Source of the DNA: Escherichia coli
GTDB taxonomy: Bacteria; Pseudomonadota; Gammaproteobacteria; Enterobacterales; Enterobacteriaceae
Assembly: GCF_029227855.1 (NCBI RefSeq)
Contig: NZ_CP074356.1
Strand: one strand, 5' to 3'
DNA: 64,000 bases
Under the pieces are notes generated by a model, which had not been told where the DNA came from, made no database searches, and was given only the letters and a program-made list of their open reading frames with translations. Below are positions 1 through 64,000 of the stretch, piece after piece. Made by a program: the position numbers and the translations under genes. Within the stretch, counting starts at the first letter, position 1; each line of letters starts with the position of its first letter.

Positions 1-1015
1 ACAGGTCTATATGCAACTGCTGAATAAAGAGCAGGAGCTGAAAATCACCGAAGCCAGCACCGTCGGCGATGTGCGCATTGTTGACCCGGCAATCACCCAG
101 CCTGGCGTGCTAAAACCGAAGAAAGGGCTGATTATCCTCGGCGCGATTATCCTTGGCCTGATGCTCTCTATCGTGGGTGTGCTGCTGCGCTCGTTGTTTA
201 ATCGCGGCATCGAAAGCCCGCAGGTGCTGGAAGAACACGGTATCAGCGTCTATGCCAGCATCCCGTTGTCGGAATGGCAGAAAGCGCGCGATAGCGTCAA
301 AACCATCAAAGGGATTAAACGCTATAAACAGAGCCAGCTACTGGCGGTGGGGAATCCAACCGATCTGGCGATTGAAGCCATTCGCAGTCTGCGTACCAGT
401 CTGCACTTCGCGATGATGCAGGCACAGAACAATGTGTTGATGATGACAGGGGTTAGCCCGTCAATCGGTAAAACCTTTGTCTGCGCCAACCTGGCGGCGG
501 TGATCAGCCAGACCAATAAACGGGTGTTGTTGATCGACTGCGATATGCGCAAAGGCTACACCCACGAGCTGTTGGGCACTAATAACGTTAATGGCCTGTC
601 GGAAATTCTGATTGGTCAGGGCGATATTACTACCGCTGCTAAACCGACCTCTATTGCCAAATTTGACCTGATCCCGCGCGGTCAGGTACCGCCAAATCCT
701 TCTGAACTGTTGATGAGCGAACGCTTTGCCGAACTGGTGAACTGGGCGAGTAAAAACTACGACCTGGTGTTGATTGATACGCCGCCGATTCTGGCAGTGA
801 CCGATGCCGCAATTGTTGGTCGTCATGTCGGAACCACGTTAATGGTGGCGCGTTATGCGGTCAACACATTGAAAGAAGTGGAAACCAGTCTGAGCCGCTT
901 TGAGCAAAACGGTATTCCGGTGAAAGGGGTGATTCTGAACTCCATCTTCCGCCGCGCCAGCGCGTATCAGGATTATGGCTATTACGAATACGAATATAAG
1001 TCGGACGCGAAATAA
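1..1015 (+). CDS. wzc: Tyrosine-protein kinase Wzc, C-terminal portion (5' end lies outside the window)
   Basis: ORF 11..1015 is open to the window edge; Walker A-like GVSPSIGKT and tyrosine-rich tail YQDYGYYEYEYKSDAK; matches recalled E. coli Wzc C-terminus. Confidence 0.9.
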   Translation, partial: QVYMQLLNKEQELKITEASTVGDVRIVDPAITQPGVLKPKKGLIILGAIILGLMLSIVGVLLRSLFNRGIESPQVLEEHGISVYASIPLSEWQKARDSVKTIKGIKRYKQSQLLAVGNPTDLAIEAIRSLRTSLHFAMMQAQNNVLMMTGVSPSIGKTFVCANLAAVISQTNKRVLLIDCDMRKGYTHELLGTNNVNGLSEILIGQGDITTAAKPTSIAKFDLIPRGQVPPNPSELLMSERFAELVNWASKNYDLVLIDTPPILAVTDAAIVGRHVGTTLMVARYAVNTLKEVETSLSRFEQNGIPVKGVILNSIFRRASAYQDYGYYEYEYKSDAK

Positions 1016-1021
1016 CGAGAT

Positions 1022-1082
1022 CCGCTGTCGGATGCGATGCTGACGCATCTTATCCGACCTCCGTTCACGCCGCATCCGGCAA
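1022..1082. repeat. REP-like palindromic unit in the wzc-wcaA intergenic region
   Basis: cggatgcgatgctgacgcatcttatccgac followed by ccgttcacgccgcatccggca, resembling the E. coli REP consensus with tgaacg core and gcatccggc arm. Confidence 0.5.
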
Positions 1083-1143
1083 CAGAACCCGTAAACAAGC
1101 TTATAAACCGGCAGAACATCTCGACACTCCGGGAGAACAACCT

Positions 1144-1983
1144 ATGAAAGACAATCCGCTGATCTCAATCTATATGCCGACCTGGAATCGCCAACAACTG
1201 GCGATTCGGGCGATAAAATCGGTCCTGCGCCAGGACTATAATAACTGGGAGATGATCATCGTGGATGATTGCTCCACCTCCTGGGAACAACTGCAACAGT
1301 ACGTCACCGCCCTCAACGATCCGCGTATTACTTACATTCACAACGACATAAACAGCGGGGCGTGCGCGGTACGTAACCAGGCGATTATGCTGGCGCAAGG
1401 GGAATACATCACCGGGATCGATGATGATGATGAATGGACGCCCAACCGCTTGAGCGTCTTCCTCGCCCATAAACAGCAACTGGTCACACACGCCTTTTTG
1501 TACGCTAACGACTACGTTTGCCAGGGCGAAGTCTATTCCCAACCAGCAAGTTTGCCGCTATATCCCAAATCGCCGTATTCACGCCGCCTGTTCTATAAAC
1601 GCAATATCATTGGCAATCAGGTCTTTACCTGGGCGTGGCGTTTCAAAGAGTGTTTGTTTGATACCGAACTGAAAGCGGCACAGGATTACGACATCTTCCT
1701 GCGGATGGTGGTGGAGTATGGCGAACCGTGGAAAGTGGAAGAGGCGACGCAGATCCTGCATATCAATCACGGCGAAATGCAGATCACCTCGTCACCGAAA
1801 AAATTCTCCGGATACTTCCACTTTTACCGTAAGCACAAAGACAAATTTGACCGCGCCAGCAAAAAATATCAGCTGTTTACCCTCTACCAGATCCGCAATA
1901 AACGCATGACCTGGCGCACTTTGCTGACGCTGCTGTCGGTGCGTAACGGCAAACGTCTGGCTGATGGTATTCGGGGGCGCTAA
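1144..1983 (+). CDS. wcaA: Colanic acid biosynthesis glycosyltransferase WcaA (GT2)
   Basis: 279 aa ORF; MKDNPLISIYMPTWNR N-terminus and DDD motif; position after wzc. Confidence 0.92.
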   Translation: MKDNPLISIYMPTWNRQQLAIRAIKSVLRQDYNNWEMIIVDDCSTSWEQLQQYVTALNDPRITYIHNDINSGACAVRNQAIMLAQGEYITGIDDDDEWTPNRLSVFLAHKQQLVTHAFLYANDYVCQGEVYSQPASLPLYPKSPYSRRLFYKRNIIGNQVFTWAWRFKECLFDTELKAAQDYDIFLRMVVEYGEPWKVEEATQILHINHGEMQITSSPKKFSGYFHFYRKHKDKFDRASKKYQLFTLYQIRNKRMTWRTLLTLLSVRNGKRLADGIRGR

Positions 1984-1985
1984 AG

Positions 1986-2474
1986 ATGCTGGAAGATCTG
2001 CGCGCCAACAGCTGGAGTTTACGCCCGTGCTGCATGGTTCTTGCCTATCGCGCCGCTCATTTTTGTTCGGTGTGGCGCAAAAAGAACGTTCTCAACAATA
2101 TTTGGGCGGCCCCGCTGCTGGTGCTGTATCGCATTATCACCGAATGCTTTTTCGGTTATGAAATCCAGGCAGCCGCAACCATTGGTCGCCGCTTTACTAT
2201 CCATCACGGTTACGCCGTAGTGATCAATAAAAACGTGGTTGCGGGGGATGATTTCACCATTCGCCACGGCGTCACTATCGGCAATCGTGGTGCCGATAAC
2301 ATGGCATGTCCACACATTGGCAACGGCGTCGAACTCGGTGCCAACGTCATTATTCTTGGTGATATCACGCTTGGTAACAACGTCACCGTGGGCGCGGGCA
2401 GCGTGGTGCTCGACTCTGTCCCGGACAACGCGCTGGTGGTGGGAGAAAAAGCGCGAGTGAAGGTAATTAAATGA
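1986..2474 (+). CDS. wcaB: Colanic acid biosynthesis acetyltransferase WcaB
   Basis: 162 aa ORF with hexapeptide-repeat-like C-terminus; matches recalled WcaB. Confidence 0.92.
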   Translation: MLEDLRANSWSLRPCCMVLAYRAAHFCSVWRKKNVLNNIWAAPLLVLYRIITECFFGYEIQAAATIGRRFTIHHGYAVVINKNVVAGDDFTIRHGVTIGNRGADNMACPHIGNGVELGANVIILGDITLGNNVTVGAGSVVLDSVPDNALVVGEKARVKVIK

Positions 2475-3688
2475 ATATTCTGCAATTTAATGTGCGACTG
2501 GCGGAAGGCGGTGCGGCAGGTGTGGCGTTAGATCTCCACCAGCGAGCACTGCAACAGGGGCTGGCGTCACATTTTGTCTACGGCTACGGCAAAGGCGGCA
2601 AAGAGAGCGTCAGCCATCAGAACTATCCGCAGGTCATCAAATATACGCCGCGGATGACCGCGATGGCGAATATTGCTCTGTTTCGTCTGTTTAATCGCGA
2701 TCTGTTTGGCAATTTCAATGAGTTATATCGCACCATTACTCGCACACCGGGTCCGGTGGTCCTGCATTTTCATGTGCTGCACAGCTACTGGCTAAATCTT
2801 AAGAGCGTGGTGCGCTTTTGCGAAAAGGTGAAAAACTATAAACCGGACGTCACTCTGGTCTGGACGCTGCACGACCACTGGAGCGTTACCGGACGCTGCG
2901 CCTTTACCGACGGTTGTGACGGCTGGAAAACAGGCTGCCGGAAATGCCCGACCTTAAATAATTATCCGCCGGTGAAGATTGATCGCGCACACCAGCTGGT
3001 GGCGGGCAAACGCCAGTTATTCCGTGAGATGCTGGCGCTGGGCTGTCAGTTTATTTCCCCCAGCCAGCATGTGGCTGATGCTTTCAATAGTCTGTACGGT
3101 CCAGGGCGTTGCCGGATTATCAATAATGGCATTGATATGGCAACCGAAGCGATTCTGGCGGACTTGCCTCCGGTGCGCGAAACTCAGGGCAAGCCGAAAA
3201 TCGCGGTGGTAGCGCATGACCTGCGTTACGACGGCAAGACTAACCAGCAACTGGTGCGTGAGATGATGGCGCTGGGCGACAAAATCGAACTACATACCTT
3301 CGGTAAGTTCTCGTCGTTCACCGCTGGCAACGTGGTTAATCACGGCTTTGAAACTGACAAGCGCAAGTTGATGAGCGCGCTCAATCAGATGGATGCGCTG
3401 GTATTCAGTTCTCGCGTCGATAACTACCCACTGATTTTGTGTGAGGCGCTATCGATTGGTGTGCCGGTGATTGCCACCCATAGCGACGCGGCACGTGAAG
3501 TGTTGCAAAAATCCGGCGGTAAAACCGTCAGCGAAGAAGACGTGCTGCAACTGGTGCAGTTAAGCAAACCGGAAATCGCGCAGGCGATATTTAGTACCAC
3601 GCTGGCTGAGTTCAGCCAACGCAGCCGCGTCGCCTACAGTGGACAACAGATGCTGGAGGAGTATGTCAACTTCTATCAGAATCTGTAG
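2471..3688 (+). CDS. wcaC: Colanic acid biosynthesis glycosyltransferase WcaC
   Basis: 405 aa ORF, start overlaps the wcaB stop; conserved cluster order. Confidence 0.92.
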   Translation: MNILQFNVRLAEGGAAGVALDLHQRALQQGLASHFVYGYGKGGKESVSHQNYPQVIKYTPRMTAMANIALFRLFNRDLFGNFNELYRTITRTPGPVVLHFHVLHSYWLNLKSVVRFCEKVKNYKPDVTLVWTLHDHWSVTGRCAFTDGCDGWKTGCRKCPTLNNYPPVKIDRAHQLVAGKRQLFREMLALGCQFISPSQHVADAFNSLYGPGRCRIINNGIDMATEAILADLPPVRETQGKPKIAVVAHDLRYDGKTNQQLVREMMALGDKIELHTFGKFSSFTAGNVVNHGFETDKRKLMSALNQMDALVFSSRVDNYPLILCEALSIGVPVIATHSDAAREVLQKSGGKTVSEEDVLQLVQLSKPEIAQAIFSTTLAEFSQRSRVAYSGQQMLEEYVNFYQNL

Positions 3689-4880
3689 CTACCTGCTGCT
3701 GCCGCTGATTTACCTGTTGGTTAACGTCAAAATCGCCCAGCTTGGCGAAAGTTTCCCCATCACCATCGTCACTTTTTTACCCGTCTTGTTATTGCTGTTT
3801 TTAGAACGCATCAGCGTTAAAAAATTGATGATTGCCTTAGGGATTGGCGCGGGACTCACGGCGTTTAACTACCTGTTTGGTCAGTCGTTGGATGCCAGTA
3901 AATACGTCACTTCAACCATGCTGTTTGTCTATATTGTGATCATTATTGGCATGGTGTGGAGTATTCGCTTTAAAACGATTTCGCCCCACAACCACCGCAA
4001 GATATTACGCTTTTTTTATCTGGTGGTCGGGTTGGTGGTGGCGCTGGCGGCGGTGGAGATGGCGCAAATTATCCTCACCGGTGGCAGCAGTATTATGGAG
4101 TCGATTTCAAAATATCTGATTTACAGCAACAGCTATGTACTGAATTTCATTAAATTCGGCGGCAAGCGCACGACAGCACTTTATTTCGAACCGGCATTTT
4201 TCGCTCTGGCATTAATCTCAATTTGGCTCAGCATCAAACAGTTTGGTATCAAAACCCCTAAAACCGATGCTATGATTCTCGCAGGGATAATATTATCCGG
4301 ATCGTTTTCAGGGGTTATGACCTTTATCCTGTTTTATTTGCTGGAGTGGGCATTTCAATATCTGAATAAAGAGGCGATTAAGAAAAAGTTACCGTTAGCA
4401 TTGATTTCTCTGGCTGTATTCCTGGTTGGTGTGGTAATTGCATTTCCTTATATTTCCACCCGTCTGGGCGATTTAGGTACGGAAGGATCGTCATCATATT
4501 ATCGTATTGTCGGTCCGCTGGTGATGGTCGGTTATTCTTTGACCCATATTGACGGTGTAGTCAGATTTGGCTCACTTTATGAATATGTCGCATCATTCGG
4601 AATATTTAACGGTGCGGATGTCGGAAAAACCATAGACAATGGTTTGTATCTGCTGATTATTTATTTTTCCTGGTTCGCGGTGTTTTTATCACTGTGGTAC
4701 ATGGGGAAAGTGATAAAAATGATGATCAACGCTTTTGGTGATAACCGCAATTTTCGCGTGCAATTATATCTTTTTACTCCGGTATCGCTGTTTTTTACCG
4801 GTTCGATATTTAGCCCGGAATATGCATTTTTAATCGTCTGTCCGTTTATTTTGCGAAAAGCGTTAAATATTACGAGGTAA
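3663..4880 (+). CDS. wcaD: Putative colanic acid polymerase WcaD
   Basis: Multi-pass membrane protein; start placed at internal ATG ([12 protein letters not shown]...) to give 405 aa as in K-12 WcaD. Confidence 0.88.
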
Positions 4881-4890
4881 GAATAAGAAC

Positions 4891-5637
4891 ATGTTGCTTA
4901 GCATAATCACTGTCGCGTTTCGTAACCTCGCAGGGATAGTCAAAACACACGCCTCGCTGGCGCATCTGGCGCAGGCGGACGATATCAGCTTCGAATGGAT
5001 TGTTGTCGATGGCGGTTCCAATGACGGCACCCGTGAGTACCTGGAAAATCTCAATGGTATCTATAACCTACGCTTTGTCAGCGAGCCAGATAACGGTATC
5101 TACGACGCCATGAACAAGGGCATTGCGATGGCACAAGGCAAGTTCGCGTTGTTTCTCAACTCGGGCGATATTTTTCATCAGGATGCCGCAAATTTTGTCC
5201 GTAAGTTAAAAGTGCAAAAAGATAACGTGATGATCACCGGCGATGCGCTGCTGGATTTTGGCGACGGGCATAAGATTAAACGTAGCGCCAAACCGGGGTG
5301 GTATATTTATCACAGCCTGCCCGCCAGTCATCAGGCGATATTTTTTCCGGTATCCGGCTTGAAAAAATGGCGTTATGACCTGGAATATAAAGTTTCTTCC
5401 GACTACGCGCTGGCAGCCAAAATGTATAAAGCCGGTTATGCATTTAAAAAACTCAATGGCCTGGTGTCTGAATTTTCTATGGGTGGAGTATCTACCACCA
5501 ATAATATGGAATTATGTGCTGACGCCAAAAAAGTCCAACGGCAGATATTGCACGTGCCTGGCTTTTGGGCTGAATTATCCTGGCATTTACGCCAACGTAC
5601 TACCTCAAAGACGAAAGCCTTATATAACAAAAGCTGA
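4891..5637 (+). CDS. wcaE: Colanic acid biosynthesis glycosyltransferase WcaE
   Basis: 248 aa ORF; GT2-like; conserved position. Confidence 0.9.
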
Positions 5638-5652
5638 ATATAAGGGAAAACG

Positions 5653-6201
5653 ATGCAGGATTTAAGTGGTTTCTCGGTGCCGAAAGGGTTCCGGGGCGGC
5701 AACGCTATTAAAGTGCAATTGTGGTGGGCGGTACAGGCAACATTATTTGCCTGGTCGCCACAAGTATTGTATCGCTGGCGGGCATTTTTATTACGTTTAT
5801 TCGGCGCAAAAATAGGAAAAAACGTAGTTATTCGTCCGTCAGTAAAAATTACCTATCCGTGGAAATTAACCTTAGGTGATTACGCGTGGGTCGGCGATGA
5901 CGTCAATTTATATACCCTCGGTGAAATAACCATTGGCGCACATTCGGTGATATCGCAAAAAAGTTATTTATGCACCGGGAGCCACGACCATGCAAGTCAA
6001 CATTTCACCATTAACGCCACGCCTATTGTGATTGGCGAGAAATGCTGGCTGGCGACAGATGTTTTTGTTGCCCCAGGCGTCACGATTGGCGACGGCACCG
6101 TCGTGGGTGCACGAAGCAGTGTTTTTAAATCGCTCCCGGCAAATGTGGTTTGCCGGGGGAATCCCGCAGTGGTGATACGCGAACGCGTTGAAACTGAATA
6201 A
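5653..6201 (+). CDS. wcaF: Colanic acid biosynthesis acetyltransferase WcaF
   Basis: 182 aa ORF with left-handed beta-helix hexapeptide repeats. Confidence 0.9.
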   Translation: MQDLSGFSVPKGFRGGNAIKVQLWWAVQATLFAWSPQVLYRWRAFLLRLFGAKIGKNVVIRPSVKITYPWKLTLGDYAWVGDDVNLYTLGEITIGAHSVISQKSYLCTGSHDHASQHFTINATPIVIGEKCWLATDVFVAPGVTIGDGTVVGARSSVFKSLPANVVCRGNPAVVIRERVETE

Positions 6202-6227
6202 ATTCAAAAAATACAGAGGAATAAGAC

Positions 6228-7349
6228 ATGTCAAAAGTCGCTCTCATCACCGGTGTAACCGGACAAGACGGTTCTTACCTGGCAGAGTTTCTGCTGGAAA
6301 AAGGTTACGAGGTGCATGGTATTAAGCGTCGCGCATCGTCATTCAACACCGAGCGCGTGGATCACATTTATCAGGATCCGCACACCTGCAACCCGAAATT
6401 CCATCTGCATTATGGCGACCTGAGTGATACCTCCAACCTGACGCGCATTTTGCGTGAAGTGCAGCCGGATGAAGTGTACAACCTGGGCGCAATGAGCCAC
6501 GTTGCGGTTTCTTTTGAGTCACCGGAATATACCGCAGACGTCGATGCGATGGGTACGCTGCGCCTGCTCGAGGCGATCCGCTTCCTCGGTCTGGAAAAGA
6601 AAACCCGTTTCTATCAGGCTTCCACCTCTGAACTGTATGGTCTGGTGCAGGAAATTCCGCAGAAAGAGACCACGCCGTTCTACCCGCGATCTCCGTATGC
6701 GGTCGCCAAACTGTACGCCTACTGGATCACCGTTAACTACCGCGAATCCTACGGCATGTACGCCTGTAACGGTATTCTCTTCAACCATGAATCCCCGCGC
6801 CGCGGCGAAACCTTCGTTACCCGCAAAATCACCCGCGCAATCGCCAACATCGCCCAGGGGCTGGAATCGTGCCTGTACCTCGGCAATATGGATTCCCTGC
6901 GTGACTGGGGCCACGCCAAAGACTACGTAAAAATGCAGTGGATGATGCTGCAACAGGAACAGCCGGAAGATTTCGTTATCGCGACCGGCGTTCAGTACTC
7001 CGTACGTCAGTTCGTGGAAATGGCGGCAGCACAGCTGGGCATCAAACTGCGCTTTGAAGGCACGGGTGTTGAAGAGAAGGGCATTGTGGTTTCCGTCACC
7101 GGGCATGACGCGCCGGGCGTTAAACCGGGCGATGTGATTATCGCCATTGATCCGCGTTACTTCCGTCCGGCAGAAGTTGAAACGCTGCTCGGTGACCCGA
7201 CCAAAGCGAACGAAAAACTGGGCTGGAAACCGGAAATCACCCTCAGAGAGATGGTGTCTGAAATGGTGGCTAATGACCTCGAAGCGGCGAAAAAACACTC
7301 TCTGCTGAAATCTCACGGCTACGACGTGGCGATCGCGCTGGAGTCATAA
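6228..7349 (+). CDS. gmd: GDP-mannose 4,6-dehydratase
   Basis: 373 aa ORF; N-terminal Rossmann motif [19 protein letters not shown]; matches recalled Gmd. Confidence 0.95.
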
Positions 7350-7351
7350 GC

Positions 7352-8317
7352 ATGAGTAGACAACGCATTTTTATCGCTGGCCATCGCGGGATGGTCGGTT
7401 CTGCCATCAGGCGGCAGCTCGAACAGCGCGGTGATGTGGAACTGGTATTACGCACCCGCGACGAGCTGAACCTGCTGGACAGCCGCGCGGTGCATGATTT
7501 CTTTGCCAGCGAACGTATTGACCAGGTCTATCTGGCGGCGGCGAAAGTGGGCGGCATTGTTGCCAACAACACGTATCCGGCGGATTTCATCTACCAGAAC
7601 ATGATGATTGAGAGCAACATCATTCACGCCGCGCATCAGAACGACGTGAACAAACTGCTGTTTCTCGGATCGTCCTGTATCTACCCGAAACTGGCAAAAC
7701 AGCCGATGGCAGAAAGCGAGTTATTGCAGGGTACGCTGGAGCCGACCAACGAGCCTTATGCCATTGCCAAAATCGCTGGGATCAAACTGTGCGAATCTTA
7801 CAACCGCCAGTATGGACGCGATTACCGCTCGGTCATGCCGACCAACCTGTATGGCCCGCATGACAACTTCCACCCGAGTAATTCGCATGTGATCCCAGCA
7901 TTGCTGCGTCGCTTCCACGAGGCGACGGCACAGAATGCGCCGGACGTGGTGGTGTGGGGCAGCGGTACACCGATGCGTGAATTTCTGCACGTCGATGATA
8001 TGGCGGCGGCAAGCATTCATGTGATGGAGCTGGCGCACGAAGTCTGGCTGGAAAACACCCAGCCGATGTTGTCGCACATTAACGTCGGCACGGGCGTTGA
8101 CTGCACCATCCGTGAACTGGCGCAAACCATCGCCAAAGTGGTGGGTTACAAAGGTCGGGTGGTTTTTGATGCCAGCAAACCGGATGGCACACCGCGCAAA
8201 CTGCTGGATGTGACGCGCCTGCATCAGCTTGGCTGGTATCACGAAATCTCACTGGAAGCGGGGCTTGCCAGCACTTACCAGTGGTTCCTTGAGAATCAAG
8301 ACCGCTTTCGGGGGTAA
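7352..8317 (+). CDS. fcl: GDP-L-fucose synthase (GDP-4-keto-6-deoxymannose 3,5-epimerase/4-reductase)
   Basis: 321 aa ORF; [16 protein letters not shown]-terminus; follows gmd. Confidence 0.95.
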
Positions 8318-8319
8318 TG

Positions 8320-8799
8320 ATGTTTTTACGTCAGGAAGACTTTGCCACGGTAGTGCGCTCCACTCCGCTTGTCTCTCTCGACTTTATTGTTGAGAACAGT
8401 CGCGGCGAGTTTCTGCTTGGCAAAAGAACCAACCGCCCGGCGCAGGGTTACTGGTTTGTGCCGGGAGGGCGCGTGCAGAAAGACGAAACGCTGGAAGCCG
8501 CATTTGAGCGGCTGACGATGGCGGAACTGGGGCTGCGTCTGCCGATAACAGCAGGCCAGTTTTACGGTGTCTGGCAGCACTTTTATGACGATAACTTCTC
8601 CGGCACGGATTTCACCACTCACTATTTGGTGCTCGGTTTTCGCTTCAGAGTAGCGGAAGAAGAGCTGTTACTGCCGGATGAGCAGCATGACGATTACCGC
8701 TGGCTGACGCCGGACGCACTGCTCGCCAGTGACAATGTTCACGCTAACAGCCGCGCCTATTTTCTCGCTGAGAAGCGTGCCGGAGTACCCGGATTATGA
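8320..8799 (+). CDS. gmm: GDP-mannose mannosyl hydrolase (Nudix)
   Basis: 159 aa from [12 protein letters not shown]; Nudix fold; position after fcl. Confidence 0.9.
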
Positions 8800-10019
8800 A
8801 AATACTGGTCTACGGCATTAACTACTCGCCGGAGTTAACCGGCATCGGCAAATACACCGGAGAGATGGTGGAATGGCTTGCGGCACAAGGTCATGAGGTG
8901 CGGGTCATAACCGCACCGCCTTACTACCCGCAGTGGCAGGTGGGCGAGAACTATTCCGCCTGGCGCTACAAACGAGAAGAGGGGGCCGCCACGGTGTGGC
9001 GCTGCCCGCTGTACGTGCCAAAACAGCCGAGCACCCTGAAACGCTTGTTGCATCTCGGCAGTTTTGCCGTCAGCAGTTTTTTCCCGTTGATGGCGCAACG
9101 TCGCTGGAAGCCGGATCGCATTATTGGCGTGGTGCCAACGCTGTTTTGCACGCCGGGAATGCGCCTGCTGGCGAAACTCTCTGGCGCGCGTACCGTGCTG
9201 CATATTCAGGATTACGAAGTGGACGCCATGCTGGGGCTGGGCCTTGCCGGAAAAGGCAAAGGCGGCAAAGTGGCACAGCTGGCGACGGCGTTCGAACGTA
9301 GCGGACTGCATAACGTCGATAACGTCTCCACGATTTCGCGCTCGATGATGAATAAAGCCATCGAAAAAGGCGTGGCGGCGGAAAACGTCATCTTCTTCCC
9401 CAACTGGTCGGAAATCGCCCGTTTTCAATATGTTGCAGACGCCGATGTTGATGCCCTTCGTAACCAGCTTGGCCTGCCGGATAACAAAAAAATCATTCTT
9501 TACTCCGGCAATATTGGTGAAAAGCAGGGGCTGGAAAACGTTATTGAAGCTGCCGATCACCTGCGCGATGAACCGCTGATTTTTGCCATTGTCGGGCAGG
9601 GCGGCGGCAAAGCGCGGCTGGAAAAAATGGCGCAGCAGCGCGGACTGCGCAACATGCAATTTTTTCCGCTGCAATCGTATGACGCTTTACCCGCACTGCT
9701 GAAGATGGGCGATTGCCATCTGGTGGTGCAAAAACGCGGCGCGGCAGATGCCGTATTGCCGTCGAAACTGACCAATATTCTGGCGGTAGGCGGTAACGCG
9801 GTGATTACCGCAGAAGCCCACACCGAACTGGGGCAGCTTTGCGAAACCTTTCCGGGCATTGCGGTTTGCGTAGAGCCGGAATCGGTCGAGGCGCTGGTGG
9901 CGGGGATCCGTCAGGCGCTCCTGCTGCCCAAACACAACACGGTGGCATGTGAATATGCCGAACGCACGCTCGATAAAGAGAACGTGTTACGTCAATTTAT
10001 AAATGATATTCGGGGATAA
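8796..10019 (+). CDS. wcaI: Colanic acid biosynthesis glycosyltransferase WcaI (GT4)
   Basis: 407 aa ORF; GT4 architecture; conserved position. Confidence 0.92.
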
Positions 10020-10021
10020 TT

Positions 10022-11458
10022 ATGGCGCAGTCGAAACTCTATCCAGTTGTGATGGCAGGTGGCTCCGGTAGCCGCTTATGGCCGCTTTCCCGCGTACTTT
10101 ACCCCAAGCAGTTTTTATGCCTGAAAGGCGATCTCACCATGCTGCAAACCACCATCTGCCGCCTGAACGGCGTGGAGTGCGAAAGCCCGGTGGTGATTTG
10201 CAATGAGCAGCACCGCTTTATTGTCGCGGAACAGCTGCGTCAACTGAACAAACTCACCGAGAATATTATTCTCGAACCGGCAGGGCGTAACACTGCACCT
10301 GCCATTGCACTGGCGGCGCTGGCGGCAAAACGTCATAGCCCGGAGAGCGACCCGTTAATGCTGGTGCTGGCGGCGGATCATGTGATTGCCGATGAAGACG
10401 CGTTCCGTGCCGCCGTGCGTAATGCCATGCCGTATGCCGAAGCGGGCAAGCTGGTGACCTTTGGCATTGTGCCGGATCTACCAGAAACCGGTTATGGCTA
10501 TATTCGTCGCGGTGAAGTGTCTGCGGGTGAGCAGGATACGGTGGCCTTTGAAGTGGCGCAGTTTGTCGAAAAACCGAATCTGGAAACCGCTCAGGCCTAT
10601 GTGGCAAGCGGCGAATATTACTGGAACAGCGGTATGTTTCTGTTCCGCGCCGGACGCTATCTCGAAGAACTGAAAAAATATCGCCCGGATATTCTCGACG
10701 CCTGTGAAAAAGCGATGAGCGCCGTCGATCCGGATCTCGATTTTATTCGTGTGAATGAAGACGCGTTTCTGGCGTGCCCGGAAGAGTCGGTGGATTACGC
10801 GGTCATGGAACGTACGGCAGATGCTGTTGTGGTGCCGATGGATGCGGGCTGGAGCGATGTTGGTTCCTGGTCCTCTTTATGGGAAATCAGCGCCCACACC
10901 GCCGAGGGCAACGTTTGCCACGGCGATGTGATTAATCATAAAACTGAAAACAGCTATGTGTACGCCGAATCTGGCCTGGTCACCACCGTCGGGGTGAAAG
11001 ATTTGGTGGTAGTGCAGACCAAAGATGCGGTGCTGATTGCCGACCGTAACGCGGTACAGGATGTGAAAAAAGTGGTCGAGCAGATCAAAGCCGACGGTCG
11101 CCATGAGCATCGGGTGCATCGCGAAGTGTATCGTCCGTGGGGCAAATATGACTCTATTGATGCGGGCGACCGCTACCAGGTGAAACGCATCACCGTGAAA
11201 CCGGGCGAAGGCTTGTCAGTACAGATGCACCATCACCGCGCGGAACACTGGGTAGTGGTCGCGGGAACGGCAAAAGTCACTATTGACGGTGATATCAAAC
11301 TGCTTGGTGAAAACGAGTCCATTTATATTCCGCTGGGGGCGACGCACTGCCTGGAAAACCCGGGGAAAATTCCGCTCGATTTAATTGAAGTGCGCTCCGG
11401 CTCTTATCTCGAAGAGGATGATGTGGTGCGCTTCGCGGATCGCTACGGACGGGTGTAG
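10022..11458 (+). CDS. manC: Mannose-1-phosphate guanylyltransferase
   Basis: 478 aa ORF; nucleotidyltransferase N-terminus [14 protein letters not shown] and C-terminal cupin domain. Confidence 0.95.
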
Positions 11459-11558
11459 CCGTTGAATAATCAACCGGATTAATTCTCCGGTAAATAACGA
11501 AAAAACAAAATTGGCCGCTTCGGTCAGGGCCAACTATTGCCTGAAAAAGGGTAACGAT

Positions 11559-12929
11559 ATGAAAAAATTAACCTGCTTTAAAGCCTATGATATTCGCGGG
11601 AAATTAGGCGAAGAACTGAATGAAGATATTGCCTGGCGTATTGGGCGTGCCTATGGCGAATTTCTCAAACCGAAAACCATTGTGTTAGGCGGTGATGTCC
11701 GCCTCACCAGCGAAACCTTAAAACTGGCGCTGGCAAAAGGTTTACAGGATACGGGCGTCGATGTGCTGGATATTGGCATGTCCGGCACCGAAGAGATCTA
11801 TTTCGCCACGTTCCATCTCGGCGTGGCTGGCGGCATTGAAGTTACCGCCAGCCATAACCCGATGGATTACAACGGCATGAAACTGGTGCGCGAAGGGGCT
11901 CGCCCGATCAGCGGCGATACCGGACTGCGCGACGTCCAGCGTCTGGCAGAAGCCAATGACTTCCCTCCTGTCGATGAAACCAAACGCGGTCGCTATCAGC
12001 AAATCAATCTGCGTGACGCTTACGTTGATCACCTGTTCGGCTATATCAACGTCAAAAACCTCACGCCGCTCAAGCTGGTGATCAACTCCGGGAACGGCGC
12101 GGCGGGGCCGGTGGTGGACGCCATTGAAGCTCGCTTTAAAGCCCTCGGCGCACCCGTGGAATTGATCAAAGTGCACAACACGCCGGACGGGAATTTCCCC
12201 AACGGTATACCTAACCCGCTGCTGCCGGAATGTCGCGACGACACCCGCAATGCGGTCATCAAACACGGCGCGGATATGGGCATTGCTTTTGATGGCGATT
12301 TTGACCGCTGCTTCCTGTTTGACGAAAAAGGGCAGTTTATCGAGGGCTACTACATTGTCGGCCTGCTGGCAGAAGCGTTCCTCGAAAAAAATCCCGGCGC
12401 GAAGATCATCCACGATCCACGTCTCTCCTGGAACACCGTTGATGTGGTGACTGCCGCTGGCGGCACGCCGGTGATGTCGAAAACCGGACACGCCTTTATT
12501 AAAGAACGTATGCGCAAGGAAGACGCCATCTACGGTGGCGAAATGAGCGCTCACCATTACTTCCGCGATTTCGCTTACTGTGACAGCGGCATGATCCCGT
12601 GGCTGCTGGTCGCCGAACTGGTGTGCCTGAAAGGAAAAACGCTGGGCGAACTGGTGCGCGACCGGATGGCGGCGTTTCCGGCAAGCGGTGAGATCAACAG
12701 CAAACTGGCACACCCCGTTGAGGCGATTAACCGCGTGGAACAGCATTTTAGCCGTGAGGCGCTGGCGGTGGATCGCACCGATGGCATCAGCATGACCTTT
12801 GCCGACTGGCGCTTTAACCTGCGCTCCTCCAACACCGAACCGGTGGTGCGGTTGAATGTGGAATCGCGCGGCGATGTACCGCTGATGGAAGCGCGAACGC
12901 GAACTCTGCTGACGTTGCTGAACGAGTAA
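11559..12929 (+). CDS. manB: Phosphomannomutase
   Basis: 456 aa from [14 protein letters not shown]; active-site TASHNP motif; the ORF track's upstream start at 11511 is a likely over-extension. Confidence 0.93.
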
Positions 12930-12983
12930 TGTCGGATCTTCCCTTACCCCACTGCGGGTAAGGGGCTAATAACAGGAACAACG

Positions 12984-14378
12984 ATGACAAATCTAAAAAA
13001 GCGCGAGCGAGCGAAAACCAATGCATCGTTAATCTCTATGGTGCAACGCTTTTCAGATATCACCATCATGTTTGCCGGGCTATGGCTGGTTTGCGAAGTC
13101 AGCGGACTGTCATTCCTCTACATGCACCTGTTGGTGGCGCTGATTACGCTGGTGGTGTTCCAGATGCTGGGCGGCATCACCGATTTTTATCGCTCATGGC
13201 GCGGTGTTCGGGCAGCGACAGAATTTGCCCTGCTGCTACAAAACTGGACCTTAAGCGTGATTTTCAGCGCCGGACTGGTGGCGTTCAACAATGATTTCGA
13301 CACGCAACTGAAAATCTGGCTGGCGTGGTATGGGCTGACCAGCATCGGACTGGTGGTTTGCCGTTCGTGTATTCGCATTGGTGCGGGCTGGCTGCGTAAT
13401 CATGGCTATAACAAGCGCATGATTGCGGTGGCGGGGGATTTAGCCGCCGGACAAATGCTGCTTGAGAGCTTCCGTAATCAGCCGTGGTTAGGGTTTGAAG
13501 TGGTGGGCGTTTACCACGACCCGAAACCGGGTGGCGTTTCTAACGACTGGGCGGGTAATCTGCAACAGCTGGTCGAGGATGCGAAAGCGGGCAAGATTCA
13601 TAACGTCTATATCGCGATGCAAATGTGCGACGGCGCACGAGTGAAAAAACTGGTCCATCAACTGGCGGATACCACCTGTTCGGTGCTGCTGATCCCCGAT
13701 GTCTTTACCTTCAACATTCTCCATTCCCGTATCGAAGAGATGAACGGCGTACCGGTGGTGCCGCTGTATGACACGCCGCTTTCCGGGGTTAACCGCCTGC
13801 TCAAACGTGCGGAAGATATTGTGCTGGCGACGCTTATCCTGCTGCTGATCTCCCCGGTGCTGTGCTGCATTGCGCTGGCGGTAAAACTGAGCTCACCGGG
13901 GCCGGTTATTTTCCGCCAGACTCGCTACGGCATGGATGGCAAGCCGATCAAAGTGTGGAAGTTCCGTTCTATGAAAGTGATGGAGAACGACAAAGTGGTG
14001 ACTCAGGCGACGCAGAACGATCCGCGCGTTACTAAAGTGGGGAACTTTCTGCGCCGCACTTCGCTGGATGAACTGCCGCAGTTTATCAATGTGCTGACTG
14101 GCGGGATGTCGATTGTGGGGCCACGTCCGCACGCCGTGGCGCATAACGAACAATATCGCCAGCTCATTGAAGGCTACATGCTGCGCCATAAGGTGAAACC
14201 GGGCATTACCGGCTGGGCGCAGATTAATGGCTGGCGTGGCGAAACCGACACGCTGGAGAAAATGGAAAAACGCGTCGAGTTCGACCTTGAGTACATCCGC
14301 GAATGGAGCGTCTGGTTCGATATCAAAATCGTTTTCCTGACGGTATTCAAAGGCTTCGTTAACAAAGCGGCATATTGA
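12984..14378 (+). CDS. wcaJ: UDP-glucose:undecaprenyl-phosphate glucose-1-phosphate transferase WcaJ
   Basis: 464 aa membrane protein with C-terminal bacterial sugar-transferase domain (PRPHAVAHNEQY...). Confidence 0.93.
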   Translation: MTNLKKRERAKTNASLISMVQRFSDITIMFAGLWLVCEVSGLSFLYMHLLVALITLVVFQMLGGITDFYRSWRGVRAATEFALLLQNWTLSVIFSAGLVAFNNDFDTQLKIWLAWYGLTSIGLVVCRSCIRIGAGWLRNHGYNKRMIAVAGDLAAGQMLLESFRNQPWLGFEVVGVYHDPKPGGVSNDWAGNLQQLVEDAKAGKIHNVYIAMQMCDGARVKKLVHQLADTTCSVLLIPDVFTFNILHSRIEEMNGVPVVPLYDTPLSGVNRLLKRAEDIVLATLILLLISPVLCCIALAVKLSSPGPVIFRQTRYGMDGKPIKVWKFRSMKVMENDKVVTQATQNDPRVTKVGNFLRRTSLDELPQFINVLTGGMSIVGPRPHAVAHNEQYRQLIEGYMLRHKVKPGITGWAQINGWRGETDTLEKMEKRVEFDLEYIREWSVWFDIKIVFLTVFKGFVNKAAY

Positions 14379-14379
14379 T

Positions 14380-15858
14380 ATGAGCTTACGTGAAAAAACC
14401 ATCACCGGCGCGAAGTGGTCGGCGATTGCCACGGTGATCATCATCGGCCTCGGGTTGGTGCAGATGACCGTGCTGGCGCGGATTATCGACAACCACCAGT
14501 TCGGCCTGCTTACCGTGTCTCTGGTGATTATCGCGCTGGCAGATACGCTTTCTGACTTCGGTATCGCTAACTCGATTATTCAGCGAAAAGAAATCAGCCA
14601 CCTTGAACTCACCACGTTGTACTGGTTGAACGTCGGGCTGGGGCTTGTGGTGTGCGTGGCGGTGTTTTTGTTGAGTGATGCCATTGGCGACATGCTGAAT
14701 AACCCGGACCTGGCACCGTTGATTAAAACATTGTCGCTGGCGTTTGTGGTGATCCCCCACGGGCAGCAGTTCCGCGCGTTGATGCAAAAAGAGCTGGAGT
14801 TCAACAAAATTGGCATGATCGAAACCAGCGCGGTGCTGGCGGGCTTCACTTTTACTGTGGTTAGCGCCCATTTCTGGCCGCTGGCAATGACTGCGATCCT
14901 CGGTTATCTGGTCAATAGTGCGGTAAGAACGCTGCTGTTTGGCTACTTTGGCCGCAAAATTTATCGCCCCGGTCTGCACTTCTCGCTGGCGTCGGTAGCA
15001 CCGAACTTACATTTTGGTGCCTGGCTGACGGCGGACAGCATCATCAACTATCTCAACACCAACCTTTCAACGCTGGTGCTGGCGCGTATTCTCGGCGCGG
15101 GCGTGGCAGGGGGATACAACCTGGCGTACAACGTGGCCATTGTGCCGCCGATGAAGCTGAACCCAATCATCACCCGCGTGTTGTTTCCGGCATTTGCCAA
15201 AATTCAGGACGACACCGAAAAGCTGCGCGTCAACTTCTACAAGCTGCTGTCGGTGGTGGGGATTATCAACTTTCCGGCGCTGCTGGGGCTGATGGTGGTG
15301 TCGAATAACTTTGTACCGCTGGTCTTTGGTGAGAAGTGGAACAGCATTATTCCGGTGCTGCAATTGCTGTGTGTGGTGGGTCTGCTGCGTTCCGTGGGTA
15401 ACCCGATTGGTTCGCTGCTGATGGCTAAAGCGCGGGTCGATATCAGCTTTAAATTCAACGTATTCAAAACCTTTCTGTTTATTCCGGCGATTGTTATAGG
15501 TGGGCAGATGGCGGGCGCAATCGGCGTCACGCTCGGCTTCCTGCTGGTGCAGATTATCAACACCATTCTGAGCTATTTCGTGATGATTAAACCGGTTCTT
15601 GGTTCCAGTTATCGCCAGTACATCCTGAGTTTATGGCTGCCGTTTTATCTCTCGCTGCCGACGCTGGTGGTCAGTTATGCGCTGGGCATTGTGCTGAAAG
15701 GGCAACTGGCGCTGGGGATGCTGCTGGCGGTGCAAATAGCCGCGGGCGTGCTGGCGTTTGTGGTGATGATTGTGCTGTCGCGCCATCCGCTGGTGGTGGA
15801 GGTGAAGCGTCAGTTTTGTCGCAGCGAAAAAATGAAAATGCTTTTACGGGCGGGGTGA
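14380..15858 (+). CDS. wzxC: Colanic acid repeat-unit flippase WzxC
   Basis: 492 aa polytopic membrane protein; position after wcaJ. Confidence 0.92.
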   Translation: MSLREKTITGAKWSAIATVIIIGLGLVQMTVLARIIDNHQFGLLTVSLVIIALADTLSDFGIANSIIQRKEISHLELTTLYWLNVGLGLVVCVAVFLLSDAIGDMLNNPDLAPLIKTLSLAFVVIPHGQQFRALMQKELEFNKIGMIETSAVLAGFTFTVVSAHFWPLAMTAILGYLVNSAVRTLLFGYFGRKIYRPGLHFSLASVAPNLHFGAWLTADSIINYLNTNLSTLVLARILGAGVAGGYNLAYNVAIVPPMKLNPIITRVLFPAFAKIQDDTEKLRVNFYKLLSVVGIINFPALLGLMVVSNNFVPLVFGEKWNSIIPVLQLLCVVGLLRSVGNPIGSLLMAKARVDISFKFNVFKTFLFIPAIVIGGQMAGAIGVTLGFLLVQIINTILSYFVMIKPVLGSSYRQYILSLWLPFYLSLPTLVVSYALGIVLKGQLALGMLLAVQIAAGVLAFVVMIVLSRHPLVVEVKRQFCRSEKMKMLLRAG

Positions 15859-15929
15859 ATGGTTGTTTTAGGCTCCGGCAATAAAAACAACAACATAACC
15901 TCACCTGGCACCAAATTTATGAGGAAAAA

Positions 15930-17210
15930 ATGAAATTACTGATTCTGGGCAACCACACTTGCGGCAACCGCGGCGACAGCGCCATCTTGCGCGGCTTACT
16001 TGATGCCATCAACATCCTCAATCCACATGCCGAAGTGGACGTAATGAGCCGCTATCCGGTCAGTTCTTCCTGGCTGCTCAACCGCCCGGTAATGGGCGAT
16101 CCGCTGTTCCTGCAAATGAAACAACACAACAGCGCGGCGGGCGTTGTCGGGCGCGTTAAAAAAGTCCTCCGTCGCCGCTACCAGCATCAGGTATTGCTCT
16201 CACGCGTCACCGACACTGGCAAGCTGCGTAATATCGCCATCGCCCAGGGATTCACCGACTTCGTGCGCTTGCTGTCAGGTTACGACGCCATTATTCAGGT
16301 CGGCGGATCGTTTTTTGTCGATCTCTATGGTGTGCCGCAGTTTGAACACGCACTTTGCACGTTTATGGCGAAAAAGCCGCTGTTTATGATTGGTCACAGC
16401 GTCGGTCCCTTCCTGGATGAGCAATTTAACCAACTGGCAAACTACGTTTTTGGTCACTGCGACGCGCTGATCCTGCGCGAATCGGTCAGCCTTGATTTGA
16501 TGAAACGCAGCAATATCACTACCGCAAAAGTTGAACATGGCGTCGATACCGCGTGGCTGGTCGATCACCACATAGAAGATTTCACCGCCAGCTATGCCGT
16601 CCAACACTGGCTGGACGTTGCCGCACAACAGAAAACGGTAGCAATTACCTTGCGCGAACTGGCACCGTTCGACAAACGTCTCGGCACCACTCAACAAGCG
16701 TATGAAAAAGCCTTTGCCGGGGTGGTCAATCACATTCTCGACGAAGGGTATCAGGTGATTGCGCTCTCCACCTGTACGGGCATCGACAGCTATAACAAAG
16801 ACGACCGCATGGTGGCGCTCAACCTGCGCCAGCACATCAGCGATCCTGCCCGTTACCACGTAGTGATGGATGAACTCAACGATCTGGAAATGGGCAAAAT
16901 TCTCGGTGCCTGTGAACTCACCGTCGGCACGCGCCTGCACTCAGCCATTATCTCGATGAACTTTGCCACTCCGGCGATTGCCATCAACTACGAACATAAA
17001 TCCGCCGGGATCATGCAGCAGTTGGGGCTGCAAGAGATGGCGATTGATATCCGTCATTTACTGGACGGCAGCTTGCAAGCGATGGTTGCGGATACCTTAG
17101 GCCAGCTTCCGGTGCTGAACGCACGACTTAGCGAAGCCGTCAGTCGTGAGCGTCAGACAGGAATGCAGATGGTGCAGTCCGTACTGGAACGCATCGGGGA
17201 GGTGAAATGA
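15930..17210 (+). CDS. wcaK: Colanic acid biosynthesis pyruvyl transferase WcaK
   Basis: 426 aa ORF; matches recalled WcaK. Confidence 0.9.
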   Translation: MKLLILGNHTCGNRGDSAILRGLLDAINILNPHAEVDVMSRYPVSSSWLLNRPVMGDPLFLQMKQHNSAAGVVGRVKKVLRRRYQHQVLLSRVTDTGKLRNIAIAQGFTDFVRLLSGYDAIIQVGGSFFVDLYGVPQFEHALCTFMAKKPLFMIGHSVGPFLDEQFNQLANYVFGHCDALILRESVSLDLMKRSNITTAKVEHGVDTAWLVDHHIEDFTASYAVQHWLDVAAQQKTVAITLRELAPFDKRLGTTQQAYEKAFAGVVNHILDEGYQVIALSTCTGIDSYNKDDRMVALNLRQHISDPARYHVVMDELNDLEMGKILGACELTVGTRLHSAIISMNFATPAIAINYEHKSAGIMQQLGLQEMAIDIRHLLDGSLQAMVADTLGQLPVLNARLSEAVSRERQTGMQMVQSVLERIGEVK

Positions 17211-18427
17211 AGGTCGGCTTCTTTTTACTGAAATTCCCGCTGTCTTCGGAAACCTTCGTCCTCAACCAAATCACTGCGTTTATTGATATGGGCTTTGAGG
17301 TGGAGATTGTCGCGCTGCAAAAAGGCGATACAGAGAACACCCACGCGGCATGGACGAAATACAACCTTGCCGCCAGAACCCGCTGGTTACAGGACGAACC
17401 TACGGGCAAAGTGGCGAAGCTGCGCCACCGCGTCAGCCAGACGTTACGTGGCATTCATCGTAAAAATACCTGGCAGGCGCTCAACCTCAAACGCTATGGT
17501 GCCGAGTCGCGGAACCTGATTTTGTCTGCCATTTGCGGCCAGGTCGCAACACCGTTTCGCGCCGATGTGTTCATCGCTCATTTTGGCCCGGCGGGGGTAA
17601 CCGCAGCAAAACTACGGGAACTGGGTGTCATTCGCGGCAAAATTGCCACTATCTTCCACGGCATTGATATCTCCAGTCGGGAAGTGCTCAACCACTACAC
17701 TCCCGAATATCAGCAACTGTTCCGCCGTGGCGACCTGATGCTACCGATCAGCGATCTTTGGGCCGGAAGGCTGCAAAAAATGGGCTGCCCGAGGGAAAAA
17801 ATTGCCGTATCGCGCATGGGCGTGGACATGACGCGCTTTAGCCCGCGTCCGGTGAAAGCGCCCGCAACGCCGCTGGAAATCATATCCGTCGCACGCTTAA
17901 CCGAGAAAAAAGGTCTGCATGTAGCGATTGAAGCCTGCCGTCAGTTGAAAGAGCAGGGCGTGGCATTTCGTTATCGCATCCTCGGCATTGGCCCGTGGGA
18001 ACGACGCCTGCGCACCCTCATCGAACAATATCAACTGGAAGATGTGGTAGAGATGCCGGGCTTTAAACCGAGCCACGAAGTGAAAGAGATGCTCGATGAC
18101 GCGGATGTTTTCCTGCTGCCTTCGGTAACGGGTGCGGATGGCGATATGGAAGGCATTCCAGTGGCGCTAATGGAAGCGATGGCGGTCGGCATTCCGGTGG
18201 TTTCTACTCTGCATAGCGGAATACCGGAACTAGTGGAGGCTGACAAATCCGGCTGGCTGGTGCCTGAGAACGATGCTCGCGCACTGGCACAACGTCTGGC
18301 GGCATTTAGCCAACTGGACACTGACGAACTGGCTCCGGTCGTCAAACGTGCGCGCGAAAAAGTCGAACACGATTTTAACCAGCAGGTGATTAATCGAGAA
18401 CTCGCCAGTTTGTTACAGGCTTTATAG
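17207..18427 (+). CDS. wcaL: Colanic acid biosynthesis glycosyltransferase WcaL (GT4)
   Basis: 406 aa ORF; start overlaps wcaK stop. Confidence 0.9.
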
Positions 18428-18437
18428 AGGAGAACGC

Positions 18438-19832
18438 ATGCCATTTAAAAAACTCTCCCGACGCACCTTCCTGACGGCAAGCTCGGCGCTTGCCTTCCTC
18501 CATACCCCTTTCGCCCGTGCACTTCCTGCCCGAGCAAGCGTTAACATTAACGATTACAATCCACACGACTGGATTGCTTCATTTAAACAAGCCTTCAGCG
18601 AAGGGCAAACGGTCGTCGTGCCTGCCGGATTGGTTTGCGACAATATCAACACCGACATCTTCATTCCTGCAGGTAAAACGTTACACATCCTTGGAAGCCT
18701 GCGCGGCAACGGCAGAGGGCGATTTGTCTTACAGGACGGCAGCCAGGTGACAGGGGAGGAGGGCGGCAGTATGCATAACATCACCCTGGATGTGCGTGGT
18801 TCTGACTGCACCATCAAAGGGCTGGCGATGAGCGGCTTTGGTCCGGTAACGCAGATTTATATCGGCGGCAAAAACAAACGGGTCATGCGCAACCTGACCA
18901 TCGATAACCTGACCGTTAGCCACGCTAATTACGCCATCTTACGCCAGGGATTTCATAACCAGATTATCGGTGCCAACATCACCAACTGTAAGTTCAGCGA
19001 CTTACAGGGCGACGCCATTGAATGGAACGTGGCGATTAACGACCGTGATATTTTGATATCCGACCACATCATCGAGCGCATCAACTGTACCAACGGCAAA
19101 ATCAACTGGGGCATCGGCATAGGCCTTGCGGGGAGTACTTATGATAATAACTACCCGGAAGACCAGGCAGTGAAAAACTTTGTCGTGGCGAATATCACGG
19201 GATCGGATTGTCGACAGTTGATCCATGTTGAAAATGGTAAACATTTTGTTATTCGTAATATCAAAGCCCGCAATATCACGCCGGATTTCAGTAAGAAAGC
19301 AGGTATTGATAACGCCACAGTTGCTATTTATGGTTGTGACAACTTTGTGATTGATAATATTGAAATGATTAATAGTGCCGGGATGTTAATCGGCTATGGG
19401 GTAATTAAAGGCAAATATCTCTCGATACCGCAGAATTTCCGGGTGAATAATATTCAACTGGATAATACTCATCTTGCTTATAAATTGCGCGGCATTCAAA
19501 TCTCCGCCGGGAATGCTGTCTCCTTTGTGGCGCTGACTAACATTGAGATGAAGCGTGCCTCGCTTGAGCTACACAATAAACCGCAACACCTTTTTATGCG
19601 TAATATCAAGGTGATGCAGGAATCCGCAGTTGGACCCGCATTGAGCATGAACTTCGACATGCGCAAAGACGTTCGCGGCGTGTTTATGGCGAAAAAAGAA
19701 ACACTGCTATCTCTTGCAAATGTTCATGCGGTGAATGAAAAAGGACAAAGCTCGGTCGATATCGACAGGATTAATCACCATATTGTTAATGTGGAAAAGA
19801 TTAACTTTAGATTGCCGGAACGGAGAGAGTAG
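18438..19832 (+). CDS. wcaM: Colanic acid biosynthesis protein WcaM (twin-arginine-type signal, predicted beta-helix)
   Basis: 464 aa ORF; N-terminus [15 protein letters not shown] resembles a Tat signal; last gene of the cluster. Confidence 0.9.
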
Positions 19833-20006
19833 ATTTGCGACCATTCCTGGAAAAATGGAGCCATACTTAGGAACAATGCTACTGCAATCCACAACGAAGC
19901 GGCGTAACATTACAAGTAATTCAGTAATCAATTCAGGGTAATTGATGCTGGCGAAAAAAATCGAACAAGCTATAATTCAGCAACCATTTTACAGGTGGAT
20001 GAAATA

Positions 20007-20900
20007 ATGACGAATTTAAAAGCAGTTATTCCTGTAGCGGGTCTTGGGATGCATATGTTGCCTGCCACTAAGGCGATTCCCAAAGAGATGCTACCCATCG
20101 TCGACAAGCCAATGATTCAGTACATTGTTGACGAGATTGTGGCTGCAGGGATCAAAGAAATCCTCCTGGTAACTCACGCGTCCAAGAACGCGGTCGAAAA
20201 CCACTTCGACACCTCTTATGAATTAGAATCTCTCCTTGAGCAGCGCGTGAAGCGTCAACTGCTTGCGGAAGTGCAGTCCATCTGTCCTCCGGGCGTGACC
20301 ATTATGAACGTGCGTCAGGGCGAACCTTTAGGTTTAGGCCACTCCATTTTATGTGCACGACCTGCTATTGGTGACAACCCATTTGTCGTGGTGCTGCCAG
20401 ACGTTGTGATCGACGACGCGAGTGCCGACCCGCTGCGTTACAACCTTGCTGCCATGATTGCGCGCTTCAACGAAACGGGCCGCAGCCAGGTGCTGGCAAA
20501 ACGTATGCCGGGTGACCTCTCTGAATACTCTGTCATCCAGACCAAAGAGCCGCTGGACCGTGAAGGTAAGGTCAGCCGCATTGTTGAATTTATCGAAAAA
20601 CCAGATCAGCCGCAGACGCTGGACTCAGACATCATGGCCGTTGGCCGCTATGTGCTTTCTGCCGATATTTGGCCGGAGCTAGAACGCACTCAGCCTGGTG
20701 CATGGGGACGTATCCAACTGACAGATGCTATTGCCGAACTGGCGAAAAAACAGTCCGTTGAAGCCATGCTGATGACCGGCGACAGTTACGACTGCGGTAA
20801 AAAAATGGGTTATATGCAAGCGTTCGTGAAGTATGGACTACGCAACCTGAAAGAAGGGGCGAAGTTCCGTAAAGGGATTGAGAAGCTGTTAAGCGAATAA
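20007..20900 (+). CDS. galF: UTP-glucose-1-phosphate uridylyltransferase regulatory subunit GalF
   Basis: 297 aa from [30 protein letters not shown]; matches recalled GalF. Confidence 0.95.
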
Positions 20901-21157
20901 TGAAAATCTAACCGAATGTAACGGTTGATAAGAAAATTGTAACGGCAGTGAGGATTCGTGGCGAAAGTAATTGTTGCGAATATTCCTGCCGTTGTTTTAT
21001 ATAAACAATCAGAATAACAACGAGTTAGCAATAGGATTTTAGTCAAAGTTTTCCAGGATTTTCCTTGTTTCCAGAGCGGATTGGTAAGACAATTAGCGTT
21101 TGAATTTTTCGGGTTTAGCGCGAGTGGGTAACGCTCGTCACATCGTAGACATGCATG

Positions 21158-21196
21158 CAGTACTCTGGTAGCTGTAAAGCCAGGGGCGGTAGCGTG
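21158..21196 (+). promoter_or_regulatory. JUMPStart element with ops (RfaH-dependent antitermination) upstream of the O-antigen cluster
   Basis: cagtactctggtagctgtaaagccaggggcggtagcgtg contains the ops core GGCGGTAGCGTG at 21185..21196. Confidence 0.85.
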
Positions 21197-21336
21197 TCTA
21201 GTTCAATCCGAGTAAATTAAAAATAATAGTTTTGGAAAAATTGTCTTTATAATGTTAACAAAGCAAGAGTAGGTAATACATATCGTTTTGACATGTATTG
21301 CACTTAAAGAAAACATATCAATTAAATTATCATACT

Positions 21337-22362
21337 ATGCTTATTTACAATACAATATTTGTCTTTTTATCATTTCTTGCACTTTTAGATTTAAGTCATA
21401 AAAAAAATTTGTTATTTTTTTTATTTCCTTGTTTTATATTACTACTGTTAACTGCTATTCGTGGTAATGGAGGAGATGATTTTTATGTGTATGAAAAATA
21501 TTTTAACGCTCTTCCTAATGAAATTTTTAACTATGGATATGGTTATTATAGTTTAAATATGTTTGTTAAAAATTTTGGAGAGTATCCTTTTTTTATTATC
21601 ATTTCATCAATAATATGCATAACTCTTCAGGCAATTTTTATTTATCGTGAGACTGAAAAACCAACTCTGGTTTTGTTTTTATTTTATTCAACTAGCTTTT
21701 TATGGTTGGATTTTATTTTAATTAGGCAGTCAATTTCCGTTGGTTTTTTTATTTTGGCAATATCATTTTTCAAAAATAATAAAAAAATTTTTGCCTGTCT
21801 GTTTTTGATTCTATCTTCATTATTTCATGAGACCGCTATTTTTGCTGGAGTAGTTTTTTATATTTTATACAGAGCCGAGAAGGCAGGTTTTCTTTTTACA
21901 ATTGGCTCGGTATTAATTATTGCACCATTTTTATCTGATATAATCACTATCATAAATGATATGACGATAAAAAATAATAATATAACTCTCTATCTGGAGC
22001 AGCGTACCTTACCAAGCATTGCAAATGTAATTGAGTTAACAATAGCATTTGTTGCATTTTATATAATTAATAAAAATTCCGTGTTTAGAGAGAGTAATGA
22101 GTATAAAATATATAAAAGTATACTATATTCTTCACTATGCATACTATTATTGTCTTATACAATCCCATCATTGGCTAGATTCCTAGAATTTTTTCGTTTT
22201 TTTTACTTCATTTTAGTAGTTAGAATGCTAATGCAATTTAATGTGAGAAGTAGATATCTTTTTTTTGTAATTATACTAGCGTACTGTTTTATGAGACTTA
22301 ATAGCTTCATAAATCAATTTGATTCTGGTTTTGATTATATTTATAATGGAAAAATACTGTGA
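21337..22362 (+). CDS. wzy: Putative O-antigen polymerase Wzy (EpsG-like polytopic membrane protein)
   Basis: Very hydrophobic AT-rich ORF; N-terminal RGNGGDDFYVYEKYF resembles the EpsG/Wzy family; ATG at 21337 chosen over the TTG at 21298. Confidence 0.55.
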   Translation: MLIYNTIFVFLSFLALLDLSHKKNLLFFLFPCFILLLLTAIRGNGGDDFYVYEKYFNALPNEIFNYGYGYYSLNMFVKNFGEYPFFIIISSIICITLQAIFIYRETEKPTLVLFLFYSTSFLWLDFILIRQSISVGFFILAISFFKNNKKIFACLFLILSSLFHETAIFAGVVFYILYRAEKAGFLFTIGSVLIIAPFLSDIITIINDMTIKNNNITLYLEQRTLPSIANVIELTIAFVAFYIINKNSVFRESNEYKIYKSILYSSLCILLLSYTIPSLARFLEFFRFFYFILVVRMLMQFNVRSRYLFFVIILAYCFMRLNSFINQFDSGFDYIYNGKIL

Positions 22363-23228
22363 CTATATTATTTTCTGTTATTACTCCTACCTATAATAGG
22401 GCAGATGAGTTAAGCTCATTGTTCAAAAGTCTTAATAATCAAGAGGGTATCGAATTCGAATGGGTGATAATTGATGATGGTTCTGAAGATCATACACAAC
22501 AACAAGTTAATGACTTCAAAAAACATAATAAAAACATCACAGATATAAAATATTTTTATCAAGAGAATAAAGGTAAAAATTCTGCTGTAATTAGAGGGAT
22601 TCAGAATGCTTCCGGCGATTATATTGTGGTGATTGATAGCGATGATTATTTATTGGATGATGCTTTAATAAGAGTAAAAAATATATTAGATGAAGAGAGT
22701 GTTAATGGCGATGATAAAATAATTGGCATTTCAGGTGTTAAAGTTAAAAGTGATTTCACACCTGTAAGTTATATTAGCAACTCTTCGGCATTGCGAATGA
22801 GTCATTATGAGTGGTTTTATAAGTTTCAGCGGTTAGGTGATCGGATTGACTTTTATAAAGCCCGAGTGCTTAAAGAGAAAATATTTAATGCATTTCCAAA
22901 GGAAAAGTTTATTACAGAAGACGCATATTGGTTGGACCTCGTTGGGGAAAAAATTTTCATAAATGAACCGTTATTAGTAATAAAATATTTAGAGGGAGGG
23001 CTTAGTTCAAGTTACTCATTACTCCTGCGAAACAGTCCTTTTGGAACATCATATTATTATTATATTCTATTAATTAATGCTGATAATTTTAAAACAAAAC
23101 TTAAAGCATCATTATTGATGATGTACTATATATTTGTTACCATATTAAAAAATAGTAATATAGTAATTGGGTTATTGTCACTCATGTTATTTCCAATCTT
23201 ATGTATAATAAAATTCTTTCGAAGCTAA
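22359..23228 (+). CDS. Glycosyltransferase family 2 (O-antigen)
   Basis: 289 aa; SVITPTYNRADEL and DSDD motifs typical of GT2; GTG start overlapping the wzy stop. Confidence 0.75.
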   Translation: MTILFSVITPTYNRADELSSLFKSLNNQEGIEFEWVIIDDGSEDHTQQQVNDFKKHNKNITDIKYFYQENKGKNSAVIRGIQNASGDYIVVIDSDDYLLDDALIRVKNILDEESVNGDDKIIGISGVKVKSDFTPVSYISNSSALRMSHYEWFYKFQRLGDRIDFYKARVLKEKIFNAFPKEKFITEDAYWLDLVGEKIFINEPLLVIKYLEGGLSSSYSLLLRNSPFGTSYYYYILLINADNFKTKLKASLLMMYYIFVTILKNSNIVIGLLSLMLFPILCIIKFFRS

Positions 23229-24406
23229 GAAACACTATTCTTCCTTGTTTCACTCTAGGAACGTCGACGATTTTTTTCTTTGCGATAGGTTTCTTCTTTG
23301 GTATAAATGAAAAATCTGATTTTATATTATTTACGATTACTTTACTTTCAACCATTGGAACTATTCTTCAAATTTCTTGGTATGGATTGTTACCTCGTTT
23401 GAGTTCGAGTTCAAGCTTAAAATTTTTAGGTTATATTATTTCTAATGGTTTTATCTACTGTTTGATCATAAATACCCTACCATTTGTGATTTTAACTCTG
23501 AACTTTACAAACTTTTTTTTTGCAGGGTGTCTCTACTCTTTATTTTTCCAACTGCATCAGTATCTTAAGAATGTTTTTGTTTATCTTGGGCGGCTTAAAG
23601 CATTTTATATTTTTGATGCCATCGGCTATGCCATATGTGTTATAAGTATTACTGTGTTCCAAAAATATCTATTACATTCAAACCCTCAGGATTTATTTGT
23701 TCTGCTTTCGTTATGTTGGCTTTTAATAGTAATTGGTGAGGTCGTACATCTTAAACTATATATTAATTATGACATATCTGTAAAGCCTGTTTATGTATGT
23801 ATTATTCCAACATGGAAAACAAGGATTGCAAACAGTGGTTTTATTGTGAAAGATCTTTTAACTGCGTATGCGCTTAATATACTTGCGCCGGTAGGCGGTT
23901 TAACTATATATTCATACGCAAGTAAGATTTCAACAGCTGTTTTTCAATTATTCTCTCAATATAAAGTAAATGCTTGGGTGGGCAGCATAAGAAAAAAAAG
24001 GTTAAGTGAAGTAGAATACGGTGATATAAAAAAAGTGTCATTATCTTCTTCAATTGATTTTTGTATTTTTCAGATCGTTGCATGGCTTTGTATCTTACCT
24101 ATTATATTATATAATGGCACAAATATAAATATTGAATGGTATGTATTAAGTATTATTACTGGTGGATTACTATACTTGATACAATCAATGGAACAGCCTT
24201 ATGCTAGATTTATTTATATGTCACGACATTTTACCGATATTGCCATCGCAGATGGAATAAATTTTATTATTTATATGGTTTTCTTTTCATATGGATTGTT
24301 AATGTTAAATGTATATTATCTATTTTTAGGTATTATATTAGCTCAATTATGTTCACTAGTTACTTATTCTTTATTTTGCAAGAGGTTGTTTAGGAATGAT
24401 ACCTAA
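23201..24406 (+). CDS. wzx: Putative O-antigen flippase Wzx (polytopic membrane protein)
   Basis: 401 aa hydrophobic ORF with many predicted TM segments; position within O-antigen cluster; the Wzx/Wzy assignment between the two membrane proteins is inference. Confidence 0.5.
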   Translation: MYNKILSKLRNTILPCFTLGTSTIFFFAIGFFFGINEKSDFILFTITLLSTIGTILQISWYGLLPRLSSSSSLKFLGYIISNGFIYCLIINTLPFVILTLNFTNFFFAGCLYSLFFQLHQYLKNVFVYLGRLKAFYIFDAIGYAICVISITVFQKYLLHSNPQDLFVLLSLCWLLIVIGEVVHLKLYINYDISVKPVYVCIIPTWKTRIANSGFIVKDLLTAYALNILAPVGGLTIYSYASKISTAVFQLFSQYKVNAWVGSIRKKRLSEVEYGDIKKVSLSSSIDFCIFQIVAWLCILPIILYNGTNINIEWYVLSIITGGLLYLIQSMEQPYARFIYMSRHFTDIAIADGINFIIYMVFFSYGLLMLNVYYLFLGIILAQLCSLVTYSLFCKRLFRNDT

Positions 24407-25052
24407 AATAATACATTACTGTTGGTTCGGGGGCGGGGATAAACCTGCTTTAGTTAAAAAATGTATGGGGACATGGGAAAAAGTCTTGCCTGGTTGGGAT
24501 ATTATTGAATGGAACGAAGATAATTCGCCAGTATCAGTTCCTTATGTAAAAAATGCGTTAGAAGATAAACGATATGCATTTGCTGCTGATTATGTAAGAT
24601 TCTATGCGCTAAAAACCATGGGAGGAGTTTATCTTGATACTGATATGGAATTGATCAAAGATATTTCTCCGCTTTTGAATAATAAATTCTTTACAGCGAA
24701 AGAATCAGAGGAGCTTATTAATGCAGCAATAATGGGGAGTGAAAAAGATGGGAGATTTGTCAATTTAGTAATCCAAGAATTACAATTGCGCACAGGACAT
24801 ACTTACGAATCTATACCAAAAATACTTACTGATATATTTAATACAGGAAATGGATTTAAAGATGAAACAACCATTTATGATAAGGAATATTTTTATCCTT
24901 ATAATCCCTTTGATAATAAACGAAATGAAGTTAAACAACTTTTCTATTGTGATATAACTCCTCATACTTATGCCATTCATCACTGGCAACAAAGTTGGCA
25001 CTATACATTTCTTGAACGGGTTATTAACAGAATAAGGATGCTTATAAAGTGA
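24396..25052 (+). CDS. Glycosyltransferase, GT32-like sugar-binding family (DXD motif)
   Basis: 218 aa; IIHYCWFGG N-terminus and YLDTDME motif. Confidence 0.7.
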   Translation: MIPKIIHYCWFGGGDKPALVKKCMGTWEKVLPGWDIIEWNEDNSPVSVPYVKNALEDKRYAFAADYVRFYALKTMGGVYLDTDMELIKDISPLLNNKFFTAKESEELINAAIMGSEKDGRFVNLVIQELQLRTGHTYESIPKILTDIFNTGNGFKDETTIYDKEYFYPYNPFDNKRNEVKQLFYCDITPHTYAIHHWQQSWHYTFLERVINRIRMLIK

Positions 25053-25819
25053 GTGGAAATAAATTAATAAGCATAATTATGGCATCAAATAAAATAGATG
25101 AGTTTCTACCTCTGGCAATAAACTCAATTCTTGAACAAACATATCAAAATATCGAAGTGATTTTTGTTGCTAATGGTGATAAAGCTCACTGTATTAGTTT
25201 GTATATAAAAAATTTTTTTAAAGATGAGCGAATCAAAATTTATGAAACACCAATAGGCCAACTATCACATGCGCTTAACCTCGCTATTTCTAACGCATCG
25301 GGTGATTATATTGCCCGCATGGATGCTGATGACATTAGTTTACCTGAGCGATTAACTAAACAGTTGGAATATTTAAGGTCACATAATTTAGATATGGTAG
25401 GTTCGGATATAATTCACATAGATACAAATGGAGAAGTTATTGGGATTAAACATTATCCCAAAGGGTTAAATAAAATTAACAAACAATTGTATTTTAGGAA
25501 TACTTTTTCGCATAGCACTATACTAATCAAAAAAAAAATACTCATTTCAGCGAGAGGCTACAATGCTGGATTTAATTCAGAGGACTATGATCTCTGGTTA
25601 AGATTAAGACGGAAGAATATCAAATGGGATAATATGGAGGAATGCCTCTTAAAATATCGTATACATAGTGCATCTACACAAAGGAAGAGATTGGGTTACG
25701 CCGAAGTCGCGGGTTATTCTCTACGTGAATTTTTATTACGTTTCTCATTTATTGGTATTTTTTCTGTTTTAATTCATATTGTTAAAGTTTATATTAAATC
25801 ATCTTCTCATGAAGAATGA
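25049..25819 (+). CDS. Glycosyltransferase family 2 (O-antigen)
   Basis: 256 aa; GT2-like N-terminus and DADD motif; GTG start overlapping the upstream stop. Confidence 0.7.
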   Translation: MSGNKLISIIMASNKIDEFLPLAINSILEQTYQNIEVIFVANGDKAHCISLYIKNFFKDERIKIYETPIGQLSHALNLAISNASGDYIARMDADDISLPERLTKQLEYLRSHNLDMVGSDIIHIDTNGEVIGIKHYPKGLNKINKQLYFRNTFSHSTILIKKKILISARGYNAGFNSEDYDLWLRLRRKNIKWDNMEECLLKYRIHSASTQRKRLGYAEVAGYSLREFLLRFSFIGIFSVLIHIVKVYIKSSSHEE

Positions 25820-26010
25820 TTTATATTTTAGGATAATTAACTATTTAAATTAGAATCATTTGAGCAAACTTAGGTAACTCTATATAATACACAGCATTGC
25901 AAATGAGTAACATATTGGAATAGCCATTCAATGGTAATATTACAAATTGCTTTAATAATAATGGATCATTTAGCTATGGTGCAATATTTTCTTCTTGCGG
26001 AATTTTACCC

Positions 26011-27129
26011 ATGAAAATACTTCTAATAGGAAACCTCTCTGATACTATTGTATTATTCAGAGAGAAGTTAATAAGAGAGTTGATTAAAAAAAATATCACG
26101 GTTTATACATTAACGATGGATTCTAATCAAGAAAACTTCAACATCATTGCCAGCTACGGGGCCAAACCTGATTCATACTCTTTTTCTCGTTCAGGTACAA
26201 ATCCTTTTTCTGATATTTGGGATACATACAAATTAAATAAAAAAATAAAAAAAATAAAACCTGACGTTGTTCTTTCTTTTTTTCCAAAACCTGTTATTTA
26301 TGGTTCTTTAGCTGCTAAAATAGCAGGGGTGAAAAAAATATTTAGTCTCTTGGAAGGACTTGGTTTTTGCTATACGAATAATTCTAGTCCAATTAGTCTC
26401 AAAAGGAAGATATTAAAATGTATACAAACAATGCTATACAGAATTAGCTTGCCATTATGTAATAAAGTTTTTTTCTTAAACAAGGATGATTTTAATGATC
26501 TCATTATTGATAATAAAATAACCATAAAGAATTATGAAATAATTGGTGGAATTGGTGTTAATTTAGAAGAGTACAGTTATAAGCAACCAAAGATTGATAA
26601 AATACATTTTGGGATGGTTTCGCGATTACTAGTCGAGAAAGGTATTCGCGAATTTGTTTTGGCCGCGAGCCAGGTGAAAAAAAAATTTCCTGAGGTCGAA
26701 TTTAGTATTGCTGGCGCAATTGATGATAATCCTGGTGGTATAACCGAAGATGAGATAAAAAAATGGGAATCAGAGGGGGTTGTCAAATTTTTAGGTCAAG
26801 TTTCTAATGTTAAAAGTTATTTATCTAATATCTCTGTTTTCGTTTTGCCATCTTACCGAGAAGGCGTACCAAGAAGTACTCAAGAAGCGATGGCTATTGG
26901 GCTTCCAATAATTACAACTAATGTTCCTGGTTGTCGTGATACAATTATCAATATGGTAAATGGAATCATGATCCCACCATTTGATATTCAGTCTCTAGCG
27001 GACGCAATGGTATTTTTTATACAAAACCCTCAGAGTATAACAATAATGGGTAGAGAAAGTAGAATAATTGCAGAGAAAAAGTTTAATGAAATAGAAGCCG
27101 CGAATAAATTACTTAAATTAATAATCTAA
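26011..27129 (+). CDS. Glycosyltransferase family 4 (GT-B fold, O-antigen)
   Basis: 372 aa; C-terminal EGVPRSTQEAMAIGLPII resembles the GT4 EX7E region. Confidence 0.75.
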   Translation: MKILLIGNLSDTIVLFREKLIRELIKKNITVYTLTMDSNQENFNIIASYGAKPDSYSFSRSGTNPFSDIWDTYKLNKKIKKIKPDVVLSFFPKPVIYGSLAAKIAGVKKIFSLLEGLGFCYTNNSSPISLKRKILKCIQTMLYRISLPLCNKVFFLNKDDFNDLIIDNKITIKNYEIIGGIGVNLEEYSYKQPKIDKIHFGMVSRLLVEKGIREFVLAASQVKKKFPEVEFSIAGAIDDNPGGITEDEIKKWESEGVVKFLGQVSNVKSYLSNISVFVLPSYREGVPRSTQEAMAIGLPIITTNVPGCRDTIINMVNGIMIPPFDIQSLADAMVFFIQNPQSITIMGRESRIIAEKKFNEIEAANKLLKLII

Positions 27130-27159
27130 TATATAGATTAACATCTACCGGAGTGTTTT

Positions 27160-28179
27160 ATGGCTATTCTTGTTACTGGCGGAGTTGGTTATATCGCTTC
27201 GCACACTATTATAACTTTACTAGAAAAAGGTGAAGAAGTTATAATACTTGATAATTTATCAAATTCATTCTACGAATCTTTGCATAAAGTTAAAAAAATT
27301 ACCGGGTATGATAGTCGATTTTATAGAGGTGATATACTTGACAAAGAGCTCTTACGCAAAATATTCAAAGAAAACACTATTTCTGACGTAATTCATTTTG
27401 CAGGCTATAAATCTGTAAAAGAATCCATTTCTCACCCATTGAAATACTATCAAAATAACGTTTCTGGTACATTGTCATTAATAGATGCGATGGGGGAGGC
27501 TTGTGTAAAAAGTTTGATTTTTAGCTCATCAGCTACAGTATATGGTGAACCAGAAAGAATACCTTTAGATGAAAATTGCAGAATTGGAGGTACAACGAAT
27601 CCATACGGCACGTCCAAGTTATTCGTAGAAAAATTCCTTATTGATTATTCACATGCATTCCCTGATTTTAGAACTACCATCTTAAGATATTTCAACCCTG
27701 TCGGTGCTCATCCATCTGGTGAAATAGGGGAAGATCCCAATGGTATACCTAACAACTTAATGCCATATATATGTCAAGTTGCTATAGGGAAGCAACAACA
27801 CCTCACTATCTTTGGTAGCGATTATCCAACAAAAGATGGTACAGGTGTTCGTGATTATATCCATGTCATGGATCTTGCTGAAGGGCATGTTGCAGCGTTA
27901 GAACATCGAAATGAAGGAGCAAATTGCAAGATCTATAATCTCGGGACGGGCACAGGATACTCAGTACTGGAACTTGTTGATGCATTTCAAAGAGTTACTG
28001 CACGTAAAGTTCCATATGTATTCAGTAAACGACGACCTGGTGATATTGCTGAGTGTTGGTCTGATCCTTCTAAGGCTTATAGGGAACTTGGATGGAAAGC
28101 GAAGCGTGGGTTGGAAGAAATGGTTCGAGATGCCTGGAATTGGCAACAAAAGAATCCGAACGGTTATATAAAAGCATGA
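27160..28179 (+). CDS. gne: UDP-hexose 4-epimerase of the GalE/Gne family (likely UDP-GlcNAc/UDP-Glc 4-epimerase)
   Basis: 339 aa; Rossmann GGVGYIASH, catalytic YGTSK motif; located immediately upstream of gnd. Confidence 0.85.
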   Translation: MAILVTGGVGYIASHTIITLLEKGEEVIILDNLSNSFYESLHKVKKITGYDSRFYRGDILDKELLRKIFKENTISDVIHFAGYKSVKESISHPLKYYQNNVSGTLSLIDAMGEACVKSLIFSSSATVYGEPERIPLDENCRIGGTTNPYGTSKLFVEKFLIDYSHAFPDFRTTILRYFNPVGAHPSGEIGEDPNGIPNNLMPYICQVAIGKQQHLTIFGSDYPTKDGTGVRDYIHVMDLAEGHVAALEHRNEGANCKIYNLGTGTGYSVLELVDAFQRVTARKVPYVFSKRRPGDIAECWSDPSKAYRELGWKAKRGLEEMVRDAWNWQQKNPNGYIKA

Positions 28180-28297
28180 ATGCTCAATGGTATTTTTGTC
28201 AATCTTAAAAATTATCGATTTTATGTATCCTGAGTTAACATAGCATCTACATTGACCTGAGTTATGTTTCGCAGTATCACCCTGACAGGAGTAAACA

Positions 28298-29704
28298 ATG
28301 TCAAAGCAACAGATCGGCGTAGTCGGTATGGCAGTGATGGGGCGCAACCTTGCGCTCAACATCGAAAGCCGTGGTTATACCGTCTCTATTTTCAACCGTT
28401 CCCGTGAGAAGACGGAAGAAGTGATTGCCGAAAATCCAGGCAAGAAACTGGTTCCTTACTATACGGTGAAAGAGTTTGTTGAATCTCTGGAAACGCCTCG
28501 TCGCATCCTGTTAATGGTGAAAGCAGGTGCAGGCACGGATGCTGCTATTGATTCCCTCAAGCCGTACCTCGATAAAGGTGACATCATCATTGATGGTGGT
28601 AACACCTTCTTCCAGGACACCATTCGTCGTAACCGTGAGCTTTCTTCAGAAGGCTTTAACTTCATCGGTACCGGTGTCTCCGGTGGTGAAGAAGGTGCGC
28701 TGAAAGGTCCTTCCATTATGCCTGGTGGGCAGAAAGAAGCCTATGAACTGGTAGCGCCGATCCTGACCAAAATCGCCGCAGTAGCTGAAGACGGAGAGCC
28801 ATGCGTTACCTATATTGGTGCCGATGGTGCAGGTCACTATGTGAAGATGGTTCACAACGGTATTGAATACGGTGATATGCAACTGATTGCTGAAGCCTAT
28901 TCTCTCCTGAAAGGCGGCCTGAATCTCTCTAACGAAGAACTGGCACAGACCTTTACCGAGTGGAATAACGGTGAACTGAGTAGCTATCTGATCGACATCA
29001 CCAAAGATATCTTCACCAAAAAAGATGAAGACGGTAACTACCTGGTTGATGTGATCCTGGATGAAGCAGCAAACAAAGGTACGGGCAAATGGACCAGCCA
29101 GAGCGCGCTGGATCTCGGCGAACCACTGTCTCTGATTACCGAGTCTGTGTTTGCACGTTATATCTCTTCTCTGAAAGATCAGCGCGTTGCCGCATCTAAA
29201 GTTCTTTCTGGTCCGCAAGCGCAGCCGGCAGGCGACAAAGCTGAGTTCATTGAAAAAGTTCGCCGTGCGCTGTATCTGGGCAAAATCGTTTCTTACGCTC
29301 AGGGCTTTTCTCAGCTACGCGCCGCGTCTGAAGAGTACAATTGGGATCTGAACTACGGCGAAATCGCGAAGATTTTCCGTGCTGGTTGCATCATCCGTGC
29401 GCAGTTCCTGCAGAAAATCACCGATGCATATTCCGAAAACCCGCAGATCGCTAACCTGCTGCTGGCTCCGTACTTCAAGCAAATTGCCGATGACTACCAG
29501 CAGGCGCTGCGTGATGTCGTTGCTTATGCGGTACAGAACGGTATCCCGGTTCCGACCTTCGCCGCTGCGGTTGCCTATTATGACAGCTACCGTGCTGCTG
29601 TTCTGCCTGCGAATCTGATCCAGGCTCAGCGTGACTATTTTGGTGCGCATACTTATAAGCGCATTGATAAAGAAGGTGTGTTCCATACTGAATGGCTGGA
29701 TTAA
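28298..29704 (+). CDS. gnd: 6-phosphogluconate dehydrogenase, decarboxylating
   Basis: 468 aa; [28 protein letters not shown]-terminus; matches recalled Gnd. Confidence 0.97.
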
Positions 29705-29729
29705 TCTGATTTAACCAACAATAAATTGA

Positions 29730-29760
29730 GGCCCGGCGTATATTACGCCGGGCTTTTTTG
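29730..29760 (+). terminator. Rho-independent terminator downstream of gnd
   Basis: gcccggcg tatatta cgccgggc stem-loop followed by a run of six T. Confidence 0.8.
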
Positions 29761-30470
29761 TGCACAGAAAACCCCCAGCTAGGCTGGGGGTTCCGGAAAG
29801 CTTTCAGCTTTGAGCCAGTTATTAAAACCCCTTTTGATTTGTTAAAACACTTTGCGGTCTGGCAACTGCAAGTGTCAAACAAGAAATCAAAAGGGGGTCC
29901 CAATGGGGAACGAAAAGAGCTTAGCGCACACCCGATGGAACTGTAAATATCACATAGTTTTTGCGCCAAAATACCGAAGACAGGTGTTCTACAGAGAGAA
30001 GCGTAGAGCAATAGGCAGTATTTTGAGAAAGCTGTGTGAGTGGAAAAGCGTACGGATTCTGGAAGCTGAATGCTGTGCAGATCATATCCATATGCTTGTG
30101 GAGATCCCGCCCAAAATGAGCGTATCCGGCTTTATGGGATATCTGAAAGGGAAAAGCAGTCTGATGCTTTACGAGCAGTTTGGTGATTTGAAATTCAAAT
30201 ACAGGAACAGGGAGTTCTGGTGCAGAGGGTACTACGTCGATACGGTGGGTAAGAACACGGCGAAGATACAGGATTACATAAAGCACCAGCTTGAAGAGGA
30301 TAAAATGGGAGAGCAGTTATCGATTCCCTATCCGGGCAGCCCGTTTACGGGCCGTAAGTAACGAAGTTGGATGCAAATGTCAGATCGTGTGCGCCTGTTA
30401 GGGCGCGGCTGGTAAGAGAGCCTTATAGGCGCATTTGAAAAACCTCCGGCTATGCCGGAGGATATTTATT
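29761..30470 (+). mobile_element. IS200-type insertion sequence (IS200/IS605 family), boundaries approximate
   Basis: About 0.7 kb with a single Y1 HUH transposase ORF; left-end hairpin acccccagctaggctggggg and right-end hairpin cctccggctatgccggagg; no terminal inverted repeats, as expected for IS200. Confidence 0.75.
29903..30361 (+). CDS. tnpA: IS200 transposase TnpA (Y1 HUH)
   Basis: 152 aa from MGNEKSLAHTRWNCKYHIVFAPKYRRQVFY; HIHMLVEIPP (HUH) motif; essentially the recalled Salmonella IS200 TnpA. Confidence 0.92.
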   Translation: MGNEKSLAHTRWNCKYHIVFAPKYRRQVFYREKRRAIGSILRKLCEWKSVRILEAECCADHIHMLVEIPPKMSVSGFMGYLKGKSSLMLYEQFGDLKFKYRNREFWCRGYYVDTVGKNTAKIQDYIKHQLEEDKMGEQLSIPYPGSPFTGRK

Positions 30471-30654
30471 TTTACCAATTATCTTATAGACTAAATTTCA
30501 CTGCTTAATATTAACTTAATAAATATCAGCTATTCTTATAAAGAAATTCTGAATTGTTTTTCGTTGCGTTGACCATCCAACAACGTAGCGTTAAAACTTT
30601 TAGCTCTTATCAGGATGCTAAAAACATCATGATTCACAGTTAAGTTAATTCTGA

Positions 30655-31830
<1,176 letters not shown>

Positions 31831-31975
31831 CATCCTGTTATCAGGGCTATTTACGCCCTGATTGTCTTTTGTTACTTGCGTAACAATTCATTATTTTTAT
31901 CAATTATCCTATAGCATTCATGAGGATTATCGCTAAACTATGCGGACTTGGAAATTTCCGTCAGTTAGGGTAATG

Positions 31976-32956
31976 ATGAGAGTAGAAAATAATAATGTTT
32001 CTGGGCAAAACCATGACCCGGAACAGATTGATTTGATTGATTTACTAGTGCAGTTGTGGCGTGGCAAGATGACAATCATCATTTCCGTCATTGTGGCTAT
32101 TGCCCTGGCTATTGGATATTTGGCAGTAGCGAAGGAGAAATGGACGTCAACAGCAATTATCACTCAGCCCGATGTGGGGCAAATTGCTGGCTATAACAAT
32201 GCCATGAATGTTATCTATGGTCAGGCTGCACCGAAAGTATCGGATTTGCAGGAGACGTTAATTGGTCGCTTCAGTTCTGCCTTCTCTGCATTAGCAGAAA
32301 CGCTGGATAATCAGGAAGAACCAGAAAAACTTACCATCGAACCTTCTGTTAAGAACCAGCAATTACCATTGACTGTTTCTTATGTTGGGCAAACTGCAGA
32401 GGGCGCACAAATGAAGTTGGCCCAATACATTCAGCAAGTTGACGATAAAGTGAATCAAGAGTTAGAAAAGGATCTCAAGGACAACATTGCTCTGGGACGG
32501 AAAAACTTGCAGGACTCTTTAAGAACGCAGGAAGTGGTTGCGCAGGAGCAGAAAGATCTGCGTATCCGTCAGATTCAGGAAGCGTTGCAGTATGCGAATC
32601 AGGCGCAGGTGACAAAACCGCAGATTCAACAGACTGGCGAAGATATCACACAAGATACGTTGTTCCTTTTGGGGAGCGAAGCGCTGGAGTCGATGATTAA
32701 GCATGAGGCGACTCGTCCGTTGGTGTTCTCACCAAACTACTATCAGACACGTCAAAACCTGCTGGATATCGAAAGCTTAAAAGTTGATGATCTTGATATT
32801 CATGCTTACCGTTATGTGATGAAACCGACGTTACCTATTCGTCGCGATAGCCCGAAAAAGGCAATTACCTTGATTCTGGCAGTGCTGCTGGGTGGCATGG
32901 TTGGCGCGGGGATTGTGCTGGGGCGTAACGCTCTGCGTAATTACAACGCGAAGTAA
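31976..32956 (+). CDS. wzzB: O-antigen chain-length determinant WzzB
   Basis: 326 aa from MRVENNNVSGQNHDPEQIDLIDLL; the ORF track start at 31940 is an upstream extension. Confidence 0.93.
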   Translation: MRVENNNVSGQNHDPEQIDLIDLLVQLWRGKMTIIISVIVAIALAIGYLAVAKEKWTSTAIITQPDVGQIAGYNNAMNVIYGQAAPKVSDLQETLIGRFSSAFSALAETLDNQEEPEKLTIEPSVKNQQLPLTVSYVGQTAEGAQMKLAQYIQQVDDKVNQELEKDLKDNIALGRKNLQDSLRTQEVVAQEQKDLRIRQIQEALQYANQAQVTKPQIQQTGEDITQDTLFLLGSEALESMIKHEATRPLVFSPNYYQTRQNLLDIESLKVDDLDIHAYRYVMKPTLPIRRDSPKKAITLILAVLLGGMVGAGIVLGRNALRNYNAK

Positions 32957-32974
32957 TCTTTTCGGTTTTAAAGA

Positions 32975-33040
32975 AAACGGGCAGGGTGGTGACACCTTGC
33001 CCGTTTTTTTTGCCGGATGCGACAACAACATCGCATCCGC
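32975..33040. terminator. Bidirectional terminator region between convergent wzzB and hisI
   Basis: cgggcagggtggtgacaccttgcccg hairpin flanked by A and T runs, plus a second hairpin ggatgcgacaacaacatcgcatcc. Confidence 0.7.
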
Positions 33041-33052
33041 TCAGCACGCCAC

Positions 33053-33657
33053 TCACTGATGCCGTTTACGCAGGTTCTCAATTACCGTCGTTAAATCCAG
33101 ATCCTGATCCTGCAACAACACCAGCAGGTGATACATCAAGTCAGATGCTTCGTTGGTCAGTTCAAAGCGGTCATGCACCGTTGCGGCCAGTGCGGTTTCC
33201 ACGCCTTCTTCGCCCACTTTCTGCGCAATGCGTTTGGTGCCGCTGGCATACAGTTTGGCTGTGTAAGAGGTTTCCGGGTCGGCAGATTTGCGTTCGGCGA
33301 GCAGTTGTTCCAGTTGATACAGGAACAGCCACTGGTGAGCGGTGTCGCCGAAGCAGCTGCTGGTACCTTTGTGGCAGGTTGGCCCGATTGGATTTGCCAG
33401 CACCAGTAACGTGTCGTTGTCGCAGTCCGGAGCAATACTCACCACATTGAGAAAATTGCCCGACGTTTCGCCTTTGGTCCACAGTCGCTGTTTAGTGCGC
33501 GAGAAGAAGGTGACATTGCCGCTTTCGATGGTTTTGTCCAGAGCTTCCGGGGTCATATAGCCCAGCATTAACACTTCGCCAGATACCGCGTGTTGCACAA
33601 TCACCGGCATAAGTCCGTCGGTTTTTTCCCAGTCCAGTTCGCGACGTTGTTGTTCTG

Positions 33658-33664
<7 letters not shown>
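33053..33664 (-). CDS. hisI: Bifunctional phosphoribosyl-AMP cyclohydrolase / phosphoribosyl-ATP pyrophosphatase
   Basis: 203 aa; matches recalled HisIE; last gene of the his operon. Confidence 0.95.
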
Positions 33665-35742
<2,078 letters not shown>

Positions 35743-35743
<1 letters not shown>

Positions 35744-36809
35744 TACAGCACTCCTTTCGACGAGGGCAGAGTATCGCCTTCCACGCGGATGGCCTGGCGC
35801 AGGGTGCGACCAAAGGCTTTAAAGAGACTCTCTACACGGTGATGATCGTTTTTACCTTTGGTTTTCAGGTGCAACGTCACGCCCATGGTGTAAGAGAGCG
35901 AACGGAAGAAGTGCTCGATCATTTCAGTGCTGAGATCGCCCACGCGCTGGTAGGTAAATTCAGCTTTATATTCCAGGTGCGGGCGACCAGAGATATCCAG
36001 CGCGCAGCGGGCAAGGCATTCGTCCATCGGCAGCACAAAACCAAAGCGGCAAATACCGCGTTTGTCGCCAAGAGCAATTTTTAACGCTTCGCCCAGCGCC
36101 AGGCCGGTATCTTCGACGGTGTGGTGATCGTCGATATAGAGGTCGCCTTTGACGTTGATTTCCATGCGGAAACCGCCGTGGGTAGCGATCTGATCCAGCA
36201 TGTGATCAAAGAAGCCAACACCGGTGTTAATCTTGCTGCCACCTTCGCGATCCAGCCACACCTGGACGTCAATTTGCGTCTCTTTGGTGTTGCGCACTAC
36301 ATGGGCGTAACGGTCTCGTTTAGTGAGCTGCTCGCCAATCATTGGCCAGTTCAGGGTTTCGCGGTCATAGCGTAAACCATTAATGCCCATGTTTTCCGCC
36401 AGCTGAATATCGGTCGCGCGATCGCCAATCACATAACTATTGGCACGATCCATCGCTTGCTCAGCGAGATAACGCTCCACCAGTTTTACTTTCGGCTTAC
36501 GGCAGTCGCACTCATCGGCGGGCAGGTGAGGACAAATCAGCACTTCATCAAACTGCACGCCTTGCGAGGTGAAGATCTGCATCATCAGGTTGTGCGGGCC
36601 ATCAAAATCCTCCTGCGGGAAACTTTGTGTTCCAAGACCATCCTGATTAGTGATCATCACCAGCTTGTAGCCCGCTTTTTGCAGCTTCAGCAGCTCCGGG
36701 ATCACGCCTGGTTCAAAGGCGAGTTTGTCAAAACGGTCCACCTGAAAATCACTCGGCGGTTCGCTAATCAGGGTTCCATCGCGATCGATAAAAAGATACT
36801 TCTGACTCA

Positions 36810-36810
<1 letters not shown>
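35743..36810 (-). CDS. hisB: Bifunctional histidinol-phosphatase / imidazoleglycerol-phosphate dehydratase
   Basis: 355 aa from [19 protein letters not shown]; HAD phosphatase N-domain plus IGPD C-domain. Confidence 0.96.
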
Positions 36811-39181
<2,371 letters not shown>

Positions 39182-39186
39182 GGCGA

Positions 39187-40086
39187 TCACTCCATCATCT
39201 TCTCAATCGGCAGCACCAGGATTGAACTGGCACCCAGCGCTTTCAGTTTTTCCATCGTTTCCCAGAACAGGGTTTCGCTACTGACCATGTGCATCGCTAC
39301 GCGCTGTTGATCACCTGCCAGCGGCAGAATAGTTGGGCGTTCGGCACCTGGCAGCAGGGCGATGACTTCATCCAGACGTTCAGTCGGTGCGTGCATCATG
39401 ATGTATTTTGATTCGCGCGCCTGGATCACGCCCTGAATACGGGTCAGCAGCTTGTCGATCAGTTGCTGTTTAGATTCTTCCATTTCGCCATCGCGCTGGA
39501 TCAGGCAGGCTTTCGAGCGGTAGATAACTTCGACTTCGCGCAGGCCGTTAGCTTCCAGCGTGGCACCGGTGGAAACCAGATCGCAAATCGCATCCGCCAG
39601 TCCGGCGCGCGGGGCGACTTCAACAGAACCGTTCAGTAAGCAGGATTTAAAAGAGATGCCTTTCTGGTCGAGATAACGCTTGAGCAGGTGAGGATAAGAG
39701 GTGGCGATACGTTTACCGTTTAAGGAGAGCGGACCGTCCCAGGCTTCATCAACCGGCGTTGCCAGCGAAAGGCGGCAGCCGCCGAAATCCAGTCGACGCA
39801 GGGTAAAGTAGCGCGGATCTTCACCCTGGGCTCGGCGGTTAAGCAGCTCTTCTTCCAGCACGTTTTCGCCGATAATCCCAAGGTCTACCACGCCGTCCAT
39901 TACCAGACCGGGAATGTCGTCGTCACGCACGCGCAGAATATCAATCGGCATGTTTTCTGCCATCGCGATCAGGCGCTGGGTGTGAAGATTGATTTTAATG
40001 CCACAGCGCGCCAGCAATTCGCGTGAGTCATCACTTAAACGGCCGGATTTCTGCATAGCTATGCGTAAACGAGTGTTGTCTGTCAT
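39187..40086 (-). CDS. hisG: ATP phosphoribosyltransferase
   Basis: 299 aa from [21 protein letters not shown]; the ORF track start at 40125 is an upstream extension. Confidence 0.95.
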
Positions 40087-40134
40087 TTTCTTATTCCTCT
40101 TTAAACCTGTCTGAACCGTTATCAACAGCGCAAT

Positions 40135-40170
40135 AAAAAAGCCCCCGGAAGGTGATCTTCCGGGGGCTTT
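40135..40170 (-). terminator. his operon attenuator (leader terminator)
   Basis: On the minus-strand transcript: agcccccggaag-aucacc-uuccgggggcu stem followed by a U run; lies between hisL and hisG. Confidence 0.85.
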
Positions 40171-40231
40171 CTCATGCGTTCATGCACCACTGGAAGATCT
40201 GAATGTCTTCCAGCACACATCGCCTGAAAGA

Positions 40232-40282
40232 CTAGTCAGGATGATGGTGATGATGGTGGTGTTTAAATTGAACGCGTGTCAT
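40232..40282 (-). CDS. hisL: his operon leader peptide
   Basis: Reverse complement encodes MTRVQFKHHHHHHHPD-stop, with seven consecutive His codons. Confidence 0.95.
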   Translation of the reverse strand: MTRVQFKHHHHHHHPD

Positions 40283-40529
40283 AAAAGTCTCTGTGAATGT
40301 TTATTCAACTGATGTCTTTTAACCTAAACCACTTTCACGTTAGAAAGCAAGGGCTTTTTTATATATTTTATGGCGATGGATTTGTTTAATGAATGAGCGG
40401 GGAAAGGAGGGGGCTAAGAGGACTGTCCTCTAACCTGACGGCACCAAAAATAGCGAAGCCTGGATTTTCGTCTCACTGACAATATCTTGATCTACAAACT
40501 AATTAATAAATAGTTAATTAACGCCCATC

Positions 40530-40551
40530 ATTGTACAATGAGCTGTACATA
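40530..40551 (+). promoter_or_regulatory. yefM-yoeB operator/promoter with paired TGTACA palindromes
   Basis: ttgtacaatgagctgtacat about 15 bp upstream of the yefM start; TGTACA cores at 40532..40537 and 40544..40549. Confidence 0.7.
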
Positions 40552-40564
40552 AGAGGAGATTGAT

Positions 40565-40816
40565 ATGCGTACAATTAGCTACAGCGAAGCGCGTCAGAAT
40601 TTGTCGGCAACAATGATGAAAGCCGTTGAAGATCATGCCCCGATCCTTATTACTCGTCAGAATGGAGAGGCTTGTGTTCTGATGTCACTCGAAGAATACA
40701 ACTCGCTGGAAGAGACGGCTTATCTACTGCGCTCCCCCGCTAACGCCCGGAGATTGATGGACTCAATCGATAGCCTGAAATCAGGCAAAGGAACGGAAAA
40801 GGACATTATTGAGTGA
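40565..40816 (+). CDS. yefM: Antitoxin YefM (type II TA system)
   Basis: 83 aa; [55 protein letters not shown]. Confidence 0.95.
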
Positions 40817-41067
40817 AACTAATCTGGTCTGAGGAGTCATGGGATGATTATCTGTACTGGCAGGAAACAGATAAGCGAATTGTTAAAAAGATCATTGAAC
40901 TTATCAAAGATACCCGCAGAACACCATTTGAAGGTAAGGGGAAGCCAGAACCCCTGAAGCATAATTTGTCAGGCTTCTGGTCCCGACGCATTACAGAGGA
41001 GCACCGTCTGGTATACGCGGTTACCGACGATTCACTGCTCATTGCAGCATGTCGTTATCATTATTGA
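40813..41067 (+). CDS. yoeB: Toxin YoeB (ribosome-dependent mRNA interferase)
   Basis: 84 aa; start overlaps the yefM stop; C-terminal HRLVYAV...YHY. Confidence 0.95.
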
Positions 41068-41149
41068 ACAGATTCATTCATAGAATGAATTGTCAGTTTT
41101 GATACGCTAGCGTAGCCTTATAGATCTAAGGTGTATCAGGAGATAACGG

Positions 41150-41974
41150 ATGAAAAAGGTCGCAATTGTCGGGTTAGGGTGGTTAGGCATGCCGCTGGCG
41201 ATGTCACTTTCAGCGCGAGGCTGGCAAGTCACCGGGAGTAAAACCACGCAAGATGGTGTCGAAGCGGCCCGAATGAGTGGCATTGATAGTTATCTGCTTC
41301 GCATGGAGCCTGAGTTAGTTTGCGATTCTGACGATCTGGATGCCCTGATGGATACCGATGCGCTGGTCATTACGCTTCCGGCACGTCGTAGCGGCCCCGG
41401 CGATGAGTTCTATTTACAAGCGGTACAAGAGTTAGTGGATAGCGCGCTGGCCCATCGTATTCCCCGCATTATTTTCACCAGCTCAACATCTGTCTATGGC
41501 GATGCGCAAGGCACGGTGAAAGAAACTACCCCGCGTAATCCGGTGACCAACAGTGGACGAGTATTAGAAGAGCTCGAAGACTGGCTGCACAATTTACCCG
41601 GTACTTCGGTCGATATTCTGCGTCTTGCGGGGCTGGTCGGACCGGGACGTCATCCCGGACGCTTCTTTGCCGGAAAAACCGCCCCTGATGGTGAACATGG
41701 TGTTAATTTAGTCCATTTAGAAGATGTTATTGGCGCTATCACTCTGTTGTTACAGGCACCTAAAGGCGGACACATCTATAATATATGTGCGCCAGCTCAC
41801 CCTGCGCGTAATGTTTTCTATCCGCAGATGGCCCGTTTACTGGGGCTGGAACCTCCGCAGTTCAGAAATAGTCTGGACAGCGGCAAAGGTAAGATTATTG
41901 ATGGCAGTCGGATTTGTAATGAACTGGGATTTGAATACCAGTATCCCGATCCGCTGGTAATGCCGCTGGAGTAA
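41150..41974 (+). CDS. yeeZ: NAD(P)-binding epimerase/dehydratase-family protein YeeZ
   Basis: 274 aa; Rossmann N-terminus VAIVGLGWLG; conserved position. Confidence 0.9.
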   Translation: MKKVAIVGLGWLGMPLAMSLSARGWQVTGSKTTQDGVEAARMSGIDSYLLRMEPELVCDSDDLDALMDTDALVITLPARRSGPGDEFYLQAVQELVDSALAHRIPRIIFTSSTSVYGDAQGTVKETTPRNPVTNSGRVLEELEDWLHNLPGTSVDILRLAGLVGPGRHPGRFFAGKTAPDGEHGVNLVHLEDVIGAITLLLQAPKGGHIYNICAPAHPARNVFYPQMARLLGLEPPQFRNSLDSGKGKIIDGSRICNELGFEYQYPDPLVMPLE

Positions 41975-42019
41975 ACGATCACGCCAGCAGGACGCCGCAT
42001 GCACTGCAAGGGGGCGTGT

Positions 42020-42949
42020 ATGAAACCACTGCTGGATGTGTTGATGATCCTCGATGCCTTAGAAAAAGAAGGCAGTTTTGCGGCGGCGTCGGCCAAACTC
42101 TACAAGACGCCGTCCGCTCTGAGTTACACCGTTCACAAGTTGGAAAGCGACCTTAATATTCAATTGCTTGATCGTAGCGGACACCGCGCTAAATTCACCC
42201 GCACCGGAAAAATGTTATTAGAGAAAGGGCGGGAAGTTCTGCATACCGTGCGGGAACTGGAAAAGCAGGCGATCAAACTGCATGAAGGCTGGGAAAACGA
42301 GCTGGTGATTGGTGTGGACGACACCTTCCCTTTTTCTCTGCTTGCGCCACTCATTGAAGCTTTTTATCAACATCATAGTGTGACGCGCCTGAAGTTTATC
42401 AATGGCGTACTCGGTGGTTCCTGGGATGCCCTGACTCAGGGGCGAGCGGATATTATTGTTGGCGCGATGCATGAGCCACCATCTTCCAGTGAGTTTGGTT
42501 TTTCACGGTTGGGCGATCTGGAACAAGTCTTTGCGGTCGCGCCTCATCATCCGTTAGCCCTGGAAGAAGAACCCTTAAACCGTCGTATCATTAAGCGATA
42601 TCGGGCGATTGTGGTGGGGGACACTGCGCAGGCCGGCGCTTCTACGGCCTCACAACTTCTCGACGAACAAGAAGCCATTACCGTTTTCGATTTTAAAACC
42701 AAGCTGGAGCTGCAAATTAGCGGCCTCGGCTGCGGCTATTTACCCCGTTATCTGGCGCAACGTTTTCTCGATAGTGGCGCGTTAATCGAGAAGAAAGTGG
42801 TCGCCCAAACTCTCTTTGAACCCGTCTGGATTGGCTGGAACGAACAGACCGCAGGACTTGCCAGTGGCTGGTGGCGGGATGAAATTTTAGCAAATAGTGC
42901 GATCGCCGGTGTTTATGCAAAATCTGATGACGGAAAATCAGCCATTTAA
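42020..42949 (+). CDS. yeeY: LysR-family transcriptional regulator YeeY
   Basis: 309 aa from MKPLLDVLMILDALEKEGSFAAASAKL (HTH); the ORF track start at 41999 is an extension. Confidence 0.88.
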   Translation: MKPLLDVLMILDALEKEGSFAAASAKLYKTPSALSYTVHKLESDLNIQLLDRSGHRAKFTRTGKMLLEKGREVLHTVRELEKQAIKLHEGWENELVIGVDDTFPFSLLAPLIEAFYQHHSVTRLKFINGVLGGSWDALTQGRADIIVGAMHEPPSSSEFGFSRLGDLEQVFAVAPHHPLALEEEPLNRRIIKRYRAIVVGDTAQAGASTASQLLDEQEAITVFDFKTKLELQISGLGCGYLPRYLAQRFLDSGALIEKKVVAQTLFEPVWIGWNEQTAGLASGWWRDEILANSAIAGVYAKSDDGKSAI

Positions 42950-43029
42950 AGAAAAATTATTATGACAAGCCTCTCATTCTCTTGTCATTTCCCCCCCATT
43001 TAGGCACAATGCGCCGCTGTCAAAAAATG

Positions 43030-43068
43030 ACTAAAAACCGACGTTTCATCAGCGTCGGTTATTTTTTG
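43030..43068 (+). terminator. Rho-independent terminator downstream of yeeY
   Basis: aaccgacgtttcatcagcgtcggtt hairpin followed by attttttg. Confidence 0.7.
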
Positions 43069-43215
43069 CTTCAAACCAATCATTCATACCAAGAGGCCGG
43101 GCTTCGTACCGGATAGATATTTACTAAAAATCGACAGTTGTTGTCGCTGAGGAATCCAAAAAAATGGGGCAATTTTTTGCTTACGCGACGGTTATCACCG
43201 TAAAGGAGAATGACC

Positions 43216-44574
43216 ATGTCGCATAACGTTACTCCAAACACCTCTCGCGTGGAATTGCGTAAAACGCTTACGTTAGTTCCGGTTGTAATGATGGGTCTTG
43301 CCTATATGCAGCCGATGACGCTGTTTGATACTTTTGGTATCGTTTCAGGCCTCACGGATGGTCATGTGCCGACAGCCTATGCGTTCGCATTGATTGCGAT
43401 CCTGTTTACGGCTCTGAGCTACGGGAAGCTGGTTCGCCGCTATCCTTCTGCTGGCTCTGCATACACTTACGCCCAGAAATCCATTAGCCCGACTGTCGGC
43501 TTTATGGTGGGTTGGTCTTCTCTGCTCGACTATCTGTTCGCGCCGATGATCAACATTCTGCTGGCGAAAATCTATTTTGAAGCTCTGGTGCCTTCCATTC
43601 CATCGTGGATGTTTGTGGTGGCGCTGGTGGCCTTTATGACCGCCTTTAACCTGCGTAGTCTGAAATCCGTAGCGAACTTCAACACTGTAATCGTCGTGTT
43701 GCAGGTAGTGCTGATCGCGGTGATCCTGGGCATGGTTGTTTATGGCGTATTTGAAGGTGAAGGCGCGGGTACGCTGGCGAGCACTCGTCCGTTCTGGTCT
43801 GGCGATGCGCATGTTATCCCGATGATTACCGGGGCGACAATCCTGTGCTTCTCCTTTACCGGCTTTGACGGCATCAGCAACCTGTCGGAAGAAACCAAAG
43901 ATGCAGAGCGCGTGATCCCGCGTGCGATTTTCCTGACCGCGCTGATCGGCGGCATGATCTTCATCTTTGCAACTTACTTCCTGCAACTGTATTTCCCGGA
44001 TATCTCTCGCTTTAAAGATCCGGATGCGTCACAGCCTGAAATCATGCTGTACGTTGCGGGTAAAGCGTTCCAGGTTGGCGCGCTGATCTTCTCCACCATT
44101 ACCGTACTGGCGTCCGGTATGGCGGCGCACGCAGGCGTAGCGCGTCTGATGTACGTAATGGGGCGTGATGGCGTGTTCCCGAAAAGCTTCTTCGGTTATG
44201 TACACCCGAAATGGCGTACTCCGGCGATGAACATCATCCTGGTTGGCGCGATTGCTCTGCTGGCAATCAACTTCGACCTGGTAATGGCTACGGCGCTGAT
44301 TAACTTTGGTGCGCTGGTGGCGTTCACCTTCGTTAACCTGTCGGTTATTTCGCAGTTCTGGATTCGTGAGAAGCGTAACAAGACGCTGAAAGATCACTTC
44401 CAGTATCTGTTCCTGCCGATGTGTGGTGCGCTGACCGTTGGTGCGCTGTGGGTTAACCTGGAAGAAAGCTCAATGGTTCTGGGTCTGATCTGGGCGGCTA
44501 TCGGTCTGATTTACCTGGCTTGCGTCACCAAGAGCTTCCGTAATCCGGTTCCGCAGTACGAAGACGTAGCATAA
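43216..44574 (+). CDS. plaP: Putrescine importer PlaP (APC family)
   Basis: 452 aa from [27 protein letters not shown]; 12-TM amino acid/polyamine permease. Confidence 0.93.
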
Positions 44575-44590
44575 TCATCTTTTCTAATAA

Positions 44591-44630
44591 TAAACCGGAG
44601 TCGAATGAATATTTGGCTCCGGTTTTTTTA
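44591..44630 (+). terminator. Rho-independent terminator downstream of plaP
   Basis: aaccggagtcgaatgaatatttggctccggtt hairpin followed by ttttttt. Confidence 0.75.
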
Positions 44631-44752
44631 TTCTTTTTTATCGACATCCTCATTGATAACCATTTGTTCTAATTTAGAGAATTTGGTTATTGGTCTGCAT
44701 TCCACCAGTCATGAATAATTTCCCCATTAACATTCATCTGGTTAATTAATTT

Positions 44753-45811
44753 ATGTTTTCAATGATATTAAGCGGGCTAATTTGTGGTGCTCTGCTGGGA
44801 TTTGTCATGCAGCGTGGGCGTTTTTGCCTGACAGGTGGTTTTCGCGATATGTATATCGCGAAAAATAATCGCATGTTTTACGCCTTGCTGATTGCAATTT
44901 CGGTACAAAGCGTGGGGGTTTTTGCGTTAATTCAGGCGGGCCTACTGACTTACGAAGCCGGGGCGTTCCCGTGGCTTGGTACTGTTATAGGTGGGTATCT
45001 TTTCGGGCTGGGAATTGTTCTGGCGGGTGGATGTGCCACCGGGACCTGGTATCGCGCGGGTGAGGGATTGATCGGCAGTTGGATCGCGCTTTTCACTTAT
45101 ATGGTGATGAGTGCGGTGATGCGTTCTCCACACGCCAGTGGTTTAAATCAAACCTTGCAGCACTACAGTACTGAACATAACTCTATTGCTGAGACTTTTA
45201 ATTTGTCTGTGTGGCCGTTGGTTGCCGTTTTGCTGGTGATAACGCTCTGGGTAGTGATGAAAGAGTTGAAGAAACCAAAATTAAAAGTCGCGACCTTACC
45301 GCCGCGCCGAACCGGGATCGCTCATATTCTGTTTGAAAAACGCTGGCATCCCTTTGTCACTGCTGTACTCATCGGTTTGATTGCGCTTTTAGCCTGGCCC
45401 CTGAGTGAAGCAACCGGACGCATGTTTGGGTTAGGAATCACTTCCCCAACGGCCAATATTCTGCAATTTCTGGTCGCGGGTGACGTGAAATACATTAACT
45501 GGGGCGTTTTCCTGGTGTTAGGGATCTTCGTGGGGTCATTTATTGCAGCCAAAGCGAGTCGTGAGTTCCGCGTTCGCGCAGCTGATGCACAAACAACATT
45601 ACGTAGCGGGTTAGGTGGTGTACTGATGGGCTTCGGTGCCAGTATTGCAGGTGGTTGCTCTATCGGTAATGGACTGGTTATGACTGCAATGATGACCTGG
45701 CAGGGCTGGATTGGCCTTGTATTTATGATTCTCGGAGTCTGGACTGCGTCCTGGCTTGTGTATGTTCGACCGCAGCGTAAGGCGCGACTGGCAACTGCTG
45801 CGGCAAATTAA
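44753..45811 (+). CDS. yeeE: Thiosulfate transporter YeeE/TsuA (YeeE/YedE family membrane protein)
   Basis: 352 aa polytopic membrane protein with conserved Cys-containing loops (GRFCLTGG, GGCATGTWYR, GGCSIGNG). Confidence 0.92.
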   Translation: MFSMILSGLICGALLGFVMQRGRFCLTGGFRDMYIAKNNRMFYALLIAISVQSVGVFALIQAGLLTYEAGAFPWLGTVIGGYLFGLGIVLAGGCATGTWYRAGEGLIGSWIALFTYMVMSAVMRSPHASGLNQTLQHYSTEHNSIAETFNLSVWPLVAVLLVITLWVVMKELKKPKLKVATLPPRRTGIAHILFEKRWHPFVTAVLIGLIALLAWPLSEATGRMFGLGITSPTANILQFLVAGDVKYINWGVFLVLGIFVGSFIAAKASREFRVRAADAQTTLRSGLGGVLMGFGASIAGGCSIGNGLVMTAMMTWQGWIGLVFMILGVWTASWLVYVRPQRKARLATAAAN

Positions 45812-45824
45812 GTAAGGTGTAAAG

Positions 45825-46052
45825 ATGGCGATTAAAAAGCTGGATGTGGTGACGCAGGTCTGTCCGTTTCCACTCATAGAAGCAAAAGCAGCACTGGCAG
45901 AAATGGCCAGCGGCGATGAGTTGGTAATTGAGTTTGATTGCACCCAGGCAACTGAAGCAATCCCACAGTGGGCGGCAGAAGAAGGACATGCCATCACCGA
46001 TTATCAGCAGATTGGCGATGCAGCGTGGAGCATCACCGTTCAAAAAGCCTGA
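45825..46052 (+). CDS. yeeD: TusA-like sulfurtransferase YeeD
   Basis: 75 aa; CPFP motif (LDVVTQVCPFPLIEAKAAL) typical of TusA family. Confidence 0.93.
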   Translation: MAIKKLDVVTQVCPFPLIEAKAALAEMASGDELVIEFDCTQATEAIPQWAAEEGHAITDYQQIGDAAWSITVQKA

Positions 46053-46056
46053 CTCA

Positions 46057-46090
46057 AAATTGTCCTCCGCCGTACCAGCGGCGGAGGCTT
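46057..46090. terminator. Bidirectional terminator between convergent yeeD and sbcB
   Basis: cctccgccgtaccagcggcggagg perfect hairpin. Confidence 0.7.
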
Positions 46091-46094
46091 CACA

Positions 46095-47522
46095 TTAGAC
46101 AATCTCTTCCGCGTACTGCCAAAGCGCTTTTAACAGCGCCACTTTTTCTTTATCGTCGGCATACTGCTGCGCCAGCATCTGAATCTCTTCTGCATAGCCT
46201 TGTAAAAACTCTGGCGTGAAGACCTGGCGGCGGTGCTCCAGCCAGCGTTGCTGCTCGGCATAATCCAGCGTCCCCGGGAAGTTGCGTGCCCGATAATTGA
46301 ACAACAGCTTTTCAATCCGTTTATCAACAAAAGTGATATCCAGTGCCGGTAAATTACGCGGCTCGGTTTCCAGCACAATTTTCATTGCTGCACGATCGGC
46401 GTCACTGAAAAAGCCATTATAAAGCTGTGCATCCACGTTATCTGAAGGCGTAAACGGTTCGGCTTCCGCGAATATCGCCACCACTTTTTCACGCACTTGC
46501 GGATTTTCACGCAGAATTTTCAGGTTATCGAGGCAATGCTGACGATTAATTCCCAGTCGGTCGGCATCTTCCGGGCGTAGCGTATTCGCCTGGGCCAGCA
46601 CCGGACATTTATTGATATGCACCAGTTTAACCGGAACGGCGGCGTTATCGCCAAGATCGGTTTTTGCGGTATATAAACGCTCGCGCAATGTGTCGCTATC
46701 CAGTTCCAGTAATGGCGAAATATCTCCTGCCAAATCCACCATAATTACGGCATTGCGATTTTCAGGATGCCACGCCAGCGGTGCCACCCAGCTGGTATTG
46801 CCGCGCCATGCCCCAAACATTCCGGAAACGTGAACCAGGGGTTTCATCTGCGGAACATCAATCAACGCCATCAGTTTGTGTTTATTACGATGGGTAAAGA
46901 GATAATCAAACAGGCGTGGCTGACGCGTTTTTACCAGTTTCGCCATCGCAATAGTGGCGTACACATCAGCCATCGCATCGTGGGCGTTGCTATGTTCAAT
47001 ACCATTCGCTTTGGTTAAATGCTCAAGGCGAAAGCTCGGTAGACCTTCATCATTTTCAGGCCAGTTTATTCCTTCCGGGCGCAGGGCATAGCAGGCACGC
47101 ATAACATCCAGTAAATCCCAGCGCGAGTTATCATGCTGCCAGCTCCAGGAGTAAGGATCGTAGAAATTACGATAAAAAACGTTGCGTGTGACTTCGTCGT
47201 CGAAACGCACATTGTTGTAGCCCAGAATACAGGTCTTCGGTACGGTAAAAAGCGAGTGAATACGGGCGGCAAACGCGGCTTCGTTTTCTCCTTTCGCCCG
47301 TGCTTCCTGCGGGGTAATACCGGTAATTAATACTGCTCCTGGCTGGGGTAAATAGTCATCCGCGGGCTTGCAGTAAAAGACTTCGGGTTCGCCGATGACA
47401 TTGAATTCGTTATCAGTGCGAATGGCTGCGAACTGTGCAGGGCGATCTAACGCGGGGTGCGTTCCAAAGGTTTCGTAATCGTGAAACAAAAAGGTAGATT
47501 GTTGCTTACCGTCATTCATCAT
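46095..47522 (-). CDS. sbcB: Exodeoxyribonuclease I
   Basis: 475 aa from MMNDGKQQSTFLFHDYETFGTHPALDRPAQFA (DEDDh exonuclease motif); the ORF track start at 47570 is an extension. Confidence 0.95.
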   Translation of the reverse strand: MMNDGKQQSTFLFHDYETFGTHPALDRPAQFAAIRTDNEFNVIGEPEVFYCKPADDYLPQPGAVLITGITPQEARAKGENEAAFAARIHSLFTVPKTCILGYNNVRFDDEVTRNVFYRNFYDPYSWSWQHDNSRWDLLDVMRACYALRPEGINWPENDEGLPSFRLEHLTKANGIEHSNAHDAMADVYATIAMAKLVKTRQPRLFDYLFTHRNKHKLMALIDVPQMKPLVHVSGMFGAWRGNTSWVAPLAWHPENRNAVIMVDLAGDISPLLELDSDTLRERLYTAKTDLGDNAAVPVKLVHINKCPVLAQANTLRPEDADRLGINRQHCLDNLKILRENPQVREKVVAIFAEAEPFTPSDNVDAQLYNGFFSDADRAAMKIVLETEPRNLPALDITFVDKRIEKLLFNYRARNFPGTLDYAEQQRWLEHRRQVFTPEFLQGYAEEIQMLAQQYADDKEKVALLKALWQYAEEIV

Positions 47523-47730
47523 TAGGTTAAATCCGTTATTTCTGCTGTCTGCCAGAGTATCAAATATCACCGTGCTAATCAGCTTTAGCGCGACAATTTG
47601 ACAGCGAGTGGCAACAGATCATGTCAGATGAAAATGAGAGGGTAGTCACATTTTCTTGCACTTTATTCCAGCCAGTTCATAAGTATTTCCGTAAAAAGAA
47701 CAGCTATTTGAAACTCCTGAGGGTTTGCTG

Positions 47731-48897
47731 TTGAAACGCCGTCTTATTATTGCTGCTTCTTTGTTCGTTTTTAACTTATTGTCTGGTTTTGCGGCGGAAA
47801 ACATTCCTTTTTCACCTCAGCCTCCTGAGATTCATGCCGGCTCCTGGGTATTGATGGATTACACCACCGGTCAGATCCTCACCGCGGGTAATGAGCATCA
47901 ACAGCGCAATCCCGCCAGCCTGACAAAGCTGATGACGGGCTATGTCGTGGATCGTGCTATCGATAGTCATCGCATTACGCCAGACGATATTGTCACCGTG
48001 GGGCGTGATGCGTGGGCGAAAGATAATCCGGTGTTTGTCGGTTCTTCACTGATGTTTTTGAAAGAGGGCGATCGCGTATCGGTACGTGATTTAAGCCGTG
48101 GTTTAATTGTGGATTCCGGAAATGACGCTTGTGTTGCACTGGCTGACTATATTGCCGGTGGGCAACGGCAGTTTGTTGAAATGATGAACAACTATGCCGA
48201 GAAGCTGCATCTCAAGGATACGCATTTTGAAACAGTGCATGGTCTGGATGCACCAGGCCAGCATAGCTCGGCTTATGATTTAGCTGTGCTTTCTCGCGCT
48301 ATCATCCACGGCGAGCCCGAGTTTTATCATATGTACAGTGAGAAAAGTCTCACCTGGAACGGTATCACCCAGCAAAACCGTAACGGGTTATTGTGGGATA
48401 AAACCATGAATGTTGACGGCCTGAAAACGGGTCATACTTCTGGTGCCGGGTTTAATCTCATTGCTTCGGCTGTGGATGGGCAGCGTCGTCTCATTGCAGT
48501 GATAATGGGTGCTGACAGCGCAAAAGGTCGTGAGGAAGAGGCAAGAAAATTACTGCGTTGGGGGCAACAAAACTTTCCCACGGTGCAAATTTTGCACCGT
48601 GGGAAAAAGGTTGGTACGGAACGCATCTGGTATGGCGATAAAGAAAATATCGCCCTGGGAACGGAACAAGAGTTCTGGATGGTGCTACCGAAAGCCGAAA
48701 TTCCACATATCAAAGCCAAATATACCCTTGATGGTAAAGAGCTCACCGCGCCAATTAGCGCCCATCAGCGGGTAGGGGAAATTGAACTTTACGACCGTGA
48801 TAAACAGGTGGCGCACTGGCCGCTGGTTACCCTGGAATCTGTCGGGGAAGGCAGCATGTTTTCTCGCCTGAGTGATTATTTCCACCATAAGGCCTGA
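47731..48897 (+). CDS. dacD: D-alanyl-D-alanine carboxypeptidase DacD (PBP6b)
   Basis: 388 aa; apparent TTG start; active-site SLTK, SGN and KTG motifs present. Confidence 0.92.
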   Translation: MKRRLIIAASLFVFNLLSGFAAENIPFSPQPPEIHAGSWVLMDYTTGQILTAGNEHQQRNPASLTKLMTGYVVDRAIDSHRITPDDIVTVGRDAWAKDNPVFVGSSLMFLKEGDRVSVRDLSRGLIVDSGNDACVALADYIAGGQRQFVEMMNNYAEKLHLKDTHFETVHGLDAPGQHSSAYDLAVLSRAIIHGEPEFYHMYSEKSLTWNGITQQNRNGLLWDKTMNVDGLKTGHTSGAGFNLIASAVDGQRRLIAVIMGADSAKGREEEARKLLRWGQQNFPTVQILHRGKKVGTERIWYGDKENIALGTEQEFWMVLPKAEIPHIKAKYTLDGKELTAPISAHQRVGEIELYDRDKQVAHWPLVTLESVGEGSMFSRLSDYFHHKA

Positions 48898-48981
48898 CCT
48901 TTCTTTTGCAGCAGACTGGCAGGAGTGCGAGTCTGCTCGCATAATCAACACTCATTCCTTGTGGTTTTAATATTGCAACTA

Positions 48982-49001
48982 TACTGTATATAAAAACAGT
49001 A
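48982..49001 (+). promoter_or_regulatory. LexA (SOS) box upstream of sbmC
   Basis: tactgtatataaaaacagta matches the CTGT-N8-ACAG consensus, about 15 bp upstream of the sbmC ATG. Confidence 0.85.
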
Positions 49002-49015
49002 ATAATGGAGGCGTC

Positions 49016-49489
49016 ATGAACTACGAGATTAAGCAGGAAGATAAACGTACCGTTGCAGGTTTCCATCTCGTTGGCCCGTGGGAACAGACGGTAAAGAAAG
49101 GTTTTGAGCAGTTGATGATGTGGGTAGATAGCAAAAATATTGTGCCGAAGGAGTGGGTTGCTGTCTATTACGACAATCCGGATGAAACACCCGCCGAAAA
49201 ATTACGCTGCGACACCGTCGTGACGGTACCGAATAACTTTACGCTCCCCGAAAACAGTGAGGGCGTCATTCTGACAGAAATTTCAGGTGGTCAATATGCG
49301 GTGGCGGTGGCTCGTGTAGTCGGTGATGATTTTGCTAAACCCTGGTATCAGTTCTTTAATAGCCTCTTGCAGGACAGTGCTTATGAAATGTTACCAAAGC
49401 CCTGCTTCGAGGTTTACTTGAACAATGGCGCGGAAGATGGGTACTGGGACATCGAAATGTATGTTGCGGTGCAGCCAAAACATCACTAA
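49016..49489 (+). CDS. sbmC: DNA gyrase inhibitor SbmC (GyrI)
   Basis: 157 aa; [24 protein letters not shown]; SOS box upstream. Confidence 0.95.
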
Positions 49490-49686
49490 TTCATCTCAGG
49501 GCGGTGTGTTGACGCGAAGACCACTCTTTTTTTGAAAGCGAAAAGAGTAAGATGCGCCTTTCAAATTTTTCGCTCCTGCCGGGAAATTACACCGTTCCCG
49601 GTATGTCCGTCGGATAACTCAGAGGCGCGCCTTCTGGCCGACAGATGTGTTATGAGCGCTTTTAATCTTCATTACGGAGTTTCTGC

Positions 49687-50745
49687 GTGCGTGCCGATAA
49701 GTCATTAAGCCCGTTTGAAATCCGGGTATACCGCCATTACCGCATTGTGCATGGTACTCGGGTCGCGCTGGCATTCCTGCTCACTTTTCTCATTATCCGC
49801 CTGTTTACTATCCCGGAAAGCACCTGGCCGCTGGTCACCATGGTGGTGATTATGGGGCCAATCTCGTTCTGGGGGAACGTTGTCCCTCGTGCCTTCGAAC
49901 GTATTGGCGGTACGGTGTTGGGGTCGATTTTAGGTCTTATCGCTCTACAACTGGAGTTAATCTCGTTACCGCTGATGTTAGTCTGGTGCGCGGCGGCCAT
50001 GTTCCTTTGCGGTTGGCTGGCGCTGGGTAAGAAACCGTATCAAGGTTTATTGATTGGGGTGACGCTGGCAATTGTTGTTGGTTCCCCGACAGGTGAAATT
50101 GATACGGCGTTATGGCGAAGCGGCGATGTGATCCTCGGCTCTTTACTGGCAATGTTGTTTACCGGTATCTGGCCACAACGGGCGTTCATCCACTGGCGCA
50201 TTCAACTGGCAAAAAGTCTGACCGAGTATAATCGGGTCTATCAATCTGCATTCTCACCGAACTTACTCGAACGCCCGCGTCTGGAAAGCCATCTACAAAA
50301 ACTCCTGACCGATGCCGTGAAAATGCGTGGGCTGATTGCGCCCGCCAGCAAAGAAACTCGTATTCCAAAATCGATATATGAAGGTATCCAGACCATTAAC
50401 CGCAATCTGGTTTGTATGCTGGAGTTGCAAATCAATGCATACTGGGCCACGCGCCCCAGCCATTTCGTGTTATTGAACGCGCAAAAACTTCGTGATACCC
50501 AGCACATGATGCAGCAAATACTGCTGAGCCTTGTTCATGCGCTGTACGAAGGTAATCCGCAGCCGGTTTTTTCCAATACGGAAAAATTGAACGATGCTGT
50601 GGAAGAGCTGCGTCTGTTGCTTAATAACCACCATGACCTGAAGGTTGTGGAAACACCAATCTATGGTTATGTGTGGCTGAACATGGAAACGGCGCATCAG
50701 CTTGAGTTGCTATCGAATCTGATTTGCCGGGCCTTGCGCAAATAA
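49687..50745 (+). CDS. yeeA: Inner membrane protein YeeA (FUSC-like)
   Basis: 352 aa; GTG start; hydrophobic N-half. Confidence 0.88.
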   Translation: MRADKSLSPFEIRVYRHYRIVHGTRVALAFLLTFLIIRLFTIPESTWPLVTMVVIMGPISFWGNVVPRAFERIGGTVLGSILGLIALQLELISLPLMLVWCAAAMFLCGWLALGKKPYQGLLIGVTLAIVVGSPTGEIDTALWRSGDVILGSLLAMLFTGIWPQRAFIHWRIQLAKSLTEYNRVYQSAFSPNLLERPRLESHLQKLLTDAVKMRGLIAPASKETRIPKSIYEGIQTINRNLVCMLELQINAYWATRPSHFVLLNAQKLRDTQHMMQQILLSLVHALYEGNPQPVFSNTEKLNDAVEELRLLLNNHHDLKVVETPIYGYVWLNMETAHQLELLSNLICRALRK

Positions 50746-50916
50746 TTCCTGAACTTCAGAATCATCTTGCTGCTGCTTCGATTCAGCAAGGATAAAGGGT
50801 ATGATAGTGAAAAGGGATAAAAGCATTGTCATCTGCGGCAGCTATGAGTAATGTTGGCCCTATCGAATAGCGGTTGCTTAAACGAATCCGACTCTCACAT
50901 TATCAGGGGTATAAAA

Positions 50917-51246
50917 ATGGAAACTACCAAGCCTTCATTCCAGGACGTACTGGAATTTGTTCGTCTGTTCCGTCGTAAGAACAAACTGCAACGTGAAATT
51001 CAGGACGTTGAGAAAAAGATCCGTGACAATCAGAAGCGCGTCCTGCTGCTGGACAACCTGAGTGATTACATCAAGCCGGGGATGAGCGTTGAAGCAATCC
51101 AGGGCATCATCGCCAGCATGAAAGGTGACTATGAAGATCGTGTTGACGATTACATCATCAAAAATGCCGAGCTCTCCAAAGAACGCCGCGATATCTCCAA
51201 AAAGCTGAAAGCTATGGGCGAAATGAAAAACGGCGAAGCGAAGTAA
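50917..51246 (+). CDS. yeeX: UPF0265/DUF496 protein YeeX
   Basis: 109 aa from [41 protein letters not shown]; the ORF track start at 50851 is an extension. Confidence 0.92.
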
Positions 51247-51258
51247 TTCCTGTTTTAT

Positions 51259-51300
51259 TCAATGAGGGTTGCCCGGCAACCCTCATTGCTCATTGTTTCT
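51259..51300. terminator. Terminator hairpin between convergent yeeX and pduV
   Basis: aatgagggttgcc-cggcaaccctcatt perfect inverted repeat followed by a T-rich stretch on the plus strand. Confidence 0.65.
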
Positions 51301-51346
51301 TTTCTGTGTATCACCGTCATCATTCCCATCTGATAACCTATTGAAA

Positions 51347-51790
51347 TTAGCGACAGCCTTCTTCTGTATGCAGCAAGGCAAAAAGTTCTGCAACTCCATT
51401 GTTATTAACCGCACTGGTTACTAACACATTGTGCGCTCCAGCTTCCCGTAACCAACTTTTCACCAAAGATATTTGTTCCATGCTGGCTAAATCTGCTTTG
51501 GTGACTACTCCAATGACCGGGCGATTCATTGACGAGGTAAAGCCTGGCGAAAAAGGGGACCACGGTGCGTCCGCATTAAGCACCAGGGCGATAATGTCCG
51601 CTTCGCAGGCGCTGACCAACAGAGCACTGTAGAGGCTGCGGTTTTCGAGGTATTCGCCTGGTGTATCAATGGTGGTCGGGGACCAGACGATTGCCTGCGT
51701 TTTCTGATAATGAATATTTTCGCCACGCAGACATTGCGTGAGTGACGTTTTTCCGCACTGGCTGGGGCCGATGAGCATCATACGTTGCAT
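51347..51790 (-). CDS. pduV: PduV, EutP/PduV-family small GTPase associated with the Pdu microcompartment
   Basis: 147 aa; P-loop [10 protein letters not shown]; matches recalled Salmonella PduV. Confidence 0.88.
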
Positions 51791-51794
51791 AACG

Positions 51795-52145
51795 TCAGGT
51801 CCGCGTAATGGGGCAGGCGGTAAAGCGCATCATTTCACCCAGCGTACGGGTAACCTGGCTAAGTGCATATTCAATGGCAGAAACATCACCAGTCAGCACT
51901 ACGGCACCGGTAAAACGATCAAGAAAACCGATCTCTACAGCGCCTGATTTTGTGGCGATATCACATGCGATGATAGATGCTTCGCTGGGGGTAATTGTCA
52001 GAATGCCAATAGCAGAAACGGTGTCTGGTAAACCCAATTTCTTAAACAGATCCTTCCCTGGATTGGCGATGACATGTGCCAGCGTGACCTGCTTACCAGG
52101 GACATATTCCTGAATCATCCGTTCAGTTGTGTGCTGAGTTGTCAT
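51795..52145 (-). CDS. pduU: PduU, BMC shell protein (circularly permuted BMC domain)
   Basis: 116 aa from [32 protein letters not shown]; near-identical to recalled Salmonella PduU. Confidence 0.9.
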
Positions 52146-52699
52146 TATCCCTCCACCATCTGACGCCACATGGCTTCATGTGGACGGGCAATCACCGACC
52201 GATAGACCAACAAACCTTTTTCTCCCGCACGCTCGCTGGCGACAGAGACCGCGTTATTAACATCTGAAATATCGCCAGCAACCACCATGTAGCATTTACC
52301 GCCAATGCCAAAAGCCATATGCACGCGAACAAGAATGACATTCGCAGCTTTGACAGCACAATCGGCAGCGTCAATGCAGGCGGCGACACTCCAGGTTTCG
52401 ACTACGCCGACAGCCCGGTGCTGTTCAACTTGGTTCAGTCCGCTGGTTGCAGAAAGGAGGCTGGGATGAATATTCGGCAGGACAAGACTGTCGACCAGCA
52501 TTTCACCAGCAAGGGAAGCACCGCTGTTGATGGCCTGTTGCACCGCGCCCACATCGCCACCGAGCATCAGCAGAAATTTTCCGGGGCATAGCGTTTTGCT
52601 GACCAGTAACTCAACGTTGGCGCTTTTCAGCATGGCGTCGCCGGTTTCCATCCCTTTCGCGATACTGCTAAGTTCTAAAATACCTACCGCTTTCGACAT
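52145..52699 (-). CDS. pduT: PduT, tandem-BMC-domain shell protein
   Basis: 184 aa with two BMC domains; [29 protein letters not shown]. Confidence 0.9.
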
Positions 52700-52701
52700 C
52701 G

Positions 52702-54045
52702 TTAACCTCTCACAAGCGTAATCGCGTTTTCTGTCACATCGCTGACCATGCCATCAATACTGGCATGAATGGGGGCACCTAATGTGCCGTGTGGAATTTG
52801 ACCTACACATTGCCCATGAACGACGCGATCGCCTTTTTGTACACACGCAATTGCGCTGGCACCGATGTGCTGGCGTAACAATAACGTCACTTTTTCGGTC
52901 TGAGGCACCTGTTCAGACAATGGCGCATCCTGATACCACGGGGTTAAGCCAAGTCTGGTTACCAGCCGTTTTACGGGAATCAGTCGATAATTTGCCATGG
53001 GATCTGCAGGATTTAAGGTACCTTCGTAACGGAGATTTTGTGCGCGTAATTCTTGCTTAAGCAGGCGGTTTATGCGCATTGGTGAAATTCCTACCGGACA
53101 GGCGACGCTGGCGCAGACGTTGCACTCCGAACAGGTGAGCGCCGTCAGTAACAGTTGTGGCGTAGCGAGCTGTTGGTAGTTAACCGCACGTACTAATAAA
53201 TGGGGTGCCAGTTCGTGACCGATTAAATGACGTGGGCAGAGATCGGTACACAAGCGGCATTGCTCACAAACAGTTTTCGCGACGGCAAGTACGCTGCGGT
53301 CATTCTGCATTCGACGTTGGATCAGTGAATGAGAGTTGGGTAAAACCAGCAAGCCGCCAGTGGTTTTGCTGACTGGTGTGTCGAGCGATGTGATCAAACT
53401 TCCCATCATCGGCCCGCCATTGATAAAACCAGGAGCATCCACTGTTGCGCCGCCCGCCAGCGCCAGGACTTCACGTAAAGACATGCCGATGGGGACGGTT
53501 ACCGTTATTGGTTTCGCCACTGCACCATTAACGGTGAGTGTGCGGCGCGTCACTGGATACTGTTGCTCGACGGCTCTGGCAATATTAAGTACGGTTTGAA
53601 CATTATTGACCACCACACCGACGTTAACGGGTAATGCAGCGGGTGGAACACGGCGACCAGTTGCCATCCAGATGGTCAGCACTTCGTCTCCTGCGGGGTA
53701 AACGTCGGGCAAAATATGCAGGCGGATATCCGGTGGTAACAGTGGTGTGAGTGCGTTTATTGCCCGTTGATATTTCTCTTTCAGCGCGATGATTCCGCTA
53801 CTGGCCCCGGTGGCTTTCATCGCATAGTGAACACCGCGAAGCAGGCGGCTGGCTTGCTGCGCCATTAACTGTTGATCCACTTTCAACATTGGTTCGCATT
53901 CCGCCGCATTCACCAGGAACGTGTCAACACGCGCTTGTAGCTTAATATGGGTTGGGAAACCTGCGCCGCCAGCACCCACGACACCAGCTGCCTGTACTCG
54001 CTCGCGGATGGTCTGGTCGTCGCAGGAGGTTAACTCGACGTTCAT
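52702..54045 (-). CDS. pduS: PduS, cobalamin reductase (RnfC/NuoF-like flavoprotein with two 4Fe-4S motifs)
   Basis: 447 aa; GAGGAGFP nucleotide-binding motif; Cys clusters [12 protein letters not shown] and [13 protein letters not shown]. Confidence 0.9.
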
Positions 54046-55154
54046 AACAACTCCTCGAGCAGTTCTGCAATAGCGGTGGCATCAGCCGTACGCGGGTTGG
54101 TACGCAACGTTGCATCCGCCAGTGCCGCCTGAACCATATCTGGTATGCGTATTGACCATTCTGCTTTTTTTTCTTTCAGCACATTGGTAAGAGTCGGTAG
54201 CTTACAGGTTGTTTTAAGCTGTTCAATATGTTGAATAAGTATATTCAGGCTGGCGGTGTCATTGGCGTTGTCCGGGCATAAATGGCACGTTTTCGCCAGC
54301 CGGGCGTAGCGTTTGGCAGCGCGCGGATCGCCAGCATTAAAGCGGATAACCGCCGTGAGCAGGAGCGCATTCGCCAGGCCGTGTGGCAGATGAAACTGTC
54401 CGCCGAGTTGATGAGCAATTGCATGGTTTAATCCCAGTCCAGCTTGGCTAAAGGCCATTCCTGCAAGTGTCGATGCATTATGCATTTTGCCACGGGTGGC
54501 GAGACAATCGCCTTTCTTCACTGCAGTGGGCAGGTATTGAAAAACAATTTGCACGGCTTTTTCGACCAGTGCATCCGTGAAGTCGCTGGCGCGGGGAGAA
54601 ACATAAGCTTCAAGCGCATGGGTTAAAACATCCATCCCGGTATTGGCCGTTATCGCCGGTGGCACGCTGACGATCAGAGATGGATCAAGGATCGCGATAT
54701 CCGGATAAAGTGCATTATCGAAAAGGGGATATTTAATCCCTTTCTCAGGATCGCTGATGACACAAGCACTGGTCACTTCGGAACCGGTACCGCTGGTGGT
54801 AGGAATGGCTACGCAGGTTTCAATTTCAATGCCACACTGGCGACCGAACCAGACAATCGCTTTTGCGGCGTCCAGGGCAGAACCGCCGCCAAAACCGATA
54901 ACCACATCCGGGCGTAAAGTCTGCATTTGCGCAATGCCTTTCACCACGGTCTGGATAGTTGGGTCGGGCGTTATTTCGCTAAAAATACTAAGACGATTAC
55001 TGTCGGGCAGCGCCTGATGCAACGTGTTAATGAGTGGTGAGCGTGCCAGAAAGACGTCGCAAATAATCCAGATGTGTTTATGAGAGAAACGGCTAAGTAC
55101 CTTGAGACTTCCCGGTCCGCTGTATAAACGCGTCTGCAGTGAAAAAGTATTCAT
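54042..55154 (-). CDS. pduQ: PduQ, iron-containing 1-propanol dehydrogenase
   Basis: 370 aa; Fe-ADH family glycine-rich region GFGGGSALDAAKA. Confidence 0.9.
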   Translation of the reverse strand: MNTFSLQTRLYSGPGSLKVLSRFSHKHIWIICDVFLARSPLINTLHQALPDSNRLSIFSEITPDPTIQTVVKGIAQMQTLRPDVVIGFGGGSALDAAKAIVWFGRQCGIEIETCVAIPTTSGTGSEVTSACVISDPEKGIKYPLFDNALYPDIAILDPSLIVSVPPAITANTGMDVLTHALEAYVSPRASDFTDALVEKAVQIVFQYLPTAVKKGDCLATRGKMHNASTLAGMAFSQAGLGLNHAIAHQLGGQFHLPHGLANALLLTAVIRFNAGDPRAAKRYARLAKTCHLCPDNANDTASLNILIQHIEQLKTTCKLPTLTNVLKEKKAEWSIRIPDMVQAALADATLRTNPRTADATAIAELLEELL

Positions 55155-55164
55155 TTCCGTTTCT

Positions 55165-56550
55165 CTAGCGAATTGAAAAGCCGCTGGTTAACACGCAGCG
55201 TCGTGAGCGGGCAAAAGTCCGTGCTGACGTTGTCCCTTCTCCGGTCGGTGTTGCAATGGTAAAGGTCGTAAAGCCTTCGCCGCCGACGCCAATACCCGCC
55301 CAGGAGGGGCCGTTTTTGACAAAGATTGAGGTTTGCATAACGCGTGCGGTAAGGTTGAGCCGTGAGACGTTCTGCGAGTGCATAATTGCCGTGTGGTGCA
55401 AGCCGTCTTCCACTTTCAGCGCCAGGGTGAGAGCGCTATCAAAATCGTTGACCTTCACAATGGGCAGCATTGGCATCAGTTGTTCACAAGTAACCCAACT
55501 ATCATTGGCGTCGACAACAGCAATCAGTAGGCGCGGCGCTTTTGCGGGCAAAGGGAGGCCTGCCGCTTCCAGCAAGGCTGATGGGCTTTTCCCAACCAGT
55601 TTTTTGTTGGCGCTACCGTCTGGCAGGCAAATTGCACGCAATTTCTCCGTTTGCTCATAGTTAAGAAGAAGCGCGCCAAAACTTTGCATCTGCTGAATTA
55701 AATAATCTGCCACTGATGCCACGACAATCAGGCTTTTTTCAGCAATACACGGCAGGTTGTAATCAAATGAAGCGCCGTTGATGATGTCCTCGGCGGCTTT
55801 CACAATATCCGCCGTTTCATCGACGATGCACGGAGGGTTACCCGCTCCGGCACCAATCACTTTCTTGCCACTTTTCATTCCCATGGCGACGATCCCCGGA
55901 CCGCCGGTAATCGCCAGAACGCTGATTTTAGGGTGCGCCATCATCTGTTCGGTTGCAGCAAAGGTCGGTTCAGATACGGTAACGATCAGGTTATGAATGC
56001 CACTACAACGAAACGCGATGTCTTCGATTGTGGTAATCAGTTTTAACGAAACGTATTTGGCTCCCGGGTGTGGACTGAAGTAGACGCTATTACCTGCTGC
56101 CAGCATGCTGATGCTGTTGTTAATGATGGTTTCCGTGGGGTTGGTGCTTGGCGTGACCGAGCCAATAACCCCAAACGGGGAGTATTCAAACAAAACCATG
56201 CCACCATCACCGGTTAGTGCAGTGGTGGTTAAATCTTCAATTCCTGGCGTGTTATCAAGTGCCGCTTTGTTTTTTAGGTACTTATCTTCTTTATTTCCCA
56301 TCCCCGTTTCTTTGGCGCTTTCTTCTGCCAGTTCGGTCAGGCGGGGTATTAATTCTTCGCGAATGGCGCTGATAATGGCGCTACGGGTTTTAAGCGGGCA
56401 CTGTTGAAAGCGTAAAAAGGCCTGGTGTGCTGCGCAGACCGCTTCATCAACAGTCTGGAAAATAGCGTTTCTTTGCATTCGTTGCGTAGCGGGGGCAAGC
56501 TGCTCACGCAGAATATTGCGGATCAGTGTTTCTAATTCAGAGTTATTCAT
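55165..56550 (-). CDS. pduP: PduP, CoA-acylating propionaldehyde dehydrogenase
   Basis: 461 aa aldehyde dehydrogenase with N-terminal amphipathic extension MNNSELETLIRNILREQL. Confidence 0.92.
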   Translation of the reverse strand: MNNSELETLIRNILREQLAPATQRMQRNAIFQTVDEAVCAAHQAFLRFQQCPLKTRSAIISAIREELIPRLTELAEESAKETGMGNKEDKYLKNKAALDNTPGIEDLTTTALTGDGGMVLFEYSPFGVIGSVTPSTNPTETIINNSISMLAAGNSVYFSPHPGAKYVSLKLITTIEDIAFRCSGIHNLIVTVSEPTFAATEQMMAHPKISVLAITGGPGIVAMGMKSGKKVIGAGAGNPPCIVDETADIVKAAEDIINGASFDYNLPCIAEKSLIVVASVADYLIQQMQSFGALLLNYEQTEKLRAICLPDGSANKKLVGKSPSALLEAAGLPLPAKAPRLLIAVVDANDSWVTCEQLMPMLPIVKVNDFDSALTLALKVEDGLHHTAIMHSQNVSRLNLTARVMQTSIFVKNGPSWAGIGVGGEGFTTFTIATPTGEGTTSARTFARSRRCVLTSGFSIR

Positions 56551-57554
56551 TGGTTTACTCCCACGTTAATTGCCGCCATTGCGCTTTGGGCAATATCCAT
56601 GTCTTGTTCAACGCTACCACCGCTGATGCCAAGCCCCCCGAGCAATATTCCGTCACGCCAGAGGGGGAAGCCGCCACCAAAGGTGACGACTTTGCCTTGC
56701 ATATGGCTTTCGAGCCCGTAAAGCGGCGCGCCGGGTTGCACGGTATCAGCAAGTTTGTGGGTTGCCGTTTTCATCGCCACGGCAGTCCAGGCTTTTTTCG
56801 GTGCCAGTTCACTGCTGACCAACAGGGCATCAGGCATCCGCCAGGTAACACTTTCTGTTCCGTTGGCATCAACAATGCTGATGACAACGGGAATATGCAG
56901 TTCATCCGCGCGCATTGCCGCACTACGAATGAGCTGGTGAAGATCCTGAAAAGTGAGCGGCATTGTGCGTTCCTTCAATGCTGGTGTGTGGTTGGCTTTG
57001 TGATAACGTTTTGTGATTTCCTGAATTATCAGGTTTTGATGAGCGACGTTGTCTTCCACGCGGGCGAGGGCATACAGGCAATCGGAAAGTCGGTTGATAT
57101 AGTGCAGCAAAACATTCCGGACGGTGATTTCCGTTGTCAGTTCAACCAGACGTCTTTCAGCACGTCGAGCCACCGTGCGGGCGAAATGCATACGGCTTGC
57201 AGCTTCACATCGCCCAGGCAGAATGAAGCTGTGAACTGGGGGGACGGCGTTCATTGCGCTATCGATCGCGTTTTCCAGCGCGGCAATTTCTTCCGTACCG
57301 ATGTAACGCAGCTGCGCTGACGGCTGTTCGCTTTCACTGGCAAGTTCGGCGCTAAACCAAAATATCTGTTGTTGAATGGCTTCCAGTAAGATGCGATGGC
57401 TTTCGATGGCGGTGGCGCAATAACACAGACTGAGTGTCGCGTTCAGTTCATCCAGCGTGCCATAGGTTTCGACACGTAGATGAGTTTTGCTGACGCGCTG
57501 TCCGGTAAATAAAGACGTACTTCCTGAATCACCTGTTCGGGTATAAATTGCCAT
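56547..57554 (-). CDS. pduO: PduO, ATP:cob(I)alamin adenosyltransferase with C-terminal DUF336 domain
   Basis: 335 aa; MAIYTRTGDSGSTSLFTGQRVSK N-terminus typical of PduO-type ATR. Confidence 0.92.
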   Translation of the reverse strand: MAIYTRTGDSGSTSLFTGQRVSKTHLRVETYGTLDELNATLSLCYCATAIESHRILLEAIQQQIFWFSAELASESEQPSAQLRYIGTEEIAALENAIDSAMNAVPPVHSFILPGRCEAASRMHFARTVARRAERRLVELTTEITVRNVLLHYINRLSDCLYALARVEDNVAHQNLIIQEITKRYHKANHTPALKERTMPLTFQDLHQLIRSAAMRADELHIPVVISIVDANGTESVTWRMPDALLVSSELAPKKAWTAVAMKTATHKLADTVQPGAPLYGLESHMQGKVVTFGGGFPLWRDGILLGGLGISGGSVEQDMDIAQSAMAAINVGVNQ

Positions 57555-57565
57555 CTTTCAGCTCC

Positions 57566-57841
57566 TTAGCGCGAAAGCGTATCGACAATGCCGACCACTG
57601 CCAGGTCGATGGCCTCGTTAGGGCCGGAAAACACATGTCTGGCGCTGGAACCACTGCTGAGGAGTACCAACTCACCAACGCCTGCGCCGACTGAATCAAC
57701 GGCAACTTCGTCGCCGGTTAATGGCGTGAGAGGCAGTTCGCCGTCAGCACTGACCCGGCGAACCAGCAGCAGTTTTTTCCCGATCAGAGATGGTGATTTT
57801 TGCGTGGATACTACCGCGCCAGTGACTCGAGCCAGATGCAT
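57566..57841 (-). CDS. pduN: PduN, BMC vertex (pentamer) protein of the EutN/CcmL family
   Basis: 91 aa; [17 protein letters not shown]. Confidence 0.9.
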
Positions 57842-57844
57842 AGG

Positions 57845-58336
57845 TTACTCCTGCCTAATTAACTGAATATTTCGGGTAATTGCCGCTTCACGAGCCAGTG
57901 CGGTCACACAACATTTCCGCTGTAACACCAGTATTCCCGAGCTTAACTGTGCGATATCGGCATAACTTAAAAGTCGATCACGATGAAGGTAGATCGGTTG
58001 CCCTTGTTCGTCGCACCAGCTTAGCGGTAGACGGGCGAGAGTCTTCAATTCAATGGCGTTCAGGAAATGACGCTGCAACGACAATTGAATGTGCATTCCC
58101 CAGGCTAACGCTTCGTGTATCTGGATTGCTGCTCGATCTGACGTTTCGTTCTCCGCAAGTTGTCGCAGCAGCGGCAGATCGACATATCGGATTTGTAATG
58201 ACGCATACTGATGAACGCTCTCTTGAACGCTGGCGTCTCGCAGTTGAAAAACAGTCAGCACGAGTGCTTTTCTCGCACGTTGTTTAAGGCGAAAAACCAC
58301 CTCGTCAACAATACGTTGCATCAGCATGTTATTCAT
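57845..58336 (-). CDS. pduM: PduM, microcompartment structural protein
   Basis: 163 aa; position between pduL and pduN; length matches recalled Salmonella PduM. Confidence 0.8.
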   Translation of the reverse strand: MNNMLMQRIVDEVVFRLKQRARKALVLTVFQLRDASVQESVHQYASLQIRYVDLPLLRQLAENETSDRAAIQIHEALAWGMHIQLSLQRHFLNAIELKTLARLPLSWCDEQGQPIYLHRDRLLSYADIAQLSSGILVLQRKCCVTALAREAAITRNIQLIRQE

Positions 58337-58965
58337 GGCACTGACACCAGTGTGGCAAAAACGTCAGGGCTATCAGCGCCTGCGGCGTTGGCCTCATCGG
58401 TATCAATATGCATTTCAAGACGCATATCCGGAGAGACGCGAACAGCGACGTTTTCGAATATCAGTCGTCGCTCACCACCTTCAATGGCAACCGCCACTTT
58501 ATCGCCATGCGTAACGCCATAAATCAGGGCATCCAGCGGAGACATATGAATATGCCGTTGCGCGACAATGACGCCAGATGTGATCTCCAGTTCCGCAAAT
58601 GGGCTTATCAAACGAATCCCCGGAGTGCCGCTGAGATCGCCTGACATGCGTAGCGGGGCGGTGATCCCTAACGTTCTGGCGTCCGTCCGGGAAATTTCCA
58701 CCTGGCTTGCATTGCGTAGCGGCCCCAACAAGCGAACGTTGTGCAATTTGCCTTTTGGTCCCTCCAGCGTAACAACCTGTTCAGCAGCGAATTGGCCAGG
58801 TTGCATTAACGGCTTTTTCTCGCTAATCGGTTGTTCAGGAAAAAGACGCAAATAATCCGCTGTTGAAAGATGAATATGGCGACTGGAAACGCCCAGTGGG
58901 ATAGGGCGCTCGCGCATCTCATCCAGAATCTGGCTCACTGTTTCCTGCAGGGTTTGTTTATCCAC
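58333..58965 (-). CDS. pduL: PduL, phosphate propanoyltransferase
   Basis: 210 aa; N-terminal MDKQTLQETVSQILDEM amphipathic peptide followed by PduL/EutD-type domain. Confidence 0.9.
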   Translation of the reverse strand: MDKQTLQETVSQILDEMRERPIPLGVSSRHIHLSTADYLRLFPEQPISEKKPLMQPGQFAAEQVVTLEGPKGKLHNVRLLGPLRNASQVEISRTDARTLGITAPLRMSGDLSGTPGIRLISPFAELEITSGVIVAQRHIHMSPLDALIYGVTHGDKVAVAIEGGERRLIFENVAVRVSPDMRLEMHIDTDEANAAGADSPDVFATLVSVP

Positions 58966-58967
58966 TG

Positions 58968-59390
58968 CTACTCCCCTCGCTTATTGGCGTACAGGCAAAG
59001 TGAGCGGGGCTCACCTTTTTGCCGCTGACATGCCGGGTCAAGACACAAATTACAACTGATAATCTCTGAGGTGACGGTTGTTGCTGGTGTTTTGCTTGTT
59101 TCAACCGTCACGGTCAATGCTTCAATTGTGTGGGGCAGAATGCCGTCTCCCGGGCGGGCAATCACTTTGTGTGCGACAAGGCCATTTCGCTGTCCGGCGA
59201 AACTGGCTCCCGTCGCGATCGCCGCATTAACCGAGGCGACGTCACCGGTGATTTTGATGAGCGTCCAGCCTGAGCCATTGGTCTTCTCAAGGCCAACCAG
59301 CGTGATGGACGCGGCTTTTGCCATAGCGTCTGCGCAACTGATGGCGAGAGCCAGACCACTGACTTCAAGTAATCCCAGTGATTGCTTCAC
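58968..59390 (-). CDS. pduK: PduK, BMC shell protein with Cys-rich C-terminal extension
   Basis: 140 aa; N-terminal BMC domain MKQSLGLLEVSGLALAISCADAMAKAA; C-terminal CNLCLDPAC...C. Confidence 0.88.
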   Translation of the reverse strand: MKQSLGLLEVSGLALAISCADAMAKAASITLVGLEKTNGSGWTLIKITGDVASVNAAIATGASFAGQRNGLVAHKVIARPGDGILPHTIEALTVTVETSKTPATTVTSEIISCNLCLDPACQRQKGEPRSLCLYANKRGE

Positions 59391-59413
59391 GCTGTGCTCC
59401 TTAGCGAATGGGG

Positions 59414-59689
59414 TTATGCTGATTTAGGTAAAATAGCCTCAACATCACTGTGTGGGCGCGGGATGACATGGCAGGATTTCACTTCGCCAACGGCGCTTGC
59501 GGCGGCGCTTCCTGCATCAACGGCGGCTTTTACTGCGCCAACATCGCCACGGACCATCACCGTAATCAGACCCGAACCAATCTTTTCATAGCCAACCAGC
59601 TGCACGTTGGCGGATTTAACCATGGCATCTGCAGCTTCAATTGCGCCAACTAACCCTTTTGTTTCAACCAGTCCTAGTGCGTTGTTCAT
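59414..59689 (-). CDS. pduJ: PduJ, major BMC hexamer shell protein
   Basis: 91 aa; [40 protein letters not shown]. Confidence 0.9.
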
Positions 59690-59708
59690 ACTGCATTTCT
59701 CCTGTGGA

Positions 59709-60059
59709 TTATGAGTGGAGTTCCCGGAAGGGAATCCCTTTTACCAGGCGGGCAGCGTTAGAGCCAATGCTGCGCCGGGCATGGTTATCTTGTTGATACA
59801 TCAGCGTAAACAGTGGCGCTGATGCCGGTAAGTTTTTGTAATGCACAATCAGTTTTTCCTGATCGCAGGCAATGCCAACCAACAGGGGAGATTGACTAGC
59901 AGCCAGCCAGGCGCTATCGATAACTTCACCTGACGGAATGTGTTGAATGCGAAAGGGAATACCTTCCTCTTCAATGCCAAGAAGCACCTCATCCCATATA
60001 GTGATGCAGTTACCGATCTCCATGACGACGATGGCTGGTGCACGCTCTTTACTTTCCAT
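59709..60059 (-). CDS. pduH: PduH, diol dehydratase reactivase small subunit
   Basis: 116 aa; start overlaps the pduG stop; position after pduG. Confidence 0.85.
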
Positions 60060-61881
60060 GAATCGACTCCTTGTGCCAGGCGATGAGTAGCCCAGTAGCT
60101 ACCGCGTTGCGCGGACCTTCGCTACCACGGATATTCCCCCGTCCGGCGACCAATCGATAATGCGCCAATGCATCGGTGACTAACTGCGGTACTTCGAAAT
60201 CCAGCGAAGAACCGCCCACCAGAACGACGAACGGAATATCGCGAATATTTCCGGCAGGGCTTACCTGACGTAGCGCGCGCAGGGCATTGGTTACGAAGAC
60301 ACGCTCTTTCGCACTGCGGCGGACAGCGCGTACTTTTTCCAGCGTCAAATCACCGGGAATGGGCACCAGTTCGTCGGGTTTCACTACACAGACGCGGGCA
60401 AATACATGGGGGGATAGGGGAGTAGGGAAGAACTGAACGCTGCCATCTTCATGGCGTAAGTGGAACAGGCTTTCTACTTTTGCCAACGGGTACTTTTTGA
60501 TTTCTTCTGCCAGATAACGATCATTTAAGCCCAGCTCACGAGCGATAATCATCGTTACCATGTCGCCCGCTCCCGCAAGGTGAGTGGCAACAATTTCTCC
60601 TTTCTGATTGATGATGGAGGCATCGGTAGAGCCTGCACCTAAGTCCAGAATTGCCAGTGGACGTGTGGTTCCAGGGGTAGTCAAGGCCCCCTGAATGGCG
60701 GCTTCTGCTTCTGCGCCTCCGACCTGAACATCAACATGCAGTTTTTGCTTAATTTCACTGGCGATCATTGCCATTTGCAGACGGTCGGATTTCACCATAG
60801 AGGCAATACCCACAGCCTGTTCCAGTGAAAATTCACCTGCCAGACCGCCGGTTACGCTGACGGGGACAGAGGTATCTATCGCCAGCAAATCCTGAATAAA
60901 AATTTCGTTGCTGGGTTTGTTGGTCAGTTCCGCCATGGTCTGGCGAACATGTTCCAGCATTCCGCCGATGTTGGTGCCTGGTTCTCCCGTCACGTTTTCC
61001 AGTTTTGGGCACTCACCGACCGCTTTCATAATGGCATCGGCACCAGCAGCTACATCAACGCGCGTTGTGCGCCCGGCAGAAAGCAGTTCGATATTTCCGG
61101 CGGGTATCGAACGGGCTTTAACGTCGCCAGAAGGCGTTTTCACTACCACTGCTGAACGGTTGCCGATTAGCGCCCGCGCGACAGGAACAATATTTTTAGT
61201 CTCTTCAGCATTGAGGGCGAAAACGGTGGCAATCCCATACGGGTTAGACAGGGTTTCGATAACTTTCCCGGGAACGGCAACTTCAATTGCAGCCAGCATG
61301 CCGAGCGGAATACGATCGATGTAGAGGACTTCATCAACAATAGGTACAGCAATTTCCAGGCGGTTACTGACCAGCACGCCATCGTCGCGTTGCAGAATAA
61401 CGCCAGTCAGCTGATATCCGGCACGTACGGAGGCGTTTATCATCGTCGCGATATCGGCAAAATCAAATGCCGATGACACCACCAGGATGTAAGGTGTGTC
61501 CGCCGGGCGTGTTAATAACTCTTGCGGAGTGATGGTGAGCCCTACGCCCAGCCCCACTCCGCCCGGAGTTTTCGGGTTGTGACCGATCATGGTTGATTCG
61601 GTGATGATGGTTTCAGTGATGGTTTCCATCGCCACATCACCAATGACCGGAGTTGCTTCGTTGATACGAATAAGCGAAATATCGCTAACATTGATGCCGA
61701 CTTTTTTCGTTGCCTGTGCGAGCGCCTCCTGAATACCATGGACGTTACGCAACGTACCTTTAATTCCGGTGGTTTCCGCCAGGGCGCTACTCACGAACGA
61801 CAACTCTCCAGTTGCACTGAGCGTTGCCAGCGCAACCTCTGTTGATGAGTTGCCGATATCAATGCCTGCTATATATCGCAT
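60049..61881 (-). CDS. pduG: PduG, diol dehydratase reactivase large subunit
   Basis: 610 aa; MRYIAGIDIGNSSTEVALA N-terminus (ASKHA ATPase fold). Confidence 0.92.
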   Translation of the reverse strand: MRYIAGIDIGNSSTEVALATLSATGELSFVSSALAETTGIKGTLRNVHGIQEALAQATKKVGINVSDISLIRINEATPVIGDVAMETITETIITESTMIGHNPKTPGGVGLGVGLTITPQELLTRPADTPYILVVSSAFDFADIATMINASVRAGYQLTGVILQRDDGVLVSNRLEIAVPIVDEVLYIDRIPLGMLAAIEVAVPGKVIETLSNPYGIATVFALNAEETKNIVPVARALIGNRSAVVVKTPSGDVKARSIPAGNIELLSAGRTTRVDVAAGADAIMKAVGECPKLENVTGEPGTNIGGMLEHVRQTMAELTNKPSNEIFIQDLLAIDTSVPVSVTGGLAGEFSLEQAVGIASMVKSDRLQMAMIASEIKQKLHVDVQVGGAEAEAAIQGALTTPGTTRPLAILDLGAGSTDASIINQKGEIVATHLAGAGDMVTMIIARELGLNDRYLAEEIKKYPLAKVESLFHLRHEDGSVQFFPTPLSPHVFARVCVVKPDELVPIPGDLTLEKVRAVRRSAKERVFVTNALRALRQVSPAGNIRDIPFVVLVGGSSLDFEVPQLVTDALAHYRLVAGRGNIRGSEGPRNAVATGLLIAWHKESIHGK

Positions 61882-61890
61882 AGTTCGTCC

Positions 61891-62409
61891 TTAATCGTCG
61901 CCTTTCAGTTTTTTGCGCTCGACATAAAGTTCCGCAGCTTCACGGACAAATGCAGCACAAATTTTGGCCTGATAACGCCGTTCAAGATCGTCAGCAATGG
62001 CAATAAGTTCTTGCTTAGTCGAACGATAAGGGCGTAACGCATTGTAGATTTCGAGGATGCGATCATCCGGTACTGAGGTAAGCTCAGCGGCGCGTTCAAA
62101 ATTCATCGCCAGGCGATCGCGACCAGCATCTCTGGCAATCGCGGCCTGAATACGCAATGTTTCAGGGGTTATACGCATATCCTGGGCGGTGACGTTATCG
62201 CTGAGTACATTTTCCAGAGTGAAATCGTCGAGCGTTTTATTGGTCGCCGTTTTAACCCATTCCGGATGTTTATTTGCCAGCGGATAATCCGTCACTTTGG
62301 CGCTCTGTATTGACGCGTTGGGTGCCGCAGAAACAGGAGCTGCATCCTGTAAACTGTTCATGCGATTCAACACGTCCCTGACCATCGACTCAATTGCATC
62401 GGTATTCAT
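61891..62409 (-). CDS. pduE: PduE, B12-dependent diol dehydratase small (gamma) subunit
   Basis: 172 aa; matches recalled PduE. Confidence 0.9.
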   Translation of the reverse strand: MNTDAIESMVRDVLNRMNSLQDAAPVSAAPNASIQSAKVTDYPLANKHPEWVKTATNKTLDDFTLENVLSDNVTAQDMRITPETLRIQAAIARDAGRDRLAMNFERAAELTSVPDDRILEIYNALRPYRSTKQELIAIADDLERRYQAKICAAFVREAAELYVERKKLKGDD

Positions 62410-62423
62410 GAAGGTTTCCTTTG

Positions 62424-63092
62424 TTAAAACGTCACGCGCAGTTCTTGCGGTTTTTTGCCAGTGACCACGTACTTCGTCTCTTTAATATGCAAAATGGCAG
62501 ATTTGGCCTGGTATTTCGGCCGCGCCATTTGATCGTTGAGGGTCGGCACCGGTTGTGGAGACTCACGCTTTGCATAACGCGCGGCGTTTTTGCCAATCTG
62601 ACGATAAGTTTCCAGCGTCAACAAAGGCGCTTGTGGGAATAGTTCCAGGTTAGACAAGGGAGGAAGACCTTGCTGGTGGATAACCGTTGTGCCTTTCGAC
62701 TGAATACCGATAGCAATACCTGAACCACTAAGACGATCGCCTTCGACTGCTACGAATGCGACATCGGACGATTTAAAGCAGCGAATCACACGGGCTTTAA
62801 TGCCTTCTTCTTCGATACCAGCAATCACTTCGCGCAAGATGTTTTTATGCGGAATACCGATGATATTGACGGTTTGCGCCAGGCCGAACGCCGGGCCTAC
62901 AGCAATAATGACTTCATCTTGCTGAGTGCCTTGTTGGGCTTCGCCAATTTCGGCCAGAAAAGTTCCGGTATCTGGCGCGGAAGAGACAGTTGCACAGGCA
63001 GGTGCGCGAAATGAAACGGGCTTGTCGCTGGTTTGCATTTCTGCCAGCACGTCTTCGATAATCTGACGCAGTAATTTTTCGTTAATTTCCAT
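62424..63092 (-). CDS. pduD: PduD, B12-dependent diol dehydratase medium (beta) subunit
   Basis: 222 aa; N-terminal [19 protein letters not shown] amphipathic peptide. Confidence 0.92.
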
Positions 63093-63101
63093 TTCTCACC
63101 C

Positions 63102-64000
63102 TTAGTCAATTTCGTTGGGATCAAGTGCACCGGGAATATTTTTGATCTCTTCCCAGCGTTCCCCTTGCAGGCGGTAACCTGTAGCCGGTCCGGCGTAATC
63201 ATTGACGTCATTGACCGCAGAGAGCACTTGTCCGTCATCGACGATGATGGCTGAGGTATGGAGATAATCGCCGGTCAGTTTTGCTTTTTGCATGTTGAGC
63301 ATGTCTTGGGCGACATCGGTAAAACCGCCTTGCGCCAGGGCTTTCACCACTTCCAGGCTGTTCCGGTTTTTATTGATAATCTCCTGGGCGAACTTGATGT
63401 CTTCCACAATATTGCGCTCAGGCATATCTTTTGAACCGTGGGCATAGGTTGCCGCTTCGACTTCTTCATCGGTAATAGGCGGTAGTCCCATACCGGCAAA
63501 GACAGCCTGTAAAGCGCGAGCGGCTTTATTGCGGATAGCGATAACATCTTCTTCGCGTACTGGTCGCAGGCCGCCATCAACCTTCAGGTCACGCTGAATG
63601 ACGTTGTAATCATCGAAGTCTTCAGCATCTTCGTTTGAACCAGCAAACATGTTGTCGTAGTTCGGCACAGCGGAAAAACCGGAAGAGATAAAGTCGGTAC
63701 CTGGCAGAAACTGCATCAGGAAACGTGCGGTACGGCGCATATCCGAGTGGGTAAAGGTCTGGTCATTACTGGAGGCGCATTCCAGATCCAGCGATGAGCA
63801 AATTAAGTTTTCCGCTAATACTGCGCGGATGCCTGATGGCACAGCCGATGGAACACCGATGCAGCTTACCGAACCATTCTGTAGACCCTGAACTCCTGCG
63901 GCTTTGGTGATGTAAATGCAACGAGCCTCGAGATAAAGCATTGATTTGCCTTCCGCGTAACCCATCTGTACTTCAGAGCCGGAGCCGGAAGTAAAGCGCA
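63102..64000 (-). CDS. pduC: PduC, B12-dependent diol dehydratase large (alpha) subunit, C-terminal part (5' end outside window)
   Basis: Frame open to the window edge; roughly 299 C-terminal codons including ...GPATGYRLQGERWEEIKNIPGALDPNEID-stop. Confidence 0.9.
   Translation of the reverse strand, partial: RFTSGSGSEVQMGYAEGKSMLYLEARCIYITKAAGVQGLQNGSVSCIGVPSAVPSGIRAVLAENLICSSLDLECASSNDQTFTHSDMRRTARFLMQFLPGTDFISSGFSAVPNYDNMFAGSNEDAEDFDDYNVIQRDLKVDGGLRPVREEDVIAIRNKAARALQAVFAGMGLPPITDEEVEAATYAHGSKDMPERNIVEDIKFAQEIINKNRNSLEVVKALAQGGFTDVAQDMLNMQKAKLTGDYLHTSAIIVDDGQVLSAVNDVNDYAGPATGYRLQGERWEEIKNIPGALDPNEID

Follow-up and report, generated by a model that had tools for sequence, protein, structure and literature searches.

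The distal part of the native propanediol utilization operon in an Escherichia coli strain

Does the cluster of tightly packed genes at one end of a 64,000-nucleotide stretch of Escherichia coli DNA (hereafter the window) encode a 1,2-propanediol utilization (pdu) microcompartment and, if so, is it a functional native locus, a relic or a recent arrival? We read positions 51347-64000 as almost certainly the distal 12.65 kb of the native E. coli pdu operon, which is an already described system and no new kind.

Gene content and identity

Seventeen co-directional genes were found among the open reading frames of the window, all on the minus strand, between its end at 64000 and position 51347, the final base of the pduV stop codon. 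From 63998 down to 51347 they run pduC (partial)-D-E-G-H-J-K-L-M-N-O-P-Q-S-T-U-V. This agrees with a sequence-only reading that had described 17 tightly packed pdu genes, pduC through pduV, except that only the 3' 54% of pduC lies in the window. Intergenic gaps do not exceed 23 bp (the value for pduJ-pduK), and overlaps of 1-11 bp occur at five junctions, the longest (11 bp) joining pduH and pduG. The other 16 genes are whole and contain no frameshift or internal stop; the pduC frame is open up to the window edge. The features are as follows.

63102..64000, minus strand: pduC, diol dehydratase large subunit; 298 C-terminal codons present out of 554, the remainder lying past the window end
62424..63092, minus strand: pduD, diol dehydratase medium subunit, 222 aa; NF011616, 390.9 bits (cut-off 248)
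61891..62409, minus strand: pduE, diol dehydratase small subunit, 172 aa; NF011971, 357.8 bits (cut-off 282)
60049..61881, minus strand: pduG, diol dehydratase reactivase large subunit, 610 aa; TIGR04491, 960 bits
59709..60059, minus strand: pduH, reactivase small subunit, 116 aa; PDB 2D0O chain B, E=1.3e-50, and RefSeq annotation
59414..59689, minus strand: pduJ, hexameric BMC-H shell protein, 91 aa; BMC-family matches, RefSeq name PduJ on identical DNA
58968..59390, minus strand: pduK, BMC-H shell protein, 140 aa, GTG start; residues 1-84 match the BMC domain, C-terminal tail Cys-rich
58333..58965, minus strand: pduL, phosphate propanoyltransferase, 210 aa, GTG start; NF011652, 256 bits (cut-off 209)
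57845..58336, minus strand: pduM, microcompartment protein, 163 aa; NF011957 equivalog, 246.8 bits (cut-off 179)
57566..57841, minus strand: pduN, pentameric vertex (BMC-P) shell protein, 91 aa; CcmL/EutN family matches, RefSeq PduN
56547..57554, minus strand: pduO, two-domain ATP:cob(I)alamin adenosyltransferase, 335 aa; TIGR00636 (PduO_Nterm), 159 bits (cut-off 108), and RefSeq
55165..56550, minus strand: pduP, CoA-acylating propionaldehyde dehydrogenase, 461 aa; NF011927, 717 bits (cut-off 403), and RefSeq
54042..55154, minus strand: pduQ, iron-type 1-propanol dehydrogenase, 370 aa; Fe-ADH family matches, RefSeq '1-propanol dehydrogenase PduQ'
52702..54045, minus strand: pduS, RnfC-like flavoprotein with Fe-S clusters, putative cobalamin reductase, 447 aa; TIGR01945, 257.8 bits (cut-off 246)
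52145..52699, minus strand: pduT, tandem-BMC (BMC-T) shell protein, 184 aa; PDB 3PAC and 3N79 matches
51795..52145, minus strand: pduU, circularly permuted BMC shell protein, 116 aa; PDB 3CGI match, RefSeq start
51347..51790, minus strand: pduV, P-loop protein of the EutP/PduV family, 147 aa, closing the operon; TIGR02528, 187 bits (cut-off 138)
51260..51288, no strand assigned: perfect 13-bp hairpin in the pduV-tmaR gap, from a terminator scan

Pdu or diol dehydratase models of NCBIfam are matched above curated cut-offs by PduD, PduE, PduG, PduL, PduM, PduO (N-terminal domain), PduP and PduV, the last through the EutP/PduV family, and the shell proteins match BMC families. RefSeq gives the same gene names to 100% identical DNA (NZ_AP045174.1). 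Together with solved structures and 55-97% amino acid identity to Salmonella and Citrobacter orthologues, these models bear out the gene identities and order proposed from sequence.

The open frame of pduC (63998-63102) covers positions 258-555 of the 555 in NCBIfam profile NF011979 and is about 98% identical to residues 257-554 of the Klebsiella oxytoca diol dehydratase alpha chain (1DIO/5YSH); the full gene, in a genome with identical DNA, encodes 554 aa. Positions equivalent to Gln296, Asp335 and Ser362, residues noted in the literature on 1DIO, are conserved in the alignment. PduD is 88% identical to its S. arizonae orthologue.

Could the pdu label be wrong, and the cluster be a different system (eut, a glycyl-radical grp/GRM type or a glycerol dehydratase of the dha type)? 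The best NCBIfam models for PduJ, PduU and PduN do carry Eut or carboxysome names (EutM, EutS and CcmL/EutN, respectively), and PduU passes the EutS-named subfamily model (134.4 against a cut-off of 123). However, most of these shell matches fall below curated cut-offs, and the signature enzyme is a B12-dependent diol dehydratase: PduE passes the NF011971 equivalog, 'propanediol dehydratase small subunit PduE', whereas it fails the DhaB3 equivalog (156 bits, cut-off 285). Diol enzymes also far outscore glycerol enzymes in structure matches of PduC (647 against 468 bits), PduG (1152 bits for 2D0O chain A against 757 for the glycerol dehydratase reactivase) and PduH (173 against 42 bits). PduU is closer to Salmonella PduU (3CGI, 216 bits) than to E. 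coli EutS (130 bits), the genes follow the order of pdu in Salmonella and Citrobacter, and no ORF of the operon matches an ethanolamine ammonia-lyase or glycyl-radical enzyme in NCBIfam. We regard another microcompartment or dehydratase system as extremely improbable.

PduJ is 96.7-100% identical to Salmonella and Citrobacter PduJ, its best PDB match among natural proteins being 5D6V (170 bits), followed by PduA (142 bits). PduT matches 3PAC (Citrobacter PduT) and 3N79 (Salmonella PduT) over its full length at about 321-325 bits. PduN is 90% identical to its Salmonella counterpart; PduM, encoded by the most divergent gene, is 55% identical. PduK is 73% identical to S. arizonae PduK and carries Cys113, 116, 121 and 132 in its tail, whose length is variable, since alignments to other genera are gapped and extend over as many as 186 columns. 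The most likely start of pduU is 52145, giving the 116 aa of RefSeq and of Salmonella structure 3CGI, rather than the longest-ORF start, 52169.

A shortened operon and its surroundings

The window differs from the genome of E. coli JNEC-KY178 by 6 SNPs in 64 kb. Beyond the window, that genome carries pduB and pduA, then pduF-pocR in divergent orientation and further on a B12 riboswitch, a CbiG fragment and cobUST. Evidence for the promoter, pduA/B, pduF and pocR, none of which the window includes, comes from a near-identical genome; the predicted continuation to pduB, pduA, pduF and pocR is indeed seen in a genome 100% identical over 50700-64000. No cbi operon lies beside pdu in the near-identical genome, which has only cobUST there, so that an exogenous corrinoid would be needed and pdu activity would depend on imported cobalamin or cobinamide.

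At the other end, pduV and tmaR are convergent and separated by 100 bp. This gap holds the hairpin (13 pairs, 7 of them G-C), which marks the 3' boundary of the pdu operon. Its T-rich tail is on the plus (tmaR) strand in the terminator scan, and it may also end pdu transcripts. In S. arizonae, pduW and pduX (404 and 300 aa) sit between pduV and tmaR, and S. diarizonae, Intestinirhabdus and two Citrobacter species have a gap of equal size there. In Escherichia, pduV abuts tmaR at this syntenic site: both genes are missing from all four Escherichia lineages compared, and tblastn found no trace of them in the window. The Escherichia pdu operon is a shortened version, which ends at pduV, lacks pduW and pduX and is unlinked to a cbi operon.

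Distribution, descent and integrity

Taking as carriers genomes that hold at least 80% of the region, we found the pdu operon in 637 of 5426 complete E. coli genomes (about one in eight), at 97.5-100% identity in the rows sampled. Yet a 3' remnant of pduV (177-299 bp) is kept in 5409 of the 5426 (99.7%), which shows that the site was ancestrally occupied and that absence of the operon, as in K-12, results from deletion. The claim that the system is absent from K-12 accordingly stands for the operon but not for the whole locus, K-12-lineage genomes retaining 177-183 bp of pduV. The remnant is annotated yoeF in one pdu-negative genome (H58), and in one pdu-negative strain it is joined straight to the cbiG' fragment and cobUST. 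In E. coli, pdu is thus a presence/absence polymorphism at an ancestral site between tmaR and cobU, and, lost from 88% of complete genomes, it is dispensable.

Patchiness (12% of genomes) might also reflect recent horizontal transfer of a genomic island to this strain, with Salmonella, Citrobacter or Klebsiella as donor, and the authors of an ST372 study concluded from the patterns that there had been several acquisitions, associated with neighbouring islands and the O-antigen region (PMC9997745). We consider such a recent island highly improbable: besides the near-universal remnant, E. whittamii, E. albertii and a divergent lineage labelled E. coli also have pduV next to tmaR, with no pduW or pduX between them. 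GC content equals that of the flanks (0.518 vs 0.513), and pooled dS to Salmonella and Citrobacter is saturated, pdu giving about 1.8-2.0 and the flanking genes about 2.0, a match that argues for vertical descent. Homologous recombination with other E. coli may have brought the operon into some lineages of the species, which would agree with the ST372 data. Outside Escherichia, the only DNA more than 95% identical to pdu comes from a metagenome-assembled genome labelled Citrobacter, which also carries a Citrobacter-type locus and is probably a mixed bin.

A third reading takes the locus for a decaying relic, intact-looking but non-functional and heading for the deletion seen in most strains. 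Most complete E. coli genomes keep only the pduV remnant, as we have seen, and pduW, pduX and the cbi operon are already lost; moreover, E. albertii pduQ aligns over only 330 of 370 residues, with a gap, and pduO is partial in one E. coli genome (L051). Nevertheless, all 17 ORFs are intact in the window, and key motifs are retained: the PduV P-loop (GPSQCGKT, residues 8-15), PduT Cys38 and the PduS Cys clusters (260/263/266/270 and 305/308/311/316). Comparison with three other Escherichia lineages gave dN/dS values of 0-0.39 in all genes (pooled dN 0.03, dS 0.32-0.35), so that each is under purifying selection. In other strains, the native operon can be induced, and growth on 1,2-propanediol requires it. 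We therefore hold a relic to be very unlikely.

Predicted function and comparison with known systems

By orthology, the native E. coli operon would follow the Salmonella/Citrobacter paradigm. Within a shell of PduA/B (outside the window) and PduJ, K, N, T and U, PduCDE would dehydrate 1,2-propanediol to propionaldehyde, which PduP would convert to propionyl-CoA; PduQ (80% identical to Salmonella) would recycle NAD+ through 1-propanol formation, and PduL would make propionyl-phosphate and regenerate CoA. PduGH, PduO and PduS would reactivate the dehydratase and re-adenosylate cobalamin, the cofactor presumably deriving from imported cobalamin or cobinamide via CobUST and PduO. The cobalamin reductase role of PduS, which is syntenic with and 80% identical to Salmonella PduS, comes from established Salmonella work; PduM and PduV may have structural or positioning roles. 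We assign these putative individual roles, and that of PduK, by orthology alone. PduW is a propionate kinase and PduX an L-threonine kinase. With pduW missing, the final ATP-yielding step would fall to kinases encoded elsewhere, such as AckA or TdcD, and the lack of pduW, pduX and cbi could limit the pathway under some conditions.

For the strain studied here we infer expression, shell assembly and growth on 1,2-propanediol from its DNA. The proposed propanediol/fucose-rhamnose capacity needs narrowing: formation of 1,2-propanediol from fucose or rhamnose is a general E. coli trait (fuc/rha), to which pdu adds propanediol use. The function of the native operon is already published for AIEC strains: a pduC deletion mutant of CUMT8 does not grow on 1,2-propanediol (PMC9220930), and in LF82, 15 of 17 listed pdu genes are induced by bile salts (PMC6379400).

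Orthologues in identical order are found gene by gene in Salmonella arizonae/diarizonae, Citrobacter, Klebsiella and Yersinia (35-98% amino acid identity). The Salmonella enterica system (pduABCDEGHJKLMNOPQSTUVWX, with divergent pocR-pduF and an adjacent cob/cbi operon) shares with the E. coli copy its pduA-pduV order, its signature enzyme, reactivase and shell set, its cofactor-recycling genes and its chromosomal neighbourhood, between tmaR-yeeA-sbmC and pocR/pduF. Identity to the subsp. arizonae proteins is 55-97.5%, and the published nucleotide identity of E. coli pdu to LT2 is about 77%. The E. coli copy differs in lacking pduW, pduX and the cbiA-P operon (just the riboswitch, CbiG fragment and cobUST being present), in gapped PduK tail alignments and in a lower GC content (0.52 vs 0.54). 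From Klebsiella oxytoca, PddABC (1DIO) and the reactivating factor DdrAB (2D0O) are matched by the C-terminal half of PduC (chain A) and by full-length PduG and PduH; they belong to a different genus, and across genera the small subunits and PduH diverge more than PduC.

The E. coli eut system, also B12-dependent, has paralogous families (PduJ/EutM, PduU/EutS, PduN/EutN, PduV/EutP, and PduT), but its signature enzyme is ethanolamine ammonia-lyase instead of diol dehydratase; gene-specific Eut models are matched below their cut-offs, only PduU passing a EutS-named subfamily model, and Pdu structures outscore Eut structures. No structural difference separates the locus from native pdu of the LF82, CUMT8 and ST372 lineages: the LF82 gene table runs from pduB to pduV with matching lengths (for example, pduK 422 bp and pduV 443 bp) and ends at pduV. 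The copy in the window is an allele of this native E. coli pdu in an O23-type background.

Gene content and type of the operon

The ORF listing bears out the coordinates, gene count and strand that the sequence-only reading had assigned to a 1,2-propanediol utilization (pdu) operon: an unbroken run of 17 minus-strand ORFs covers positions 51347-64000 of the window.

ORFs of the pdu run
63102-window end, minus strand: pduC, partial, 298 of 554 codons
62424-63092, minus strand: pduD, 222 aa
61891-62409, minus strand: pduE, 172 aa
60049-61881, minus strand: pduG, 610 aa
59709-60059, minus strand: pduH, 116 aa
59414-59689, minus strand: pduJ, 91 aa
58968-59390, minus strand: pduK, 140 aa
58333-58965, minus strand: pduL, 210 aa
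57845-58336, minus strand: pduM, 163 aa
57566-57841, minus strand: pduN, 91 aa
56547-57554, minus strand: pduO, 335 aa
55165-56550, minus strand: pduP, 461 aa
54042-55154, minus strand: pduQ, 370 aa
52702-54045, minus strand: pduS, 447 aa
52145-52699, minus strand: pduT, 184 aa
51795-52145, minus strand: pduU, 116 aa
51347-51790, minus strand: pduV, 147 aa

Intergenic gaps do not exceed 23 bp, and genes overlap at five junctions. pduC is listed as a 287-aa ORF (63102-63965), which could be taken for an interrupted or truncated gene; this is an artefact of the window boundary, since the in-frame translation stays open up to the edge and yields the C-terminal 298 of 554 residues. A GTG-initiated ORF of 264 aa lies antisense to pduO/pduP (56526-57320, plus strand). 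It is most likely a chance ORF, because it falls wholly inside well-conserved coding sequence of the other strand. The Rfam search of the whole window returned no RNA-element match within 51347-64000.

PduD, PduE, PduG, PduL, PduM, PduO (N-terminal domain), PduP, PduS (RnfC-like) and PduV (EutP/PduV family) all score above the NCBIfam curated cut-offs. PduC, PduD and PduE are the predicted subunits of the coenzyme-B12-dependent diol dehydratase, the signature enzyme of Pdu systems: PduE matches the equivalog 'propanediol dehydratase small subunit PduE' at 357.8 bits (cut-off 282), PduD scores 390.9 against a cut-off of 248, and the partial PduC spans positions 258-555 of the 555 in its NCBIfam profile. 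The PduC fragment shares about 98% identity with the alpha subunit of the Klebsiella oxytoca diol dehydratase (1DIO chain A/5YSH). The putative reactivase is represented by PduG and PduH, both matching 2D0O, the diol dehydratase reactivating factor: PduG (TIGR04491, 960 bits) scores 1152 bits with chain A versus 757 with the glycerol enzyme, and PduH 173 bits with chain B versus 42.

The shell proteins match the BMC-H, BMC-T and pentamer (CcmL/EutN) families, with PduJ and PduK as BMC-H, PduT as BMC-T, PduU as permuted BMC and PduN as pentamer; PduA (BMC-H) and PduB (BMC-T) are seen only in the near-identical genome of E. coli JNEC-KY178 (NZ_AP045174.1), beyond the window. PduT matches the Citrobacter and Salmonella PduT structures over its full length and keeps Cys38, and the top natural-protein PDB match of PduJ is 5D6V, with PduA second. 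Together, these genes would provide the shell set expected of a Pdu compartment. As for predicted lumen enzymes, PduP (NF011927, 717 bits versus a cut-off of 403) and PduL (NF011652, 256 bits versus 209) are identified by profile, and PduQ by Fe-ADH family matches and its RefSeq name. Cobalamin recycling is the predicted activity of PduO (adenosyltransferase; PduO_Nterm 159 bits, cut-off 108) and of PduS (reductase), an RnfC-like protein that has two Cys clusters and shares both synteny and 80% identity with its Salmonella orthologue. The PduV P-loop, GPSQCGKT, is present. Salmonella comparators were the type strains of subspecies arizonae and diarizonae and the LT2-derived PDB entries 3N79 and 3CGI, rather than the LT2 genome itself.

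The sequence-only reading had named an eut or grp assignment as what would count against it, and no ethanolamine ammonia-lyase or glycyl-radical enzyme occurs among the ORFs. For a Eut microcompartment, PduU does pass the cut-off of an EutS-named subfamily model; none of the ORFs in 51347-64000 matches EutB/EutC, gene-specific Eut shell models score below their cut-offs, and PduU is closer to Salmonella PduU (216 bits) than to E. coli EutS (130). For a glycyl-radical type (GRM/grp), none of the 17 proteins matches the glycyl-radical diol dehydratase, choline lyase or activase families. A shell-less dha glycerol dehydratase (DhaB123) is rejected on three counts: the DhaB3 equivalog scores 156 bits (cut-off 285), six shell genes were counted in the pdu region, and glycerol enzymes are outscored by diol enzymes in the PDB search (468 versus 647 bits for the PduC fragment). 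The pdu finding is real and was correctly interpreted, and the system is one already known.

Outside the pdu run, the gene order in the window is colanic acid cluster, O23-type O-antigen cluster, gnd, IS200C, ugd, wzzB and his operon, then yefM-yoeB, yeeZ, yeeY, plaP, tsuAB, sbcB, dacD, sbmC, yeeA and tmaR. The O23-family cluster (21158-27129) comprises wzy, wzx and four glycosyltransferases. Its GC content is about 0.30, versus about 0.52 in the surrounding sequence, and a JUMPstart element (21158-21196) precedes it. At the edge of this region, between gnd and ugd, lies the IS200C transposase gene (29903-30361), with the Hfq-binding RNA STnc490 on its 5' side (29770-29893, 144.6 bits). Rfam also matched an algC RNA motif immediately 5' of cpsG (11505-11554) and the sRNA STnc240 between yeeY and yoeI/plaP (42995-43069).

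The two ends of the operon

The pdu operon stops at pduV, and the convergent tmaR (yeeX) follows 100 bp on. A 13-bp perfect hairpin between the two genes, on the tmaR side, was the only element found in a promoter scan of 50700-52000, which returned no sigma-70-like site. By contrast, 2.2-2.5 kb separate pduV from tmaR at the equivalent syntenic position in S. enterica arizonae and diarizonae, Intestinirhabdus, Citrobacter braakii and Citrobacter amalonaticus. The S. arizonae interval is occupied by PduW, an acetate/propionate kinase of 404 aa (NF009063, 874 bits), and PduX, a GHMP-type kinase of 300 aa. Queried by tblastn against the window and the extended pdu locus of JNEC-KY178, S. arizonae PduW and PduX retrieved nothing (best E-value 0.13), and blastn of the intergenic region detected no pduW/pduX remnant. 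The distal genes for propionate kinase (pduW) and L-threonine kinase (pduX) are thus missing. Both are accessory, so that their absence marks the Escherichia variant without excluding Pdu membership.

The junction lacks pduW and pduX in every Escherichia lineage recovered, four in number: E. coli, E. whittamii, E. albertii and a divergent genome labelled E. coli. The published gene table of strain LF82 likewise ends at pduV, with equal gene lengths (PMC6379400). This table and the shared junction make the pduW/pduX-less operon the standard Escherichia form and no peculiarity of this strain. That Escherichia pdu is consistently without these two genes is a modestly useful addition.

At the other end, the predicted continuation past the window to pduB, pduA, pduF and pocR finds support in NZ_AP045174.1, whose sequence matches the window at 100% identity over 50700-64000, with six SNPs in the full 64 kb and none in the pdu region. 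One of the six, at 44906, falls inside tsuA/yeeE (44753-45811), an intact 352-aa ORF in the window; the JNEC-KY178 annotation lists this gene as a pseudogene (internal stop). The JNEC-KY178 sequence continues with the rest of pduC, pduB, pduA and the divergent facilitator and regulator genes pduF and pocR. Like the promoter upstream of pduA, these last two lie beyond the window and are present and intact in JNEC-KY178. After pocR no linked cbi operon is found beside pdu in this genome, only a cobalamin riboswitch, a 145-aa N-terminal CbiG fragment (profile positions 1-125 of 351) and cobUST (35709-36539 of the extended locus). This arrangement is the scar of cbi operon loss. Lack of a linked cbi operon is the usual state in E. 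coli.

Deletion remnants and descent

At least 80% of the pdu region is held by 637 of 5426 complete E. coli genomes (11.7%), at 97.5 to 100% identity among the carriers sampled. Some match to the region is found in 5409 of the 5426 (99.7%); in sampled pdu-negative genomes it consists of the final 177-299 bp of pduV, about 95-97% identical. In a K-12 derivative (L060, 3995-4377) a 183-bp pduV stub abuts the CP4-44 island, and the 183-bp stub is annotated yoeF in another pdu-negative genome, H58. In a bovine strain (L061, 6001-6635) a 297-bp stub is directly fused to a cbiG' pseudogene, with cobUST next, which indicates that pduA-U, pduF, pocR and the riboswitch were removed in a single clean deletion. 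Pdu-negative E. coli show two distinct deletion end-points. The sequence-only reading had called the operon absent from K-12: in substance it is missing, but the remaining stub means that the site was not one never occupied. As nearly all E. coli keep such a stub, absence reflects deletion.

Three further loci deserve mention. E. coli SCPM-O-B-8794 (L051, 10001-10288) retains only PduO residues 240-335, suggesting a third, partial-deletion state. In the E. albertii type strain (L005, about 10545-11653), the pduQ alignment covers only 330 of 370 residues, with about 120 nt ahead of pduS left unexplained; this pduQ may be disrupted. Two pdu loci occur in the metagenome-assembled genome labelled Citrobacter sp. 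HRGM_Genome_0066, one of E. coli type (PduO 98% identical) and one of Citrobacter type (78%), which probably reflects a mixed bin and not a transfer.

Every pdu gene is under purifying selection, with dN/dS of 0-0.39 against three other Escherichia lineages (pooled dN about 0.03). E. albertii PduO (72% nucleotide identity) was aberrant in the first dN/dS alignment; this was an artefact, another aligner giving a dS of 0.37. Pooled dS within Escherichia is 0.32-0.35 for pdu versus 0.40-0.76 for the flanking genes tmaR, yeeA, sbmC and dacD; against Salmonella and Citrobacter it is 1.8-2.0 for pdu (pS about 0.70, saturated) versus about 2.0 for the flanks (pS 0.70). GC content is 0.518 in pdu versus 0.513 in neighboring housekeeping genes.

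From this flank-like divergence, the shared syntenic site and the distribution of pduV remnants, we favor vertical inheritance within the Escherichia lineage, accompanied by repeated losses. Recent import of pdu from another genus is disfavored by GC, dS and the remnant distribution. Homologous recombination may have re-introduced the operon from one E. coli lineage to another, as a study of ST372 suggests (PMC9997745). That 99.7% of E. coli genomes keep a pduV remnant, together with the common site and the flank-equal synonymous divergence, would argue that the Escherichia-Salmonella-Citrobacter ancestor already had pdu at the tmaR site, rather than that the operon was lost and then regained.

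Predicted metabolism and relation to known systems

The analysis demonstrates the operon's gene content and integrity, its orthology, the selective constraint on it and its distribution; the chemistry is predicted. By orthology to Salmonella and Citrobacter, PduCDE would convert 1,2-propanediol to propionaldehyde within the shell; PduP and PduQ would dismutate the aldehyde, yielding propionyl-CoA and 1-propanol and recycling NAD+/NADH, and PduL would make propionyl-phosphate. PduGH, PduS and PduO would keep the adenosylcobalamin cofactor active. Gene content suggests that the cofactor would come from imported corrinoid and CobUST, and that the kinase step would be left to AckA, TdcD or another kinase. 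The Escherichia operon may represent a shortened form, ancestral and passed down vertically, that did away with pduW. If so, we may speculate that in this pduW-less operon PduV itself, beyond these housekeeping enzymes, supplies the conversion of propionyl-phosphate to propionate and ATP. PduV belongs to the EutP/PduV family, and the EutP equivalog is now named 'ethanolamine utilization acetate kinase' in NCBIfam. We consider such a role quite unlikely; if true, PduV, an enigmatic 'GTPase', would gain an enzymatic function.

With corrinoid available, this strain is probably able to use 1,2-propanediol, which makes pdu in this window a strain-level metabolic marker. The proposed capacity for propanediol/fucose-rhamnose fermentation needs rewording in its second part, since fermentation of fucose or rhamnose is itself no pdu trait; 1,2-propanediol is produced from these sugars by the strain itself or its neighbors. 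A pduC deletion mutant of E. coli CUMT8 does not grow on 1,2-propanediol (PMC9220930).

Our modestly useful additions concern evolution only, namely the lack of pduW/pduX, the pduV stub and the flank-like divergence, and open no new question. The pdu system is textbook material, and it is well documented that a minority of E. coli carry it, notably Crohn's-linked adherent-invasive strains and canine ST372.

Follow-up and report, generated by a model that had tools for sequence, protein, structure and literature searches.

The N-terminal 18 residues of Escherichia coli PduP are very probably the encapsulation peptide of the enzyme

The first 18 residues of the propionaldehyde dehydrogenase PduP of Escherichia coli, MNNSELETLIRNILREQL, are in all likelihood (probability about 0.93) the microcompartment encapsulation peptide of this enzyme. 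We analysed a window of 64,000 nucleotides (RefSeq assembly GCF_029227855.1, contig NZ_CP074356.1), and all positions given below are those of this whole stretch of DNA. With encapsulation peptides defined as by Kinney et al. and Aussignargues et al. (PMC4594438), all of the sequence-level hallmarks are present: a terminal extension of 15-20 aa on a cargo enzyme whose gene belongs to a microcompartment locus, here the 18-aa N-terminus of PduP within pduC..pduV, a helix, amphipathicity, a poorly conserved linker, and the absence of the extension elsewhere. The features of a signal of the PduP type were found as well, i. e. a PduP orthologue as the host, the six required residues, the salt-bridge residues E7/R11 and E16, and shell proteins. 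By analogy with published work on orthologous peptides of near-identical sequence, the peptide would be both necessary and sufficient for targeting, and this work also points to its probable binding partners. A review covering 362 microcompartment aldehyde dehydrogenases reports an N-terminal encapsulation peptide in every PDU-type orthologue (PMC4594438), and the E. coli peptide is thus an already known feature of an annotated gene. The original prediction of a targeting peptide at this site is confirmed as an observation and supported in its interpretation; it is a matter of ordinary annotation.

Results

The pduP gene and its start codon

The pduP open reading frame lies on the minus strand and encodes a protein of 461 aa (Table 1). 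Its codons 1-18 coincide exactly, in coordinates and in peptide letters, with the interval that had been proposed; the strand, which had not been given, is the minus strand. The identity of the host protein is clear from three observations: It scores 717 bits against the NCBIfam model PRK15398 (cut-off 403), it carries the RefSeq product name "CoA-acylating propionaldehyde dehydrogenase PduP", and the gene order pduO-pduP-pduQ within a complete pdu operon agrees with a PduP orthologue. The ATG at 56550..56548 is the earliest start that is possible in the open reading frame, it is preceded by a Shine-Dalgarno sequence located in the 3' end of pduO, and RefSeq places the pduP start identically in E. 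coli genomes whose pduP sequence matches this gene at 100% identity. Moreover, the overlap of this start codon with the stop codon of pduO indicates that the two genes are co-translated from one operon message. The next in-frame methionine, M25, can be ruled out as an internal start because other E. coli alleles have T or A here. A feature on the plus strand was rejected as well: The antisense open reading frames 56526..57320, 56105..56407 and 55256..55660 had no Pfam match at E<=0.1. Finally, no Rfam family was matched in the pdu region.

Table 1. Coordinates of the features identified in the window
Feature	Coordinates	Strand	Basis
Encapsulation peptide (probable), PduP residues 1-18	56497..56550	-	translation, AlphaFold2, tag identity, entropy, alleles
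Flexible linker, PduP residues 19-29 (APATQRMQRNA), peptide to enzyme body	56464..56496	-	entropy, length variation, pLDDT, alleles
CoA-acylating aldehyde dehydrogenase domain, PduP residues 30-461 and stop codon	55165..56463	-	PRK15398, Pfam, solved homologues
Shine-Dalgarno sequence GGGAG, 7 nt upstream of the pduP ATG, within the pduO 3' end	56558..56562	-	read from the sequence
ATGA overlap, pduP start codon/pduO stop codon	56547..56550	-	sequence; same gene boundaries in RefSeq
pduC	cut at window end, 64000	-	
pduD	62424..63092	-	
pduE	61891..62409	-	
pduG	60049..61881	-	
pduH	59709..60059	-	
pduJ, hexameric shell protein, candidate peptide partner	59414..59689	-	BMC-domain matches, RefSeq pduJ
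pduK-position shell protein, BMC domain and C-terminal extension, candidate partner	58968..59390	-	BMC-domain matches, synteny
pduL	58333..58965	-	
pduM	57845..58336	-	
pduN	57566..57841	-	
pduO	56547..57554	-	
pduP	55165..56550	-	translation
pduQ	54042..55154	-	
pduS	52702..54045	-	
pduT	52145..52699	-	
pduU	51795..52169	-	
pduV	51347..51790	-	
STnc490 Hfq-binding sRNA	29770..29893	+	Rfam, gathering threshold
STnc240 sRNA	42995..43069	+	Rfam, gathering threshold
algC RNA motif	11505..11554	+	Rfam, gathering threshold
Histidine operon leader	40133..40256	-	Rfam, gathering threshold
yefM-yoeB type II toxin-antitoxin pair, flanked by the his operon leader and yeeZ	~40565..41067	+	annotation of a collinear strain

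Structure of the N-terminal region

With a 65-sequence alignment (A1) as the input, AlphaFold2 predicts a helix at residues 3-17 of PduP and a coil at residues 18-29, with pLDDT values <50 at residues 19-25, followed by a confident domain. The NMR structure of a PduP encapsulation peptide that is cited in reviews is presumably that of the P18 peptide of Citrobacter freundii. According to PMC4594438, a PduP encapsulation peptide is helical by NMR. A search of the PDB with residues 1-29 (E<=10, covering chains of at least 20 residues) gave chance matches only, to an ASC-1 complex subunit and to apolipoprotein A-I.

The hydrophobic face of the peptide is made up of L6, L9, I10, I13, L14 and L18, and its charged residues are E5, E7, R11, R15 and E16. 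For residues 5-15 (ELETLIRNILR), the hydrophobic moment is 0.845, which is the highest of all 451 PduP windows of 11 residues and exceeds 99.2% of the shuffles (p=0.008), whereas the whole 18-mer, with a moment of 0.363, does not differ significantly from its shuffles (mean 0.259, p=0.21). Thus, the amphipathic core is shorter than the operational 18-residue tag, and the claim of amphipathicity rests on this core and on the structure prediction. The amphipathic helix that had been noticed initially therefore stands for residues 3-17, as modelled by AlphaFold2, and for the 5-15 core, but not for the 18-mer as a whole. On a helical wheel, variability is greatest at 341 degrees, opposite the hydrophobic moment at 143 degrees; this direction is suggestive, and the helical periodicity of the variability at positions 3-18 is not significant (p=0.21). 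Taken together, the modelled helix and the moment of residues 5-15 predict an amphipathic helix of the kind that characterizes encapsulation peptides.

As proposed, the peptide precedes the aldehyde dehydrogenase domain: The Pfam Aldedh match begins at residue 32, the alignments to 5jfl and 4c3s, two microcompartment aldehyde dehydrogenases of solved structure, start at residue 27-28, and position 8 of the AdhE profile is aligned to residue 26. In the PDB alignments, residues 35-37 of the AdhE chains correspond to PduP residue 55, residue 31 of 8cei to residue 58, and residue 47 of 3my7 to residue 68, and these chains without an N-terminal peptide start 18-27 residues later than PduP. As judged by such alignment offsets alone, the extension appears to be missing from the non-compartment homologues.

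Conservation and selection

We aligned the N-terminus of PduP to those of 99 full-length homologues that are 64-98% identical overall, resulting in an alignment of 100 sequences. The mean column entropy is 0.95 bits for the peptide (residues 1-18), 2.96 bits for the linker (residues 19-29), and 1.19 bits for the domain from residue 30. The columns L18 and F31 are separated by 10-25 aa in the 100 sequences, and with 12 aa the E. coli linker is near the short end of this family range. Entropy, length variation, pLDDT and the alleles described below agree that a poorly conserved linker separates the peptide from the domain.

In the peptide itself, M1, N2, L6, E7, I10, R11, I13, E16 and L18 are conserved in at least 90% of the sequences: L6, E7, R11 and I13 reach 99%, I10 91%, and E16 90%, followed by L14 with 89%. 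Positions 3, 4, 8, 12 and 15 vary freely. The differences of the E. coli peptide from the Salmonella tag, T3N, T12N and S15R, are all found in the most variable columns of the alignment, with entropies of 1.94 bits at position 3, 1.80 at position 12, and 2.06 at position 15.

A similar picture emerges within the species. Six E. coli alleles, sampled over the range of 96-98.5% identity, were compared with the allele of the window: The 18 codons of the peptide differ by three synonymous and no non-synonymous changes, the 11 codons of the linker by one synonymous and five non-synonymous changes, and the 28 codons of the domain at residues 30-57 by one change of either type. For the peptide as compared to the linker, a hand calculation over the seven non-independent alleles gives a one-sided Fisher p of ~0.05, and since the alleles are non-independent, this contrast is supportive rather than decisive. 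It suggests that purifying selection acts on the peptide within E. coli. The linker is a hotspot of replacements in this species (A19V, Q23P, M25T, M25A and Q26L).

Residues required in characterized orthologues

Two orthologous tags are well characterized: The signal of Salmonella enterica LT2 PduP(1-18) is MNTSELETLIRTILSEQL (PMC5405515), and the P18 of C. freundii PduP, MNTSELETLIRNILSEQL, is a portable targeting tag (PMC10754207). The proposed match to the known Pdu signal of about 18 residues was borne out, as the E. coli peptide is identical at 15 of 18 positions to the former and at 16 of 18 to the latter, and all key residues are kept. An alanine scan has shown that E7, I10 and L14 are needed for encapsulation (PMC4594438), and a microscopy screen revealed the same for L6, L9, I10, I13 and L14 (PMC11157265). 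Bundling and condensation are aided by the E7-R11 salt bridge and by E16, the latter implicated by simulation, and I10 matters more than any other residue (PMC12339742). The E. coli peptide has retained each of the residues identified by mutagenesis, L6, E7, L9, I10, R11, I13 and L14, and also E16 as identified by simulation.

The pdu operon and other features of the window

The window is part of the E. coli chromosome. Judging from family searches and from how RefSeq annotates strain NRZ14408, whose sequence agrees with this locus to 99.5%, the pdu operon is contiguous on the minus strand from pduC to pduV, and all pdu genes in the window are intact open reading frames with family-level matches. 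The shell genes of the operon are pduJ, pduK, pduN, pduT and pduU, and the cognate shell proteins PduJ and PduK are thus encoded in the window; pduA and pduB are located beyond base 64000 and are annotated in strain NRZ14408. An interaction with P18 has been described for PduK, which is another candidate partner of the peptide. The protein at the pduK position (58968..59390, minus strand) has a C-terminal tail rich in cysteine, CNLCLDPACQRQKGEPRSLC, which we take to resemble the proposed metal or Fe-S site of PduK.

Similar N-termini are present on other proteins of the operon. Residues 1-18 of PduD (63039..63092, minus strand) are a second encapsulation peptide with a best 11-mer moment of 0.765, and the N-terminus of this protein is identical to the Salmonella PduD tag at 17 of 20 positions (PMC5405515). 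PduL has a GTG start, and its residues 1-20, (M)DKQTLQETVSQILDEMRERP (58906..58965, minus strand), correspond in position to the PduL(1-20) signal, which is known as a weaker one; their moment of 0.568 is below those of PduP and PduD. Signal-like N-terminal helices were also observed for PduM at residues 1-23, which begin with MNNMLMQRIVDEVVFRLKQ (58268..58336, minus strand), and for PduE at residues 1-16, which begin with MNTDAIESMVRDVLNRM (62362..62409, minus strand). In Salmonella, the PduM helix works as a signal but the PduE helix does not (PMC12108088).

Outside of the operon, the JUMPstart element (21158..21196) and gnd flank the O-antigen cluster (~21196..28280), and this cluster fails to align to that of serotype O7 in NRZ14408. 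The window thus belongs to a different serotype, although pduP is identical. The regulatory RNAs and a toxin-antitoxin pair are listed in Table 1.

Discussion

In the mechanism that we envisage, a short amphipathic helix (residues ~3-17) would be held off the tetrameric enzyme by a flexible linker of ~11 residues, and during the assembly of the Pdu organelle the helix face formed by L6, L9, I10, I13 and L14 would be buried against other proteins, with E7, R11 and E16 providing stabilising salt bridges. PduP, which converts propionaldehyde to propionyl-CoA and is thus a detoxifying enzyme, would in this way become enclosed in the shell beside diol dehydratase. The partners proposed in the literature comprise the concave face, the inter-hexamer groove and cargo-cargo bundles (PMC11157265, PMC12339742). 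Two of these are candidates here: The helix may bind to the lumenal hydrophobic groove between adjacent shell hexamers of the PduA/PduJ type, or it may associate with the corresponding helices on further cargo enzymes (PduD, PduL) to form small bundles that would nucleate the cargo core. In the PduJ protein encoded in the window, the AMVKSA helix and a second helix match the hydrophobic-groove motif that was described for PduA and PduJ (PMC11157265), making PduJ a candidate for binding of the peptide.

It is tempting to speculate that the helix is mainly a sticker between cargo proteins, with trimer bundles condensing the cargo core and the shell closing afterwards, rather than mainly an address tag for the shell; we would put the chances of this somewhat below even. 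This would be another mechanism for the same element and would leave its identity unchanged. The idea draws on the observation that the PduP peptide of Salmonella drives the formation of condensates both in vitro and in vivo (PMC12339742) and on the aggregation triggered by the peptide, as described in PMC7221423. Moreover, R11 and E16 match the hydrophobic face in conservation, a feature that a pure groove model does not need, and from their near-invariance the two residues would suit bundling at least as well as pure groove binding. However, tagged reporters enter empty shells without other cargo, and P18 co-localises with filaments of PduA only, according to the rationale given for the constructs in PMC10754207. 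In addition, both docking and pull-downs favour the groove between tessellating PduA/PduJ hexamers on their lumenal face (PMC11157265), and the two roles can coexist.

Whichever partner prevails, the reading as an encapsulation peptide has to be weighed against two others that would deny the N-terminus a role in targeting, and we consider both of them highly improbable. The helix might be a structural or regulatory part of the enzyme that packs on its body or affects its activity or oligomerisation, and there is a precedent in PduE(1-16), which has the same hydrophobic/hydrophilic pattern, is non-functional as a signal, and folds onto the protein body (PMC12108088). In PduP, however, what follows the helix is a linker that is hypervariable, differs in length and has a low pLDDT, the fold of the solved homologues starts at the position equivalent to residue 27-28, and the homologues without the peptide simply begin 18-27 residues later. 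For PduP orthologues without residues 2-18, full specific activity and the tetrameric state have been reported. Moreover, orthologous PduP 18-mers are by themselves sufficient to target foreign proteins, as stated in PMC12108088 and PMC4594438. The peptide might also be vestigial, i. e. the pdu island of E. coli might be decaying and the tag conserved merely through its recent acquisition. pduP is indeed present in just 645 of 5426 complete E. coli genomes (~12%), always on the chromosome. Yet the alleles have diverged by up to ~4%, and the changes in the peptide are synonymous only whereas replacements have accumulated in the adjoining linker. Furthermore, deletion of pduC abolishes the growth of E. 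coli on 1,2-propanediol (PMC9220930). The intact pdu open reading frames and the phenotype of the pduC deletion make a vestigial tag unlikely.

As an encapsulation peptide, the N-terminus of PduP sets the enclosure of the enzyme with diol dehydratase, so that the toxic propionaldehyde is consumed within the organelle. In Crohn's-associated strains, the ability to grow on 1,2-propanediol derived from fucose has been connected to the pdu island (PMC9220930). Our finding labels a functional element in an annotated gene and leaves the current understanding unchanged. We also considered that N3, the polar-face residue R15 and the 11-residue linker, which is short and basic, may alter the efficiency of encapsulation or condensation, and that the E. 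coli peptide may be a naturally tuned variant, an idea that we regard as rather doubtful. If it were true, the peptide bundles might for example gain a salt bridge, or the enzyme might be tethered more tightly. Mutagenesis of signal sequences has resulted in "unpredictable" shifts in efficiency (PMC12108088). The 18-mer is a standard tag in synthetic biology, and a natural form whose hydrophobic moment is higher could extend this toolbox in a small way.

Comparison with known encapsulation peptides

Other encapsulation peptides are found on different host proteins: They include PduD 1-18, PduL 1-20, PduM 1-23, EutC 1-19, EutE and the carboxysomal CcmN, and the pairwise identity between the classes does not exceed 25% (PMC12108088). 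The CcmN peptide differs from that of PduP in that it is C-terminal, contains aromatic residues, and does not drive the formation of droplets (PMC4594438, PMC12339742). By contrast, the peptide described here is very close to the PduP tags. As compared to the P18 of C. freundii, only T3N and S15R differ, and N12 is common to both. With S. enterica LT2 PduP, it shares the position in the operon, the terminus, the length of the peptide, and the succession of a helix, a disordered linker and an acylating aldehyde dehydrogenase, and L6, E7, L9, I10, R11, I13, L14 and E16 are present in both tags. The differences to the S. enterica tag are T3N, T12N and S15R, and the net charge is -1 in E. coli and -2 in S. 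enterica. Owing to R15, which belongs to the polar face, the E. coli peptide has a larger computed hydrophobic moment at residues 5-15 (0.845) than the tags of Salmonella (0.605) and Citrobacter (0.632); R15 is found in 12 of the 100 homologues. Finally, L18 and F31 are separated by 12 residues in E. coli and by 15 in the Salmonella-type sequence P0014, and the shorter linker of E. coli is also more basic.

Follow-up and report, generated by a model that had tools for sequence, protein, structure and literature searches.

The window, a stretch of 64,000 nucleotides from an Escherichia coli chromosome, carries a complete pduABCDEGHJKLMNOPQSTUV operon on its minus strand. Within it, pduK lies between pduJ and pduL in the local gene order pduH-pduJ-pduK-pduL-pduM, which is also that of the RefSeq record; the PduT gene of this operon is found at 52145-52699. 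The coding sequence of pduK (58968-59390, minus strand) starts with GTG and encodes 140 amino acids with the terminal sequence EIISCNLCLDPACQRQKGEPRSLCLYANKRGE, followed by a TAG stop, as judged from the ORF translation, the same CDS in RefSeq and homologues. The RefSeq CDS comprises the same 423 nt (WP_000814161.1) and is 100% identical in E. coli strain NRZ14408, to which the pduJ-pduL stretch of the window also shows 100% identity, and 641 of 5,426 complete E. coli genomes carry this same pdu locus. Direct reading of the sequence led to a Shine-Dalgarno sequence AAGGAG (59397-59402, minus strand) located 6 nt upstream of the GTG, and the frame contains no ATG from the pduJ stop (59416-59414) to this start codon. 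At the 3' end, the TAG stop (58970-58968) is separated by a 2-nt spacer from the GTG of pduL (58965-58963, minus strand), and the Shine-Dalgarno sequence of pduL, GAGGGGAG (58971-58978, minus strand), consists of codons from the very end of pduK (R138-G139-E140), as read from the sequence. The conserved downstream neighbour pduL (58333-58965, minus strand) encodes the phosphate propanoyltransferase (Pfam PTAC, E = 1.1e-70).

Architecture of PduK and position of its four cysteines

Pfam analysis of the translated protein gave a single, N-terminal BMC domain (PF00936, residues 4-80, 59151-59381, minus strand; E = 5.4e-22), modelled by AlphaFold with a pLDDT of 93-98 and a beta-alpha-beta-beta-alpha-beta pattern, and no match for residues 81-140. 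Similarly, sequence matches in the PDB (PduA, PduT, CcmK, CsoS1) were restricted to residues 1-92. Homologues in Escherichia, Citrobacter and Salmonella are 71-99% identical to the protein of the window. Because of the single N-terminal BMC domain, the pduJ-pduK-pduL position and 71-73% identity at 100% query coverage to Salmonella enterica proteins (P0029, P0044, P0047), we assign the protein as PduK, a minor BMC-H shell protein of the propanediol-utilisation microcompartment. In RefSeq it is named only 'BMC domain-containing protein' (WP_000814161.1), an annotation gap, and a search of NCBIfam retrieved no PduK model, the best matches being sub-threshold and belonging to other BMC-H families.

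The BMC domain is followed by a flexible linker of 32 residues, PGDGILPHTIEALTVTVETSKTPATTVTSEIIS (residues 81-112, 59055-59150, minus strand; AlphaFold pLDDT 57-74). Counted from residue 86 to the first cysteine (C1), this linker has 27 amino acids and a net charge of -2 and is thereby unusually short and near neutral, as the same stretch spans 0-203 amino acids across the PduK family, with a median of 88 and a median net charge of -14. Family linkers are rich in E/A/P/S/T/D, mostly acidic and variable in length; those of some Bacillota relatives reach about 200 acidic residues. The linker leads to a four-cysteine module at residues 113-134 (58989-59054, minus strand), C113-N-L-C116-L-D-P-A-C121-Q-R-Q-K-G-E-P-R-S-L-C132-L-Y134, with the spacing CX2CX4CX10C, as established from directly read codons, the alignment and the AlphaFold model. 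The cysteine codons (minus strand) lie at 59054-52 (C113), 59045-43 (C116), 59030-28 (C121) and 58997-95 (C132), and the tetracysteine motif CNLCLDPACQRQKGEPRSLC (residues 113-132) spans 58995-59054 from C113 to C132. The original prediction had described a tail with the motif CNLCLDPACQ...C beyond the BMC domain of PduK, and this motif is exact in the translation. The range 58968-59045 given for it translates to CLDPACQRQKGEPRSLCLYANKRGE plus stop and therefore does hold C116, C121 and C132 as well as the stop codon (58970-58968), but it begins 9 nt short on the 5' side and omits C113.

From a cysteine frequency of 1.4% in long ORFs, about 0.005 matches to the exact spacing were expected by chance in the six-frame translation of the window and two were observed. 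The sole other match, at 15359-15418 (plus strand), lies out of frame in an ORF for a 492-aa multi-pass membrane protein (14380-15858) and was discarded as an artefact. For the pduK motif itself, the question of a chance origin is irrelevant because the cysteines are conserved.

Conservation and distribution of the module

The check that accompanied the original prediction, cysteine conservation among PduK orthologues, was run and had a clear outcome, with four cysteines at fixed spacing kept in all genuine homologues examined. In the homologue counts, whose sequences were selected via the motif so that tail-less PduK orthologues fall outside the sample, all four cysteines were found at fixed spacing in 120 of 120 close homologues (the best 120 of 497 from a full-length search). 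These sequences from Escherichia, Shigella, Citrobacter, Salmonella and others carry CNLCLDPxCxRQKGEPRxxC, and the stretch from the end of the BMC domain to C1 varies widely in length among them. In addition, a profile of the tail only (37 columns) was run against 1.84 billion cluster representatives and led to 270 clusters at E<=1e-3, of which about 147 of the best 150 keep the four cysteines with identical spacing. Their consensus is C-N-[LIM]-C-x-D-P-x-C-x-R-x-[KR]-G-[EQD]-[PL]-[RKH]-x-x-C-[ILM]-H-[YHF], and its position was without exception the very C-terminal end of the protein. Three matches to the profile (P0129, P0137, P0200) were false positives from unrelated Cys-rich repeat proteins, and P0121 (53 aa, motif duplicated in tandem) is probably an artefact of assembly or gene calling. 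When 144 sequences were aligned, no columns of the protein other than C113, C116, C121, R123, G126 and C132 were invariant, and N114, D118, P119, K125 and a histidine at position 134 were kept in at least 90%; a conserved basic residue (R/K/H) is also found at position 129.

Circularity was checked with a degenerate DNA pattern in which C1 to G14 were specified and C4 and the next histidine were not, applied to one genome per species. At least 120 loci were obtained. Among the matches listed, C4 was present in 115 of 115 distinct sequences and the following histidine in 110 of 115; C1-C3 were fixed by the pattern itself, and C4 and the histidine lay outside it. The same sequences have a proline directly after C3 in 71 of 115 cases. 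Within the motif, third codon positions were near saturation and first and second positions fixed, indicating that purifying selection acts on the protein level.

The window differs from the family at position 134, where a TAC codon (58989-58991, minus strand) encodes tyrosine instead of the histidine found in about 96% of the family (110/115 species-genome sequences). Among the 641 complete E. coli genomes with a pdu locus, at least 263 have TAC and at least 233 have CAC (His), so that the Tyr134 allele occurs in about 40% of pdu-carrying E. coli, and the PduK of E. fergusonii also has Tyr at this position. As the tyrosine allele is common in E. coli and present in E. fergusonii, His134 appears not to be an indispensable ligand, at least in Escherichia, which fits the four cysteines being sufficient. 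Alternatively, the module might be under somewhat relaxed constraint in Escherichia, where a weakened module would be tolerated, and such a relaxation would also fit the short, uncharged PduK linker.

Of the 144 aligned sequences, 130 could be judged for their architecture (the remaining 14 are fragments of 62-150 residues), and all 130 combine an N-terminal BMC domain with the module at the extreme C-terminus. On non-BMC proteins the module was not found, except for the likely chimera P0122 (351 aa), in which a phage-like N-terminal region precedes a Salmonella-type PduK linker and tail, probably an artefact of assembly or gene calling. About 82 of 120 genomes listed belong to the Bacillota, with Clostridia, Negativicutes, Bacilli (including Listeria, Enterococcus and Loigolactobacillus), Halanaerobium, Thermoanaerobacterales and Tissierellia, and 36 of 120 to the Proteobacteria, almost all of them Gammaproteobacteria (Enterobacterales, Vibrio, Aeromonas, Tolumonas). 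Clostridium magnum, C. thailandense, Geosporobacter ferrireducens and a Bacillaceae isolate possess two Cys-tailed BMC-H genes each, situated in separate compartment loci (paired loci L032/L033, L053/L054, L088/L089 and L094/L095). A divergent pdu locus was observed in E. coli strain 48 from deer (L128:1276-1752). At the nucleotide level it is 83% identical across pduJ and a portion of pduK, and its PduK tail reads CNLCLDPACRRQKGEPHSQCLHSGKRGEK, which suggests a separate acquisition.

Among the matches listed from other species, 79 of 88 evaluable loci had a gene for a PduL homologue no further than 900 nt past the motif, genes for a B12-dependent diol dehydratase or its reactivase were located upstream in 38 of 44, and PduS downstream in 22 of 28. 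Six loci have no B12 enzyme upstream (L062, L044, L045, L095, L097, L104). In L062:6050-10244, from a Tepidibacter MAG, the genes immediately ahead of the Cys-tailed BMC-H gene encode a glycyl-radical enzyme and its radical-SAM activase. Given this glycyl-radical context and the five further loci that have no diol dehydratase upstream, the occurrence of the module extends beyond pdu loci of the B12 type. PduK homologues have been described as rare in glycyl-radical loci (PMC6325248), and the occurrence in L062 extends this remark. Two metagenome contigs with a proteobacterial pdu locus (L003/L004, gene at 10001-10747) have kept the Cys-tailed PduK, and PduS and PduT are absent; here the gene order is PduQ, then PduU, PduV and acetate kinase. 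For P0214, P0246 and P0190, the contigs were too short for the type of locus to be assigned. Since the module is kept in loci devoid of PduS and PduT and in a glycyl-radical locus, its role would be general to such compartments and not tied to the PduS/PduT redox pair.

Predicted fold and comparison with known systems

A monomer of PduK was modelled by AlphaFold2 with the family alignment. The BMC domain reached pLDDT values of 93-98, residues 81-110 had values of 57-74, and residues 111-130 were again at 93-95. When the tail was modelled alone, its mean pLDDT was 82.5, with about 90 across the motif. Apart from one three-residue turn, the predicted module is devoid of helices and strands. Such a compact and confidently predicted fold without regular secondary structure is as expected for a metal-organised knot, and the same look is known from small Cys4 knuckles and ribbons; rubredoxin knuckles, zinc ribbons and CCHC zinc knuckles share with the PduK module a CX2C pair and two more cysteines within about 20 residues.

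Searches for described relatives of the module gave no Pfam, NCBIfam or PDB match. With eight diverse tails, no metal-binding, Fe-S or zinc-finger family was obtained from Pfam at E<=10, the match to WCCH (E = 0.27) being meaningless. No PDB entry covers the PduK tail according to tail-profile and sequence comparison with solved structures, a 14-residue match of the profile to CFAP141 (E = 0.16) being spurious, and fold searches with the AlphaFold model of PduK led to no match. Of the features that define Fe-S proteins, a conserved cysteine ligand set is thus present and a match to a described Fe-S domain family or structure absent. Nor does the module qualify as a CCHC zinc knuckle, as its spacing is CX2CX4CX10C and not CX2CX4HX4C and as it has no match to the zf-CCHC profile.

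PduK from Salmonella enterica, Citrobacter freundii and Klebsiella pneumoniae shares the pduJ-pduK-pduL position, the domain order and the CNLCLDPxCxRQKGEPRxxC motif with the E. coli protein, and Salmonella and Citrobacter PduK are 66-73% identical to it overall. With 140 amino acids compared to 147-160, E. coli PduK is shorter than these proteins, its linker is short and nearly uncharged, and it has Tyr for His two residues after the last cysteine. Like PduK, PduT and GrpU are BMC-family shell proteins of propanediol-type compartments for which iron-sulfur chemistry is relevant. For both PduT and GrpU an Fe-S cluster has been shown experimentally. In PduT it is located in the central pore with one cysteine ligand per subunit, whereas the four cysteines of PduK all come from a 20-residue stretch of a single chain, in a tethered appendage situated far from the pore. 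In PMC6325248, GrpU is mentioned only among accessory FeS proteins. EutK and CmcE belong to the same class as PduK, with a BMC domain, a flexible region and a small folded C-terminal module (PMC12058022). The module of EutK, however, is a nucleic-acid-binding fold of the helix-turn-helix type (PF16365) and not a Cys knot, and the PduK tail has no sequence similarity to it.

Possible functions of the four-cysteine module

The Cys motif of PduK was reportedly described as a putative Fe-S site by Crowley and colleagues in 2010. Later papers likewise refer to it as putative Fe-S site (PMC12058022; PMC6325248, Ferlez 2019; PMC3836489, Sargent 2013), and a passage in one of them calls iron binding 'partly demonstrated' for Salmonella PduK, crediting Crowley 2010 (PMC12058022). 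[quoted passage not shown] PduK is present in purified compartments (PMC6109187, PMC3836489). Upon deletion of pduK, compartments are well formed and growth is near wild type, and the compartments are confined to the poles (Yang et al., 2022, PMC9132943) in polar, nucleoid-excluded clusters (PMC9132943). It was also proposed that a flexible C-terminal extension on the concave, outward-facing side of PduK contacts cellular elements (Yang et al., 2022, PMC9132943). Publications thus already cover the Cys motif as well as the hypotheses on an Fe-S site and on positioning. To these our analysis adds the breadth and strictness of the conservation, the occurrence in a glycyl-radical locus and in loci without PduS and PduT, the finding that no family model or structure describes the tail, and the His/Tyr polymorphism in E. 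coli. That the cysteine spacing suggests a metal or Fe-S site, as first noted, is supported as far as sequence goes by the invariant cysteines, the predicted compact knot and the published designation.

We lean towards the interpretation that the four cysteines form a metal centre within a single chain and that the module is a flexibly tethered knob of a minor shell hexamer, displayed on its cytosolic side and serving as a docking and spacing handle by which compartments are dispersed. PduK would then be tripartite, with a BMC domain for insertion into the shell, a disordered tether and a C-terminal knob of ~25 residues, in which C113, C116, C121 and C132 of one chain hold the metal. Among possible metals, published data give the best support to iron, possibly in the form of an Fe-S cluster. 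Since the C-termini of canonical BMC-H proteins are situated on the concave, cytosol-facing side, the knob would most likely be displayed outside the compartment, with up to six knobs per hexamer. Stabilised by its metal, the knob might serve for docking and, in combination with a tether that is usually acidic, might hold propanediol compartments apart so that they do not clump at the poles. As the tether is short and not acidic in E. coli, a role as charged spacer is weak in this species. We infer that the metal site lies within one PduK chain and that the dispersal phenotype is due to the knob and to neither the tether nor the BMC domain. Architecture, cysteine invariance, purifying selection and predicted fold were observed here, and the partly demonstrated iron binding, the outward orientation and the deletion phenotype are taken from the papers. 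Loss of PduK alters the location of the compartments and not their formation, which is not known for any other Pdu shell protein, and the conserved Cys knob is an obvious candidate for the contact point in compartment positioning. If it is indeed a metal-dependent handle, it would be a target for studying the spacing and inheritance of catabolic microcompartments and an external attachment point for engineering.

A different function, which we regard as unlikely, would be that of a redox-active Fe-S cluster, which passes electrons or delivers or repairs clusters at or across the shell, together with PduT, a [4Fe-4S] protein of the pore, and the Fe-S flavoprotein PduS, or in glycyl-radical loci with the radical-SAM activase. 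The published descriptions as Fe-S motif and the iron binding partly shown, in the passages concerned (PMC12058022, PMC6325248, PMC3836489), are in line with such a cluster, as is the PduK-PduT contact listed among the experimentally characterised Pdu interactions (PMC4315436). The presence of PduS downstream in 22 of 28 evaluable loci among the matches listed, the position of the gene in L062 directly after a glycyl-radical activase with Fe-S domains, and the proline after C3 in 71 of 115 sequences, which recalls the Cys-Pro of ferredoxins, point in the same direction. However, L003/L004 keep the Cys tail without PduS or PduT, the CX2CX4CX10C spacing matches no Fe-S family model, deletion of pduK alters position and not growth (PMC9132943), and a long floppy external tether would be an odd design for a defined electron path.

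An extension of the docking interpretation, which we consider still less likely than a redox cluster and put forward as speculation, is that the knob is a metal-dependent (possibly iron- or redox-dependent) outward docking site by which both PDU and glycyl-radical propanediol compartments are positioned via a cytosolic partner. If true, this would be a knob-based positioning system unrelated to the carboxysome McdAB, and the His/Tyr polymorphism in E. coli would mark its functional variation.

The spacing CX2CX4 is that of the first three ligands in retroviral-type zinc knuckles. As the first three PduK ligands share it, which is a lead and not a test, one may also think of a zinc knuckle with a structural metal that would bind nucleic acid, a cytoskeletal protein or a partition protein and anchor the compartments to the nucleoid, by analogy with the DNA-binding-type C-terminal domain of EutK. 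R123, K125 and R/K/H129 are conserved, clusters formed without PduK are polar and nucleoid-excluded (PMC9132943), and PduK is placed with EutK among the BMC-H proteins whose C-terminal extensions are long (PMC12058022), all of which would suit an anchor of this kind. Nevertheless, we rate it as very improbable, since no zf-CCHC or other zinc-finger match was found at E<=10, the last ligand is 10 and not 4 residues away and is Cys and not His, the module plus following residues is only weakly basic across the family (median +2, range -6 to +9), and the published metal evidence is for iron.

Finally, a constraint at the nucleotide level, by which the pduL ribosome-binding site and translational coupling of pduK and pduL would explain the C-terminal conservation, could be argued from the pduL Shine-Dalgarno sequence within the last pduK codons, the pduL start 2 nt past the pduK stop and pduL being the next gene in 79 of 88 loci (matches listed), but it deserves next to no credence and is ruled out as cause of the motif conservation by the codon-position analysis (first and second positions fixed, third near saturation), as the overlap is limited to the three final codons of pduK and lies past the motif, and as the distance from motif to pduL varies in the Bacillota while the motif is unchanged. 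The pduL ribosome-binding site may add to the conservation of the final K-R-G-E(A) residues in the Enterobacterales.

Follow-up and report, generated by a model that had tools for sequence, protein, structure and literature searches.

Do the first residues of PduD and PduL, two enzymes encoded by a propanediol-utilisation locus of Escherichia coli, act as signals that bring these proteins into a microcompartment? The initial annotation of this DNA proposed that both N-termini are amphipathic extensions, absent from homologues that are not enclosed, through which the diol dehydratase and the phosphotransacylase are packaged. Here we follow up this proposal in the window, that is, the whole stretch of 64,000 nucleotides that was analysed, and in related loci. 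We conclude, with a probability of about 0.93, that residues ~1-18 of PduD and ~1-20 of PduL serve as encapsulation peptides for the bacterial microcompartment of 1,2-propanediol utilisation (Pdu). Reports on the encapsulation peptides of PduD, PduP and PduL date from 2010 to 2015, and microcompartment engineering uses these peptides routinely. The result is therefore of little significance as a discovery; its value lies in the annotation and in a genomic control for the association of extension and compartment.

Between positions 58000 and 64000, the window is 100% identical to strain JNEC-KY178, and over the whole 64 kb only 6 positions differ. The RefSeq annotation was transferred to the window by adding 45999 to the positions of the reference record L001. 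Along this part of the E. coli chromosome, the colanic-acid and O23 O-antigen clusters are followed by the his operon and then by the pdu operon. The latter is carried by the minus strand from ~51347 to the window end, from pduV through pduC, which is truncated by the window edge; in the RefSeq annotation pduB, pduA, pduF and pocR are found just outside the window, past pduC. The shell genes around PduD and PduL comprise pduJ, pduK, pduN, pduT and pduU inside the window, and pduA and pduB just outside. The order pduC-pduD-pduE-pduG-pduH is present, with the genes of the large and small subunits and of the reactivase flanking pduD. The features discussed below are the following:

51347..57554, minus strand: remaining pdu genes of the window (pduO, P, Q, S, T, U, V), encoding cargo and the shell proteins PduT and PduU (RefSeq annotation)
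56497..56550, minus strand: PduP N-terminal peptide, residues 1-18, MNNSELETLIRNILREQL (open reading frame, NF011927 match, motif at residue 6)
57566..57841, minus strand: pduN, pentameric vertex protein (NCBIfam, RefSeq)
58268..58336, minus strand: PduM N-terminal peptide, residues 1-23, MNNMLMQRIVDEVVFRLKQRARK, the structural-protein signal ssPduM (NF011957 match, motif at residue 6)
58333..58905, minus strand: PduL phosphotransacylase core, residues 21-210 and stop codon (NF011652, 5cuo)
58906..58965, minus strand: PduL encapsulation peptide, residues 1-20, MDKQTLQETVSQILDEMRER (translation, GTG start, AlphaFold2 helix, absent from short homologues)
58968..59390, minus strand: pduK, shell protein with a BMC domain (NCBIfam, RefSeq)
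59414..59689, minus strand: pduJ, hexameric BMC-H shell protein of the receiving compartment (NCBIfam BMC-family matches, RefSeq)
62350..62409, minus strand: PduE N-terminal extension, residues 1-20, MNTDAIESMVRDVLNRMNSL (motif at residue 6, comparison with DhaB3-type subunits)
62424..62954, minus strand: PduD catalytic core, residues 47-222 and stop codon (common to non-compartment glycerol dehydratase beta subunits)
62955..63035, minus strand: PduD linker, residues 20-46 (poorly conserved and of variable length in alignments, predicted disordered)
63039..63092, minus strand: PduD encapsulation peptide, residues 1-18 (translation, AlphaFold2 helix 5-21, conservation)
63102..64000, minus strand: pduC, large subunit of diol dehydratase, lacking its 5′ part at the window end (annotated in RefSeq for the record with 100% identity)

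The pdu locus was found in 642 of 5426 complete E. coli genomes (~12%), in every case chromosomal and in most with 95-99% identity; it is thus accessory in this species. In this strain the operon ends with pduV (51347..51790, minus strand), and no pduW or pduX is annotated beyond it. Past pocR (L001 22409..25749), a cobalamin riboswitch, a hypothetical ORF and cobUST are all that is present, without cbi genes, so that the strain presumably relies on an imported corrinoid to run the compartment. Elsewhere in the window, an IS200C transposase gene (29903..30361, plus strand) has inserted at the border of the O23 O-antigen cluster, between gnd and ugd, and tsuA/yeeE (44753..45811, plus strand) is an intact ORF of 352 amino acids. 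The nearest RefSeq record has this last gene annotated as a pseudogene, interrupted by an internal stop; its sequence differs from that of the window at window position 44906.

The PduD open reading frame (62424..63092, minus strand) encodes 222 amino acids. Its start is identical to the one annotated in RefSeq and has a AAGGGTGAG ribosome-binding site directly upstream, after the pduC stop codon. Positions 63039..63092 translate exactly to the residues 1-18 initially given for PduD, and residue 19 is M, as was also noted there. The protein was assigned as the medium subunit of diol dehydratase by its full-length family match to NF011616 (propanediol/glycerol dehydratase medium subunit; 391 bits for a cut-off of 248) and PF02288, and by the flanking subunit and reactivase genes. 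Moreover, it is 96% alignable with the diol dehydratase beta subunit of K. oxytoca (PDB 1dio_B, E = 1e-125).

PduL (58333..58965, minus strand) is a protein of 210 amino acids for which RefSeq also annotates the identical start. The start codon is a GTG, which is read as M by the initiator and as V in the raw translation. A GAGGGGAG ribosome-binding site is located 6 nt upstream of it, and its position is homologous to an ATG in 53 orthologous loci, other Escherichia among them. The N-terminal sequence that had been proposed for PduL, MDKQTLQETVSQILDEM, is therefore correct. The GTG start (58963..58965, minus strand) is shared with the identical reference record L001 and with L046, a MAG labelled Citrobacter whose pdu sequence is Escherichia-like and near-identical, and it may lower PduL translation. 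With two PF06130 domains, the protein is a phosphate propanoyltransferase: it matches NF011652 over residues 22-202 (256 bits for a cut-off of 209) and is homologous to a solved PduL structure, PDB 5cuo_A, which aligns to the same residues 22-202 with E = 4e-49.

When aligned with homologues that do not belong to microcompartments, both N-termini proved to be extensions, PduD relative to short beta subunits and PduL relative to short homologues. First, the glycerol dehydratase beta subunits 1mmf_B and 1iwp_B (194 amino acids) align from PduD residue 47-48, at their own residue 16-17, and tblastn alignments to dha loci begin at PduD residue 43-50. The excess of PduD over the glycerol dehydratase beta subunits amounts to ~31-45 residues. 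An alignment of 28 sequences separates 14 long forms, with a conserved helix and a variable linker, from 14 short forms (179-197 amino acids) that begin just before the core; the short-form beta subunits come from Citrobacter, Klebsiella, Yersinia, Clostridium, Romboutsia, Tepidibacter and Bacillus. In one Klebsiella entry of 191 amino acids (P0288), a DhaB2 N-terminus is followed by a C-terminal part that is identical to the one of PduD; this entry is most likely an assembly chimera, although a recombinant between dha and pdu is possible.

Second, the NCBIfam PduL profile and PDB 5cuo align to PduL from residue 22 only, the 5cuo structure having been solved after removal of the putative encapsulation peptide (PMC4784909). 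The stand-alone PduL homologues retrieved by an exhaustive HMMER search of 1.84 billion representatives have 2-9 residues before the core and align from PduL residue ~17-22 only. Hidden extensions of the short forms are excluded: at the extension-less loci, either the preceding gene stops 10-30 nt short of the start codon, or there is an in-frame stop 10 codons upstream. The same search yielded many PduL-domain proteins of ~760-780 amino acids, with the domain at the C-terminal end and without encapsulation peptide (P0121, P0151, P0159, P0162, P0164 and others). The upstream region of P0121, the only such protein whose sequence was inspected, resembles an acetate-kinase fusion as judged by eye; PduL proteins fused to acetate kinase and devoid of encapsulation peptides were already noted by Erbilgin et al. 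2016 (PMC4784909).

If the extensions are signals for a compartment, they should be found where shell genes are found. For PduD, we considered one genome per species and the best 80 of 461 relatives. All 80 of these loci encode the N-terminus xINExLLRxIIxxVL, and 79 of the 80 have one or more shell genes in the flank, the exception being a contig of 3.3 kb. Shell genes were searched with PduJ and with PduB, PduA, PduT and PduU. With PduJ alone (E <= 1e-5), 8 loci had appeared to be devoid of shell genes; 7 of them have pduB directly upstream of pduC. In Veillonella (L057-L067) and in Streptococcus australis (L063), only a PduB-type shell gene adjoins pduCDE, the PduA/J-type genes being located beyond 6 kb or not within the flank; even so, the PduD peptide remains conserved there (MAEINRDVLRSIILDVLQEM). 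Two further beta subunits, from Firmicutes, have a core nearer to that of glycerol dehydratase but do possess the helix, and each of them is encoded in a complete microcompartment locus that includes four PF00936 genes as well as PF03319.

The loci without extension give the opposite picture. The dehydratases of this class were found by a search with a DhaB2 fragment, followed by a lookup of the encoding contigs. Within 10 kb of the four dha-type loci, no PF00936 or PF03319 gene was detected, and there was no tblastn shell match at E <= 0.1. These loci contain the genes of the dehydratase and of its reactivase; at three of the four, an iron alcohol dehydrogenase, likely a 1,3-propanediol dehydrogenase, is encoded next to them. 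The four extension-less PduL loci had no shell neighbours either, on contigs of only 2.5-6.6 kb, so that distant shell genes are possible for them; their neighbours are housekeeping genes such as those of acetate kinase, DeoC and SAM synthetase.

Altogether, shell genes accompany 81 of the 82 extension-bearing PduD loci and none of the 8 extension-less loci (4 dehydratase, 4 PduL), which bears out the proposed link between the extension and the compartment. For the dehydratase set, the hypergeometric probability of this association is ~2e-6 when the loci are treated as independent, which they are not; as the sampled loci are phylogenetically related, the counts overstate their independence. 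The observation that would contradict the proposal, an extension in homologues from organisms lacking microcompartments, was made at none of the loci examined, as judged by flank or contig. This makes a clean and reproducible genomic control, in which the extension and the shell genes are found together across at least 80 species.

The PduD extension is made of two parts of very different conservation. Among 79 non-identical sequences (78 orthologues and the E. coli reference), the mean identity to E. coli PduD reaches 79% in residues 1-19 and 83% in the core but only 34% in the linker (residues 20-46), and the entropy of the linker is 2.38 versus 0.60 for the core. Within residues 1-19, N4, R9 and V15 are conserved in at least 99% of the 79 sequences, and L8, I11, I12 and L16 in at least 95%. 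AlphaFold2, run with the 28-sequence alignment, predicts a helix at residues 5-21 (pLDDT ~72), followed by a segment with pLDDT below 50 (23-42) and by the first strand of the core at residue 46. Residues 20-46 are thus a flexible and poorly conserved linker to the catalytic domain. The pairs L7/L8, I11/I12 and V15/L16, together with M19, alternate so as to form one non-polar face.

For PduL, AlphaFold2 predicts a helix at residues 3-18 (pLDDT 88-91) and a core from residue 22, with a mean pLDDT of 95. Only ~3 residues (ERP) separate helix and core, so that a flexible linker is weakly represented here. The peptide has a mean identity of 48% across orthologues versus 68% for the core; L6, V10, L14 and M17 are retained, and the non-polar face consists of L6, V10, I13/L14 and M17.

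The predicted helices agree with the amphipathic character that was initially attributed to both extensions, and so does a motif of alternating hydrophobic pairs known from the literature. This motif, h-xx-hh-xx-hh, begins at residue 6-8 in PduD, PduP, PduE and PduM, and a looser form of it begins at residue 6 in PduL. It is found at the N-termini of 5 of the 16 pdu proteins of the window versus none of the 46 non-pdu ORFs, a test that is post hoc since the pattern was written after the sequences had been seen. Only 4 occurrences were counted in 15,491 background residues. PduQ (54042..55154, minus strand) has one internal match to the strict motif, probably by chance. The hydrophobic moment is less telling: the Eisenberg moments of residues 2-19 rank between the 84th and the 96th percentile among all 18-mers of the window proteins (shuffle p 0.05-0.3), with PduD and PduL at the 90th-93rd, and are not significant alone. 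Amphipathicity is thus weak evidence by itself, and the claim is carried by the extension, its conservation and the genomic context. Each of the features of an encapsulation peptide that can be computed was nonetheless found here, namely an extension, a locus with shell genes, and a helix with the motif, together with a linker that is strong in PduD and weak in PduL.

The initial annotation was right about PduD and PduL but gave an incomplete account of the operon, as it left out the peptides of PduP and PduM and a look-alike on PduE, all encoded in the window. The PduP peptide, the archetype of its kind, completes the three signal sequences that the operon has on enzymes; it corresponds to ssPduP, defined as PduP residues 1-18 (PMC12108088). 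As for PduM, its residues 1-23 are sufficient for targeting in Salmonella (PMC12108088). PduE is a different case. Its extension (62350..62409) begins MNTDAIESMVRDVLNRM, and DhaB3-type small subunits align from PduE residue 31-41 only. It resembles that of PduD in having the same motif and in being absent from DhaB3-type small subunits, but differs in being reported as non-targeting: in Salmonella, the PduE extension does not target GFP, is said to be required for activity and packs against the enzyme body (PMC12108088). Replacement of ESMV by ETLI made the Salmonella ssPduE functional (PMC12108088), and E. coli PduE retains ESMV at residues 7-10. By analogy, the E. coli extension is probably a look-alike rather than a targeting signal. 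As PduE has the motif and yet fails to target in Salmonella, the motif alone is no proof of function, and it does not justify annotating the N-terminus of PduE as a targeting signal.

Orthologous peptides give the packaging function its experimental footing. Residues 1-18 of PduD and 1-20 of PduL from Salmonella and Citrobacter are reported to be necessary and sufficient for encapsulation (PMC12108088 for the Salmonella peptides). The Pdu signals were first found by the same alignment argument as the one used in the initial annotation, and the role of PduD is the packaging of PduCDE, PduC piggy-backing on PduD (PMC12108088). The D18, P18 and L20 tags of C. freundii were used to direct foreign cargo: D18 and P18 colocalised with recombinant microcompartments, L20 coaggregated, and L20-Citrine showed no clear colocalisation with recombinant shells (PMC7221423). 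The latter result points to the PduL peptide as a weak signal, and among the three enzymatic signals it is the one reported as weakest (PMC7221423, PMC12108088). It is only present in homologues from microcompartment loci, and its removal abolishes aggregation (PMC4784909). For the E. coli peptides, the targeting function is suggested by their similarity to these orthologues (16 of 18 residues of Salmonella PduD 1-18, 17 of 18 of the Citrobacter type). Together with the extension and its co-occurrence with shell genes, the orthologue reports support the packaging of diol dehydratase and phosphotransacylase that had been proposed. In terms of annotation, the Pdu compartment of this strain is thus probably complete and functional, with intact cargo-targeting signals.

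How would such peptides work? Each of them would fold as a short alpha-helix whose hydrophobic pairs form one non-polar face. This helix would be tethered to the catalytic domain by a flexible linker of ~25 residues in PduD and of only ~3 residues in PduL. The hydrophobic face would contact other core cargo during assembly, and it may bind to the shell from the luminal side as well, for instance in the groove between tessellating PduA/PduJ hexamers. PduCDE diol dehydratase would in this way be enclosed via its PduD subunit, and PduL directly. Shell docking and core association both have support in the literature and are not mutually exclusive. We propose that the peptides are targeting helices that act via their hydrophobic face, probably with core association as the primary mode and shell contact as a contribution; this division between the two modes is inferred.

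A more extreme version of core association has somewhat less than an even chance of being right. The peptides would mainly be aggregation or condensation tags that nucleate an enzyme core, the shell would enclose this core via the N-terminus of PduB, and any contact of PduD and PduL with the shell would be incidental. Signals target the core in a pduB deletion strain and puncta are lost when ssPduD is deleted (PMC12108088), tagged proteins coaggregate (PMC7221423) and the oligomerisation of PduL depends on its peptide (PMC4784909). The PduB N-terminus encoded in the neighbouring E. coli sequence (MSSNELVEQIMAQVIARV) also has the hydrophobic-pair motif. However, the direct binding of PduL to PduA, which is blocked by a mutation in the groove (PMC11157265), suggests that shell contact is more than incidental. 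Furthermore, signal-GFP fusions are diffuse in a pocR deletion strain (PMC12108088), indicating that they do not self-aggregate without other Pdu proteins.

Conversely, the peptides could act only by direct docking to the shell, on the termini of PduA, PduJ or PduK or in the groove between hexamers, with no role in contacts between cargo proteins. PduL binds only tessellated PduA, with a saturation of one PduL dimer per PduA hexamer, that is, three PduL dimers for each trimer of hexamers, and the A63R substitution in the PduA groove abolishes this binding (PMC11157265). The PduP substitutions E7A, I10A and L14A abolish encapsulation, according to work cited in PMC11157265, and the AMVKSA motif of helix 1 is present in both PduJ and PduA of E. 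coli. Nevertheless, in Salmonella lacking pduB, signal-GFP fusions follow the detached enzyme core to polar bodies and not the shells (PMC12108088), the D18 and P18 tags coaggregate cargo without shells (PMC7221423), and PduL becomes soluble once its peptide is removed (PMC4784909). An exclusive docking to the shell therefore appears rather doubtful, and we retain targeting helices for which the core comes first and the shell contributes.

There is also a slim chance, to which none of the present data point, that E. coli departs from Salmonella in its details, either because its substitutions (Ala17 in PduD; the polar face Q4-T5-Q7-E8-S11-Q12 in PduL) shift the efficiency of encapsulation or because the PduE extension does target in E. 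coli. If the substitutions had this effect, the enzyme stoichiometry of the E. coli compartment would differ from that of Salmonella.

That the N-terminal extensions are not targeting signals at all, and instead serve activity, folding or regulation, seems highly improbable. The precedent is PduE: its extension has the motif, does not target GFP, and is described as necessary for activity (PMC12108088). Against a similar role in PduD and PduL, diol dehydratase was crystallised with a truncated beta subunit, the 200-residue chain 5yrt_B aligning from PduD residue 42 only, and the title of Tobimatsu 2005 (cited in PMC4784909) states that the beta and gamma subunits have N-terminal regions which lower solubility. 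In addition, PduL of R. palustris without its peptide keeps a comparable activity (PMC4784909), the AlphaFold2 model has the PduD helix apart from the core, on a disordered tether, and the extension is confined to microcompartment loci among those examined. Finally, an artefact is scarcely conceivable: the GTG start of pduL and a hydrophobic moment that is not significant by itself might point to a mis-called start codon or a chance amphipathic stretch, but a mis-called start is ruled out by correctly spaced ribosome-binding sites, identical RefSeq starts and a pduL start position common to 53 ATG-starting orthologous loci, while the PduD helix is 79% conserved in 79 sequences and the motif is absent from 46 background N-termini.

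We thus return to encapsulation peptides, and a comparison with known systems places them precisely. The nearest relatives without the signal are the DhaB2/GldB glycerol dehydratase beta subunits (1mmf_B, 1iwp_B), which have a homologous core with ~60-64% identity over PduD residues 47-222. Unlike PduD, the dha-type beta subunits have neither the N-terminal helix nor the linker; their loci are without shell genes and their small subunit is shorter (140-146 amino acids). Within the Pdu system, ssPduP/P18, ssPduM and ssPduB share with the PduD and PduL peptides the motif of alternating hydrophobic pairs at residues 6-18. They differ in being carried by unrelated proteins, those of PduB and PduM being signals of structural proteins, and in a pairwise identity of at most 25% (PMC12108088).

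The PduD peptide of this strain is the orthologue of ssPduD/D18 of S. enterica LT2 and C. freundii, attributed to Fan & Bobik 2011 in the works that cite it (PMC12108088, PMC7221423), with the same operon position and the same helix-linker-core organisation. Its residues 1-18 are identical to those of S. enterica (P0005) at 16 of 18 positions and to the Citrobacter type (…VLSE) at 17 of 18; residue 17 is Ala in E. coli versus Arg or Ser, and the linker differs, for instance at C33. Likewise, the PduL peptide is the orthologue of ssPduL/L20 (Liu et al. 2015, as cited in PMC12108088; PMC4784909; PMC11157265), carried by the orthologous enzyme as a helix directly before the PF06130 core. Compared with sequences from Salmonella subsp. 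arizonae and diarizonae, taken in place of LT2, and from Citrobacter, it is the more divergent of the two, with different polar positions (QTLQETVSQI versus QQLETTVTKV in Citrobacter) and with a GTG start. Nothing in either peptide departs from the known system, and both are already known signals, ssPduD/D18 and ssPduL/L20, in their E. coli form.
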